Source of the DNA: Squalus acanthias | Lineage: Eukaryota | Length of the DNA: 64,000 nucleotides | Direction: 5' to 3' | NCBI GenBank assembly: GCA_030390025.1 | Contig: JASTWF010000034.1 | Span: 4,030,001-4,094,000 of the forward strand | In this document: positions 1 to 64,000 of the stretch, piece after piece | How the letters are laid out: every line of letters begins with the position of its first letter | How positions within the stretch are numbered: position 1 is the stretch's first letter | The notes under the pieces: model-generated | Databases searched by the model: none | What the model was told of the DNA's origin: nothing | Seen by the model: only the letters and a program-made list of their open reading frames with translations | Translations under genes and position numbers: made by a program

Positions 1-767
1 GCAAGTGTCAAACACTCCCGGGTGAGGTACGGGCAAGGTTTATGTCCGAGTTAAGCTCCGCTCAACTTGCCACATCAAAGGCCGAGCCTGATGGCAGGTG
101 TTGAACAGCTCCCAGTATCTGGTTAGACTCTCACCTCGGCAGAATCCTGGACTGATGGGATTCTCAGTAAAGTTCCTCACCTTTCCAATCATTGTTGAAG
201 CTTCCCGTTTTATCCCGTCTCCGACACGGGGGTCTCGATCCCACCAGATCTGCTCTCTGAACCCAGCGACATTTCTCCAGTCCCAGTCAGTGAGGCGATG
301 ATTCGACTTCTCTCTCTCCACCTTCCTGAGATATTGCTCACTCCCAGAGACTGTCAACAGTAAAATGATTCATATTAATCCCAGAATACAGGGGGAGCAT
401 TTTTGTGACCATAATTATATTCACTTTGATTATTTTTGCAATTAGGGAGTGTAATTGAATTACTTACTTTAATATTGAATAGTTCTTTTCTGTCCATTGC
501 CCTGTTTATTGGGACTAAACTCACCCCCAGTGTCAGCTGTCACTCCAGCTCCTCCCACACTGACTTCCCACTGATGGGCCGTAACCAGGGGCAGGGCCCT
601 GTCTCCATGTGACATCACACAGCAGCTAGGAACGATGTCACAAAGCGGCCGGAGCCCCTCCCACTCGAGCTGTCACAGGGTCACATTGACCAGGCTCTGC
701 TCCTGGTGTGCAGTCTCACTGGGCATGAACACAGGGTGTACAATCAGCCCCGTCTCCGGGAATGAAC

Positions 768-1718
768 GCTTACGACACCCAGCTCTACCTCACTACCTCT
801 TCTCTCGACCCCTCCACGGTGTCTAAATTGTCAGACTGCTTGACCGACATCCAGTTCTGGATGAGCAAAAAGTTTCTCCAAGTAAATATTGGGAAGACCG
901 AAGCCATTGTTTTCGGTCCCTGCCACCAACACCATTCCCTAGCCACAGACTCAATCCCTCTCCCTAACATCTGTCTGAGGCTGAACCACACTGTTCGCAA
1001 CATTGGTGTCATATTTGACCCTGAAATGAGCCTCCGACCACATATCCGCAGCATAACAAAGGCCGCCTACTTCCACCTCCGTAACATCGCCCGTCTTTCC
1101 CTTGCCTCCTCTCATCCGCTGCTGAAACCCTCATCCATGCCTTTGTTACTTCTAGACTTGACTATTCCAACGCACTCCTGGCTGGCCTCCCACATTCCAC
1201 CCTATGGAAACTTGAGGCCATCCAAAACTCGGCTGCCCGTGTCCTTACTCGCACCAAGTCCCGTTCACCCATCTCCCCTGTGCTCGCTGACCAACACTGG
1301 CTCCAGGTTAAGCAGCACCTCGATTTCAAAATTCTCATCCTTGTTTTCAAATCCCTCCATGGCCTCGCCCCTTCCTATCTCTAATCTCCTTCAGCCCCAC
1401 AACCCCCCGAGATATCTGCGCTCCTCTAATTCTGCCCTCGAGCATCCCTGATTATAATCGCTCAACATTTGGTGGCCGTGCCTTCTGTTGCCTGGGCCCT
1501 AAGTTCTGGAATTCCCAGCCTAAACCTCGCTACCTCTCTTTCCTCCTTGAAGACGCTCATTAAAACCTTCCACTTTGACCAAGCTTTTAGTCACCTGTCC
1601 TAATTTATCCTTCTATGGCTCAATGTCAAAATTGTTTGTCTTAAAATACTCCTGTGAAGCGCCTTGGGACGTTTTACTACGGTAAAGGCGCTATTTAAAT
1701 ACACGTTATTGTTGTTGT
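768..1718 (+). mobile_element. L2-clade LINE, 5'-truncated (RT C-terminus + 3' tail), frameshifted
   Basis: ORF 762-1451 reads DTQLY..LSDCLTDIQFWMSKKFLQVNIGKTE..VRNIGVIFD..AYFHLRNIARL; L2-type tail tgtgaagcgccttgggacg...aaaggcgctatttaaat..gttgttg. Confidence 0.85.
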
Positions 1719-1732
1719 ACATCTGTGGCTCT

Positions 1733-1888
1733 ATAGAATCATAGAATGGTTACAGCACAGAAGGAGGCCATACGGCCCATCGAGCCCGTGCCGGCTCCCT
1801 TCAGGAGCACTTCAGCAAGTCCCACTCCCCCGCCCTTTCCCCAGAGCACTGCAATTGTTTTCCTTCAGGCACTTATCCAATTCCCTTT
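1733..1888 (-). mobile_element. CR1 LINE 3' end fragment
   Basis: reverse complement of the CR1 tail (gatgggccg..tggcctccttctgtgctgtaaccattctatgattctat). Confidence 0.8.
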
Positions 1889-3115
1889 TGATATACCCCA
1901 CACCCCTCACTGTAACACTGATATACCCCACACCCCTCACTGTAACACTGATGTACCCCACACCCTCACTGTAACACTGATATACCCCACACCCCTCACT
2001 GTAACACTGATATACCCCACACCCCTCACTGTAACACTGATGTACCCCACACCCTCACTGTAACACTGATATACCCCACACCCCTCACTGTAACACTGAT
2101 ACACCCCTCACTGTAACACTGATACACCCCTCACTGTAACACTGATACACCCCTCACTGTAACACTGATACACCCCTCACTGTAACACTGATACACCCCT
2201 CACTGTAACACTGATACACCCCTCACTGTAACACTGATACACCCCTCACTGTAACACTGATACACCCCTCACTGTAACACTGATACACCCCTCACTGTAA
2301 CACTGATACACCCCTCACTGTAACAATGATACACCCCTCACTGTAACACTGATACACCCCTCACTGTAACACTGATACACCCCTCACTGTAACACTGATA
2401 CACCCCTCACTGTAACACTGATACACCCCTCACTGTAACACTGATACACCCCTCACTGTAACACTGATACACCCCTCACTGTAACACTGATACACCCCTC
2501 ACTGTAACACTGATACACCCCTCACTGTAACACTGATACACCCCTCACTGTAACACTGATACACCCCTCACTGTAACACTGATACACCCCTCACTGTAAC
2601 ACTGATACACCCCTCACTGTAACACTGATACACCCCTCACTGTAACACTGATACACCCCTCACTGTAACACTGATACACCCCACACTGTAACACTGATAC
2701 ACCCCACACCCCTCACTGTAACACTGATACACCCCACACCCCTCACTGTAACACTGATACACCCCACACCCCTCACTGTAACACTGATACACCCCACACC
2801 CCTCACTGTAACACTGATACACCCCACACCCCTCACTGTAACACTGATACACCCCACACCCCTCACTGTAACACTGATACACCCCACACCCCTCACTGTA
2901 ACACTGATACACCCCACACCGTAACACTGATACACCCCACACCCCTCACTGTAACACTGATAAACCCCACACCCCTCACTGTAACACTGATACACCCCAC
3001 ACCCCACACTGTAACACTGATACACCCCACACCCCTCACTGTAACACTGATATACGCCACATCCCTCACTGTAACACTGATATACCCCACACCCGTTATT
3101 TTAACACTCTGATTC
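1888..3115. repeat. Minisatellite with 30-bp (accccacacccctcactgtaacactgatac) and 23-bp (acacccctcactgtaacactgat) units
   Basis: tandem array read directly; central block 23-bp, flanks 29/30-bp. Confidence 0.95.
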
Positions 3116-3126
3116 ACTGGGAAGGC

Positions 3127-4507
3127 GAGCTGCTGGTTGTGTGGGCCACTGAGCTGCTGGTTGTGTGGGGAGTTGAGCTGCTGGTTTATTGGGGAGGTGA
3201 GCTGCTGGTTTATTGGCGAGGTGAGATGCTGGTTTAGTGGGCCAGTGAGCTGCTGGTTTAGTGGGGAGGTGAGCTGCTGGTTTTGTGGGCCAGTGAACTG
3301 CTGGTTTAGTGGGCCAGTGAGCTGCTGGTTTAGTGGGCCAGTGAGCTGCTGGTTTAGTGGGGAGTGAGCTGCTGGTTAAGTGGGCCGGTGAGCTGCTGGT
3401 TTAGTGGGGAGTGAGCTGCTGGTTTAGTGGGCCAGTGAGCTGCTGGTTTAGTGGGGAGGTGAGCTGCTGGTTTAGTGGGGAGGTGAGCTGCTGGTTTAGT
3501 GGGGCGGTGAGCTGCTGGTTTAGTGGGGAGTGAGCTGCTGGTTTAGTGGGCCAGTGAGCTGCTGGTTTAGTGGGGAGGTGAGCTGCTGGTTTAGTGGGGC
3601 GGTGAGCTGCTGGTTTAGTGGGCCAGTGAGCTGCTGGTTTAGTGGGGAGTGAGCTGTTGGTTTAGTGGGCCAGTGAGCTGCTGGTTTAGTGGGGAGGTGA
3701 GCTGCTGGTTTAGTGGGGAGGTGAGCTGCTGGTTTAGTGGGGAGTGAGCTGCTGGTTTAGTGGGGAGTGAGCTGCTGGTTTAGTGGGGAGTGAGCTGCTG
3801 GTTTAGTGGGGCGGTGAGCTGCTGGTTTAGTGGGCCAGTGAGCTGCTGGTTTAGTGGGGAGTGAGCTGTTGGTTTAGTGGGCCAGTGAGCTGCTGGTTTA
3901 GTGGGGAGGTGAGCTGCTGGTTTAGTGGGGAGGTGAGCTGCTGGTTTAGTGGGGAGTGAGCTGCTGGTTTAGTGGGGAGTGAGCTGCTGGTTTAGTGGGG
4001 AGTGAGCTGCTGGTTTAGTGGGGAGGTGAGCTGCTGGTTTAGTGGGCCAGTGAGCTGCTGGTTTAGTGGGGAGGTGAGCTGATGGTTTAGTGGGCCAGTG
4101 AGCTGCTGGTTTAGTGGGGAGGTGAGCTGCTGGTTTAGTGGGGCGGTGAGCTGCTGGTTTAGTGGGCCAGTGAGCTGCTGGTTTAGTGGGGAGGTGAGCT
4201 GTTGGTTTAGTGGGCCAGTGAGCTGCTGGTTTAGTGGGGAGGTGAGCTGCTGGTTTAGTGGGGAGTGAGCTGCTGGTTTAGTGGGGAGTGAGCTGCTGGT
4301 TTAGTGGGGAGTGAGCTGCTGGTTTAGTGGGGAGTGAGCTGCTGGTTTAGTGGGGAGTGAGCTGCTGGTTTAGTGGGGAGTGAGCTGCTCGTTTAGTGGG
4401 GAGGTGAGCTGCTGGTTGAGTGGGGAGGTGAGCTGCTGGTTTAGTGGGGATTGAGCTGCTGGTTTAGTGGAGAGTGAGCTGCTGGCTTAGTGGGGAGGTG
4501 AGCTGTT
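3127..4507. repeat. Minisatellite, 23/24-bp units gtgagctgctggtttagtggg(cca/gag/ga/gcg)
   Basis: tandem array with interspersed variant units. Confidence 0.95.
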
Positions 4508-4818
4508 ATCATTCGTTGTGCTTGCCCATTAATCTCTATTAGTTTGTTCGTTACTCTCCCACACAGGAGTGTTAATTACCTGCTTCTGTAACCTTCAAAC
4601 CCTCACAGCTTCCAATGTCCTTTGCAAAAGGGACTGATTCTCTAGCCACACTCCCCAGCAGTCCTCCAGACACCCTGCTGGTAATAAATTCAATCTTCAC
4701 ACTCACCCATGCTTGGCAGCAGATGTGTGTCGATCTGGACTGTGTTTTAACCTAACTTAATCCCTAGTTATTCTAGCTTAATATTGAAATAATTCTATAT
4801 CTCAACCAGTGGATTCTA

Positions 4819-5480
4819 TTAAATAATCCATACATACCTATCCTTACAAGAACTTTTAAAAGGTCTGCTGTCAAAGTGAATTCGCTGGTGTTTCAGCAGA
4901 CTGGATGAACTTGTGAATCCCTTCGCACACACGGAGCAGGTGAACTGATTCTCTCCAGTTTGAATTCGCTGGTGTTTCAGCAGGATGGGTGACCGACTGA
5001 ATCCCTTTGCACGCACGGAGAGGGTGAACAGTTTCTCCCCAGTGTGACTGCACCGATGCATTTGCATCTGAGATGGATAATTGAATCTCTTCTATCAGTC
5101 CCCACATTCCCACGGTTTCTCCATGGTCCATCTCTCTCTCCAGGTGGGACGATCGGTTGATAACTTGTCCACACACAAAAAACGTGTACAGTTTCTCCCC
5201 TATCTAATAGGTGCAAAGTTTTTTCAGGCTGTGTAGCTGGTTACAGCTCTCTCCACAGTCAGTGCACTGGAACACTCTCACTCAAGTGTGAATGGGTCTC
5301 GGTGCTTTCCCAGTCACAAGGTGTAAAAATCCTTTCCCACACAGAAGAACCCGAGAAAGATTTCTCCTTCTGCATTCAAATGTCGATGATATTCAGGTCC
5401 TGATGAATCGAGTGACTGTCAGATCTTGGCGTGATGTTTGGTTTGAGTTTCTTGTCTACAAATCCTCCCCTTCTAATACC
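4819..5480 (-). pseudogene. C2H2 zinc-finger gene main exon, pseudogenised
   Basis: splice acceptor ccttttacag ending at 5481; frame from ATG 5124 reads MEKPWECGD**KRFNYPSQMQMHRCSHTGEKLFTLSVRAKGF..HQRIQTGENQFTCSVCAKGF..HQRIH; two in-frame stops; only the last finger is intact. Confidence 0.85.
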
Positions 5481-5704
5481 CTGTAAAAGGAGATTTCAAA
5501 AGTCATCACTGTAAGTACAGGACAGAAATTCAGAACAGACAATTCTAGTTTCTATGGAACAATCTTTCCTCTCGTTTCCCCAAAAAGTTGTTGTTTCCTT
5601 TCCCACACACTCTCCCTCTCCGTGGTGAAATCCTTACCCATTGCATCATATGTTTGCCCCTCTCCCACTCTCTCCCTCCCTCTGCTCCAGTTCTACAGCC
5701 CCTG

Positions 5705-6168
5705 TGTGCGAGGAGTGTGATGGAATACTCTGCACTTGCCTGGATGAGTACAGCTCCAACAAAACTGAAGAAGCTCAAAACCATCCAGGACAAAGCAGCC
5801 CGCTTGATTGACACCTCATCCACCACCTTAAACATTCACTCCCTCCACCACTGGCGTACCGGGGCTGCAGTGTGTACCATCTACAAGATGCACTGCAGCA
5901 ACTCGCCAAGGCTTCTTTGGCAGCATCTCCCAAACCTGTGACCTCTTCCACCTAGAAGGACAAGGGCAGCAGGCGCATGGGAACACCACCACCTCCAAGT
6001 TCCCCTCCAAGTCACACAATCCTGAATTGGAAGTATATCGCCGATCCTTCATCGTCGCCGAGTCAAAATCCTGGAACTCCCTCCCTGACAGCACAGTGGG
6101 CGTACCTTCACCACACGGACTGCAGCGGTTCAAGAAGGCGAATCACCACCACCTTCTCGAGGGAATTA
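5705..6168 (+). mobile_element. CR1-group LINE 3' fragment (same family as 21690-23371)
   Basis: RSVMEYSALAWMS..LKKLKTIQDKAARLI; tail caccaccttctcgaggg; near-identical to 22880-23340. Confidence 0.85.
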
Positions 6169-6179
6169 AAAATGTGTTC

Positions 6180-6800
6180 CTGCTGCAGCTGCATTGCGAG
6201 AGAGGGGAGCGCATGCGCTCTAACCCCATACAGTCCAAGATGGCGGCGCGGGGCCAAGGCCCGCCTTCCTTCAGAAAGATGGCGGCCGGTTGCCTGGGTA
6301 ACCCGGCCCTGTCGCCGAGGAGAAATCCTCTTACAAGATGGCGGACAGTCGCTCCACTCACCCCGGCGGCCGGGCCTGGCGGCGCTGCGAAAACACGGAC
6401 CCTGCGGTATCTTATTCGGGGCCTGAGGCCTACGCCGGGTGTTTTTGAATCTTCCCAGTCCAGCCGCGGCGCGAATTCCTCCCCGGCCGCTACAATCTCC
6501 TCCCGCCTCTTCAGCCGCTTGTTCGGCCATTAGTACAACAGGAAATACTCTGACGAAGGTCACGACCTGAAACGTTCATTTTGCTTCTCTGTACTCGATG
6601 CTCCGATTGTTGTCCATCATTACTCCTGCACGTCACCACGCGCACTGCGTATGCTCGGAGCACCCCCTGCTTCGCGCCTGCGCACTGGGCCCCTGTAGTC
6701 ATTGATAGGACACTTTCTGCCGCGCGGGGTTCCTGGGTAAGCACACCGCCATTGAAAGCTCCAATTGGTGAAGAGATCATTCACATTTTCAGATTGGGCC
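6180..6800. promoter_or_regulatory. CpG-rich promoter/first exon of the minus-strand ZNF gene
   Basis: CpG dense; NRF1 palindrome gcgcatgcgc 6209-6218; YY1-type aagatggcgg at 6237, 6276, 6335; minus-strand donor GTGAGT at 6361-6356; ZNF143-like ctacaatctcc ~6490. Confidence 0.7.
6545..6620 (+). mobile_element. Degenerate Penelope-like pLTR fragment with hammerhead core
   Basis: ctgacga-aggtc-ac-gacct-gaaacgtt at 6550-6576; similar to the reverse complement of 11990-12043. Confidence 0.6.
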
Positions 6801-6907
6801 TTTGTTCACTACCTGTAGCGGGGTGACATTAAGTTGCCCTAGTGTCACCAGACGGGGACATTAAACCATTAAGGCAGTTGTCCCAGCGCACCACAAATGT
6901 CCAGTAA

Positions 6908-7012
6908 CAGTTCTAAGGAAGGGCTCTCGACCCGAAACGTTGACTCTGTTTCTCTCTCCTCGATGCTGCCTGACCTGCTGAGTGTTTTCAACATGTTCTG
7001 TTGTTATTCCAG
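6908..7012 (+). mobile_element. Penelope-like pLTR fragment (hammerhead core mutated)
   Basis: ctaaggaaggg..cccgaaacgttgactctgtttctctctcc..gatgctgcctgacctgctgag; matches the tail of element 11942-12763. Confidence 0.75.
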
Positions 7013-8947
7013 TAATAAGTGTGTACAATACAGCCACACACACACACAAACAATAATTAAATCACAATGTGATTGTAAGTTTCGATTATCACCTCACTGA
7101 CCTGCAATGCGCTCTGGTCACGGAAGATATCGTACCTACCAGTGGACACTGCATGCACCCTCTCCAGGGCCACCTGGGCACGGACAAGACCGCGGAACTG
7201 AGGCAGGAAGCCAGAGACACCCTCGCACCCGATGGGCCCCGCCCACCCTGAACCTACAAATTGCTGTTTCAGCCAAGCCCAAGTGCAGGTCCAGGAGAAG
7301 ATCCGCCGCCTTACTCACCCCACTCTGCACCAGGCGGCCAAAGATTAGGAGCCTGGGGCTAAAATGTAACCAAAAGCTGAGGAGCTGCCACTTCTGGTAA
7401 CGATACAGAGGCTGCAACCTCTCACACTGAAAATACATATGGCCCCTGGACTCGTCAAGGCCGTAAAAACCACGGCCGGAATTGTGCCTACCTGGGCAGG
7501 TCCGGTGGGGGAGGTGGCCATGGTAGGTCGTGACCCAACTGCTGGCTCCAGCCCGCTGCTGAAATTAACTTTACGTTAATGGGGCCTATTGAGCCCGCCC
7601 AGTGCGTTACCCAGGACAATTAGACGGGTCTGGTCTGTTGACGTCATCGATGACGCGTTTTCAGCCGTGATCTTTAAAGGGGCCACGGCCACATTGGATT
7701 TGAATGTCAATGTAACATAGTGCTGTCAGTGCACTACAGCATTGGAGTGCTGCAAACACTAACAATGACTGCACAGAGGCAGAGGGAGTCAAAGCATTCA
7801 GGGTGGTCCTCTTCTCTTCCAATGGACGGAAGAGACCTCTCCAGGACACCAAAACAGCCTGGTTGGAGATTGCAGAGGGGGTCACCAGCAGGGATGTTGT
7901 CAGGAAGACCTGGGTGCAGTGCCACAAACGTTTCAATGATCTCATTAGATCAGGAAATATGAGTACAAAGCTGCACTCACCTTCATCTTGCTGTGACCCT
8001 CATCACACCCACATCACTCTGCCTTCCCAACTCTATCTCTGCACAGTGTTACACACAACAACATACCTTGCACGTCCACCCATCCCTCTCTTTTTATTTA
8101 CATTATCTCACTAGCTCCAATAGAAATATCTGGAATCGCCGAGCAGCTGGAGTTGGGAGACGGAGCAAGTGGAACATCTCGGCAACCTGGTGACAGAATT
8201 ACATATCATAAAGCTACATGGCATACATCCGTCACTCATATGGGCACTCATCTCACTGAATGGTCATCGTGTGCATAATGATATCTGTACCCATTCTTCA
8301 TATGACATATCCAACTCATATCTTCACTCTTCCACACGTCCATCAAGAGCTCCACCCTCCACTGTCCAGGATGAAGAGGAAGAGGACTCCTCAGTGGAGC
8401 CTCCAGCCTCTGAGGGCGCACCATCACCAGACATAAGCTCACCCAACACAAGGGCAGACACGCAAACCTCGGTGAGTCCCACACGAGATAGAGTAGTGTT
8501 GTAACCTGGTGTCTCATAACTTACAAGTGTGCAAGAGCAGATGGTGGACACAGGGACAGCAGTGGAGACTCCTTGCCTTAGGGCGCAGGGCGCTCCCAGC
8601 TCTGCTCAGCTGCATGCAGACGCTGAGCCTCGGGGGCCATCCAGAAAGAGGGCGATCCTGGAGGTGCAGCAAGAAGTGCAGGGGGGCTCTGACAGGTTTT
8701 ACGAGCGCGATGACTACAAATGTTCAGAGAATGGAGGAGCCCATCTGCAACATGACCACCAGCATGTCACAGCCCATGGTGACTGTAGGCTCCTCCATGG
8801 ATAGGATGGGCAGCTACATGGAGCAGCTAATATGCCAGTCGGAGGAACACATGATCTTTATGGAGGATAGATGGCTATGTATAGAGAATAGATAAAAATG
8901 AGAAGTCGCACAACACCAGGTTATAGTCCAACAGATTTATTTAAAAT

Positions 8948-8983
8948 TACAAGCTTTCGGAGCTGTCGCCCCTTCCTCAGGTA
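8948..8983 (-). ncRNA. Minimal type I hammerhead ribozyme motif (left arm)
   Basis: reverse complement: tac-CTGAGGA-a-ggggc-gaca-gctcc-GAAA-gctt-gta. Confidence 0.7.
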
Positions 8984-9640
8984 GAGTTACTGTGAGACAA
9001 TCTATCAGAATTCACAGAATATAAACACAGAGAAAATGCATTCAATCTTTCCCTACATCAAAGACACACGAAGAGCACAGCCAAGACAATGAGATGTGTC
9101 CCAGGGGGTCCAACGTGTCAAAACACCTGCTGGCTGCATATCCTCTCCATTTGGGTTTGTTTATTGTGTTTGTTTTTTTAAAAAGCTGGAAAGACCGGCA
9201 ACGATGTCAAGTCACGTTCTGTATCGTGACATGAACCCGATATCCCGATTGAGGCCATCCTCATGAGAGCGGAACTTGGCTATCAGTTTCTGCTGGATGA
9301 TTTTGCGTTGTCGTGTATCCCGAAGGCCGCCTTGGAGAAGATAGCCAAGTTCCGCACTCATGAGGAAGGCCTCAATCGGGATATCGGGTTCATGTCACGA
9401 TACAGAACGTGACTTGACATCGTTGCCGGTCTTTCCAGCTTTTTAAAAAAACAAACACAAGAAACAAACCCAAATGGAGAGGATATGCAGCCAGCAGGTG
9501 TTTTGACACGTTGGACCCCCTGGGACACATCTCATTGTCTTGGATGTGCTCTTAGTGTGTCTTTGATGTAGGGAAAGATTGAATGCATTTTCTCTGTGTT
9601 TAGTTTCTGTGAATTCTAATAGATTGTCTCACAGTAACTC

Positions 9641-9676
9641 TACCTGAGGAAGGGGCGACAGCTCCGAAAGCTTGTA
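9641..9676 (+). ncRNA. Minimal type I hammerhead ribozyme motif (right arm)
   Basis: tac-CTGAGGA-a-ggggc-gaca-gctcc-GAAA-gctt-gta; stem I tac/gta, stem II ggggc/gctcc, palindromic aagctt. Confidence 0.7.
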
Positions 9677-9977
9677 ATTTTAAATAAATCTGTTGGACTA
9701 TAACCTGGTGTTGTGCGACTTCTCATTTTTGTCCACCCAAGTCCAACGCCGGCATCTCCACATCATGACCAATAGAGAATAGATGGCAGAGGCTCATAGA
9801 CCTCCTCTCTAAGAGTGATGTCAGCATAGACGTGGGTCCTCATGGCCTCACTTCTGTGCAGCAAGGTGCTCTCCACCTCCTTGGCAGCAGGGAAGTGAGC
9901 AGGCTGCCTCTACCTCTGCTGAAGCCACAGGACTAGCTCCTCGTAGATACATGCAGAAGAGAAAGATGACACACAAG

Positions 9978-10690
9978 TGTAAGATCTCTATGATCTCCCA
10001 GATGTCTTGGAGAAGACACCAATAGGAAGCGGCCAGTATATTTGAGCAATAGATCAAGATTTATTAAGCTTACAGCGTAATAGACTGAACAGCAGGCGAT
10101 AGTTTAACGAGTAGCTCGCAGCCCTTGGACTCTGGAACCTCTCGGACACAAGTGACGTCGTCTTCAGTCCGTTCCTTTGTTCTTGCAGTAGGTCTGTGTA
10201 AAGTTGTTTTTCGAGTGTCAAGGTTTTAACCCATATGTTTTGGGCATTGTCCATATATGGCCTTTAACAAAATCACCTATTTTAATAGGTTGTAATGGTC
10301 AAAACACCATTGTCACTCAGGCTAATTTTAGCATCCTGACCCCGCCTTTCCAGTATTTGTCCTACAACTTTACCCTGTTCATCGTCATCTTGTTTATAGT
10401 TCTTCACCCCATTGGAATTTACCTCATCTCTCTCATTTCTAGCTTCCCTGGTACAGGCAGTACAAGGCCTCATAAACTGCGTCAGCTGCGATACTGTCCA
10501 TTATCAGAGCTTCTCATGACTAGTCCTGGCTGTCTTTGCAGTTACATTTGGAGCAAGCCTCAGCAATTTATGCACAAGTCATTAAAGTTCACACTCAATA
10601 TGGATATTTGGTTAATGTGAAGTTCACTATTCTACACTCACACTTATACATGTTATTACAAAAAACATCCAAGTATCAGTCTTTCGTACA
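9978..10690 (-). mobile_element. Candidate solo LTR
   Basis: tgtaaga...tcgtaca ends; flanks caag/cagg (imperfect 4-bp TSD); minus-strand AATAAA near 10038. Confidence 0.4.
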
Positions 10691-11661
10691 CAGGTATAAT
10701 TCACAAGGGTAGCCACTTGGGTGTTTTATCGAATGTTTATATAAAGTTTCCGTTAATGTACTGTCAAACATCAAAATCCATATTTTCAACACTTTCCGGT
10801 CTTGGACAGATGTGTGTGCACCTTTGCAAGTGGATTAATGAGATACAGTGAATGGTGAGACATAACGGTACCTCCAGCAATGGTGGTGAGTGTGAAAGGA
10901 ACGGCTTGGTCATTGCAGGGATGCTTTACGGTGTTGCTGTGGGGTGGTGCCAACCTGGAGCATCATGTGGCAGCTGCAAGGGTGAACAGCGTTAAGTGAA
11001 GTAAATCTCTCCATGGTGAGGCCAGCCCTGGTCTGCGGGACAGCAATGTGCTCGGGTGCTGATGTGCTCTGTCCTCTGCAGCATCAAGTGATTGCGGAGA
11101 AGGTTGGTGGTGTTGTTGTTGGTGCTGCTGGTGTGCCTGATGCTGCTGGTGTTGGGGCTCATCGTGGTCAGATTCTGAGGACCAAGGTGAGACAGTATAA
11201 ACGGCATCCATGCTGATGGAATAGATGGCAGGTGAAGTAGAGATGACAGAAGCAATCTGTCAATAGTGAGAGAGATTCTCCCAATGAGGTGACACTGGAT
11301 GGAGACTTTGCTGGAAAGGCTCTAAGCTGCAGAATCTGTGCTGAGAATGCAGTGAGAAACAGCTTCTGCTGAGGAAAGTATCAGCTGTCAGGTTAGAGTT
11401 TTGCTATACATTTGATGCTGTCAAGTAATCAGTTGGAGTAATGGCAACTGAAATCCTGCCTCAGGTTGACAGATGTGGTTCCCGAGCAGCGTGTTTCCCA
11501 TGTCCATCCAGTTAAATTTAAGGTTAAGGTTAAAGCCACTCTTAAAGGTCTGACAACCAGCTAATAATAATTTAAATTGGCTCGCCCGCCTCTGCCTTTC
11601 AGGTCGGATCTCCGCTGATAGATACGCTTGGGGGATAGGCGCGTGGGAGCGGGATGATAGC

Positions 11662-11762
11662 GAACACAGAGGCAAAATATTCATTTAAAACCTCACCTGC
11701 ATCTTCCGGCTCTACACACAGATTGCCACTTTGGTACCTAATGGGCACTACTCTTTCCCTGG
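11662..11762 (-). mobile_element. CR1 ORF2 fragment
   Basis: RERVVPIRYQSGNLCVEPEDAGEVLNEYFASVF. Confidence 0.75.
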
Positions 11763-11941
11763 ATATCACGTGGCAGATGAAATTTAAAACAGAAAAGTGC
11801 GAAGTGGTGACGATAACTCTATGATGCATTTTGGTAGGAAGAACGAGGAGATGCAAGAGAAACTAAAGGGTACAATTCTAAAGGGGGTGCAGGAACAGAG
11901 GGACCTGGGGGTATATATGCACAAATCATTAAAGGTATCAG

Positions 11942-12763
11942 AAATAACAACAGAAAACGCTGGAAAAACTCTGCAGGCCAGGCGGCATCCGTGGAGAGAG
12001 AAAGAGAGTTAACGTTTCAGGTCGATGACCTTTCATCAGAACTGGGAAGAGCCGGGAATCAAATAGATTTAAGGCCAGGGTAAAGCTGGGAAAAGGGGGA
12101 GGGGATAAAGGAACAAAGGTGGAGATGAAGAGACATTAAGAGACATTAAGAGATATGCAAGGCTAGAGGTGGTGTTAATGTGACAGATTAAGGCTGAATG
12201 AAGTGTGAAATCCACTGGCAGAATGAAGGACAGCTGCCAGCTTCTAGGAGGAAAAAAAAGGTGGGGGTGGAACAAATAAAAGGGTGGATAAAATAAAATA
12301 TAAATGTGATTGGAGCTGAGGTTATGATCTAAAATTGTTGAACTCGATATTGAGTCCAGAGGGCTGTAGCGTGCCTAAACGAAAGATGAGGTGCTGTTCC
12401 TCGAGCTTACGCTGAGCTTCCGTGGAACAGTGTAATAGGCCGAGGACGGTGAGGTCAGAGTGGGAGTGAAGCGGTGAATTAAAGTGACAGGCCACCGGGA
12501 GCGCGGGGTCCCCCTTACGGACTGAACGGAGGTGTTCCGCAAAGCGGTCACCCAATCTGCGTTTGGTCTCCCCAATGTAGAGGAGTCCACATCGTGAGCA
12601 GCGAATACAGTATACTAAATTGCAGGAAGTACAAGTAAATCGCTGTTTCACCTGGAAGGGGTGTATGGGGCCCTGGACAGTGGGAAGAGGGGAAGTATAA
12701 GGGCATGTGTTGCATCTCCTGCGCGTGCACGGGAAGGTGCCGGGCGAAGGGGAAGGGGTGCTG
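11942..12763 (-). mobile_element. Penelope-like element, 5'-truncated: GIY-YIG endonuclease + pLTR
   Basis: ORF 12322-12651 NLVYCIRCSRCGLLYIGETKRRLGDRFAEH..EQHLIFRLGTLQPSGLN; 8-bp TSD ggtatcag at 11934-11941 and 12764-12771. Confidence 0.92.
12007..12043 (-). ncRNA. Minimal type I hammerhead ribozyme motif
   Basis: reverse complement: agtt-CTGATGA-a-aggtc-atc-gacct-GAAA-cgtt-aact; perfect stems I and II. Confidence 0.75.
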
Positions 12764-12827
12764 GGTATCAGGGCAGGTTTAGAAAGTGGTTAAAAAAGCT
12801 TTCGGGATCCTGGGCTTCATAAATAGA

Positions 12828-13259
12828 CATGACGTGATCCGGACTCGAGTCGTCGTTGGCTTGTTCACAGATGTGATTCCCAGTAAAAAAGTAAAAATTT
12901 TCCCAGTAAAAAAGTAAAAATTTTAAAGCTTTTCGTTTTACATACAGACGGCAGCTTTTGACACGTTAGAACCCCTGCGACTGCACCTCATTGTCTCAGT
13001 TGTATCTTGCTATGTCTTTGATGTGGTACCTTCCTGGCTGACTTGATTAACTTTATCACACCTCGGCAGATAGTCAGGATGATTCAATTTAGTGGTCTGC
13101 AATTGTAAGGTACACATGCTTTGTTCTCTATCTATATATGCTTTGGCGATTCTGTATCTAATTTACTTCACCTGAGGAAGGGGCAATCGATAGCTCCGAA
13201 AGCTTGTGATTTCAAATAAAACTGTTGGACTATAACCTGGTGTTGTGCGACCTCTCAAT
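12828..13259 (+). mobile_element. Penelope-like solo pLTR (related to 8894-9771)
   Basis: shares ..aaataaa..ctgttggactataacctggtgttgtgcgac tail; 12-bp TSD ttcataaataga at 12816-12827 and 13260-13271. Confidence 0.85.
13168..13209 (+). ncRNA. Minimal type I hammerhead ribozyme motif
   Basis: tcac-CTGAGGA-a-ggggc-aatcgata-gctcc-GAAA-gctt-gtga. Confidence 0.7.
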
Positions 13260-13479
13260 TTCATAAATAGAGGCATAGAGTTGAAAGCAAGGATGTTATG
13301 ATGAACCTTTATCAAACCCTGGTTCGGCTCAGTCTCTCGGAGCCGCACTGTGCATGCTCTGCGCACTAAGGCGATCTCTTGGGGCTCTGCCCTCCCCGCG
13401 CCTGCGCGCCTTCTGATGCAGATAGGCCTTATTCTGCCGCGCAGAGCACTCTGGGTAGTATAATCCACCATTTGTCTTT

Positions 13480-13998
13480 CACAGAATAAGGCCATTCTGC
13501 CCACTGAGCGTGTGCCGGCTCTTTGGTTGTGCTAAAAATGGTTCCAGTTCCCTGCTCATCGCAAGAGCCTGAAAATGTTTCTCTCCAAGTATTTATCCAA
13601 TTCCCTTCTGAAAGTTTCTATTGAATCTGCTTCCATCACCCTTTCAGACAGTGCATTCCAGAGCATCATAACATGCTGTGTAAAAAAATGCTTCCTCATC
13701 TCGCCTCTGGTTCGTTTGCCAATCACTTTCAATCTATGTTACCGACCCTTCTGCCACTGGAAACAGTTTCTCCTTATTTACACCACTATTAAATCTCCTC
13801 TTAACCTTCTCTGCTCTAAGGAGAACAAGCCCAGCTTCTCTCCACGTAACCAAAGTCCCTCATCCTGGTATCATTCTCTTCAATCTCCTCTGCACCCTCT
13901 CGAAGGCATTGACATCCTTCCTAAAGTGTGGCGCACAGAATTGAGAACAATTCTCCAGCTGAGTAGTAACCAGTGTTTTGTAAAGGTTTAGCACAACT
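13480..13998 (-). mobile_element. CR1 3' portion, degenerate
   Basis: reverse complement of CR1 RT C-terminus (ttgttctccttagagcagagaaggttaagaggagattt) and tail. Confidence 0.75.
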
Positions 13999-14024
13999 AA
14001 ACACCAAATACTGCTCGACCGCGC

Positions 14025-14125
14025 AACTCTGTTTCTCTCTCCACGGATGCTGCCTCGCCTGCTGAGTTTTTCCAGCGTTTTCTGTTGTTATTTCTTATTT
14101 CCAGCATCTGCAGTATTTTGCTATC
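14025..14125 (+). mobile_element. Penelope-like pLTR tail fragment
   Basis: aactctgtttctctctccacggatgc..ctgagtttttccagcgttttctgttgttatttc; reverse complement of 11942-12010. Confidence 0.75.
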
Positions 14126-14617
14126 GTACTGCAATTTCTGTGATGGGTTTCGAAGGGCAAGGCTAATCCAGGCAGTTGGATGTGTGAATGATAACTTGAG
14201 CTGAAAGAAGCACATTTGGAGCACAGAGCCATGGGCACTCAGTTCAGTTTATGAATTGGATCATGTTTCTCTAATTGTATTTCCTAACTCAGAATCAAGG
14301 CTTCATTTCGTTTCTTCCTCTGAGCCCCTGAATCTCATCTGGCAGCATAATGTTGGCGAGGGGTGATCCATTTCCCTGGGAAACAACAGGAAGAGAGCTC
14401 AGAGGCCGGCGGGCCAAAGGAGCAGCGTGTTCTGCAACCAATCGCGGTGCTTGAGTCTGCCAGTCAGGTGAGTCAGTGTGAACCCCTGTTAAACAATTTA
14501 TCTTTTAAAAGTTAAATCGAGATTTTTTTTTGTCCAGTAAACAGTTTAACACTTGTCAGAATTTTGTTTTCCTGGAGTTCCTATTATGAGTTTCAGACAC
14601 TTCAGTGCAAAGTGGAC

Positions 14618-14882
14618 CATAGACTAATAGAATGGTTACAGCACAGAAGGAGGCCATTCGGCCCGTCGAGCCCGTGCCGGCTCTTTGCAAGTGCACTTCA
14701 GCAAGTCCCACCCCGCCCCGCCTTTTCCCCGTAGCCCTGTGTTTGTTTTCCTTCAGGTACTTAGCTAATTCCCTTATGAAAGCCAGTTAGTTAAACACGA
14801 TTTGCCTTTAACAAATCCGTGTTGGCTTTCCTTAATTAATCCACACGTGTCCAAGTGACTGCTCATTGTGTCCTGGATTATC
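14618..14882 (-). mobile_element. CR1 3' end and adjacent RT fragment
   Basis: same tail as 1733-1888; then ttaaacacgatttgcctttaacaaatccg (QHGF..GKSCL region, reverse complement). Confidence 0.75.
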
Positions 14883-15094
14883 GACCAGTTGTTTAAAGGC
14901 CATTCATTTCTCTGTTTCCATGTCACTCTTAGTTAAAGGTACAGAGATTGATTTCTGCTCATTATGCATCTATTTGTGATATTTAGAGGGGCAATGACTT
15001 ACGTTTCTGCACATTTAGGAGTTAAACTAAAATCCTTCCTGTTAGTATTGAGTCACATTCTGTACTGGGAGAGACGGCTGGTGGTTTCAGCCTT

Positions 15095-15325
15095 TAACAT
15101 TCTCATAATCTTGTTCAAATCCCTCCATGGCCTCGCCTCTCCCTATCTCTATGACCTCCTCCAGTCCTATAACACTCTTAATAAGGAGAAACTGTTTCCA
15201 GTTTCAGAAGGGTCGGTAGTCAGAGGACACAGATTTAAGGTAATTGGGGAAAGAACCAGAGGTGACATGAGGGGAACATTTTTACCCATCCTGCTGTTAT
15301 GTCCTGGAATGCACTTCCTGAAAGG
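15095..15325 (+). mobile_element. L2 fragment joined to CR1 3' fragment
   Basis: FNILIILFKSLHGLASPYL (cf. 1325-1390) then KEKLFPVSEGSVVRGHRFKVIGERTRGD. Confidence 0.65.
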
Positions 15326-15507
15326 CTGTGCTGCTCCCCATGGTCGAAATTCTGGCAGCTCACTGTATGGGCTCACAGCTCAGAATTACCACTTGACAAG
15401 GTACTGGAGGGCAATGGTGACTGGGGCCGATCCCCACCGTCACGCAGCACCTTCAGCATAGGCTGGTACAATTATACAACAGATATTTCCTCTACAGATA
15501 AGAAGAA

Positions 15508-15858
15508 ATAAGAACATAAGAAATAGGAGCAGGAGTAGGCCATTCGGCCCCTCGAGCCTTCTCCGTCATTCAACAAGTTCATGGCTGATCTTCTACCTCA
15601 ACTCCACGTTCTTTCACTATCCCCATATCCCTTGATTCGTTTAATATCCAAGAAGTTTTGATATCTGTATTAAATATACTCAACGACTGATCCTCCACAG
15701 CCCTCCGCGGTAGTGAATCCCAAAGTTTCAGCAACCTCTGAGTGAAGAAATGTCTCCTCATCTCAGTCCTAAATGGCCGACCCTTATTCTGAGACTGTGA
15801 CCTCTGGTTCTAGCTTCCCCAGCCAGGGGAAACATCCTCCCTGCATCAATCCTGTCAG
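15508..15858 (-). mobile_element. CR1 3' end
   Basis: aagaacataagaaataggagcaggagtaggccattcggcccctcgagcc; MRRHFFTQRLLKLWDSLP. Confidence 0.85.
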
Positions 15859-16224
15859 ATAATGAAGGACCTGCAGTGTGTTTCCAGGAATTCCCTGTTT
15901 TATTGACGTGTTAGACACCAGGATTACTAAAAATGCACGGCCCGGAACATCCACGGGATTGCGATCCTGTCAGTTATTCTGGGATCACTACTGCTCCGGA
16001 ACTCTACCACTCACCCTGCTGAAGGAAGTAGGTTCAGGGAGTGGGGCCCCCAGGAGTGGACTGTAAGAAAGTTGGGGTTCGGTAGCCTGACAAATATATG
16101 GCGAGGAACCAGAGCAATCCTTACTAAGGCGCCGGCTGAGGTTTTAGCGTAGGTCTAGGCGTCGGTTGAATCATTCCTGACTCCCCGAGCTGTCTTACAT
16201 TGAACCCAATTCAGATCAACATGG

Positions 16225-16600
16225 ATTCAGGCTACAGGAGAATAGGGAAAGATATCACCCTCAATTGAGGGAGGCAAAAGCAGCCATTAGAGAAGCGAAG
16301 AGATCTTTGACAAAGAAGATGCTGAACCATTGTGGTAATAATAGCAAAAGCTTTTCCAGCGACGTCAGGAGTCAGAAGACCGTGAATGATGGTTTAGGGT
16401 CACTGAAAGACAGTTCAGGACAGATTGAAATAGATTCCCAGGCTCTGGCAGAGTTGTTAAATGACTATTTCATACCAGCTTGCACTCCTGTGGATGATGC
16501 TCAGATTCCAGCTGTGGGATGTGCTGTCGACAATAACATCATAAATATTAAAATAGAACGGGATTGTCATCGTGGGTAAAATAGGAAATCTGAAAATGTC
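16225..16600 (+). mobile_element. Old CR1 ORF2 fragment (EN-RT linker)
   Basis: IREAKRS..NNSKSFSSDVRSQKTVNDGLGSLKDSSG..ALAELLNDYF. Confidence 0.65.
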
Positions 16601-18375
16601 TCCGCATTTGCCTCTGTCTGTGTCACGCATTATATGTCTCGCCCCAGTCTGTTTCCATCCGTCTCTCTCGCATCGGTCTGTCTCCCCGCTGGCTCTGTCG
16701 TTCTCTCTCTCTATCTCCCACCATATGTCTCTCTCTGTCCTCCCCCCGTCTGTTTCCATCAGTCTCTCAGACCCTGTAATTCTAATCCTGGTCTGTTTCC
16801 GGTTCCTACTCCCCAGTATGTCTCTCTTACACTGGCCCGGATATTCCTATTCCTACGGGGGTGTACGCGCTGTGTACATGCGCTGAAAACCGGCATTTCC
16901 GATCTGTCAAGAATGCTCCCAATGGCCCACGTGATCCCAGGGAGGCTTGCGAACCGCATGCGCCCCTGGGATACGTAGGCCCTGTAGACTTGGAGTTCGA
17001 GAGTCCCAGCATCGCAACTATACGCACCTTGGCAGCCCTCAGGTATGTGCGCAGATTTTTTTCCAGATCGGAGGCTTTCGCATGCGGGGAGCCTCCGATC
17101 GGATAATACAGCCCACTATCTCCCGCGCCTGTCTTCCCCGTCTGTCTCCCACCGTCTGACTCTCTCTTTCACTCACCCCAGCTGTCTCCTCAGCTGGTCT
17201 GTCTCTCCTTCTGGCCCCCACCATCTGTCTCACCCCCGTCTGTCTCCGCCTATCTGTTTATCTCTCTCTATCTTAAACCTGCCTGATTTTTCTGTCTCCC
17301 CGTCTGCCCCCTACCGTCCGTCTCTCCATCTGTCTATCTCTGTGTCACCCACCATCTGTATCCCCCCAGGCTGTCTCCATCTGTTTCCCTCCCCGTCGGT
17401 CTGTCTCCAACATTGTATGTCGCTCTCTCCCTACATCCCACCGTATGTCTTTCTCTGGCCCTTTGCTGGTCTCTCTCTCTCTATCTCCCACCGTATGTCT
17501 CTGTCTCCAACCCCCTGTCCGTCTCTCTCTCTCTCTCTCTCTATCTCCCACCGTATGTCTCAACCCGTGTCCGTCTCTCTCTCTCTCTCTATCTCCCACC
17601 GTATGTCTCTGTCTCCAACCCCCTGTCCGTCTCTCTCTCTCTCTCACTATCTCCCACCGTATGTCTCTGTCTCCAACCCCCTGTCCGTCTCTCTCTCTCT
17701 ATCTATCTCCCACCGTATGTCTCTGTCTCCAACCCCCTGTCCGTCTCTCTCTCTCTCTCACTATCTCCCACCGTATGTCTCTGTCTCCAACCCCCTGTCC
17801 GTCTCTCTCTCTCTCTCTCTCTATCTCCCACCGTATGTCTCTCGCTCTGTTCCCCTGTTGGTCTTTCTCTCTCTCTATCTATCTCCCACCGTATGTCTCT
17901 CTCTCCATCCCCCTGTTGGTCTCTCTCTCTCTCTATCTATCTCCCACGTATGTCTCTCTCTCCATCCCCCTGTTGGTCTCTCTCTCTCTCTATCTCTCAC
18001 CGTATGTCTCTGCCTCCAACCCCCTGTCGGTCTCTCTCTTTCTTTCTCTATCTCCCACCGTATGTCTCTCGCTCTGTTCCCCTGTTGGTCTTTCTCTCTC
18101 TCTATCTCTCACCGTATGTCTCTGCCTCCAAACCCCTGTCCGTCTCTCTCTCTCTCTCTATCTATCTCCCACCGTATGTCTCTCGCTCTGTTCCCCTGTT
18201 GGTCTTTCTCTCTCTCTATCTATCTCCCACCGTATGTCTCTCTCTCCATCCCCCTGTCGGTCTCTCTCTCTCTCTATCTCTCACCGTATGTCTCTGCCTC
18301 CAACCCCCTGTCGGTCTCTCTCTTTCTTTCTCTATCTCCCACCGTATGTCTCTCTCTCTGTCCCCTGTTGGTCTC
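16600..18375. repeat. CT-rich low-complexity/compound minisatellite (tatctcccaccgtatgtctct..ccaaccccctgtccgtctctctct)
   Basis: pyrimidine-rich tandem units with variable (ct)n. Confidence 0.9.
16834..17114. mobile_element. Harbinger-type MITE (short relative of 43998-44759)
   Basis: ggcccggatatt...aatacagccc imperfect TIRs, 3-bp TSD act; shares aaaccggca(t/c)ttccgat and ggcccacgtgatcccag with 43998-44759. Confidence 0.7.
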
Positions 18376-20750
18376 ACTGTAACACTCTGACGTACCCCAC
18401 ATCCCTCACTGTAATACTCTGATATAAATCCACACCACTCACTGTAACACCCCAAACACGCTTCTGTAATTCTGATATACATGGCGCTACTCACTGTATC
18501 ACTGATATAACCCACACCCCTCATTGTAACACTCTGATATAAACCACACCACTCACTGTAAGACTCTGATATACCCAACATCCCTTACTGTAACACTCTG
18601 AGATACCCCACACCCCTCACTGTAACACCTTGATATACCCCACACCCCTCACTGTAACACTCTGATATAAAGCAAACCCCTCAATGTAACACTCTGATAT
18701 ACCCCACACTCCTGACTGTAACCCTCTCTTACATACATCAACTCTCTTAATGTAACACACCGTTATACCCCATGCCCCTCATTGTAACACTCTCTGATAT
18801 ACTGCATACCCCTCGCTGTAGCACTCCAATATACCAAACACCCCTGACTGTAAACCTGATATACCCGACACCCCTCACTGTAACACTCTCTGATATACGC
18901 CATACCCCTCGCTGTAACACTCTGATATACCCGACACCATTCAGTGTAACACACTGATATAATCCCGATCCCCTGACTGTAACACTCTGTTATACAACGC
19001 AACTCTCCCTGTAACACTCTGAGGTAACCCACACCACTCATTGTATTACTCTGATATAAACCACACCCCTCACTGTAACACTCTGATGTAATCGCACGCC
19101 CCTGACTATGATATTCTGATATACCCCACACACCTCTTTCTGCAACACACCGATATACCCGACAGCCCTCACGGTAACAACATGATATACCCAACACCCC
19201 ACACGGTAACACTATGATATATCCCTTACCCCTCGCTGTACCACTGTGATATACCCTACATCACTCACTTTGACACTCTGATATACCCCTCATTTTAATC
19301 CTCTCGTACATATCCCAAACCTCTCACTGTAACAGACCAATATACCCCACGCGACTCACTGTAACTCTCTGATATACCCCATAGCCCTCACTGTAACTCT
19401 ATAATATACCCCACACCCCTCGCTGTAAAACACTGATATATCCCACACGACTCACTCTAAGACTCTAATATACCCCACACCCCTCGCTGTAACACACTGA
19501 TATATCCCACACGACTCACTGTAACTCTCTGATATACCCACACCCCTCAATATAACACTCTGATATACCCCACACAACTCACTGTAACACTCTGATATAC
19601 CCCACACCCCTCACTGTAACACTATGATATACCCCACACAACTCACTGTAACACTCTGATATACCTCACACCCCTCACTGTAACACTCTGATATGCCCCA
19701 CATCCCTCACTGTAACTCTCTGATATATTCCACACGCCTCGCTTTAACACGCTGATATACGCCACATGACTTACTGTAACACTCTGATATACCCCGCACC
19801 CCTCACTGTAACACACTGATATACCCGACACCCCTTAATGTAACAATCTGATATAAACCCACACCGCTCATTTTATTACTCTGATGTACACCACACCCCT
19901 CACTGTAGCATTCTGATATAAACCCACTCCCCTGACTATAACCCTTTGATATATCCCACACACCCCTCACTGTAACACACCGATATATCCCACACCCCTC
20001 ATGGTAACACTCTGATATACCTATCACACCACACGGTTACACTCTGATATAGCCCACACCCCTCGCTGTAACAATCTGATATACCCCACTCACCTCCCTT
20101 TAACACTCTGATATATCCACATCATTCACTTGAGCACTCTGATATAACCCTCACTTTAATCCTCTTACATAACCCAAACCTCTACTGTAACGGACCGATA
20201 TACGCCCCTCACCTCCCTTTAACACTCTGATATACCTCACACCCCTCAATGTAAAACTGTGATTTACCACACACCACTCACTGCAAGACTATGATACACC
20301 CCACATCCCTCACTGTAACTTTGATTAGCCCACATCCCTCGCTGTAACACTGCGATTTACCCCACACTCCTCACTCTAACACTCTGATATACCGGACACC
20401 TCTCTCTCTAACTCTCTGATATGGCCCACAGCCTTCACTGTAACACTCTGATATACCCCACACGACTCACTTTAACTCTTTGATATACCCCACGCACCTC
20501 ACTGCAACACGTTGATAAACCCCACACCCCTCACTGTAAAACTTTGATACAGCTCTCACTGTAATCCTCTCTTACATATCCCAACCCCCTCACTGTAACA
20601 CTCTGATACACCCCTCATTGTAATCCTCTCTTACATACTGATAAACCCCACACCACTCACTGTCACACTATGATACATGCCACACTCTGGGCTGTTATTC
20701 CCCACAGCACTCACTGTAATACTAATATTTTTCCACACCACTCACTGTTA
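18375..20750. repeat. Diverged ~32-bp satellite (cacccctcactgtaacactctgatataccc), same family as 1888-3115
   Basis: degenerate tandem array. Confidence 0.9.
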
Positions 20751-21074
20751 TCACTGCCACTTTAATCCCATGGGCTTCAATTTTGGTAATATGTGATACT
20801 TTATCAAGCACCTTTTGTAAGGATAGGGGGATTGGGAAAGTGTGAGTAGTATCAATCATACAACGATAGAATTGGAGATCCAAGTGTTGTTGACAATTTG
20901 TTTAGCGTACTTGACGCCCCGCTCTGATCACAGGCCTTATCTGGTTTCAATCAATGAATTATAAAATCATTGATTTTAATCCTATTTTATTATTTCTATG
21001 TATTTCTTCTCAGGCTAGGGGTGACGCTGTCAAGGCCGGTATTACTTTCCCATCCCTAGTTCCCCATGAGAAGA

Positions 21075-21541
21075 GGGCATTTACTGGAATGGTACCAGAG
21101 ATGAGACGTTTCAGTTATATGGAGAGACTGGAGAAGCTGAGATTTCCCCCCTTCGACCAGGGAAGGTTAAGGGGAGATTTAATGGAGTTGTTCAAGGATT
21201 TGGACAGAGTAAATAATGAGGAACTGTTTCCAGTGGCGGAAGGGTCGTAACCAAAAGACAAAGATTTAGGATAATTGGCAAAAAACCAGAGCGAAGCTGA
21301 GGAGAATGTGTTTTACGCGGCGAGTTGTTATGATCTGGAATGCACTGCCTGGAAAGGTGATAGAAGGAGATTCAATAATAACTTTAAAACGTGAATGGGA
21401 TCAATACTGGAAGTGAGGGATTTGCAGGGCTATGGCAAAAGGACAGGGGATTCGGACTAATTGAATAGCTCTTTCAAAGGGCCGGCACAGGCTACATGGA
21501 CCCAATGGCCTGCTTCTGTGCTGTATGATTCTATGATTCTG
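21075..21541 (+). mobile_element. CR1 3' portion
   Basis: FTGMVPEMRRFSYMERLEKL..RLRGDL; tail tgctgtatgattctatgattct. Confidence 0.85.
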
Positions 21542-21689
21542 TGAAAAAATAAGGCATTGAGTCCTTATCTCATGTGTAAATTCGAAGTTCTGCAGTTTTT
21601 GAGACAGATTCTAATTGTTACTTGTAATCTGATAGGGGGAATCAGAATTGATTTCCCACTCACCCTCAGTAACAATCCAAGCAAGTGAG

Positions 21690-23371
21690 TGCGAAAGACA
21701 AGGCTGAAGCGTTTTTAACCATCTTCAGTTAGAAGTGCCGAGTGGATGATCCATATCGGCCTACTCCTGAGGTTCCCACCATCACAGAAGCCAGTCTTCA
21801 GCCAATTCGATTCACTCCACGTGATATCAAGAAACGGCTGAGCGCACTGGATACAACAAAGGCTGTGGGCCCCGACAACATCCCGGCTGTCGTGCTGAAG
21901 ACTTGTGCTCCAGAACTAGCCGCGCCTCTAGCCAAGCTGTTCCAGTACAGATACAACACTGGCATATATCCGACAATGTGGAAAACTGCCCAGGTAAGCC
22001 CTGTCCACAAAAATGAGGACAAATCCAATGCGGCCAGTTACTGCCACATTAGTCTACTCTCAATCATCAGCAACGTGACGGAAGGTGTCATCGACAGTGC
22101 TAGCGGCACTTACTTACCAATAACCTGCTCACTGATGCCCAGTTTGGGATCTGCCAAGACCACTCTGCTCCCGACCTCATTACAGCCTTGGTCCAAACAT
22201 GGACAAAGGAGCTGAATTCCAGAGCGAGGTGAGAGTGACTGCCCTTGACATCAAGGCAGCATTTGACCGAATGTGGCATCAAGGAGCCCTAGTCAAACTG
22301 AAGTCAATGGGAATCGGGGGAAAACTCTCCACTGGCTGGAGTCATACCTAGCAGAAAGGAAGATGACTGTGGTGGCTGAATGTCAATCATCACAGCCCCA
22401 GGACATCGCTGCAGGAGTTCGTCAGGGCAGTGACCTAGGCCCAACCATTTCCGCTGCTTCATCAATGGCTTCCCCTTCAACATAAGGTCAGAAATAGTAG
22501 TGTTCGCTGATGACTGCACAGTGTTCAGTGCCAATCTCAGCTGTACAGATAATGAAGCAGTCCATGCCCGCATGCAAAAAGAGCTGGACGACATTCAGGC
22601 TTGGGCTTACAAGTGGCAGGTAACATTCGCGCCACAGACGTGCACGGTAATGACTATCTCCAACAAGCGAGAGTCTAACCACCGCCCCTTGACATTAAAC
22701 GACATTACCATCGCCGAATCCTCCATCATCAACATCCTTTTGGTCACCATTGACCAGAAACTTAACTGGACCAGCCACATAAATACTATGGCAACAAGAG
22801 CAGGTCAGAGGCTAGGTATTCTGCGGCGAGCGTCTCAACTCCTCACTCCCCAAAGCCTTTCCACCATCTACATCTCACAAGTAAGGAGTGTGATGGAATA
22901 CTCTCCACTTGCATGGTTGAGTGCAGTTCCAAGAACAATCAAGAAGCTCGACACCATCCAGGACAAAGCAGCCCGCTTGATTGGCACCCCATCTACCATC
23001 TTAAACATTCACTCCCTCCACCACCGGCGTTCCGTGGCTGCAGTGTGTAACATTTACATGATGCACTAAAGCAATTCACCAAGCCTTCTTCGGCAGCACC
23101 TCCCAAACCCGCGAACTCTTCCACCTAGAAAGACATGGGCAGCAGGCGCATGGGAACACCACCACCTCCAAGTTCCCCTCTAAGTCACACACCATCCTGA
23201 CTTAGAAGCATATCGCCGATCCTTCATGGTCGCTGGGTCAAAATCCTGGAACTCCGTAGCTAAGAGCACTGTGGGAGTACCTTCAACACATGGACTGCAG
23301 CGGTTCAAGAAAGCGGCTCTCCACCACCTTCTCAAGGGCAACTATGGATGAGCAATAAATGCTGGCCTTGT
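21690..23371 (+). mobile_element. CR1-group LINE, 5'-truncated, frameshifted RT
   Basis: KAVGPDNIP..ISLLSII..MFADDCT..MEYSPLAW; tail cttctcaagggcaactatggatgagcaataaatgctggcc. Confidence 0.9.
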
Positions 23372-26300
23372 CCCCTGGCGAAGTGGGGTGAGGGGTGGAG
23401 TGAGGAGGTGGGCAGGCCTTCTCATTAACCACCCCGTCATAGCCTGGTAAGCTGAAATATCTGTGGTGCTATGTGGGTTTGCTCTCATGGCCATCAGACA
23501 GTTGGATAACATGTTAAACCACTGTCTGGGGTGGTCCGTACAAAACGTTTCCAGCATGGTTTTAAGGGTTCGATTTCCCCACTCCACTACCCCTGATGAT
23601 TGTGGGTGGTGCACTACATGCAATTTGTGGGAGAATTTCATGAGTCTCTGAAGCTCTCAGAACATTTTGCTGGTAAAATGAGTCTCTTGGTTACTATCCA
23701 CCTGGATTGTTATTCCGCACCTGCAGACCACCTCACACAAAAGCAGTTTTGCTGCTGTCAGGGCTGTGTTCATTCTACAGCGGAAAGCCTCAATCCATTT
23801 CATCAATATGTCTATTAGGACCAGACAGTATTTGTAGCCCGAGGGCGCCGTGACGAGGGTGCCTATAAAGTCTATCTGGATGTGTGTCCAGGCTCCGTAG
23901 TAAATCGAATAATTCTACTCCCATAGCCGGGGGGGGGGGGCGCAGGTGACGCAGACATCCGGGGTACTGACGTACATGAGGATGTATAGCAGGGTGCCGG
24001 GCGCATCATGGTGAAGGGAGGTGAGCGGGGTTAACGGGGTTGGCCCAGTAAGGCTGGCCCTGCAGGTGCCATGCGATTACGACCGAGTATGGGTCGTACA
24101 TGGCTTGCAAGGAGGCTGGATCGTTGGCCGGGCTTACAGCTGATACGGGTAACGGGTCAGTTTCCTGGGGTTTTGCCCCCACAAACAGGCCACTATTCCG
24201 GCCTGCTTTGCTGCCTTGTCTGCAGAGGAGTTGCCCCTAGCTAGTGGTTCCATGGAGCGGGAATGTGCCCTAACCGTGCCCATATAGACAGGTGCCGTAC
24301 GTCCCCGCAACACCGCGTCCAGAACCCGAAAAAGGACCGCGTGTAACAAGAGTTTACCGTCGGTCATGCAAACGTTATTCCGGGCACACAGGGGTAAGGA
24401 GAGCAGGGTGTTGATAGCATAGGCACTGTCGGACCAAATATTCATACTTTGAGAACTGGTAATCTGAATGGCAGTGACGGGGGCAGCCACCTCAGCGTAC
24501 TGTGCCGAATGAGGGCTACATTTTTAATGAATGACCACATTCGGCAAGATAATGGCGAACCCGGTGCACGGTTTACCGTCCTTGTGAAATGACGATCCCT
24601 CGATAAAGGCATCCGGAGCGTCCTGAATCAGCTCTGCCTGGACCGAAGGGATGCGGAAGTCCAGCGGAGGAAGGGAACATTCGTGTGGTGGTTCGTCGTA
24701 CAGGAGACGCTGAGGCAGTGAGGTAATTGGTTTGGGAGTGATCTCCAGGTCGCGCTGAGTCAGTTCCAATGTCCAATGGCTCAGCCGGGCTGATGACACC
24801 AGCGTGTCTCCGGGCCGGAGCAACAGGTTCAGAGGTGTGTGTGGAATCTGCAGTATCACCCGCTTGAACGCCGTATTGTGGTGAAGTGTTTGACGGCCCA
24901 GATCGTGGACAACAAGTGTCTTTCGCAAGTGGAGTAAGTCAGTTCGACGCCCCTTAAGATTCTGGAGGCCGATGCGATAGTTACTAGTCCGCCCTGGTTA
25001 TCTTGGCATACGGCGGCGAAGGGCTTTTCTCGCTGGGTCCGAACACCATGTGGAGGGGTTTCTGGGATTGGGTGAAACCAGACATGTCGCCTGTAGGCGG
25101 ATTGCTTCAACGGCGCCACTGCGCCCATGCAGCCCTCAGTCCAGCCGGGTTTGATATGATGGTCATCTCCTTTAAGTAGTTCATGAAGTGGTGCAGCAGT
25201 CTCTGTGAACCGTGGAATGAAGGTACGCTGATATCCCACCAGCCCAAGGAAGGAACGCAGTGCAGTCTTTGAGGTGGGCAGGGATAGACGCTGGATGGTT
25301 TCGACCTGGGGCCGTTCCGGGCTGATGCCGGATGCTCCGATTCGGACGCCTTTAAAGGTAACAGTCCTGTGCCAATTGTGCCTTACGTGGTTGAACCTTT
25401 AGTCCGGCACCCTTCAGGTTCGCAATAGTTCTTGTAGGGGGTTTCGGTGCTGGGCGCCGTCTGTGGCAGCAAGCAGGATATCATCAACATATTGAAGCAA
25501 ATCGGAAGGTAGTGGAAAGCTCTTCAGAACCCTGGCCATACGTTTGTGGACAAATAATGGGGGCATTATCGGACCCCTGCGGCAAACACGTCCAGGTGTA
25601 ACCCTGATCCTCGAAGGTAAATGCGAATTTAAACTGATCTTCCTGTCTTATAGGGATTCTCCAAAAGCCATTAGAAATATCCAGGGTTGAGAAGACTGTC
25701 CTTCCGCTGGGAAGCTGAGAGAGTAGGGTGGGTGTGTCCCGAACTCTCTGTCTGGAGTTCTAGATGGCCCTGACTTTTGGTTAGGCAGCGGGTCCTCAAC
25801 GGCCGCTACTGCAGCCTTGGCAGGTGTCCTAGGGATATTGGCACGGGTCTGATCCCAAGCAGTCCTGGCATGGGTGCGTAGTTGTTCCCACGCGGTGTCT
25901 TTGGAGACGTAAACGCCCAGCACGTTATGGACCAATGGTTGGAGGCCGTTCAAAAAGAGGTTTTTGAAGCTCGGGTGTTTGAAGTAATTCCCTCCACCGC
26001 CCCTGGTGCGCTGGGAAATGTCATGGAGTTTATGCACAAAAAGCATTCGGGCTTTCGGTAGGGCCCTGTTTGGTGTTAGCTCGGACCTGGTGAAAATCAA
26101 TGCCCTCCTGCCCGAGTGTTTGGCCTAGTTCTAATTAAATCTCATATATTGTGACCCCCTCAGTATGTCCAGGTCCATTTCTTGTTTTAATCCTGAGGAA
26201 CATGCATCCAGGAAGACCTGTTTGAGGTTGTCCCCTTCTAGTTCCGGGCGGGTGATCATAAAAATCCTCCAGCGCTGCCTGAGGTTGAGGAGGCTGGGGT

Positions 26301-26570
26301 CCCTATTCCCCGCCGCCAGGATAGCCTTTAGTGACCCCACTTCAACCGCGGTAAGGGACCAATGCGTGGTTGTGGTAGCGGTTTCTGCCTCGTTACAAGT
26401 GGTGGTCGAGGAGGCCGCCTCGCCATTCGGGTCTTGGCCAGCCTGGTGCTTGGACTCGCGTGCTGCTGCAGCTCAGTGACCACAAAAACTGGTATCGTCT
26501 CCCCCGCCTCACCTTCCTTGTATGGGTGGGGCGGAGCAGAGGGAGCAGAAAGTGTAGTTTTCTCAATGAT
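23372..26570 (-). mobile_element. Retrovirus-like element fragment: gag, partial RT, degenerate RNase H/tether, second RNase H, integrase; degraded
   Basis: gag 25740-26560; RT TLDISNGFW..YTWTCLPQG..LLQYVDD (~25480-25700); YSTCERHLL; FIEGSS..QYAEVAA..IWSDSAYA; IN HHPQSSGVVE. Confidence 0.85.
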
Positions 26571-26597
26571 GTTGTCCCAGCAAAGGTTGAGTGGAGC

Positions 26598-26895
26598 TGT
26601 AATTGAGGTGTATAATTATTGAGGGACCTAGATAGAGTGTATAGGAAGGTGATAATTCCCCGAGCAAGGAGGTCAATAACCAGTGGGCATAGATTTTAAG
26701 TAATTGGTAGAAGGATTAGAGGGGAGTTGAGGAGGACTGTTTTCACCCAGAGAGTGGTGCGGGCCTAGAACACACTGCCTAAAAGGTTGGTAGAGACAGA
26801 AACCATCACTGCATTTAAAAAGTACCTACAGCCGGCAGGATCACGATGGACAGAATTGACTCCTTCTGTGCCGTAAATTTCTATGAATCTATGAA
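26598..26895 (+). mobile_element. CR1 3' end
   Basis: gggcatagattttaag..ttcacccagagagtggtg..tttctatgaatctatgaa. Confidence 0.8.
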
Positions 26896-26949
26896 GTTGT
26901 CAGACAGTTATGCGCCTCTGCACGTGTTTTTTTTTAAACAATTACCGAT

Positions 26950-29661
26950 AGAAAAATAATCAAACTCCATTTTACTTTTTTCACAGTCTTTCTACCTTGA
27001 AATCCTCCTGAGGAATTAACGCATCGGTTAATTAATACAATCCAATTAAAAGATGTCTCCATATTTCTACCACAGAGTTAGAAGTTTCCACTTCAAATCC
27101 TTAAACAATTGAGAAAACTTAAACTGCCAATTGTTAGATGTGATGATCTCATGTCCGGAATTAGCGATCGCCACATAGTTTACAATCAGCAGAGTTTAAT
27201 TGTGGCCACAATGAAACTCGGGTTCACACCATTTAATATGTTAGTGAACATCAATAATTGCAACTTCTTTCAGAGCAATATTTTAGGAACTATAAATTAC
27301 TGAATATAACTGAAGAAAAAATTAGTCTTAACAAATTAAATCTTCGTAACATTTTTACACATTGAGAAAGAGCTCAAAGCCACGGCACTGGCACCAAAAC
27401 ATTCACACAGGCTTTTTAATGAATCAGTCCGTCCGCTGAAAACAAAGGAACTCCTGCAGCTTGTGAGACTAGAAAGGAACAGAATCTGTCCCCTTCTCCT
27501 TCTTCATTCCATCATATTTACTGCCTTTTCTCCCAAACCAATTTACAATTTCTGATGAGTGTTACTTAGCCCAATTTGGAATAACAGTCAATTATATCCA
27601 AGCTGTTCTGTCTACCATTCTGAGTCATTTGAAATGGGCAAAACCAATCAATTTGCAAATTTCTTCACGGACCATGGCTCCAGGGACATGGCTAGAGGGC
27701 GTTTTAATTCCAGGATCATACTGGGCACAGGTGAGCCAGTCATTAATAATATCATTCATGGGCTGAACAATACTGGGTCACCGCACCTGCTGCACTTGCC
27801 TTTGGACCGGGCTTTCACCCTCCTGGTGCCCAGCAGGGGTGCGGCCCACCAGACACCTCGTTAGAAGTGACTGTGGGACCACCCATTTACCCGGATCAAA
27901 TCACACGTCATCCTGTACTATAAAGTGTCCTTTCTTTGAAGGCATCTTTGGGCCACGAGCTTTGATGGCCGCCTGAACTGCTTTAATTAAGGAGTCATCA
28001 CCCTGCAACCCTGAATGTGAGAAAGGGGATGTTTCACTTCAAACTTTATTGATCTGGCCTGCAAGGCTCCGTGTGGTTCCCACAATTCCAATGCAAACTA
28101 TGCTCATACGTTTTGGCTAGCTGCTGTGCCTTGTCATTCTCACAGCCCCTGAGGACCATGTTGGAATGGGTTCAGATTTTTACCACCCCTAAAGGCTGTT
28201 GCCTCCTCTCAGCCTCTGTCAGAATCCACTGGATCTTCCCTTTCGAAGGCAACGACTTGCCGTCCACAGAAATAAATCCTCTTTTATTCCAAATTACTTC
28301 CTGCTTGTCAGAAGCTTAGTGGGTGTGGGAGAATGCAATCTCAAAGGCAGGTCTAGGACTTGGAGTAACCGAATAATAAAATAGTGCTTTTTAAATGTTT
28401 CAATTCATTTCAAACAAGAACAGGCGTTTTTAATTTAATCTGCATTGAGCAATAAAAGTTTTTTAGCTGTAATCCCATTAGTACAAAGTGCTTTGAAGAA
28501 GTTCAAATTGATATACGATCAGACACCATCCTGCGATTGTAACTTGTAATCTTCAAAGCTGTATCTTACCTTTCTTATTGTAAATCAAACTTTTTGGTGC
28601 TTTTCACAGTTACACAAGTAAACTTCAGCCAAAATAAATCCACACCAGCATCTTTAACTTAAAATGTGAATCACCAAATTTTAAAATATTGATCACTGTA
28701 AAGGGTTATGAGCCCATACAGTGCCTAAACTTTACCTGATACTCCCAGGTCGGGAGCCCAAGAATTATTCCCACAGTTTAAATCAGTTCAAAACCAAACA
28801 GCACTCAAAATATCTCAAACATAATCCATATGTCTACACATACAAAGAGAAAACAATTAACACACTTAAAGCAGCACATGCTTCTAGAAAGAGAAACGGG
28901 AAACAAACATCACACAGACACAATTTAATAGAGATTTACAAACAACAGAAATTAAGTAGAAACATTCTCAGCATTCTTAATGTGAAGCCCTCGGCTCTTT
29001 TACACTTTCACACACACTTCCCTACACATTGAAACCACAAGCAACAGCCTTTGCCTGCTGCGACAAGACTGATGTTAACCTGTTTCCAAACGTTTATCTT
29101 CCTTCTCAGCACTATTTCTGGCCCTTCTTCTAACAGACACACCCAATCATCATCACCTGCTTCAAAGGGGTTTGACTGAAGGTCCGCTACCTGGAACCAG
29201 TCCTCTCTCCATGGTAACTTCACCGCTATGTATTCTTGGATTGCTACTTCCATATTCCACCCGTGATACCCTCCACGCCTCTGTCCAGAAATCCCACTTC
29301 TTCCTGGGACGTGAAGACCATATACATTGGAATCTACTCACTCGTGACAACCATTCTTTGTTTGACTATGTCAGGTCCCTGTTCGGGCGCCATTTATTCT
29401 GTCGGCATACAGATGTTCCATTGATTCGTGAACCTGGACAGTAGCCAGCCAGAGCAAGTCACTCTACTCTGTATATTAATTAATCAAAGTGAACGTTAGT
29501 GATTTAAATATTGCACGCAGCAATACAACAGTTTACACAAGAATCAAGACTGCAGCAAGCAATACATACGACCTTTAAACGAAAGATCTCAGCATCAAGG
29601 CAGAAGAGTGATCTGCTCTCTCTCTCAGCCCTTCAAGTTTCTTCTTTTTGTTCCTAGACGT
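26950..29661 (-). mobile_element. Degraded ERV with tRNA-Lys3 PBS, partial 5' LTR (29400-29661) and RNase H / integrase-Zn remnants
   Basis: PBS 29375-29392; LTR end ..tgccgaca at 29400; manual translation 28310->28110 WNKRGFISVDGKSL..VVKI*THS..NDKAQQLAK; 27890->27720 WVVP..GH..LTCAQYDP. Confidence 0.6.
29375..29392 (-). promoter_or_regulatory. Primer-binding site, tRNA-Lys3(UUU)
   Basis: reverse complement = TGGCGCCCGAACAGGGAC, the canonical 18-nt Lys3 PBS. Confidence 0.9.
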
Positions 29662-29680
29662 TGTAAGAATAAAAATATAT

Positions 29681-32600
29681 AGAAACATAGAAACATAGAA
29701 GATAGGAGCAGGAGTTGGTCATTCGGCCCCTCGAGCCTGCTCTGCCATTTAATGAGATCATGGCTGATCATCAAAATTCAGAACCCTGTCCCTGCTTTCT
29801 CCCCACATCCCTTGATCCCTTTAGCCTTAAGAAATATATCTAACTCCTTCTTGAATATATTATAATGAGTTGGCCTCAACTGCCTTCTGTGGTAGAGAAT
29901 TCCACAGGTTCACCAATCTATGGTTGAAGAAATTCCTCCTCATCTCAGTCCTAAATGGCTTCCCCCTTATCCTTAGACTGTGACCCCTGGTTCTGGACTC
30001 CCCTGCCATTGGGAACATCCTTCCTACATCTAGTCTGTCTAGTCCTGTTTGAATTTTATATGTTCAATGAGATCCCCTCTCATTCTTCTAAACTCTAGCG
30101 AATACAAGCTCAATCGTCCCAATCTCTCTTCATACGTCATTCCTGCCATCCCAGTTATCAGTCTGGTGAATCTTCGCTGCACTCCCTTCATGGCAAGAAC
30201 ATCCTTCCTCATTAAGGCGACCAAAACTGCACACAATACTCAAGGTGTGGTCTCACCAAGGCCCTGTACAACTGCAGCAAGACATCCTTGCTCCTGTACT
30301 TGAATCCTCTCGCTATGAAGGCCAACATACCATTTGCCTTCTTAACCACCTGCTGCACCTGCATGCTTACCTTCAGCGACTGGTGCACAAGGACACCCAT
30401 GTCTCGTTTCACTTCCCCTATTCCCAATCTATTGCCGTTCAGATAATAATTTGCCTTCCTGTTTTTGACACCAAAGTGGATAACCTCGCATTTATTTACA
30501 TTATACTGCATCTGCCATGCATCTGACCAATCACCCAACTTGTCCAAATCATACTGGAGTTTCTCTGCATCCTCCTCATAACACACACGCCCACCCAGCT
30601 TTGTGTCATCTGCAAACTTGGAGATATTACATCTAGTTCCCTCGTCTAGATCATTAATATATATTGTGAATAACTGGGATCCTAGCACCGATCCCTGCGG
30701 TACCCCACCAGTCACTGCCTGCCACTCGGAAATTGACCCATTTATTCCAACTCTTTGCTTCTTGTCTGCCAACCAGTTCTCCATCCAAGTCATTACCTTA
30801 CCCCCAATCCCATGTGATTTAACTTTGCACGCCAATCTCTTATGCGGGACCTTATCGAAGGCCTTCTGAAAGTCCAAATACACCACATCCACTGGTTCTC
30901 CCTGATCTATTCTACCAGTTACATCCTCAAAAAATTCCAGTGGTTTAGGCAAGCATGATTTACCTTTTGTAAATCTAAGTTGACTTTGTCCGATCCTTTC
31001 ACTGTTTACCAAGTGCTCTGCTATTACATCTTTTATAATGGACTCTAACATTTTCCCCACTACCGATGTCAGGCTTATAATTCCCCGTTTTCTCCCTACC
31101 ACCTTTTTAAATCGTGGGGTTACATTTGCTACTCTCCAATCCATGGGAAATGTTTCAGAGTCGACAGAATTTTGAAAGATGATCAGCAATGCATCTACTA
31201 TTTCTAGGGCCACTTCCTTAAGTACCCTAGGATACAAATTATCAGGCCCTGCGGATATATCAGCCTTCAATCCCGTCAATTTCCCTAACACCATTTCCCT
31301 ACAAATACTGATTTCATTCAGTTCTTCCCTCTCATTAGACCCTATGTTCCCCGACATCTCTGGGAGGTTATTTGTGTTCTCCTTTGTGAAGACAGAACTA
31401 AAGTATGTATTAATAGAAACATAGAAAAATAGAAGATAGGCGCAGGAGTAGGCCATTCGGACCCTCGAGCCTGCTCTGCCATTTAATGAGATCATGCCTG
31501 ATCATCCAAATTCAGTACCCTGTTCCTGCTTTCTCCCCATATCCCTTGATCCCTTTAGCCTTAAGAAATATATCTAACTCCTTCTTGAATATATTTAATG
31601 AATTGGCCTCAACTGCCTTCTGTGGTAGAGAATTCCACAGGTTCACCACTCTCTGGGTGAAGAAATTCCTCCTCATCTCAATACTAAATGGCTTCCCCCT
31701 TATCCTTAGATTGTCACCCCTGGTTATGGACTCCCCTGCCATCGGGAACATCCTTCCTGCATCTAGTCTGTCTAGTCCTGTTAGAATTTTATAAGTTTCA
31801 ATGAGATCCCCTCTCATTCTTCTAAACTCTAGCGAATACAAGCTCAATCGTCCCAATCTCTCTTCATACGTCATTCCTGCCATCCCAGGTATCAGTCTGG
31901 TGAATCTTCGCTGCACTCCCTCCAAGGCAAGAACATCCTTCCTCAGATAAGGCGACTAAAACTGCACATTGGTCAGCCATTTATTTCTTCCCCATTATAA
32001 ATTCCCCTGATTCTGACTGCAAGAGACCTACGCTTAACTTCACCAATCTTTTTCTCTTCACATATCTATAGAAGCTTTTACAGTCAGTTTTTATGTTCCC
32101 AGCAAGCTTACTCTCATACTCTATTTTCCCCCTCTCAATTAATCCCTTTGTTCTCCTTTGCTGAAATCTATACTGCTCCTAATCCTCATGTTTGCTGGTT
32201 TTTCAGGCCAATTTATATGTCCTCTCCTTGGATCTTATGCTATCCCTAATTTCCCTTGTTAGCCATGGTTGAGTCACCTTTTTTGTTTTATTTTTATGCC
32301 AAACAGTGATGAACAAATTCTGTAGTTCATCCATGCGATCTTTAAATGTTTGCCATTGCCTATCCACTGTCAACCCTTTAAGTAACGTTCCCCAATCCAT
32401 CCTAGCCAATTCGCGCCTCATACCATCGTAGTTTCCTTTATTTAAATTCAGGACCCTAGTCTCTGATTCAACTACTTCACTCTCCATCTTAATGAAGAAT
32501 TCTATCATATTATGATCGCTCCTCCCAAGGGGCCTCGCACAACAAGATTGCTAATTAATCCTTGCTCATTACATAATACCCATTCTAAGATGGCCTGATC

Positions 32601-32789
32601 TCGAGTTGGTTCTTCGACATATTGGTCCAGGATACCATCCAGTATACACTCAAGGAATTCCTCCTCCACAGTATTGTCACTAATTTGGATTGCCCAATCT
32701 ATATGTAGATTAAAGTCACCCATGATAACTGCTGTGCCCTTATTGCACGCATCACTAATTTCCCGTTTAATGCCATCCCCAACCTCAGC
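29681..32789 (-). mobile_element. CR1 LINE (5'-truncated) inserted in the ERV 5' LTR
   Basis: MGDFN endonuclease region, RT ORF 30212-31495 with PQGSVLG/KFADD; atat repeated at both junctions. Confidence 0.92.
31414..31968 (-). mobile_element. Same-family CR1 3' end nested inside the CR1 above
   Basis: second copy of tail and RT C-terminus interrupts the ADQLN-YF region, which resumes at ~31969. Confidence 0.85.
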
Positions 32790-33572
32790 ATATGTTTTGT
32801 ATGTGAGATGGACTCAAGACTATTAATATAAGATGTATGTGATAAAGATGAACTTGATGTGTACGGATCTCCCTGCTCAAGGCAACGGCGCAAAACTTAA
32901 GAATTGAAACCTGCATAACAGGAAAACCCCCCACAGAGACAGCATCGAAACTCACCATCGAAACTCAAGAGCCATTAAAAGGTGTTAACAAACAATTCAC
33001 TTAATCAAGAAATGGCACCAGCCACTGCAGACAGACACATGTTCAAAGGAAAGCCAATCAAGAACAGCCATAAAACTGAGACCCAATCCTTAGGTCTTAG
33101 CAATTTAGACTGGAGACAGTGGACTTAAAAAGACATAAAATAAGGAACCCAACGGCTCTCACTCTCTCTCTGGAGGACCGCTCGGAGAAACAGGAAGCCC
33201 TCCCTCTGCAGACCAGACCAAGAAGCGAGGAAAAAGGCCGCATGCATTGCTTGACTCAGGGAAGTACAAGTCTGTTTAAATCGAACCCATTGCCTTACCT
33301 GTTGTAATCGAGTAGAGTCCATAGGATACCAGTAGGCTATTGTTTTGATGTGCATGAGTGTGTTTGTTTAATAAACTTATTCCAAGTTGTTTCAAATGAA
33401 TTGGTCTTGCTGTCAATGTAATGCCAGTCGAAATAAAAAGCTTATAAAACTTTTGGCTCGTCCAGGATCTGGCGAGACAGCTTTAGATCATTCTTTTAAA
33501 CAATTGGAAATTACGGGAGTTGTGATTCTAACCTGTGGAGCGAAGTTTAAAAATAAATTCAAAAGACGCAGG

Positions 33573-35333
33573 ATGAAGGGTCGGGGGGCATACAAAAAGT
33601 CAACAAAATACGTAGCTGTAGCCTTCCATGAGAACATATACGAAAAGGTATCCATAAGGGACTTACAAGAGTTACGGGCACGATGCATCTGTAAGGGCCA
33701 ACATGCGTCCTTTGGGAAGCTCGTGTCATTTATCCAGGAGAGGGTAGGTGAGGGAAAGCTAAGGCCCAAACAGGCAAACGGTCTCTTGGCATTCGGGGCA
33801 CATTACTGTGCTCGGAGAGATGAGGAATTAATGAGGCAGGATGCAAAAGAGATTCGAGATTTAAAGGGAGAGATACAAGATTTAAAAGAACTAAAATTCA
33901 AAGAGATTCAACTAAAAGAAAAGGAGATTCAAAATATTAAAGAACAGAAAGAAGAAGGCATCCAGCTTGTTAGACAGTTAAAGGAGGGTGAAATGCAGCA
34001 TTTGAGACAAGAAATCGATCGATTAGGCCACAGTATCAGGCAACTAGAAAGAGGAGCCGAGCAGGCAGCTTCGTTGCTACAGCAACAAAGCCTCTCACAA
34101 TTAAATGCAGGAGCAGCTGTCGCGGCAGCAAATGAAATCAAATTAAAATCAAGAAATATAAATTGGAAAACCTGGGGCTCCGGCAGGAAGTAGAAGACGT
34201 TAGGGGGGCATTAAGGGAAGCAATTAAGAAGCTACATAGGGAGGCAGACCACTCCCGGTGCCGCCTAGAAATAGCGCGGCTGAAGAGTAAATTAGGGCAG
34301 CAACAGGCTCGAGTATCCGCAGTAACACGGGGAGCCATAACAGAGACAACAGAAAGGGACGAGGGGAAGACAGATTTGGAAGAGGAAGGCAGTCAGTATA
34401 ATCCCCAGCAGGGCGGCGAAGGATAGGATACCTTGGAGACACAAGGGCCAACCGTAGCAGTAGTGAACACTTCTTTACAGCGTAATGTGCATGATCACAT
34501 GACGAGTAACCATACCGAATCAGGGCCCATATCTGGTGCTGACACCACGGCGTGTAGCCACGAGTTAGGGCCCTATTAATTTTGGGGACGACCCACTGGT
34601 CGTTAATAGGAGGTGGATTATTTCAGGAGGAATCGCCCCGAGTTAGAAGAGGCAGACTTAACACGAGTCCTCCTCTTGTCCTGTTCCACTTTTTAAAGAA
34701 TAATCTGCCAGACGCGATCCTCCAGCGTGGCACAGCGACCGATGCTGTCGTGACCGAGATCCTAAACCATATAGGGATCTAAAACTTAACCTTAGTGGAT
34801 TTGCTTAGTCAGACTAAACAGCGCCCAGATGAGACCCCGAGAGCGTTCAGTAATCGCCTGTACGATATCTATGAACGTCCCCAGAACCAGGCACCCGCAA
34901 ATGCTGCAGCAGGAAAGAATCAGGAACCATTCAAACCGATGTTCCTGACCCAGCTCCACTCTTTAGTTAAAACCACACTGGGTATAGCCCTGAGGCCCGC
35001 CGATCAGTGGACAGATATAGAGACTGACGTTTAAAGAGCCTGGGAGATGGTAAAAGACCAGTTAAAGGTGAAGTCATCACCCACCGCAAAGAATCAGTGT
35101 CAGCGGTGGAGGGATCTAGGTACTACCCCTTTAGAGGACAGTGGTTTAATTGTAAGAAGGAAGGTCACCTCGCAAAACACTGCAGGAGACCCAGACAGGC
35201 ACCGGACCACGATGCAACGCATAGATCCCTCCCGACGGATGAACCCGAGCCCTCTGGGGTGGAACAACAATTGGCTCAGTTAGTTACCCTTTTAAAAAAG
35301 GACGAATTCAAGTCCTCTGGGACGGATCAATGA
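33573..35333 (+). pseudogene. gag: ERV gag (coiled-coil N-terminus, capsid-like region, degenerate CCHC knuckle), frameshifted
   Basis: KQRPDETPRAFSNRL; (W)FNCKKEGHLAKHC. Confidence 0.7.
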
Positions 35334-35515
35334 TTGGACCAGTTGATAACCCTCATGAAAGCTCAAATTGTCACGGGGCGGGGGGGGGGGGGGGGATGCA
35401 AAATAATTTACCGGTGCACGCAATCGCCAGTGCACACCCATTGGAAATGCAAATTCCTATTGTCAATGCACACCCATTGGAGGGACCCCTGCAAGGATCC
35501 ACCCTATGACGGGGA

Positions 35516-38500
35516 TTGTCCCCTAACGATTGGTCGGAAGTGGGGTTCCGATATGATGGTAGCGGGAGACCAGTAGTCCTTGTTGTCTTAAAAGTGGACC
35601 GGCAGCAGATTATGCTTATAGACACTGGCTCAGCCGTTACCATCATCCACACCCCATACCCTGAACGCCATGCAGCGGCGGGCAAGGGTTGTATGGCCCT
35701 TAAAGGGTTTATTGGTGATACAACCACCGCGTATACAGGGAAGGCCTCTGAACTTCAGTTGGGAGGCCTCATCTGTAAGGTCCCAGCGCCGATGCTGATG
35801 ACCACCCCCGACGGAAGGGGAATGTTAGGGACTGATGTGTTGGATCAATATGGCGCGGTAATAGATTACAATCGGGACTGTGTTTGGATGGGATTGAGAA
35901 ATAATGCAAAAGTGACAGAAATTTCAGATGCTCACGCTGTTTTTGCTATTATAATGCTATCCGAGTATGATCCTCCGGGGAGCGAAAATGAAGCTGTGGC
36001 AAAACTAATTCAGGAACACCTAGCGGTGTTTGCCACGTGCAAGCACGATTGTGGAAAAATGGAGGCGAAGATTCTATTGAGGGACCCCCCCACTCATTCA
36101 CTAACAGTACCCCATCCCAAGGGAGAGTCACCCGAGACACCATAAAATCTCTAGTCGAGAAGGGTGTTGTTAGGACAGGCACTTCCACAACCAATTCACC
36201 CACACGACTGGTTAAAAAGCCTGATAGCAGCTGGCGACTGACTATTGCTGACAGAAAGTTCAATTCTGTAACGCCAGCCTGCTCACCGGTAGTAAGAGAA
36301 GCTCCCACCATATTATCTCAAATTGCTGCTGGTTCCAAGTACTTCTCGACCCTCGACATGGCCAATTGATTCTGGAGTTTCCCTGTTAAAAGGGAGGACC
36401 AGTTAAATTCACGTTCACAGTTGAGGATCAGAGCTACACCTGGACATGCCTGCCTCAGGGGGTCCACAATGCCCCCCATGATCTTCCACTAAAGAATGGC
36501 TGCGGTTTTAAAAGACTTTTCCCGCCCTACCTGCTTGCTACAGTATGTAGACGGTCTACTGCTGGCAACCGATAACATGGAGGAGCATCTGTCCCTTTTG
36601 CACGTACTGTTGACATTATTGGCTCAGGCGGGACTAAAGGTGAATCCCCGTAAGGCTCAGTTGGTAAAAGAACGGGTCACCTTTCTGGGAGTGTCCATTT
36701 CTCCAGAGGGAGCGTCCCCCGACTCCTACAAGGTGGAGATAATGCAGCGACTACCATTACCCATTTCCAAAACAGCCCTACGATCATTCTTGGGTTTGGT
36801 GGGCTACCAAAGGGACTTTATCCCAGGCTTTGCAGAGTGCGCAAAGCCCCTGTATGATTTGATAAAACTGCAGGGTGATGACATACGCCCGGCATGGACT
36901 AATGATCACACCCAGTCCGTGGCCATATTAAAAACTGCAGTGATACAGGCCGCATGTCTGATTCCTCCGGTCCCACGCAGCCCTTCCATTTGGAGGTCGG
37001 GGCCACAGAAAAAAGCCTCGCCGCAGTTCTGTGCCAAACGCGAGCTGATCGACTACCGTCCATTGCATATGCGTCTGGAATCCTGCAGGGGGCAGAAAAG
37101 ACGTACACCGCGTGCGAGCGCCACCTGCTGGCCTGTCTTCTGGGCGGTACAGCATTTTACCTTTATTTCTGGCTGCAAGCTACCATCCTTCACAGCGCTC
37201 ATACGCCTCTGAGCCTACTGATGAAACCTGGAGATTCGCTAGTTTCCTCGCAGCACCTCAGCAAATGGACATTGGAATTTATGGAAAGAGACATTGTTAT
37301 CATTTCCAAACCCACCACGTTGGTGCCACAATTTCTGGTTTATGCGGGGGAACTGCATGAATGTCCGCTACCCCTGATTAACTTTGAGACCCATCCCGTG
37401 CAGAAAGAGCCCATACAGGGAGCCCCAGATGTCTACGTCGATGGGTCCTCATATCACATCGCGGGATCCCCCCACACCGTGTATGCTGTGGTATTGCCAG
37501 AGAGAACCATCCAGCGACGATGCAACCGACAGTCCACACAATATGCAGAAATCGCCGCACTTCTAAGCACCGTGAAATAAACCTCAGATAGACCCGTGAA
37601 TATTTGGTTCGATAGTGCCTATGCCATAAACACCATGCTCTCCTTGCTCCTATACCACGAAAATGACTACCGTACAATTGACGGTAACGAACTGGTCCAT
37701 GGGGCCTGGTTACGCCTGCTCTGGTCATACCTTAAACAGCGATCCCATCCCTGTTTCATAGAAAATGTAGCAGCCCATAGAAAAGGTGTCCACAAAGTGA
37801 GGGAAATTCCAGAGCAGACAGAGCAGACAAGGTCGCTGCGATTAATGGGGAGATAGAGGATATAGTTTTTGAGCCCTGCAATGGCTCCCCAACAGATCAC
37901 CTAGATTTTAATTCCCTGCAGCAGCAATACTGTCCATAAGCCGTTGTAAGCGCCTGGCACGAGGAAGGCAGACCACTTCCTCAACCGACAGCCTGGAACC
38001 CCAATACCAGACTAGCCACTGCCCCTGACTCAGCGGAGTAGTTGGTGATGTTGAAAAGAAAGCCATACGTCTGCCCGGTGTTGTGTGTTCCACCAGAGCT
38101 GGGTCAGGAACTGCTGTCCCTCTTTCACACCCTCACCACGGCAGGGCACTATTCGGCCCTGGCAATCTTCAATAAGGTAGCATCCAAAGCTTGGTGGTCT
38201 TTCATGAGGGAAACAATCAACCAAATGTGGCACGATGCCGACCGTGCCTGCAGCCCAATCCTCCCACGTGCACTAACCGAGCCTTGCTTCAAAGCGCGCC
38301 CCCACCTCAAGGGCCATGGACTCACCTCCAAATAGACGTCATTGGGCCACTTCCACAGGCGCAAGGCAATTCTTGGCATGCCCTAGTGGTGGTGGATCAA
38401 TTCACAAAATGGATCGAAGCATTCCCCTGGCGCTCCAACACCACAATCACGGATGCCAAAACACTATTAAATCATATGTTTTGTAGGTGGGGTGTACCGG

Positions 38501-39898
38501 TAAAAGTGGACAAGGGAATACACATTAAATGGTTGGACACTGAGTAATGCAGAGGAACAAAGGGACCTTGGAGTGCATGTCCACAGATCCCTGAATGTAG
38601 CAGGTCAGGTAGATAAGGTGGTTAAGAAGGCATACGGAATGCTTGCCTTTATTAGCCGTGGTATAGAATACAGGAGCAGGCGGGTTATGCTTCAACTGTA
38701 TAAAACAATAGTTAGGCCTCAGCTAGAATACCGCATGCAGTTCGAGTCACCACATTACAGGAAAGATGGGATTGCACTAGAGAGGATACAGAGGAGATTT
38801 ACAAGGATGTTGCCGCGAGTAGAGTATCTTAGCTATGAGGAACGACTGGATAGGGTGGGTTTGTTTTCCTTGGAACAGAGGAGGCTGAGGGGAGACCTTA
38901 TTGAGGTTTTTAAAATTATGAAGGGCATGGATAAAGTGGATAGAAAGGACCTGTTTCCCTTAGCAGAGGGGTCAAAAACCAGGGGGCACAGATTTAAAGT
39001 AATTAGTGGAAGGTTTAGAGGGGATTTGAGGGGAAATTTCTTCATCCAGAGGGTGGTGGGGGTCTGGAACTCACTGCCTGAAAGGGTGATAAAGGCAGGA
39101 ACCCTAACCACATTTAAAAAGTACTTGGATGTGCACTTGGGATGCTCTAACCTGCAGGGCTACGGACCAAGAGCTAGGAAGTGGGATTAGGCTGGATAGC
39201 TCTCTGTTGGCCGGCGCGGACACGATGGGCCGAAATGGCCTCCTTCCGTGCTGTAACTTTCTATGATTCGATGATTCTATAGACAATATCATGGTTCGCA
39301 CTTTACCGGTAAGATTTTTACCCACCTGCAAGATATGTTGGGGATAAAACACAAACTACATGTTGCTCACCACGCCCAGTCGTCCGGAGGCGTCTAAAGG
39401 AGGAACAGGACTCTCAAGTAAATGTTAAAAAATTGTGTGCAGACCACCACACTCAATGGGCCAACATGCTGCCAATGTTCTTAATGGCAATGAGGTCCAT
39501 ACCTCATAAAACAGCAGGAGCCTCCCCATATCAGGCCATGACGGGGAGACTCATGAGAACGCCAGGGGATGAACAGCTTGACAATGGAACCATGTAGTTC
39601 CAATTGGCTGAAACAATTGGTAGATCACACCGATCAGATGAATCGATTTGTGGCCACGAAATTGCGGAAGTCAAAAAGACACCTTAAATGGTACTTTGAC
39701 AAGAAAGTCCGTCCCTTTGAGTATCAGGTGGGGGACACCGTAATTATTCCAAATTATGGGAAAAATAAGCATGCTTTTGAGCCCAGGTGGTGGGGACCGC
39801 ATACGATTATATACCGATTGAATCCCGCGGTTTATTTCATTAAGTTACGGGGGAAAAAGGTGTTAAGTACAAGAAATGATATCATATTAACCAGTTAA
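35516..39898 (+). pseudogene. pol: ERV pro-pol: protease, RT, degenerate RNase H, RNase H, integrase; multiple frameshifts
   Basis: LIDTGS; TLDMAN*FWS..YTWTCLPQG..QYVDG; FHLEVGAT..YTACERHLLA; YVDGSS..QYAEIAA..WFDSAYA; WTHLQIDVIGPLP..VVDQFTKWIEAFP; EPRWWGPH. Confidence 0.9.
38514..39281 (+). mobile_element. CR1 3' portion inserted in the ERV integrase
   Basis: ORF 38573-39190 is the CR1 RT C-terminus; gacaa repeated at both junctions. Confidence 0.9.
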
Positions 39899-42800
39899 AA
39901 ACTGCAAAAATTTAATTCTACACTGAACTTGTTTCCCAAAGGACCATGATACGGATACAGATAACACACAACAATGCCATAAACAGCAGAGCTATACAAA
40001 AGCTAGGTGCCAGCCCATGGTTGGAAACAATGTAGAATGTAGGACAACACCCCTGGCTCAGAACACTCTCAATGCTTATGATATGCGACCCCTGGGGAGA
40101 TAAATCAAAGGAGAGGTCAATAAGGTTATTTCCCCCTCAAGGCGGGGAATCTGTAAGAATAAAAATATATGTTTTGTATGTGAGATGGACTCGAGACTAT
40201 TAATATAAGATGTATGTAATAAAGATAAATTTGATGTGTAAGGATTTCCCCTGGGTGAGCAGAACTCAAGGCAATGGCACAAAACATAACAAAGGAAACC
40301 TGCATAACAGGATAACCACCACAGAGACACCATCGAAATTCACCATCGAAACTCAAGAGCCACTAAACGGTATCAACAAACAATTAACTTAAGCAAGAAA
40401 TGGTACCAGCCACTGCAGACAGACACATGTTCAAAGGAAAGCCAATCAAGAACTGCCATGAAACTAAGACCCAATCCTGGGGTCTTAGCAATTTAGACCA
40501 GAGACAATTGACTTAAAAATATATAAAACAAGGAACTCAAAGGCTCTCTCTCTCTCTCTCTCTCCGGATTGCCAGGCAGGGAAGAACAAGAAGCCCCCCC
40601 TCTACAGACCAGACCAAGAAGCAAGGAAAAAGGCAGCGTGCATTGTTGATTCAGGGAAGTACAAGTCTCTGTAAATATAACCCATTACCTTACATGTTGT
40701 AATCGAGTAGAGTCCATAAATAAAAGGAGGCTATTGTTCTGATGGGCATGAGTGTGTGCGTTTAATTAACTTATTCCAAATTGTTTCAAAAGAATTGGTC
40801 TTGCTGTCAATTAAATGGCAGTCGAAATATAATGCTTACAACTCTCTGCACCGGGGAATAAAGTTACAGTTACAGTTAAAGTTAGTTTGACATGATGCCC
40901 TCTACACCGGTGAATAAAGTTACAGTAAATTGTTAATTTGACATGATACACTCTACACCAGGGAATAAAATTACAGTCGATTGTTAATTTGACATGATGC
41001 CCTCTACACCGAAGAATAAAGTTACAGTTAATTGTTAATTTGACATGATACCCTCTACACCAGCGAATACAATTACAGTAATGTTTTTATTTGACTTGAT
41101 AACCTCTACACCAGGGAATAAATTTACAGTTAATTGTTAATTTGACATGATTCCCTTTACACTGTGGAATAAAGTTACAGTTAATAGTTAATTAGACATG
41201 TTACCTCTACACCGGGGAATAAAGTTACAGTTAATTGTTAATTTGACATGATACCCTCTACACCAGGGAATAAATTTACCGCGAATTTTTAATTTGAGAT
41301 GATACCCTCAACACCGGGGAATAAAGTTTCAGTTAATTGATAACTTAGACATCATGCCCTCTACACCAGGGAATAAAGTTAAAGTTAATTGTTAATTTAG
41401 ACATGATGTCAGCTACACCAGGGAATAAAGTTTAAGTTAATTGCTAATTTGACATGCTACCCTCTACACCGGGGAATAAAGTACTAGTTAATTGTTAATT
41501 TGACATGATGCTCTCTCCACTGGGGAATAAAGTTGCAGTTAATTATTAATTTAAACATTATACCCGCTACACCGGGGAATAAATCGGCAGTTAATTCTTA
41601 ATTTAGATATGATGCCTTCTACACAAGGGAATAACGTTACAGTTAATTTTTAAGTTGGCATTTACCCTGCACACTGCGGAATAAATTAACAGTTAATTGT
41701 TAATTTGCCATGATACCCTCTACACCGGGAAATAAAGTTGCAGTTAATTGCTAATTTCACATGATACCCTCTACACCGGGGACTAAAGTTACTGTTGATT
41801 GTTAATTTGACATGATAACCTGTACACTGTGGAATAAAATTACAATCAATTGTTTATTTGACATGATAACCTCTACACTGAGGAATAAAGATAGTCAATT
41901 GTTAATTTGACATGATACCCTCTACACCTGGGAATAAAGTTAAAGTTGATTGTGAATTTAGATATATTACCCTCTACACCCGGGAATAAATTTACAGTTA
42001 ATTGTTAATTTAGACATGATTCCCCCTACACCATGGAATACATTTACAGTTAATTGTTAATTTGACAGAATGCCCTCTACACTGGGGAATAATGTTACAG
42101 TTAATTATTAACTTAGAAATAACTCCCTCTACTACGGGGAATAAAGTTACAGTTAATTGTTAATTTGACAGGATGCCCTCTACACCGGGGAATAATGTTA
42201 CAGTTAATTATTAACTTAGAAATAATTCCCTCTACACCGGGGAATAAAGTTACAGTTAATTGTTAATTTGACAGGATGCCCTCTACACCGGGGAATAATG
42301 TTACAGTTAATTATTAACTTAGAAATAATTCCGTCTACTCCGGGGAATAAAGTTACAGTTAATTGTTAATTTGACTTGATGCCCTCTACACGGGGGAATT
42401 ATGTTACATTTGTTTGTTAATTTGACATGATGCCCTCTACACTTGGGAATAAAGTTACATTCAATTGTTAATTTAGTCATGATACCCTCTACATCGGGGA
42501 ATAAACTTACAATTACTTTCTAATTTTACACGACGCCTTCTACACCGGGGAATAAAGTTACAATTAATAGTTAATTTAGACATGAATCCCTCTACACCGG
42601 GTAAAAAGTTACAGTTAATTATTAATTTGACATGATACACTCTACACCAGGGAATAAAGTTACAGTTCCTTGTTAATTTAGATATGATAACCTCTATACC
42701 GGGGAATAACGTTACAGTTAATTGTTATTTTAGACATGATATCCTCTACACTGTGGATAAATTTACATTTAATTGTTAATTTAGACTTGATATCCTCTAA

Positions 42801-43997
42801 GCCAGAGAAAAAAGTTACAGCTAATTGTTAATTTGACAGGATACCCACTACACCGGGGAATAAAGTTACATTTCATTGTTAATTTGAAATGATATCCTCT
42901 AAACCGGGTAATAAAGTTACAGTTAATTGTTAATTTTATATGATATCCTGTAAACTGGGTAATAAAGTTGAAGTTAATTATTTATTTGACATGTTGCACT
43001 CTAGACCGATGAATAAAGTTACAGTCAATTGTTAACTTAGCATGATATCCTGTAAACTGGGGAATAAAGTGGAAGTTAATTATTTATTTGACATGTTGCA
43101 CTCTACACCGATGAACAAAGTTACAGTCAATTGTTAATGTAGACATGATTTCCTCTACAGCGGGGAATAAAGTTACAGTGAATTTTTAATTTAGACATGA
43201 TACCCTCTACACCGGGGAATTATGTTACAGTTAATTGTTAATTTGAAATGATGCCCTCTACACCGGGGAATGAAGTTACAGTCAATTGTTAATTTGACAT
43301 GATACCCTCTACAATGGGGAATAAAGTTACAGTTAATTGTTAATTTGACATGAAACCCTCTACACCGGGGAATTATGTTACTGTTAATTGTTAATTTGAA
43401 ATGATGCCCTCTACACCGGGGAATGAAGTTACAGTCAATTGTTAATTTGACATGATACCCTCTACAACGGGGAATAAAGTTACAGTAAATTGTTAATTTA
43501 GTCATGATACCCACTGCACCGGGGAATAAAGTTTCAGTTAAATGTGAATATATCATGATTCCCTTTACATCCGGCAGTAAAATTTCAGTTAAATGTTAAT
43601 TTTACATGAAACCCTCTACATCAGGGAATAAAGTTATAATTAATTGTTAATTTAGACATGGTTCTCCCTACACCGGGGAATAAAGTTACAGTTAATTATT
43701 ATATTGACATGATACACACTACACCAGAGAATATAGTTACAGTTCATTGTTAATTTAGCCACGATAGCCTGGACACTAGGGAATAATGTTACAGTTAATT
43801 GTTAATTTAGACATGATATCATCTGCACTGGGGAAAAAGTGACAGTTAATTGTTAATTTTACATGATGCCCTCTACACCGGGGAATAAAGTTACAGTTGA
43901 TTGTTAATTTGACATGATACCCTGTACAATGTGGAATAAAATTACAGTCAATTGTTTATTTGACATGATAACCTCCACAGGGGGGAATAAAGATATT

Positions 43998-44759
43998 GGC
44001 CCAGAAATTCGTCCGAATACGGGAGAGTACGCACTGTGTACTCACCCATATTCGGTCCCGAAGTGCCGGTTTCCTGCATGCACTGTGCATGCACGGGAAA
44101 CCGGCACTTCCGATTTTGCGAAGGGGGCGGTTCCTAAGTGAACCGCGTGCGCACTACAGGCTGTGCGCACGCAGCACTCTTAGTTTTTTTCAGCTTTGAA
44201 CGCGAAGGTAAGTGTTGAAGATTTTACACATGAAGAAAGGAGGCGTAAGACCCCCTTTTAACAAGGTAAGTAGTTAATTAAGTATTATTGTAAATTTTTT
44301 TCAACAGGTTTATCTTTTTTAGAGACCTTAAAGAAAGGTAAGTTTATTTTTATAACTTTTAAAAAGAATTTAAATTTTTTCAAAAATTTAAATTTTTGTT
44401 TAAAGTGGTTAATTTATTTAACTGTAGTTATTTTATTAATGTGATGGGATTTTTTAAATTTAATTGAGGTTTAGCTGTTATTTTGGGGGCAAGTTGTATT
44501 CACAGCTTTGATAGCTCTTCCTGTCAAAACTATGAATGAAAGATGGTGTGCTGCCATTGGCTCTAACGGGCCCACGTGATCCCAGAGGTCGCATCGAACT
44601 AACTGCGCCTCTGGGACACGCACACACTGCGCGCCGGCACCAGGGAGAGGCCCAGGAACTGAAGTTCGTGTGGGTCAAAACCATAAAGGCAGGCGAGGAG
44701 TGCGATATCGCGGGGGATCCTTACCCTCGCGGCAACCATCGAAGTCCAATTTCTGGGCC
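43998..44759. mobile_element. Harbinger-type MITE
   Basis: perfect 12-bp TIR ggcccagaaatt/aatttctgggcc; 3-bp TSD att; AT-rich core, no transposase. Confidence 0.85.
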
Positions 44760-44761
44760 AT

Positions 44762-47476
44762 TGTGGCTGATCACCACCTAAACGAGCGCAATCCACTTGA
44801 CCATCCGTGGACAATAAATCGGGCACCTTGCCGTTAAGGTGCATGCTGCCTTTAAGGCAGGAAAAGAGGAGTGGGCGGGGCATCTGGCTTTTTGCAGAGA
44901 AATGTTGTAGCAGCCATTTTACCAGAGATGTGATTAAAAGCTATGTGTTTCACATATTGACTCGGCCTCAATTCGTGCTTCGCGGCAGCCACAACATTTG
45001 TGACCCCGACGCTCAGAACGTATTCCGAGCACTGCAATGGCGGACACGAACGCAGTTTCTGTGAAACTGCCGGAGTTGTGGGAAAACCAGCCCGAAGCCT
45101 GGTTTCTCCAAGCCGAGTCCCGATTCCGGCTGCAACGCATCACCACAGATGGGATGAAGTACGACTACCTCGTCACATCACTCGGTAGCTCCACAGTTAC
45201 GAAGGTCTGGACAGCACTGCAGAACCCACCAGAGCGGGCAAGTATGCAAATCTTAAGGCCGCGCTCCTTAAAAAATTTACGGCCTCGACATACCAGCGAA
45301 ACTGCCACCTCCTCGACCTTCCAGGCATCAGTGATGCCTCACCGTCAGACCTCCTCTCCCACATGCTCTCCCTCACTGACGAGAGCCCACCCGGATCCCT
45401 CTTCTGCACGCTGTTCATCCACCAGCTACCTCCAGCATCCGCCCAGCGATCGTGGCGTCCGGCCTCACGGACCTGGAAGCCCTGGCCGATGGGGCCGACA
45501 AGCTGTTGTCAGCTCACTCCAGCCGCGACGTCACTCCGGACCTGGCAGCCACTTCCTGGGCGCGCCCCTCACCGGCCACCACGTGGCCACAAGGCCCAGC
45601 CACCGGGCTCACGGGGCCTTCGCGCCCCACTAACCCGGGCCACTGTTACTACCACGCACGGCTCGGCACCAGGGCACAACGGTGCACACCTCCCTGCTCT
45701 TTCAAGTCCACCCCTGTACCAGCCCCCGCGATGGCCGTGGGCCACGCGGGCTACCTGCTGGTACGTCACGGATGACAAAACTGTCTGCCAGTTCCTGTGC
45801 GACACTGGAGCTCAGCACAGCATCATCCCGGCCTCCTCCCTCGACATCCAAAAGGGCAAACGTGGACCGGCGCTGGCTGCTGCTAACGGCTCGGACATCC
45901 AGACATACGGCACCCGCACAGTCACCCTCGACCTCGCTGGTCGCCGCTACCGATGGGAGTTCATCACTGCCAAGGTGCTCTCCCCTCTCATCGGCGCGGA
46001 TTTGCTGTGCGCCCACGGCCTACTGGTAGACATCTCTCGACACCACCTCGTGGACATGAACACCATGTCCCCCATCCTGGGCGACATGGCCCCCCGTCAA
46101 CCCACCGACATGGCGTCACAGTGCCACGCCCGGGCCACGGATGACTACTCGGCACTCCTGCCCGAATTCCCGGCCCTTACCAATCCGACCTTCTCCGTGG
46201 AGGCCGCCAAACACGGGGTGGAACACTTAATCCCCACCACAGGCCCCCCAGTGTACGCCCACACCCGCAGGCTGGACCCGGCCAAACTGGAGATCACGTG
46301 GACCGAGTTTGCCAGCATGGAACAGCTCGGCATCATCTGCCGCTCCAACAGTCCCTGGGAATCCCCACTCCACATCGCCCCCAAACCAGGCGGGGGTTGG
46401 CTCCCCTGCGGGGATTACCGCCGCCTCAATGACGCCACCACCGCCGACATCGCCAGAGCCTTCGTCAGCACCTGGGTCGCACGGTTCAGCATCCCCTCCG
46501 ACATGACGTCGGACAGAGGTCCGCAATTTACCTCTGAACTCTGGACCGCCGTCGCACGCAATCTCGGGGTGACCATTCACCACACCACAGCGTACCACCC
46601 CCAAGCCAACGGACTGTGTGAGCGGTTCCACAGATCCTTGAAGGCATCTCTTCGAGCCAGCCTCCAGGACGGCGCCTGGACCGACCGACTCCCGTGGGTC
46701 CTCCTCGGCCTGCGTACCGCGGTTAAAGAAGACCTCCACACATCGGCAGCAGTTCTCGTGTACGGCCAGCTGCTGGGCGTACCCGGCGCGTTCCTGCCCA
46801 CCGCCACGACACCCTGGTCAGCCGACCAGCAACACCACGACTTCGCGTCACCAGCGCTACTGCTCGCCCCGGTGGCCCATTGCCTGACATGGCGAATCCA
46901 GCTCACACATCCCCTAAGCCTGCACGTGGCACGGTTCGTTTTCGTCTGGCACGACGCCCACCACGGACCCCTTCAACCCCCGTACAACGGGCCCTACAAG
47001 GTGCTACAGGCTGGGGACACATTTTTCACCCTGCAAGTGGGCGACAGGACCAAAAAAGTGTCGGTTGACCGACTCAAGCCAGCACCCTCGGAGCCCGGTG
47101 AGCAGGTCCCGCCAGTTCACCGGCTCTTCCACGCCCGGCCATTCCACGTCCACCGGCATCCTACAAGAGCAGCTCCAGCCGGCCCATCAGACCGCCGCAA
47201 CGTCTCGTTCACACCTCCTAAATGTATTCTGGGGGGAGCTGTGTGGCGGATCGCCACCTAAACGGATACATTCCACTTTTCCGTCCGTGGACAATAAATC
47301 GGGCACCTTGCCTTTAAGGCGCATGCTGCCTTTAAGGCAGGACAAAAGGAGTGGGCGTGGCCTCTGGGTTTTTGCAGAGAAATGTTGTAGCAGCCATTTT
47401 ACCAGAGATGTGATTAAAAGCTATGTGTTTCACATATTGACTCGGCCTCAATTCGTGCTTCGCGGCAGCCACAACA
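44762..47476 (+). mobile_element. Ty3/Gypsy LTR retrotransposon, CsRn1/Kabuki-like, internally deleted
   Basis: 235-bp LTRs 44762-44996 and 47242-47476; Trp-like PBS tgtgaccccgacg; gag VKLPELW..AWFLQAE with CYYH-x9-C-x3-C; protease CDTGA; IN SDRGPQF..YHPQANGLCER; GPY motif; PPT ggggggag; TSD atat. Confidence 0.92.
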
Positions 47477-49238
47477 ATATAGTCAATGTTTTATTTGACA
47501 TGATACCCTCTACACTGAGGAATAAAGATAGTCAATTTTTTTTTTGACATGATACCCTCTACACTGAGGAATAAAGATAGTCAATTTTTTATTTGACATG
47601 ATACCCTCTACACCTGAGAATAAAGTTACAGTTAATTTTTAATTTGACATGAATCTCTCTACACCGGGGAATAATGTTACAGTTAATTATTAATTTAGAC
47701 ATAATTCCCTCTAATCCTGGGAATAAAGTTACAGTTAATTATTTATTTGACATGATACACTCTACACCAGGGAAAGAAATTACAGTCAATTATTAATTTG
47801 ACATGATACCCTCTGCACCGGGGAATAAAGTTACAGGTAATTGTTTATTTGATATGATTCCCTCTACACCAGGGAATAAAGTTTCAATCAATTGTTAATT
47901 TGACATGATACCCACTGAACCTGGGAATAAAGTTACAGTTCATTGTTAATGCAGATATGATTCCCTCCACACCGGGGAATAAAGTTACAGTTAATTGTTA
48001 ATTTAGACCTGATTCCCTCCACACCAGTGAGTAAAGTTACAGTTCATTTTTAATTTGACATGATATCCTCTACACCAGAGAATAAAGTTACAGTTAATTG
48101 TTAATTTAAAATGCAACACTCTACACTGGGGATTAAAGTTACAATAAATTGTTAATTTGACATGATACCCTCTGCACCGGGGAATAAAGTTTCAGTTAAA
48201 TGTTAATTTGACATGATTCCCTCTACACCGGGGAATAAAGTTTCAGTTAAACGTGAATTTGACATGTTACCCTCTACACCAGTGAATAAACTTAACGTTT
48301 ATTGTCAATTGGACGTGATATCCTCTATATCGGGGAATAAATTTACAGTTAATTGTTAATTTGACAAGATATCCTCTACACCGGGAAAAAAAGCTACTTT
48401 TACTTGTTAATTTAGACATGAAACCCTCTGCACCAGTGAATAAAGTTACAGTTAATTGTTAATTTGACATGATACCCTCTACTCCGGGGATTAAATTTAC
48501 AGTTAATTGTTCAATTTAGATGATGACCTGTACACCAGGGAATAAAATTAAAATTAATTGTTAATTTGACATGATAAACTATGCACCGGGGAATAAAGTA
48601 ACTGTCAATTGTTCATTTAGATATGATTAGCTATACACCTGGGAATAAAGTTACAGTTAATTGTTAATTTAGACATGATGCCCTCCAAACCGTGGAATAA
48701 AGTTACTGTTCATTTTTTGTTTGACATGATATCCTTTACACCAGAGAATAAATTTATTTAATTGTTAAATTGACATGATGTCCTCTACACCTGTGGTTAA
48801 AGTTACACTGAATTGCTAATTTTGACATGATGCCCTCTACAACGGGAAATAAAGTTACAGTTAATTGTTGATTTTGACATGATACCCTCTACACCGGTGG
48901 AATAACGTTATAGTTAATTGTTTATTTTCTCATGAAACCTTTACACTGGGGAATAAAGTTGAAGTTGATTGTTCATTTGACATGATACCCTCTACACTGT
49001 GGAATAATGTTACATTCAATTGTTTTTTTTTACATGAAACCTCGACACTGGGGAATAAAGATACAGTCAATTGTTAATTTGAAATGATACCCTCTGCACC
49101 GGGGAATAAAGTTAAAGTTAATTGTTCATTTAGACCTGAAACCCTCTACCCTGGGGAATAAAGTTGCAGTTAATAGTTAATTTGACAGGATTCCCTCTAC
49201 ACCGGAGAATAAAGTTACACTTAATTGTTAATTAAGAC

Positions 49239-52200
49239 CAGTGTCGGAAGCGGAGAGAGCAGCAGCACAGTGAGTATTTAAACACACTTTCGCGGGCTTT
49301 TTTAAAGGGGTCAGTGTCTGGAGCGGAGAGAGCAGCAGCACAGTGAGTAGTTAAACTCACTTTCGCGGGCTTTTTTCCAGAGGCCAGTGTCGGGAGCGGA
49401 GAGAGCAGCAGCACAGTGAGTAGTTAAACTCACTTCCGTGGGCTTTTTACAGAAGCCAGTGTCGGGAAAGGGACCTTGAGTATATAATTTCATTGAAGTG
49501 AAATTGGTGGGATTCATTTAATTTAATTTTAATTAATTAATTAAAGGGTAAGTCATGGCAGGAGAGCTCCGCCCCGTGATATGCTCCTCCTGATATATGT
49601 GGGAAATCAGGGACCCTTCCGGTGTCCCTGACGACCATGTGTGTGGGAAGTGTATCCAGCTGCAGCTACTGCTAGACCGCATTGCAGCGCTGGAACTGCG
49701 GATGGATGCATATTGGAGCATTCGCGACGCTGGGAACGTCGTGGATAGCACGTTTAGCGAGTTGGTCACACCGCAGATAAAGGGTGTACAGGCAGGAAGT
49801 GAATGGGTGACCACCAGGCAGAGTAAGAGGTGAAGGCGGGTAGTGCAAGGGTCCCCTGTGGCCAGCCCCCTCTCAAACAGATATACCACTTTGGATACTG
49901 TTGGGGGGGATGACTTATCAGGGGAAGGCAGCAGCAGCCAAATTCCTGGCACCATGGGTGGCTCTGCTGCACAGGCTGGGAGGAAAAAGTGTGGAAGGGC
50001 TATAGTGATAAGGGACTCAATTGTAAGGGGAATAGATATGCGTTTCTGCGGCCGCAAACGAGACTCCAGGACGGAGTGTTGCCTCCCTGGTGCAAGGGTC
50101 AAGGACGTCTCGGAGCGGCTACAGAACATTTTTGAGGGGGAGGGCGAACTGCCCGTTGTCGTGGTGCACATAGGCATCAAAGCTATAGGTAAAACACGGG
50201 ATGAGTTCCTAAAAGCAGAATATAGGGAGTTAGGAGGTAAATTAAAAAATAGGACCTCAAAGGTAGTAATCTCAGGATTGCTACCAGTGCCACGTGCTAC
50301 TCAGAGTAGAAATAGGAGGATATTTCAAATGAATACGTGGCTAGAGGAATGGTGCAAGGGGGAGGGATTCAAATTCCTTGGACATTGGAACCGGTTCTGG
50401 GGGAGGTGGGACCAGTACAAACGGGATGGTCTGCACCTGGGCAGGGCCGGGACCGATGTCCTAGGGGGAGTGTTTGCTAGTGCACTTGGGGAGGGTTTAA
50501 ACTAAAGTGGCAGGGGGTTGGGAACCTGAGCAGGGAGACAGAGGAAAGGGAAAGAAGGATAAAAGCGAAAGACAGGAAGGAGAAAAACAAAAGTAGAAGG
50601 CAAAGAACTCAACGGTTTAAATCAAACATGGTCACAGTAAAAAATAATTCATATAGGTCTGAGAGCCTTAAAAAAACAAGCCTGAAGGCTTTGTGTCTTA
50701 ATGCAAGTAGCATTCGGAACAAGGTGGATGAATTAGCTGCGCAACTAGAGGTAAATGAATACGATTTCATTGGGATTGCAGAAACATGGCTCCAGGGTGG
50801 CCAAGTCGGGGAACTCAACATGCACGGGTATTCAATATTTAGGAAAGATAGGCAAAAAAGAAAGGGAGGTGGGGTAGCATTGCTGGTAAAAGAGGGGATT
50901 AACACAATTGAAAGAAGGATATTAGCTCTGATGATGCGGAATCTGTATGGGTAGAACTGAGAAATAACTATGGGCAGAAAACGATAGTGGGAGTGGTATA
51001 TAGACCTCCAAACAGTAATACGAAGTTGGGGACCTCATTTAAAGGGAAATTAGAGAAGCATGCAGTAAGGGCACAGCAGTCATCATGGGTGACTTTAATT
51101 TACATATAGATTGGGCTAACCAAATTAGTAAAAGTACCGTGGAGGAGGAATTCCTAGAATGTTTACGGGATGGTTTTCTGGAACAATATGTCGAGGAACC
51201 AACGAGAGATCAGGCCATCTTAGACTGGATATTATGTAACGAGAAAGGATTAATTAGCAATCTTGTTGTACGAGGCCCCTTGGGTCAGAGTGATCATAAT
51301 ATGATAGAAATCTTCATTAGGATGGAGAGTGAAGTAGTTGAATCAGAGACTAGGGTCCTGAATTTAAATAAAGGAAACTTCGATGGTTTGAGGCGCGAAT
51401 TGGGTAGGATTGATTGGGGAATGTCACTCAAAGGGTTGACGGTGGATAGGCAATGGCAAACATTCAAAGACTGCATGGATGAACTACAGAATTTGTTCAT
51501 CCCAGTGTGGCATAAGAATAAAGCAAAAAGGGTGACTCAACCGTGGCTAACAAGGGAAATTAAGGATAGCATGCGATCCAATGAGAGGGCATATAAATTG
51601 GCCAGAAAAAGCGGTAACCGTGAGGATTGGGAGCAGTTTAGGATTCAACAAAGGAGGACAAAGGGATTAATTAAGAAGGGGAAAATAGAATATCAAAGTA
51701 AGCTTACAGGGAACATAAAAAACTGACTGTAAGAGCTTTTATAGATATGTGAAGAGAAAAAAGATTAGTGAAATCAAGTGTAGGTCCCTTGCAGTCAGAA
51801 GCGGGGGCAGTTATAATGGGGAACAAAAAAATGGCAGACCAATTAAATGCATATTTTGGTTCTGTCTTCACAAAGGAGGACATAAATAACCTCCCAGAGC
51901 TGTTGGAGAACATAGGGTCTGATGAATGGGAGGAACTGAAAGAAATCAGTATTTGTAGGGTAATGGTGTTAGGGAAATTGACGGGATTGAAGGCCGATAA
52001 ATCCTCAGGGCCTGATAATATACATCCTAGGATAATTAAGGAAGAGGCTCTAGAAATAGCAGATGCATTGCTGGTCATCTTCCAACATTCGATGGAATCT
52101 GGAACTGTACCCGTGGATTGGAGGGTAGCTAATGTTACCCCACTATTCAAAAAGGGTTGTAGAGAGAAAGCCTGACATCGGTAGTGGGGCAAATGCTAGA

Positions 52201-53559
52201 GTCCATTATAAAGGATGTAATAGCTGAGCACTTGAAAAACAGTGACAGGATCGGACAAAGTCAACATGGATTTACAAAAGGTAAATCGTGCTTGACTAAT
52301 CTACTGGAATTTTTTGAGGATATAACTGGGAAAATAGATAAGGGAGAAGTAGTAGATGTGGTGTATTTGGACTTTCGAAAGGCTTTCGATAAGGTCCCGC
52401 ATAAGATATTATCGTGTAAAGTTAAAGCACATGGGATTGGGGGCAAGGTATTGACTTGGATAGAGAACTGGTTGGCGGACAGAAAGCAGAGAATAGGAAT
52501 TAATGGGTCTTTTTCCGAGTGGCAGGCAGTGACTAGTGGGGTACCGCAGGGATCTGTTCTTGGAACCCAGCTATTCACAATATACATTAATGATCTAGAT
52601 AAGGGAACTAAATGCAGTATCTCCAAGTTTCCAGATCACACAAAGCTGGGTGGGCGAGTGTGCTGCGAGGAGGATACCGAGAAACTCCAGGATGATTTGG
52701 ACAGGTTGGGTGAGTGGGCAGAAGCGTGGCAGATGTATTATAACGTGGATACATGCGAGGTTATCCACTTTGGTGTCAAAAACAGAAAGGCAGGCTATTT
52801 TCTGAATGGCAATAGATTGGGAGAAGGGGAAGTGCAACGAGACCTGGGTGTCCTTGTGCACCAGTCGCTGAAGGTAAGCATGCAGGTGCAGCAGGCGGTG
52901 AAGAAGGCAAATGGTATGTTGGCCTTCATAGTGAAAGGGTTTGAGTATAGGAACAGGGATGTCCTGCTGCAGTTGTACAGGGCCTTGGTGAGACCACACC
53001 TTGAGTACTGTGTGCAGTTCTGGTCACCTTATCTGAGGAAGGATGTTCTTGCCATGGAAGGAGTTCAGCGAAGATTCACAAGGCTGATACCTGGGATGGT
53101 AGGAATGAGATATGAGGAGAGATTGGGTCGATTGGGCTTATACTCGCTGGAGTATAGAAGAATGAGAGGGGATCTCATCGAAACATATAACATTCTGACA
53201 GGTCTGGACAAACGAGATACAGGAAGAATGTTCCCGATGGTCGGAGACTCAAGAACCAGGGGTCATAATCTAAGGATAAGGGGTAAGCCATTCAGGACAG
53301 AAATTAGGAAAAATGTCTTCACCTAGAGAGTGGTGAATCTGTGTAATTCTCTACCACAGAAGGTAGTTGAGGCCAAGTCATTAAATATATTCAAGAATGA
53401 GTTAGATATATTTCTGAAAGATAAAGGTATCAAGGAATATGTGGAGAAGGCAGGTACAGGTTACTGAGTTTGGATGATCAGCCGTGATCTCATCGAATGG
53501 CGGAGCAGGCTCGAGGTGCCGAATGGCCTACTCCTGCTCCTATCTTCTATGTTTCTATG
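49239..53559 (+). mobile_element. Full-length CR1 LINE (5'UTR monomers, ORF1 Zn-finger + SGNH esterase, ORF2 APE-RT), inactivated
   Basis: ORF1 49555-50505 (CGKC; IRDSIVRG..RDGLHL) with stops; ORF2 50628-53460 (LNASSIRNK, AETW, MGDFN, SDH, PQGSVLG, FPDH for FADD); TSD taagac at 49233-49238 and 53560-53565. Confidence 0.95.
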
Positions 53560-56500
53560 TAAGACATGATTCCATCTACACCGGGGAATATAGTAATAGT
53601 TAATTAATAATTTGACATGATACCCTCTACAATGGGGAATAAAGTTAAAGTTAATTGTTAATTTGACATGATATCCTCTGCACCAGGGAAAAAAGTTACA
53701 ATAACTTGTTAATTTGATATAATACCCACTACATCAGGGAATACATGTCCAGTTATTTATTAATTTGACATGATATCTTCTTCACCAGAAATAAAGTTAC
53801 AGTTAATTGTTAATTTGACATGATATCCTCTACACTGGGGCATGAAGATTAAGTTAATTATTATTTGAGATGATTATCTCTACACCGGGGAATAAATTTG
53901 CAGTCAATTGTTAATTTAGACTTGATTCCCTCTGCAGCAGGGTATAATGTTACAGTTAATTATTAATTTGACATGATACACTCTACACCAGGGAATAAAG
54001 TTACAGTTCATTGTTAATTTAGACATGCTACAATCTACGCCTGGGAATAATGTTACAGTTAATTGCTAGTTTTACAAGATACCCTCTAGACCGGGGAAGA
54101 AAAATTACAGTTAATTGCTAAATTGACATGATACCCTCTACTCTGGGGAATAAAGATACAGTCAATTGTTAATTTGGCATGGTACACACTTCACCGGGAA
54201 ATAAAGTAACAGTCAATTGATGAATTAATCATGATAGCCTTTGCACCGGGGAATAAATTTTAAGTTAAATGTTAACTTGACATGATTCCATCTATCCGGG
54301 GATTAAAGTTACAGTCAATTGTTAACTTAACATGATACCCACTGCACTGGGGAATAAAGGAACAGTCAAGTGTTAATTTAGTTATGATACCCTCTGCACC
54401 GGGGAATAAAGTTTCAGTTAAATGTTAATCTGAGATGATTCCCGCTACACCGTGCAATAAAGTTACAGTTAAATGTTAATTTGACATGATGCCCTCTACA
54501 CCGTGTAATAAACTTGCAGTTAATTGTTAATTTAGATATGATTCCCTATACACAGGCGTATAAAGTTATAGTTAATTTTTAATTTGACATGATGCCCTCT
54601 ACACCGTGTAATAAAGTTACAGTTCATTGTTAATTTAGACATGTTAACCTCTACACCAAATAATTTTGTTACAGTTAATTGTTAATTTAGACATGATACC
54701 CTCGACACTGTGGAATAAAGTAACAGTTATTTTTTAATTTGACATAATATCCTCTACACCAGACAATAAAGTTACAGTTAATTGTTAATTTAGACATGAT
54801 ATCCTCTACACCAAAGAATAACGTTACAGTTAATTGTTAATTTGACATGATACCCTCCACACTGTGTAATAAAGTTACAGTCATTTTTTTGAACATGATA
54901 TCCTCTACACCGGGGAATAAAGAGGCAGTTAATTTGAAATGGCACACTCTAGACCGGGGAATAAAGTTACAGTTAATTGTTAATTTCGACATGGGGCCCT
55001 CTACACTGGGGAATATAGTTACAGTTCATTGTTAATTGAGACGTGATATCCTTTAATCCGGGGAATAATTTTACAGTTAATTGTAAATTTAGACATGATA
55101 AACTCTGCACTGTGGATTCAAGTAACAGATAATTGTTAATTTAAACATGATATACTCTACACCACAGAATAAAGCTACAGTTAATGTTTAATTTGAGATG
55201 ATATCCTGTACACGAGAGAATAAATTTACAGTTAATTTTTAATCTGACATAATATCCTCTACACCGGGGAATAAAGTTAATTTAATTGGTAATTTGACAT
55301 GATATCCTCTACACTGGGGAAAAATGTTCTGTTAATTGTTAATTTAGACATGATACTCTCTACACCAGAGAATAAAGTTACAGTTAATTGTTAATTTAGA
55401 CATGATACGCTCTACACTAGAGACTAAATTTACAGTTAATTGTTAATTTAGACATGATACCCTCTACACCAGAAAATAAAGTTACTGTTAACTGTTGAAT
55501 TTATATGATAACCTCAATACTGTGGAATAATGTTACAGTTTTTTTTTTAACATGGTAATCTCTACACTGGGGAATACAGATACAGTTAATTTGAAATGGT
55601 ATCCTCTACACCGGGAAAAAATCACAGTTAATTGTTAATTTTGACATGATACACTCTACACCCTGGAATAAAGTTAAAGTCAATTCTTAATTTGATATGA
55701 TACCCTCGGCACCGGGGAATAAAGTAAAGGTCAATTGTTAAATTAGACATTAAATCCTCCACACCGGGGAATAAAGTTACAGTTAATTTTTAAATCGACA
55801 TGATGTCCGCTACACTGGGGAATAAAGTTATAGTTAATTGTTAATTTCGACGTGATGCCCTCTACACCGGTGAATAAAGTTACAGTTAATTGTTAATTTA
55901 GTTATGATGCCTTCTACATACGGGAATAAATTTACAGTTATTTTTTAATTCAGATATGTTTCCCTCCATACCGTGAAACAAATTTACAGTTAATTGTAAA
56001 TTAAGAAAAGATTCCCACCACACCAGGGAATAAAGTTACTGTCAATTGCTAATTTGACATGATACCCTCTACACCAGGGTATAAAGTTACAGTTAATTGT
56101 TAATTTAGATATCTTGGCCTCTACACTGAGGATATAAGGTTACAGGTAATTGTTAATTTGACATGATACCCTCAACACCGGGGAATAAAGTTACAGTTAA
56201 TTGTTACTTTGACATGCTACAATCTACACCGGGGAATAAAATGACAGTTAATTGTTAATTTTACATGATGCACTCAACACCGGGGAATAATTTTGAAGTG
56301 ATTTGTTAATCTGTCATGATACCCTCTACACTGGGGAATAAAGTTACAGTTAATTGTTAATTAGACATGATACCCTCTACACTGGGAATAAGTTACAGTT
56401 AATTGTTAATTAGACATGAGACCCTCTACACCGGGGAAAAAAGTTACAGTTAATTGTTAATTTGACAAGATGACCTCTACCCTGGGGAATAAAATTACAG

Positions 56501-59279
56501 TTAATTGTTAATTGAGAGACGATACCCTCTACACCGGGGAATAAGTTTACAGTTAATTGTTAATTGAGACATGATACGCTCTACACCAGAAAATAAAGTA
56601 ACATTTAATTGTTAATTTGACATGATGCCCGCTGCACTGCGGAATAAAGTTACAGTTAATTGTTAATATTGACATGATACACTCCACACCGGGAAATAAA
56701 ATTACACTCAATTGTTAATTTGACATGATACCCTCTGCACCGGAGAATAAAGTTACAGTTAATTGTTAATTTGACAATATTCCCACTAGACCGGCGAATA
56801 AACTTACAGCTAATTGTTTATTTGACATGATAACATCTGCACTGGGGAATAAAGTTACAGTTAATTGTTAATTTAGACATGATACCTTCTACACAGGGGA
56901 ATAAAGTTACAGTTAATTGTTAATTTAGACATGATACCTTCTACACAGGGGAATAAAGTTACAGTTAATTGTTAATTTAGACAGGATTCGCTCAACATCG
57001 GGGAATAATCTTACTGTTAGTTGTTAAGTTACACATGATTTTCTCTACACAGGGGAATAAAGTTACCGTTAATTGTTAATTTAGACATGATAAGCACTAC
57101 ACCAGGGAATAATTTTTCAGTTAATTTTTAATTTAGACATGATATCCTCTACCGCACAGAATAAAGTTACAGTTAATTTGTAATTTGACATGATATCCTG
57201 TACACAAGAGAATAATGTTACAGTTAATTTTTAAATGACATAATATCCTCTACACCGGGGAATAAAGTTAATTTAATTGTTAATTTGACAAGATGCCCTC
57301 TACACTGGGTAAATCTTACAGTTAATTCTTAATTTGACATGGTACCTTCTACACGAGAGAATAAAGTAACAGATAATTTTTAATTTGACATGATATCCTT
57401 TAAACTGAGGAATAAAGTTACAGTTAATTGTTAATTTGACATGATTCCCTCTGCACCGGGGAACAACTTAACAGTCAATTGTTAATTTGACAGGATACCC
57501 TATACACCGGAGAATACAGAATCAGTTAGATGTTAATTTGACATGATGCACTCTACACCAGGGAATAAAGTTACAGTCAATTGTTTATTAAGACATGATG
57601 CCCTCCAAACCGGTGAATAAAGTTACAGTTAATTGCTAATTTAGTCGTAATACCCTCTACACTGTGGTAAAAGTTACAGTTTATTGTTAATTTAGAAATG
57701 ATATCCTCTGCACGTGAGAATAAAGTTACAGTGCATTTTTAATTTGACATGATATCCTCTACACCAGGGAATAAAGTTACAATTGATTGTTAATTTAGAC
57801 ATGATACCCTCTACACCAGAGAATAAAATTACAGTTAATTGTTAATTTGACATGATGCCCACTACACCGGGGAATAAAGTTACAGTCAAATATTCATTTT
57901 GAGATGATGCCCTCCACACTGGGCAATAAATTTAAAGCTAATTGTTAATTTAGACCTGATACCTTCTACACCGGGGAATAAAGTTACAGTCAATTGTTTT
58001 TTTGACATGATATTCTCTACACTGGGGAATAAATATACAGTCAATTGTGAATTTGAAATTATACCCTTTACACCGGGTAATAAAGTTACAGTTAATTGTT
58101 AATTTAGACCTGATACCCTCTACACCGGGGAATAAAGTTACGGTCAGATGTTAATTTGACATGATACCATCTGCAACGGGGAATAAAGTTACAGTTAATT
58201 GTTAATTTGACATGTTACCCTCAACATCTGGGAATAAAGTTACAATTGATTGTTAATTTGACATGATACCCTCTACAACGGGTAAAAAAGTCACAGTTAA
58301 TTGTTAATTTGATATGATATCCTCTAGACCGGGGAATAACGATACAGTTAATTGTTCATTTGAAATGGTACCCTCTACACTGCGGAATAAAGTTAGAGTT
58401 AATTGTAAATTTAGACATGATACCCTCTATACTGTGGAATAAAGTTACAGTTAATTGTTAATTTAGACATGCTACCCTCTACACCGGGGAATAATGTGAC
58501 AGTTAATTGTTAATTTAGACATGATACACACTACACCAGGGATTAAAGTTTCAGTTAAATTTTAATTTGACATGGTACCCTCTACAACGGGTAAAAAAGT
58601 CACAGTTAATTGTTAATTTGATATGATATCCTCTAGACCGGGGAATAACGATACAGTTAATTGTTCATTTGAAATGGTACCCTCTACACTGCAGAATAAA
58701 GTTAGAGTTAATTGTAAATTTAGACATGATACCCTCTATACTGTGGAATAAAGTTACAGTTAATTGTTAATTTAGACTTGCTACCCTCTACACCGGGGAA
58801 TAATGTGACAGTTAATTGTTAATTTAGACATGATACACACTACACCAGGGATTAAAGTTTCAGTTAAATTTTAATTTGACATGATTCCCTCTACACCGGG
58901 GAATTAAGTTACAGCTAATTGTTAATTTGACATATTGCCCTCTACACCGGGGAATAAAGTTACAGTTAATTGTTAATTTAGACATGATACCTTCTACACA
59001 GGGGTATAAATTTAATGTTAATTGTTAATTTAGACACGATACACTCTACACCGGAGAATTAAGTTACAGTTAATTTGACATATTGCCCTCCACACCGGGG
59101 AATAAAGTTACAGTTAATTGTTTATTTAGACATCTTGGCCTCTACACTGAGGATATGAGGTTACAGGTAATTGTTAATTTGACATGCTACCCTATACACC
59201 GGGGAATAAAGTTACAGTTAATTGTTAATTTTACATGATGCACTCAACCCCGGGGAATAAAGTTGAAGTGATTTGTTAA

Positions 59280-59736
59280 TAGAAACAAGGAGCAGGAGTA
59301 TGCCATTCGGCCCGTCGAGCCTGCTCCACCATTCAATACGATCATGGCTGATCATCCAAATCCAGTACCCTGTCCCTGCTTTCTCACACAGAATCCCCAC
59401 AGTACAGATAGAGGCCATCTCGGCCCATCGAGCCTGCACCCACACATATCCCACCCTACCTCCGTAACCCCACGTATTTAATTCCCCCTAACATATCCCA
59501 TCCTATCCCCGTAACCCCACATATTTAATCCCCCCCTAACACTAAGGGTCAATTTAACATAGCCAAATCAACCTAACCCGCACATTTTTGGACTGTGGGA
59601 GGAAACCGGAGCACACGGAGGAAACCCACGCAGACACGGGGAGAATGTGCAAACTCCACACAGACAGTCACCCGAGGTCAGATTCGAACCCGGGTCTCTG
59701 GCGCTGTGAGGCACCAGTGCTAATCACTATGCCACC
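59280..59736 (-). mobile_element. HE1-type V-SINE (59386-59736) adjoining a CR1 3' tail (59280-59385)
   Basis: reverse complement has tRNA head (tggcatagtgattagc..gggttcgaatc), V-core gtggagtttgcacattctccccgtgtctgcgtgggtttcc, CR1-like tail. Confidence 0.9.
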
Positions 59737-62527
59737 CTCTACACTAGGGAGTAAAGTTACAGTTAATTGTTAATTTGACATGAGACCCTCTACACTGGGG
59801 AATAAAGTTACAGTTAATTGTTAATTTGACATGAGACCCTCTGCACTGGGGAAAAAAGTTACAGTTAATTGTTAATTTGACAAGATGACCTCTCCCCTGG
59901 GCAATTAAATTACAGTTCATTGTTAATTGAGAGACGATACCCTCTACACCGGGGAATAAGTTTACAGTTAATTGTTAATTGAGATATGATACTCTCTACA
60001 CCAGAAAATAAAGTTACAATTAATTGTTAATTTAGACATGATATCCTCTACACCACAGAATAAAGCTACAGTTAATGTTTAATTTGACATGATATCCTGT
60101 GCACGAGAGAATAAATTTACAGTTAATTTTTTTCTGTCATAATATCCTCTACACCGGGGAATAAAGTTAATTTAATTGTTAATTTGACATGATATCCTCT
60201 ACACTGGGGAAAATGTTCTGTTAATTGTTAATTTAGACATGATACTCTCTACACCAGAGAATAAAGTTACAGTTAATTGTTAATTTAGACATGATACTCT
60301 CTACACTAGAGACTAAATTTACAGTTAATTGTTAAATTAGACATGATACCCTCTAAACCAGAAAATAAAGTTACAGTTAATTGTTGAATTTACATGATAC
60401 CCTCAACACTGTGGAATAAGGTTAGTTATTTTTTTTTAACATGGTAATCTCTACACTGGGGAATACAGATACAGTTAATTTGAAATGGTATCCTCTGCAC
60501 CGGGGAATAAAGTTACAGTTAATTGTTAATTTTACATGATGCACTCAACCCCGGGGAATAAAGTTGAAGTGATTTGTTTATCTGTGATGATACCCTCTAC
60601 ACTGGGGAATAAAGTTACAGCTAATTGTTAATTTGACATGATAACATCTGCACTTGGGAATAAAGTTACAGGTAATTGTTAATTTGACATGAGACCCTCT
60701 ACACTGGGGAAAAAAGTTACAGTTAATTGTTAATTTGACAAGATGCCCTCTACCCTGGGGAATAAAATTACAGTTCATTGTTAATTGAGAGACGATACCG
60801 TTTACACCGGGGAATAAGTTTACAGTTAATTGCTAATTGAGTCATGATACGCTCTACCCCAGAAAATAAAGTTACAGTTAATTGTTAATTTGACATGATG
60901 CCCTCTGCACTGCGGAATAAAGTTACAGTTAATTGTTAATTTTGACATGATACACTCTACACCGGGAAATAAAATTACACTCAATTGTTAATTTGACATG
61001 ATACCCTCTGCACCGGGGAATAATAAAACTGTCAATTGTTAATTTGATAGTATACTCTATACACCGGGGATAACAGTTTCAGTTAAATGTTAATTTGACA
61101 TGATGCTCTCTACACCAAGGAATACAGTTACAGTTAATTGTTAATTAAGACATGATGTCCTCCAAACCGGTGAATAAAGTTACAGTTAAAAGTTAATTTA
61201 GTCGTAATACCCTCTACACTGTGGTAAAAGTTACAGTTTATTGTTAATTTAGAAATGATATCCTCTGCACGTGAGAATAATATTACAGTGCATTTTTAAT
61301 TTGACATGATGTCCTCTACACCAGAGATTAAAGTTACAATTAATTGTTAATTTAGACATGATACCCTCTACACCAGAGAATAAAATTAAAGTTAATTGTT
61401 AATTTGACATAATGCCCAATACACCGGGGAATAAAGTTACAGTCAAATATTCATTTTGAGATGATGCCTTCCACACTGGGGAATAAATTTAAAGCTAATT
61501 GTTAATTTAGACCTGATACCTTCTACACCGGGGAATAAAGTTACAGTCAATTGTTTTTTTGACATGATATTCTCTACACTGGGGAATAAATATACAGTCA
61601 ATTGTGAATTTGAAATTATACCCTTAACACCGGGTAATAAAGTTACAGTTAATTGTTAATTTAGACCTGATACCCTCTACACCGGGGAATAAAGTTACGG
61701 TCAGATGTTAATTTGACATGATACCATCTGCAACGGGGAATAAAGTTACAGTTAATTGTTAATTTGACATGTTACCCTCAACGTCTGGGAATAAAGTTAC
61801 AATTGATTGTTAATTTGACATGATACCCTCTACAACGGGTAAAAAAGTCACAGTTAATTGTTAATTTGATATGATATCCTCTAGACCGGGGAATAACGAT
61901 ACAGTTAATTGTTCATTTGAAATGGTACCCTCTACACTGCGGAATAAAGTTAGAGTTAATTGTAAATTTAGACATGATACCCTCTATACTGTGGAATAAA
62001 GTTACAGTTAATTGTTAATTTAGACTTGCTACCCTCTACACCGGGGAATAATGTGACAGTTAATTGTTAATTTAGACATGATACACACTACACCAGGGAT
62101 TAAAGTTTCAGTTAAATTTTAATTTGACATGATTCCCTCTACACCGGGGAATTAAGTTACAGCTAATTGTTAATTTGACATATTGCCCTCTACACCGGGG
62201 AATAAAGTTACAGTTAATTGTTAATTTAGACATGATACCTTCTACACAGGGGTATAAATTTAATGTTAATTGTTAATTTAGACACGATACACTCTACACC
62301 GGAGAATTAAGTTACAGTTAATTGTTAATTTGACATATTGCCCTCCACACCGGGGAATAAAGTTACAGTTAATTGTTTATTTAGACATCTTGGCCTCTAC
62401 ACTGAGGATATGAGGTTACAGGTAATTGTTAATTTGACATGCTACCCTATAAACCGGGGAATAAAGTTACAGTTAATTTTACATGATGCACTCAACCCCG
62501 GGGAATAAAGTTGAAGTGATTTGTTAA

Positions 62528-62983
62528 TAGAAACATAGAAACAAGGAGCAGGAGTATGCCATTCGGCCCGTCGAGCCTACTCCACCATTCAATACGATCA
62601 TGGCTGATCATCCAAATCCAGTACCCTGTCCCTGCTTTCTCACACAGAATCCCCACAGTACAGATAGAGGCCATCTCGGCCCATCGAGCCTGCACCCACA
62701 CATATCCCACCCTACCCCCGTAACCCCACGTATTTAATTTCCCCTAACATATGCCATCCTATCCCCGTAACCCCACATATTTAATCCCCCCCTAACACTA
62801 AGGGTCAATTTATCATAGCCAAATCAACCTAACCCGCACATTTTTGGACTGTGGGAGGAAACCGGAGCAAACCCACGCAGACACGGGGAGAATGTGCAAA
62901 CTCCACACAGACAGTCACCCGAGGTCAGATTCGAACCCGGGTCTCTGACGCTGTGAGGCACCAGTGCTAATCACTATGCCACC
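62528..62983 (-). mobile_element. Duplicate of the CR1-tail + HE1 V-SINE composite
   Basis: near-identical to 59280-59736 with the same satellite junctions. Confidence 0.9.
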
Positions 62984-64000
62984 CTCTACACTGGGGAATA
63001 AAGTTACAGTTAATTGTTAATTTGATATGATGACCTCTGCGCTTGGGAATAAATTTACAGTTAATTGTTAATTTGACATGAGACCCTCTAGACTGGGGAA
63101 AAAAGTTACAGTTAATTGTTAATTTGACATGAGACCCTCTAAACCGTGGAATAAAGTTACATTTAATTGTTAATTTTTCATGATGCCCTCTACACCGGGG
63201 AATAAAGTTACAGTTAATTGTTAATTTGACATGAGACCCTCTACACTGGGGAAAAAAGTTACAGTTAATTGTTAATTTGACAAGATGACCTCTCCCCTGG
63301 GCAATAAAATTACAGTTCATTGTTAATTGAGAGACGATACCCTCTACACCGGGGAATAAGTTTACAGTTAATTGTTAATTGAGATATGATACTCTCTACA
63401 CCAGAAAATAAAGTTACAATTAATTGTTAATTTAGACATGTAATCCTCTACACCACAGAATAAAGCTACAGTTAATGTTTAATTTGACATGATATCCTGT
63501 GCACGAGAGAATAAATTTACAGTTAATTTTTTATCTGTCATAATTTCCTCTACACCGGGGAATAAAGTTAATTTAATTGTTAATTTGACATGATATCCTC
63601 TACACTGGGGAAAATGTTCTGTTAATTGTTAATTTAGACATGATACTCTCTACACCAGAGAATAAAGTTACAGTTAATTGTTAATTTAGACATGATACTC
63701 TCTACACTAGAGACTAAATTTACAGTTAATTGTTAAATTAGACATGATACCCTCTAAACCAGAAAATAAAGTTACAGTTAATTGTTGAATTTACATGATA
63801 CCAACAACACTGTGGAATAAGGTTAGTTATTTTTTTTTAACATGGTAATCTCTGCACTGGGGAATACAGATACAGTTAATTTGAAATGGTATCCTCTGCA
63901 CCGGGGAATAAAGTTACAGTTAATTGTTAATTTTACATGATGCACTCAACCCCGGGGAATAAAGTTGAAGTGATTTGTTTATCTGTGATGATACCCACTA

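What the first reader, a model, noticed from the sequence alone, without database searches (positions are those of the whole stretch)
29662..40840. Basal retrovirus-like provirus with dual RNase H (loki/spuma-like) in a cartilaginous fish
Seen: pol order is protease (DTG), RT, a first RNase H-like region lacking the catalytic Asp (FHLEVGAT..CERHLL), a second RNase H (YVDGSS / QYAEIAA / DSAYA), then integrase. The RT carries TLD(M/I)(A/S)N(G)FW..WTCLPQG..YVD(D). Known: tether + second RNase H is the retroviral layout, not ordinary Gypsy; D-x-x-NGFW and YVDD resemble foamy-virus RT, but foamy Gag lacks a Cys-His box, whereas this gag has a CCHC-like knuckle. Inference: a lokiretrovirus-like or other deep-branching lineage. 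I cannot verify whether it is already described in sharks.
Basis: partly seen in the sequence, partly recalled or inferred. Interest (0 to 1): 0.75.

Follow-up and report, generated by a model that had tools for sequence, protein, structure and literature searches.

The report
Dead env-less shark retrovirus, not loki
This is a broken, envelope-deleted copy of a multi-copy endogenous retrovirus in a likely shark-type genome; it belongs with a lineage already described in the elephant shark rather than with lokiretroviruses, but its fuller relatives carry an envelope predicted to be of the measles-virus fusion type, where the published relative has an ordinary one.

Summary
The provirus is real: LTR, PBS, gag with one zinc knuckle, protease, RT, tether, RNase H, integrase, env remnant, PPT, LTR at 29662-40840, with two LINE insertions and many breaks. 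Tether plus RNase H is the layout of all retroviruses, so it does not point to loki. RT falls inside Retroviridae (100/98), and grouping with lokiretroviruses is rejected (AU p 0.006). Read by eye, the RT core matches the published elephant-shark CmiERV lineage I (SnRV-related; Han 2015) at 88 of 135 residues, against 67 for SnRV and 53-59 for loki. The family has at least 60 close copies, a tRNA-Pro primer site and 4-bp target duplications; 48 of 51 paired copies lost most of env. Three copies keep a long, broken env. A sister family's env scores as a paramyxovirus-F-like protein (moderate evidence; folding failed), whereas CmiERV-I has a gamma-type env, which implies an envelope swap within one pol lineage. 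The scan reported the F-like env of this group before on four other pieces of this genome. Verdict: known lineage, notable envelope variant; the locus itself is a dead copy.

The parts
29662..29680 (+). First 19 bases of the 5' LTR (starts TG)
   Evidence: identical to the start of the 3' LTR at 40152
29681..32789 (-). CR1-like LINE inserted in the 5' LTR, 4-bp duplication, with its 3' end repeated
   Evidence: RVT_1 E 4e-26; junctions; internal repeat 94%; absent from duplicates L134 and L135
32790..33446 (+). Rest of the 5' LTR
   Evidence: 88.5% identical to the 3' LTR over 654 aligned bases, K2P 0.125
33451..33468 (+). Primer binding site for tRNA-Pro, decayed (14 of 18)
   Evidence: 18 of 18 in two of five other copies against this genome's tRNA-Pro
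33573..35333 (+). gag, broken: N-terminal coiled-coil region, capsid-like middle (inferred from position), one zinc knuckle at 35142-35183
   Evidence: knuckle of copy L033 matches retroviral NC; no Pfam or PDB match for the capsid part
35510..35950 (+). Aspartic protease (DTG at 35621)
   Evidence: Pfam gag-asp_proteas E 4e-4
36064..36905 (+). Reverse transcriptase, with stops, frameshifts and a damaged active-site motif
36906..37400 (+). Tether (degenerate first RNase H)
   Evidence: RT_RNaseH E 5e-15; alignment
37430..37860 (+). RNase H, one stop inside
   Evidence: tree
38040..39898 (+). Integrase with GPY/F-like C-terminal motif, split by a LINE piece
38520..39280 (+). 3' piece of a CR1-like LINE inserted in integrase (ends approximate)
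   Evidence: same insert at the same site in 9 other loci
39946..40123 (+). env remnant: start of the signal peptide joined to the C-terminal end, membrane anchor also cut
   Evidence: maps to the two ends of the long env in L046, L047, L063; tblastn E 7e-5 to L057 env
40139..40149 (+). Polypurine tract
   Evidence: same in five other copies
40152..40840 (+). 3' LTR (TG...CA), AATAAA at 40719

Best explanation
The stretch is a dead, env-deleted provirus of an endogenous retrovirus family whose polymerase lies inside Retroviridae and likely belongs to the SnRV-related CmiERV lineage I. Shown: the anatomy, the breaks, the copy number, the 4-bp target duplications, the tRNA-Pro primer site and the shared env deletion. 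Inferred: an enveloped ancestor with a likely F-type (class Ib) Env entered the germ line; a copy that had lost the middle of env then multiplied inside cells by ordinary reverse transcription primed on tRNA-Pro (Gag particle, RT with tether and RNase H, DDE integrase); this insertion was later hit by a LINE in integrase, copied by segmental duplication in satellite-rich DNA, and hit again in the 5' LTR. It makes no working protein today. Because elephant-shark CmiERV-I carries a gamma-type env on a closely similar pol, env was likely exchanged at least once in this lineage; the direction is unknown.
For: RT tree of 41 rows: family inside Retroviridae 100/98, with X. tropicalis P0001 and P0101 99/94, loki apart 99/99; loki grouping rejected. 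RNase H and integrase trees keep the family with Xenopus and Amia proteins (84/89 and 100/99). RT core of copy L025: 88 of 135 identical to CmiERV scaffold 2 (my reading by eye), 87 to X. tropicalis, 67 to SnRV, 53-59 to three loki, 47 to a foamy-like newt protein, 37-49 to two gypsy. CmiERV-I also shows, by eye, a coiled-coil Gag with one CCHC and the same tether, RNase H and integrase motifs. 60 of 150 scored RT matches are 81% or more identical. 4-bp duplications in 3 of the 4 dispersed copies read at both ends; the fourth (L039) had its 5' end disrupted. 48 of 51 copies with paired integrase and env ends are env-deleted, 2 keep a long env, 1 a part (hand count); L063 is a third long one. 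Env of sister copy L057: furin site, hydrophobic peptide, heptads, Cys-rich part, membrane anchor, no CX6CC or LQNR motif; Atlas hits at 0.94 with 201-204 shared features in Fusion_gly clusters; PF00523 is the family matched by most members, 5 of 20, best E 0.005. The deletion junction is bridged by contigs in 4 of 4 runs of four other organism codes.
Against: CmiERV-I could not be put in the tree; the link rests on a by-eye count. Sisterhood with SnRV is not shown: the base of Retroviridae is an open fork, SnRV grouping is merely not rejected (p 0.115), and neither is grouping with two long-branched foamy-like newt proteins (p 0.086). The tree lacks ERV-L, ERV4, true foamy viruses, class II and Odin. 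My labels for SnRV, WDSV and loki rows come from motif matches to the loki paper's supplement, not from database names. F-type evidence is below Pfam's cut-off; both AlphaFold models failed (pLDDT 34 and 32), Foldseek and PDB profile searches gave nothing. This locus has no matching target duplication.
Confidence: 0.85

Rival explanations
1. It is a lokiretrovirus, the first in a cartilaginous fish.
For: Well-preserved tether, coiled-coil Gag N-terminus like the loki 'smc' region, F-like Env, RNase H on the loki side against class I (100/99); loki was found in 0 of 6 chondrichthyan genomes, so it would be new.
Against: RT outside the loki clade and the grouping rejected; loki RTs read CPFG...IYVDD where this family reads LPQG...QYVDD; 39-44% core identity to loki against 64-65% to Xenopus and CmiERV-I; loki integrases form their own clade 100/100.
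Confidence: 0.03
2. It is a foamy-like (spuma) endogenous retrovirus.
For: Best PDB matches of Pol are foamy RT and integrase; foamy Env is F-like (PMC11468914, passages); grouping with two foamy-like newt proteins not rejected (p 0.086).
Against: 47 of 135 core identity to the newt protein; Gag has a CCHC knuckle, which spumaviruses lack (PMC1224870, passage); the integrase tree puts the foamy-like row far away; the PDB holds no SnRV-like Pol, so its best hit is uninformative.
Confidence: 0.04
3. It is a separate, unnamed basal lineage (shark, frog, bowfin, coelacanth) that earlier papers lumped with SnRV by lack of sampling.
For: SnRV is only 50% identical in the RT core and not sister in either RT tree; the group is coherent in three domains.
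Against: This changes the name, not the membership: CmiERV-I is already published, and the SnRV grouping is not rejected.
Confidence: 0.35
4. It is a Gypsy retrotransposon with an added RNase H.
For: The tether still scores on the Ty3/gypsy RNase H model and most copies have no env.
Against: RT is separated from gypsy by two starred branches; env remnants and long env copies exist.
Confidence: 0.01

Closest known systems
CmiERV lineage I of the elephant shark (Han 2015, PMC4422223; scaffold 2 provirus)
   Same: RT core 88 of 135 identical (by eye); same tether, RNase H and integrase motifs; coiled-coil Gag with one CCHC; TGT...ACA LTR ends; chondrichthyan host
   Different: CmiERV-I env is gamma-type (immunosuppressive motif plus CX6CC, read by eye) and its primer site is not the tRNA-Pro one; this family has an F-like env, mostly deleted, and a tRNA-Pro site
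Snakehead retrovirus and the SnRV-like / clade Huo ERVs (PMC12193657, PMC6001957, passages)
   Same: Retroviridae outside classes I and II; ISNGFW/LPQGFH/QYVDD type RT; one zinc knuckle; C-terminal integrase domain
   Different: Only 50% RT-core identity; sisterhood unresolved; SnRV is exogenous with accessory ORFs; its Env type was not tested here
Unnamed ERV Pol proteins of Xenopus tropicalis (P0001), Amia calva, Latimeria and frogs
   Same: Nearest database proteins (57-59% to P0001); same clade in RT, RNase H and integrase trees; Pyxicephalus P0003 has a weak Ig-like hit right after integrase
   Different: Annotated only as NYNRIN-like or Gypsy integrase-like; their env genes were not seen
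Lokiretroviruses (Wang and Han 2021, PMC7947760)
   Same: Tether plus RNase H, coiled-coil region before the capsid, F-like Env with similar layout after the furin site (by eye)
   Different: Separate RT and integrase clades; shorter Env without the extra N-terminal part; long insert between protease and RT
Foamy viruses
   Same: F-like (class Ib) fusogen (PMC11468914, passages); YVDD
   Different: No zinc knuckle in foamy Gag; low RT identity; no accessory ORFs seen here

Membership tests
Retroviridae (ERV) | LTR-gag-pro-pol-env-LTR with PBS and PPT | tested here: met
   env only as a remnant in this copy
Retroviridae (ERV) | Tether followed by a second RNase H | tested here: met
Retroviridae (ERV) | RT inside the retrovirus clade | tested here: met
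   100/98, (no class II, ERV-L or true foamy rows)
Lokiretrovirus | RT in the loki clade, sister to other retroviruses | tested here: not met
   (p-AU 0.006)
Lokiretrovirus | Env related to Mononegavirales F | tested here: inconclusive
   Atlas 0.94 and weak PF00523 favour it; folds failed
Lokiretrovirus | Integrase in the loki clade | tested here: not met
CmiERV lineage I | Pol clusters with the scaffold 2 provirus | tested here: inconclusive
   88 of 135 by eye, equal to the nearest database proteins; not placed in a tree
CmiERV lineage I | Env like that of the published provirus (gamma-type) | tested here: not met
   no CX6CC or LQNR motif in L057 env; 0 of 20 sampled gamma-type env loci (of 78) had this pol as best match
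SnRV-like clade / Huo | RT clusters with SnRV | tested here: inconclusive
   open fork; not rejected, p 0.115
SnRV-like clade / Huo | Single Gag zinc knuckle | tested here: met
   SnRV has one
Spumaretrovirinae / foamy-like | Gag without zinc knuckle | tested here: not met
Spumaretrovirinae / foamy-like | RT clusters with foamy viruses | tested here: inconclusive
   not in the free tree; not rejected with two long-branched newt rows; no true foamy row
ERV3 / ERV4 (Repbase sense) | 5-bp TSD, no zinc finger, no GPY/F (PMC4299795 Table 1) | tested here: not met
   4-bp TSD, one knuckle, WWGPH motif
Ty3/Gypsy | Single active RNase H after RT, RT among Metaviridae | tested here: not met
Odin retrotransposons | RT sister to loki, cnidarian hosts | not tested
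   no Odin sequence was at hand; the family lies outside loki and inside Retroviridae

The most novel reading that the evidence does not exclude
A widespread basal retrovirus lineage of sharks, frogs, bowfin and coelacanth keeps an F-type (paramyxovirus-like) envelope with an extra N-terminal domain, inherited from the common ancestor of loki, foamy and other retroviruses, and the elephant-shark member shows the switch to a gamma-type envelope caught within one pol lineage; the F-type envelope would then be the ancestral retroviral state and the class Ia Env of orthoretroviruses a later replacement.
Probability: 0.3. Interest if true: 0.72.

Novelty: new variant of a known kind. Interest (0 to 1): 0.38.

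Why it matters
The loki paper left four scenarios open for the origin of retroviral Env because it saw no similarity between loki Env and that of other retroviruses (PMC7947760); foamy Env has since proved F-like (PMC11468914). A third lineage with an F-like Env, inside Retroviridae and with a near relative that carries a gamma-type Env, gives a testable case of envelope exchange and favours the scenarios in which F-type came first. The locus itself is ordinary: a dead copy showing env loss followed by spread, LINE hits and segmental duplication. It does not extend lokiretroviruses to sharks.

Tried and rejected
IMG/VR scan with the RT region: no relative. Two AlphaFold models of the long Env failed; the Foldseek run on the second is meaningless. 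PDB sequence and profile searches with Env: only coiled-coil chance hits. Search with a foamy-like newt protein returned 52 proteins, nearly all newt, no true foamy virus. Capsid part of Gag: no Pfam or PDB match. PDB search with a host VH gave no shark-specific name. Expression: no RNA holder listed. LTR dating rejected: LTR-LTR K2P is 0.125 here against 0.026-0.085 in dispersed copies, and one duplicate is 0.03 from this copy at the 3' LTR but 0.095 at the 5' LTR, which points to patchy exchange; no shark rate was tested. A shared dead-RT sub-lineage rejected: the damaged motif occurs in 2 of 15 pattern matches, another change in 1, the canonical motif in 12. The gag-pro junction differs among copies and the translation strategy was left unresolved. 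Paper searches for an F-like Env in SnRV-related ERVs: 2 papers, none on this; 0; 8, only the foamy structure relevant; swamped by unrelated hits; one search found no loki report in sharks. The library lacks most subscription papers, Repbase was not available, and bioRxiv supplements were closed, so absence from print is not established.
Full report
Observation. The element runs from 29662 to 40840 on the + strand. The LTR copies are 40152-40840 and 29662-33446; the 5' one is split after 19 bases by a 3.1-kb CR1-like LINE with a 4-bp duplication. Inside are a decayed primer site, gag, protease, RT, tether, RNase H, integrase split by a second LINE piece, a short env remnant and a polypurine tract. 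Gag and pol are broken by many stops and frame changes. The right flank is a 51-bp satellite, and the bases on the two sides do not form a target duplication.

The family. A search of the window's own 3.7-Gb genome with the C-terminal half of RT scored 150 of 14,616 candidates; 60 are 81% or more identical and most of the rest form related families near 60%. Three of four dispersed copies read at both ends have 4-bp target duplications, with LTR pairs 0.026-0.040 apart; the fourth has a disrupted 5' end and 0.085. The primer site matches this genome's tRNA-Pro at 18, 18, 17, 17 and 15 of 18 in five copies and 14 of 18 here. This particular insertion has itself been duplicated: nine other loci carry the same LINE at the same place in integrase, and those that reach far enough share the left flank or the satellite. 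The LINE in the 5' LTR is younger, since two duplicates lack it. LTR divergence here (0.125) is not usable as a clock.

Dual RNase H. In the alignment the first RNase H-like region lacks the acidic residues kept by four gypsy rows, and a second RNase H follows. SnRV, loki and class I rows look the same, and the loki paper states that this layout predates the split of loki and other retroviruses (PMC7947760, parts 1-3 of 4 of the text). It shows a retrovirus, not which one.

Placement. Nearest database proteins come from Xenopus tropicalis (57-59%), Amia, Latimeria and frogs. P0129 and P0192 were taken as SnRV and WDSV, and ten proteins as loki, from motif matches to that paper's supplement (parts 1, 8, 11 and search passages). 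In the careful RT tree (41 rows, reduced from the 66-row quick tree for run time) the family lies inside Retroviridae (100/98) with X. tropicalis (99/94), loki is separate (99/99), and the base of Retroviridae is open. AU tests reject family plus loki (p 0.006) and do not reject family plus SnRV (0.115) or plus two foamy-like newt proteins (0.086). RNase H (29 rows; SnRV and foamy-like rows dropped for short matches) and integrase (34 rows) trees keep the family with Xenopus and Amia.

Known relative. Han 2015 (PMC4422223; part 1 of 2 of the text, part 1 of 3 of supplement 1) describes CmiERV lineage I in the elephant shark as clustering with SnRV. Read by eye, its RT core is identical to copy L025 at 88 of 135 positions without gaps; computed values for the same stretch are 87 and 88 for X. 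tropicalis and P0101, 73 for Latimeria and Pyxicephalus, 67 for SnRV, 53-59 for loki, 45-47 for class I and foamy-like, 37-49 for gypsy. Its Gag has a coiled-coil region and one CCHC, like this one. Class III-type ERVs are the commonest in chondrichthyans (PMC11089739, passages), SnRV has one knuckle (PMC1224870, passages), and SnRV-related ERVs may have a knuckle and a GPY/F-like motif (PMC4299795, passages). Loki was found in 0 of 6 chondrichthyan genomes, which fits.

Envelope. The 250 bases after integrase are the two ends of env joined. By hand count, 48 of 51 family copies with both landmarks share an env deletion, two keep a long env and one a part; L063 is a third long one. All three long ones are broken. 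Contigs from four other organism codes bridge the junction (4 of 4 runs), so the deletion likely predates those species' split. Spread after env loss is a known pattern (recalled, not looked up). A sister family has a 784-codon open env frame (L057), 35-46% identical to the family's own. It has a furin site, a hydrophobic peptide, heptads, a Cys-rich part and a membrane anchor, and no CX6CC or immunosuppressive motif. The Atlas places it with Fusion_gly clusters at 0.94 with 201-204 shared features, PF00523 is the commonest Pfam hit but below cut-off (5 of 20 members), and its layout resembles the loki Env by eye. Against: both folds failed and PDB searches were blank. I put F-type at about 80%. 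CmiERV-I, read by eye, has a gamma-type env. In this genome none of 20 sampled gamma-type env loci (of 78) had this pol as best match. So one pol lineage likely carries two unrelated envelopes in two chondrichthyans. Foamy Env is F-like (PMC11468914, passages); XtERV-S is a published case of a class III pol with a class I env (PMC8278194, passages).

Host. Five of 14 printed V-set loci (of 30 fetched) run straight into a J motif in genomic DNA; germline-joined antibody genes are typical of cartilaginous fish (search listing and abstract starts only). Rearranged DNA from blood cells could look alike, so this is likely, not proven.

Other papers: PMC9040795 (term search, no hits), PMC12440569, PMC6001957, PMC10435555, PMC12193657, bioRxiv 2023.10.26.564294 and 2024.03.17.585361 (passages). 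bioRxiv supplements were closed and may bear on the novelty of the F-type env.

Earlier scan notes. Four notes on other pieces of this genome reached the same reading, not loki, SnRV/CmiERV-I related, F-type env; I had reached it before opening them, and they are not independent support. None found names the contrast with the gamma-type env of CmiERV-I.

Verdict. Observation confirmed; interpretation partly supported. A dead copy of a known lineage, with an envelope variant that is worth a proper tree and fold. Interest 0.38.

Noticed in passing
window 23384-26358 (-): A second, internally deleted provirus of a related family (gag piece joined to mid-RT, then tether, RNase H, integrase; 68% to the sister family in integrase).
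   Followed up: partly
window 40844-43992, 47493-49233, 53563-64000: 51-bp AT-rich satellite arrays, abutting the 3' LTR; duplicates of the provirus share this flank.
   Followed up: partly
window 51022-53560 (+): A CR1-like LINE 87-88% identical to the one in the 5' LTR, in the opposite orientation, also within satellite.
   Followed up: no
G000:C2671:4262000-4278500 (L126, L064): A near-identical duplicate (RT K2P 0.008) about 206 kb away on the same scaffold; recent duplication or assembly redundancy.
   Followed up: partly
many dispersed copies, e.g. L041:7721-8071: The env remnant stays an open frame of about 100-117 codons (signal peptide start, membrane anchor, basic tail) in many copies; no sign of function was tested.
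   Followed up: no
L046:826-1740: An LTR of the same family is inserted inside the env of a long-env copy.
   Followed up: no
L025:7690-9132, L042:3028-3534: Harbinger-like transposase frames next to or inside family copies (by eye, not scanned).
   Followed up: no
G000:C26:38998647-41268857: Tandem array with 1,623-bp period holding a tRNA-Pro 3' motif (541 matches genome-wide).
   Followed up: no
L136-L155: Many gamma-type env loci sit on a pol closest to unnamed P0329/P0128, a group basal to class I in the trees; a further shark ERV lineage.
   Followed up: partly
P0127 (unnamed Logan protein): A related Pol with an open 1,193-aa frame but no YxDD motif, possibly Ovex1-like (recalled, not checked).
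   Followed up: no
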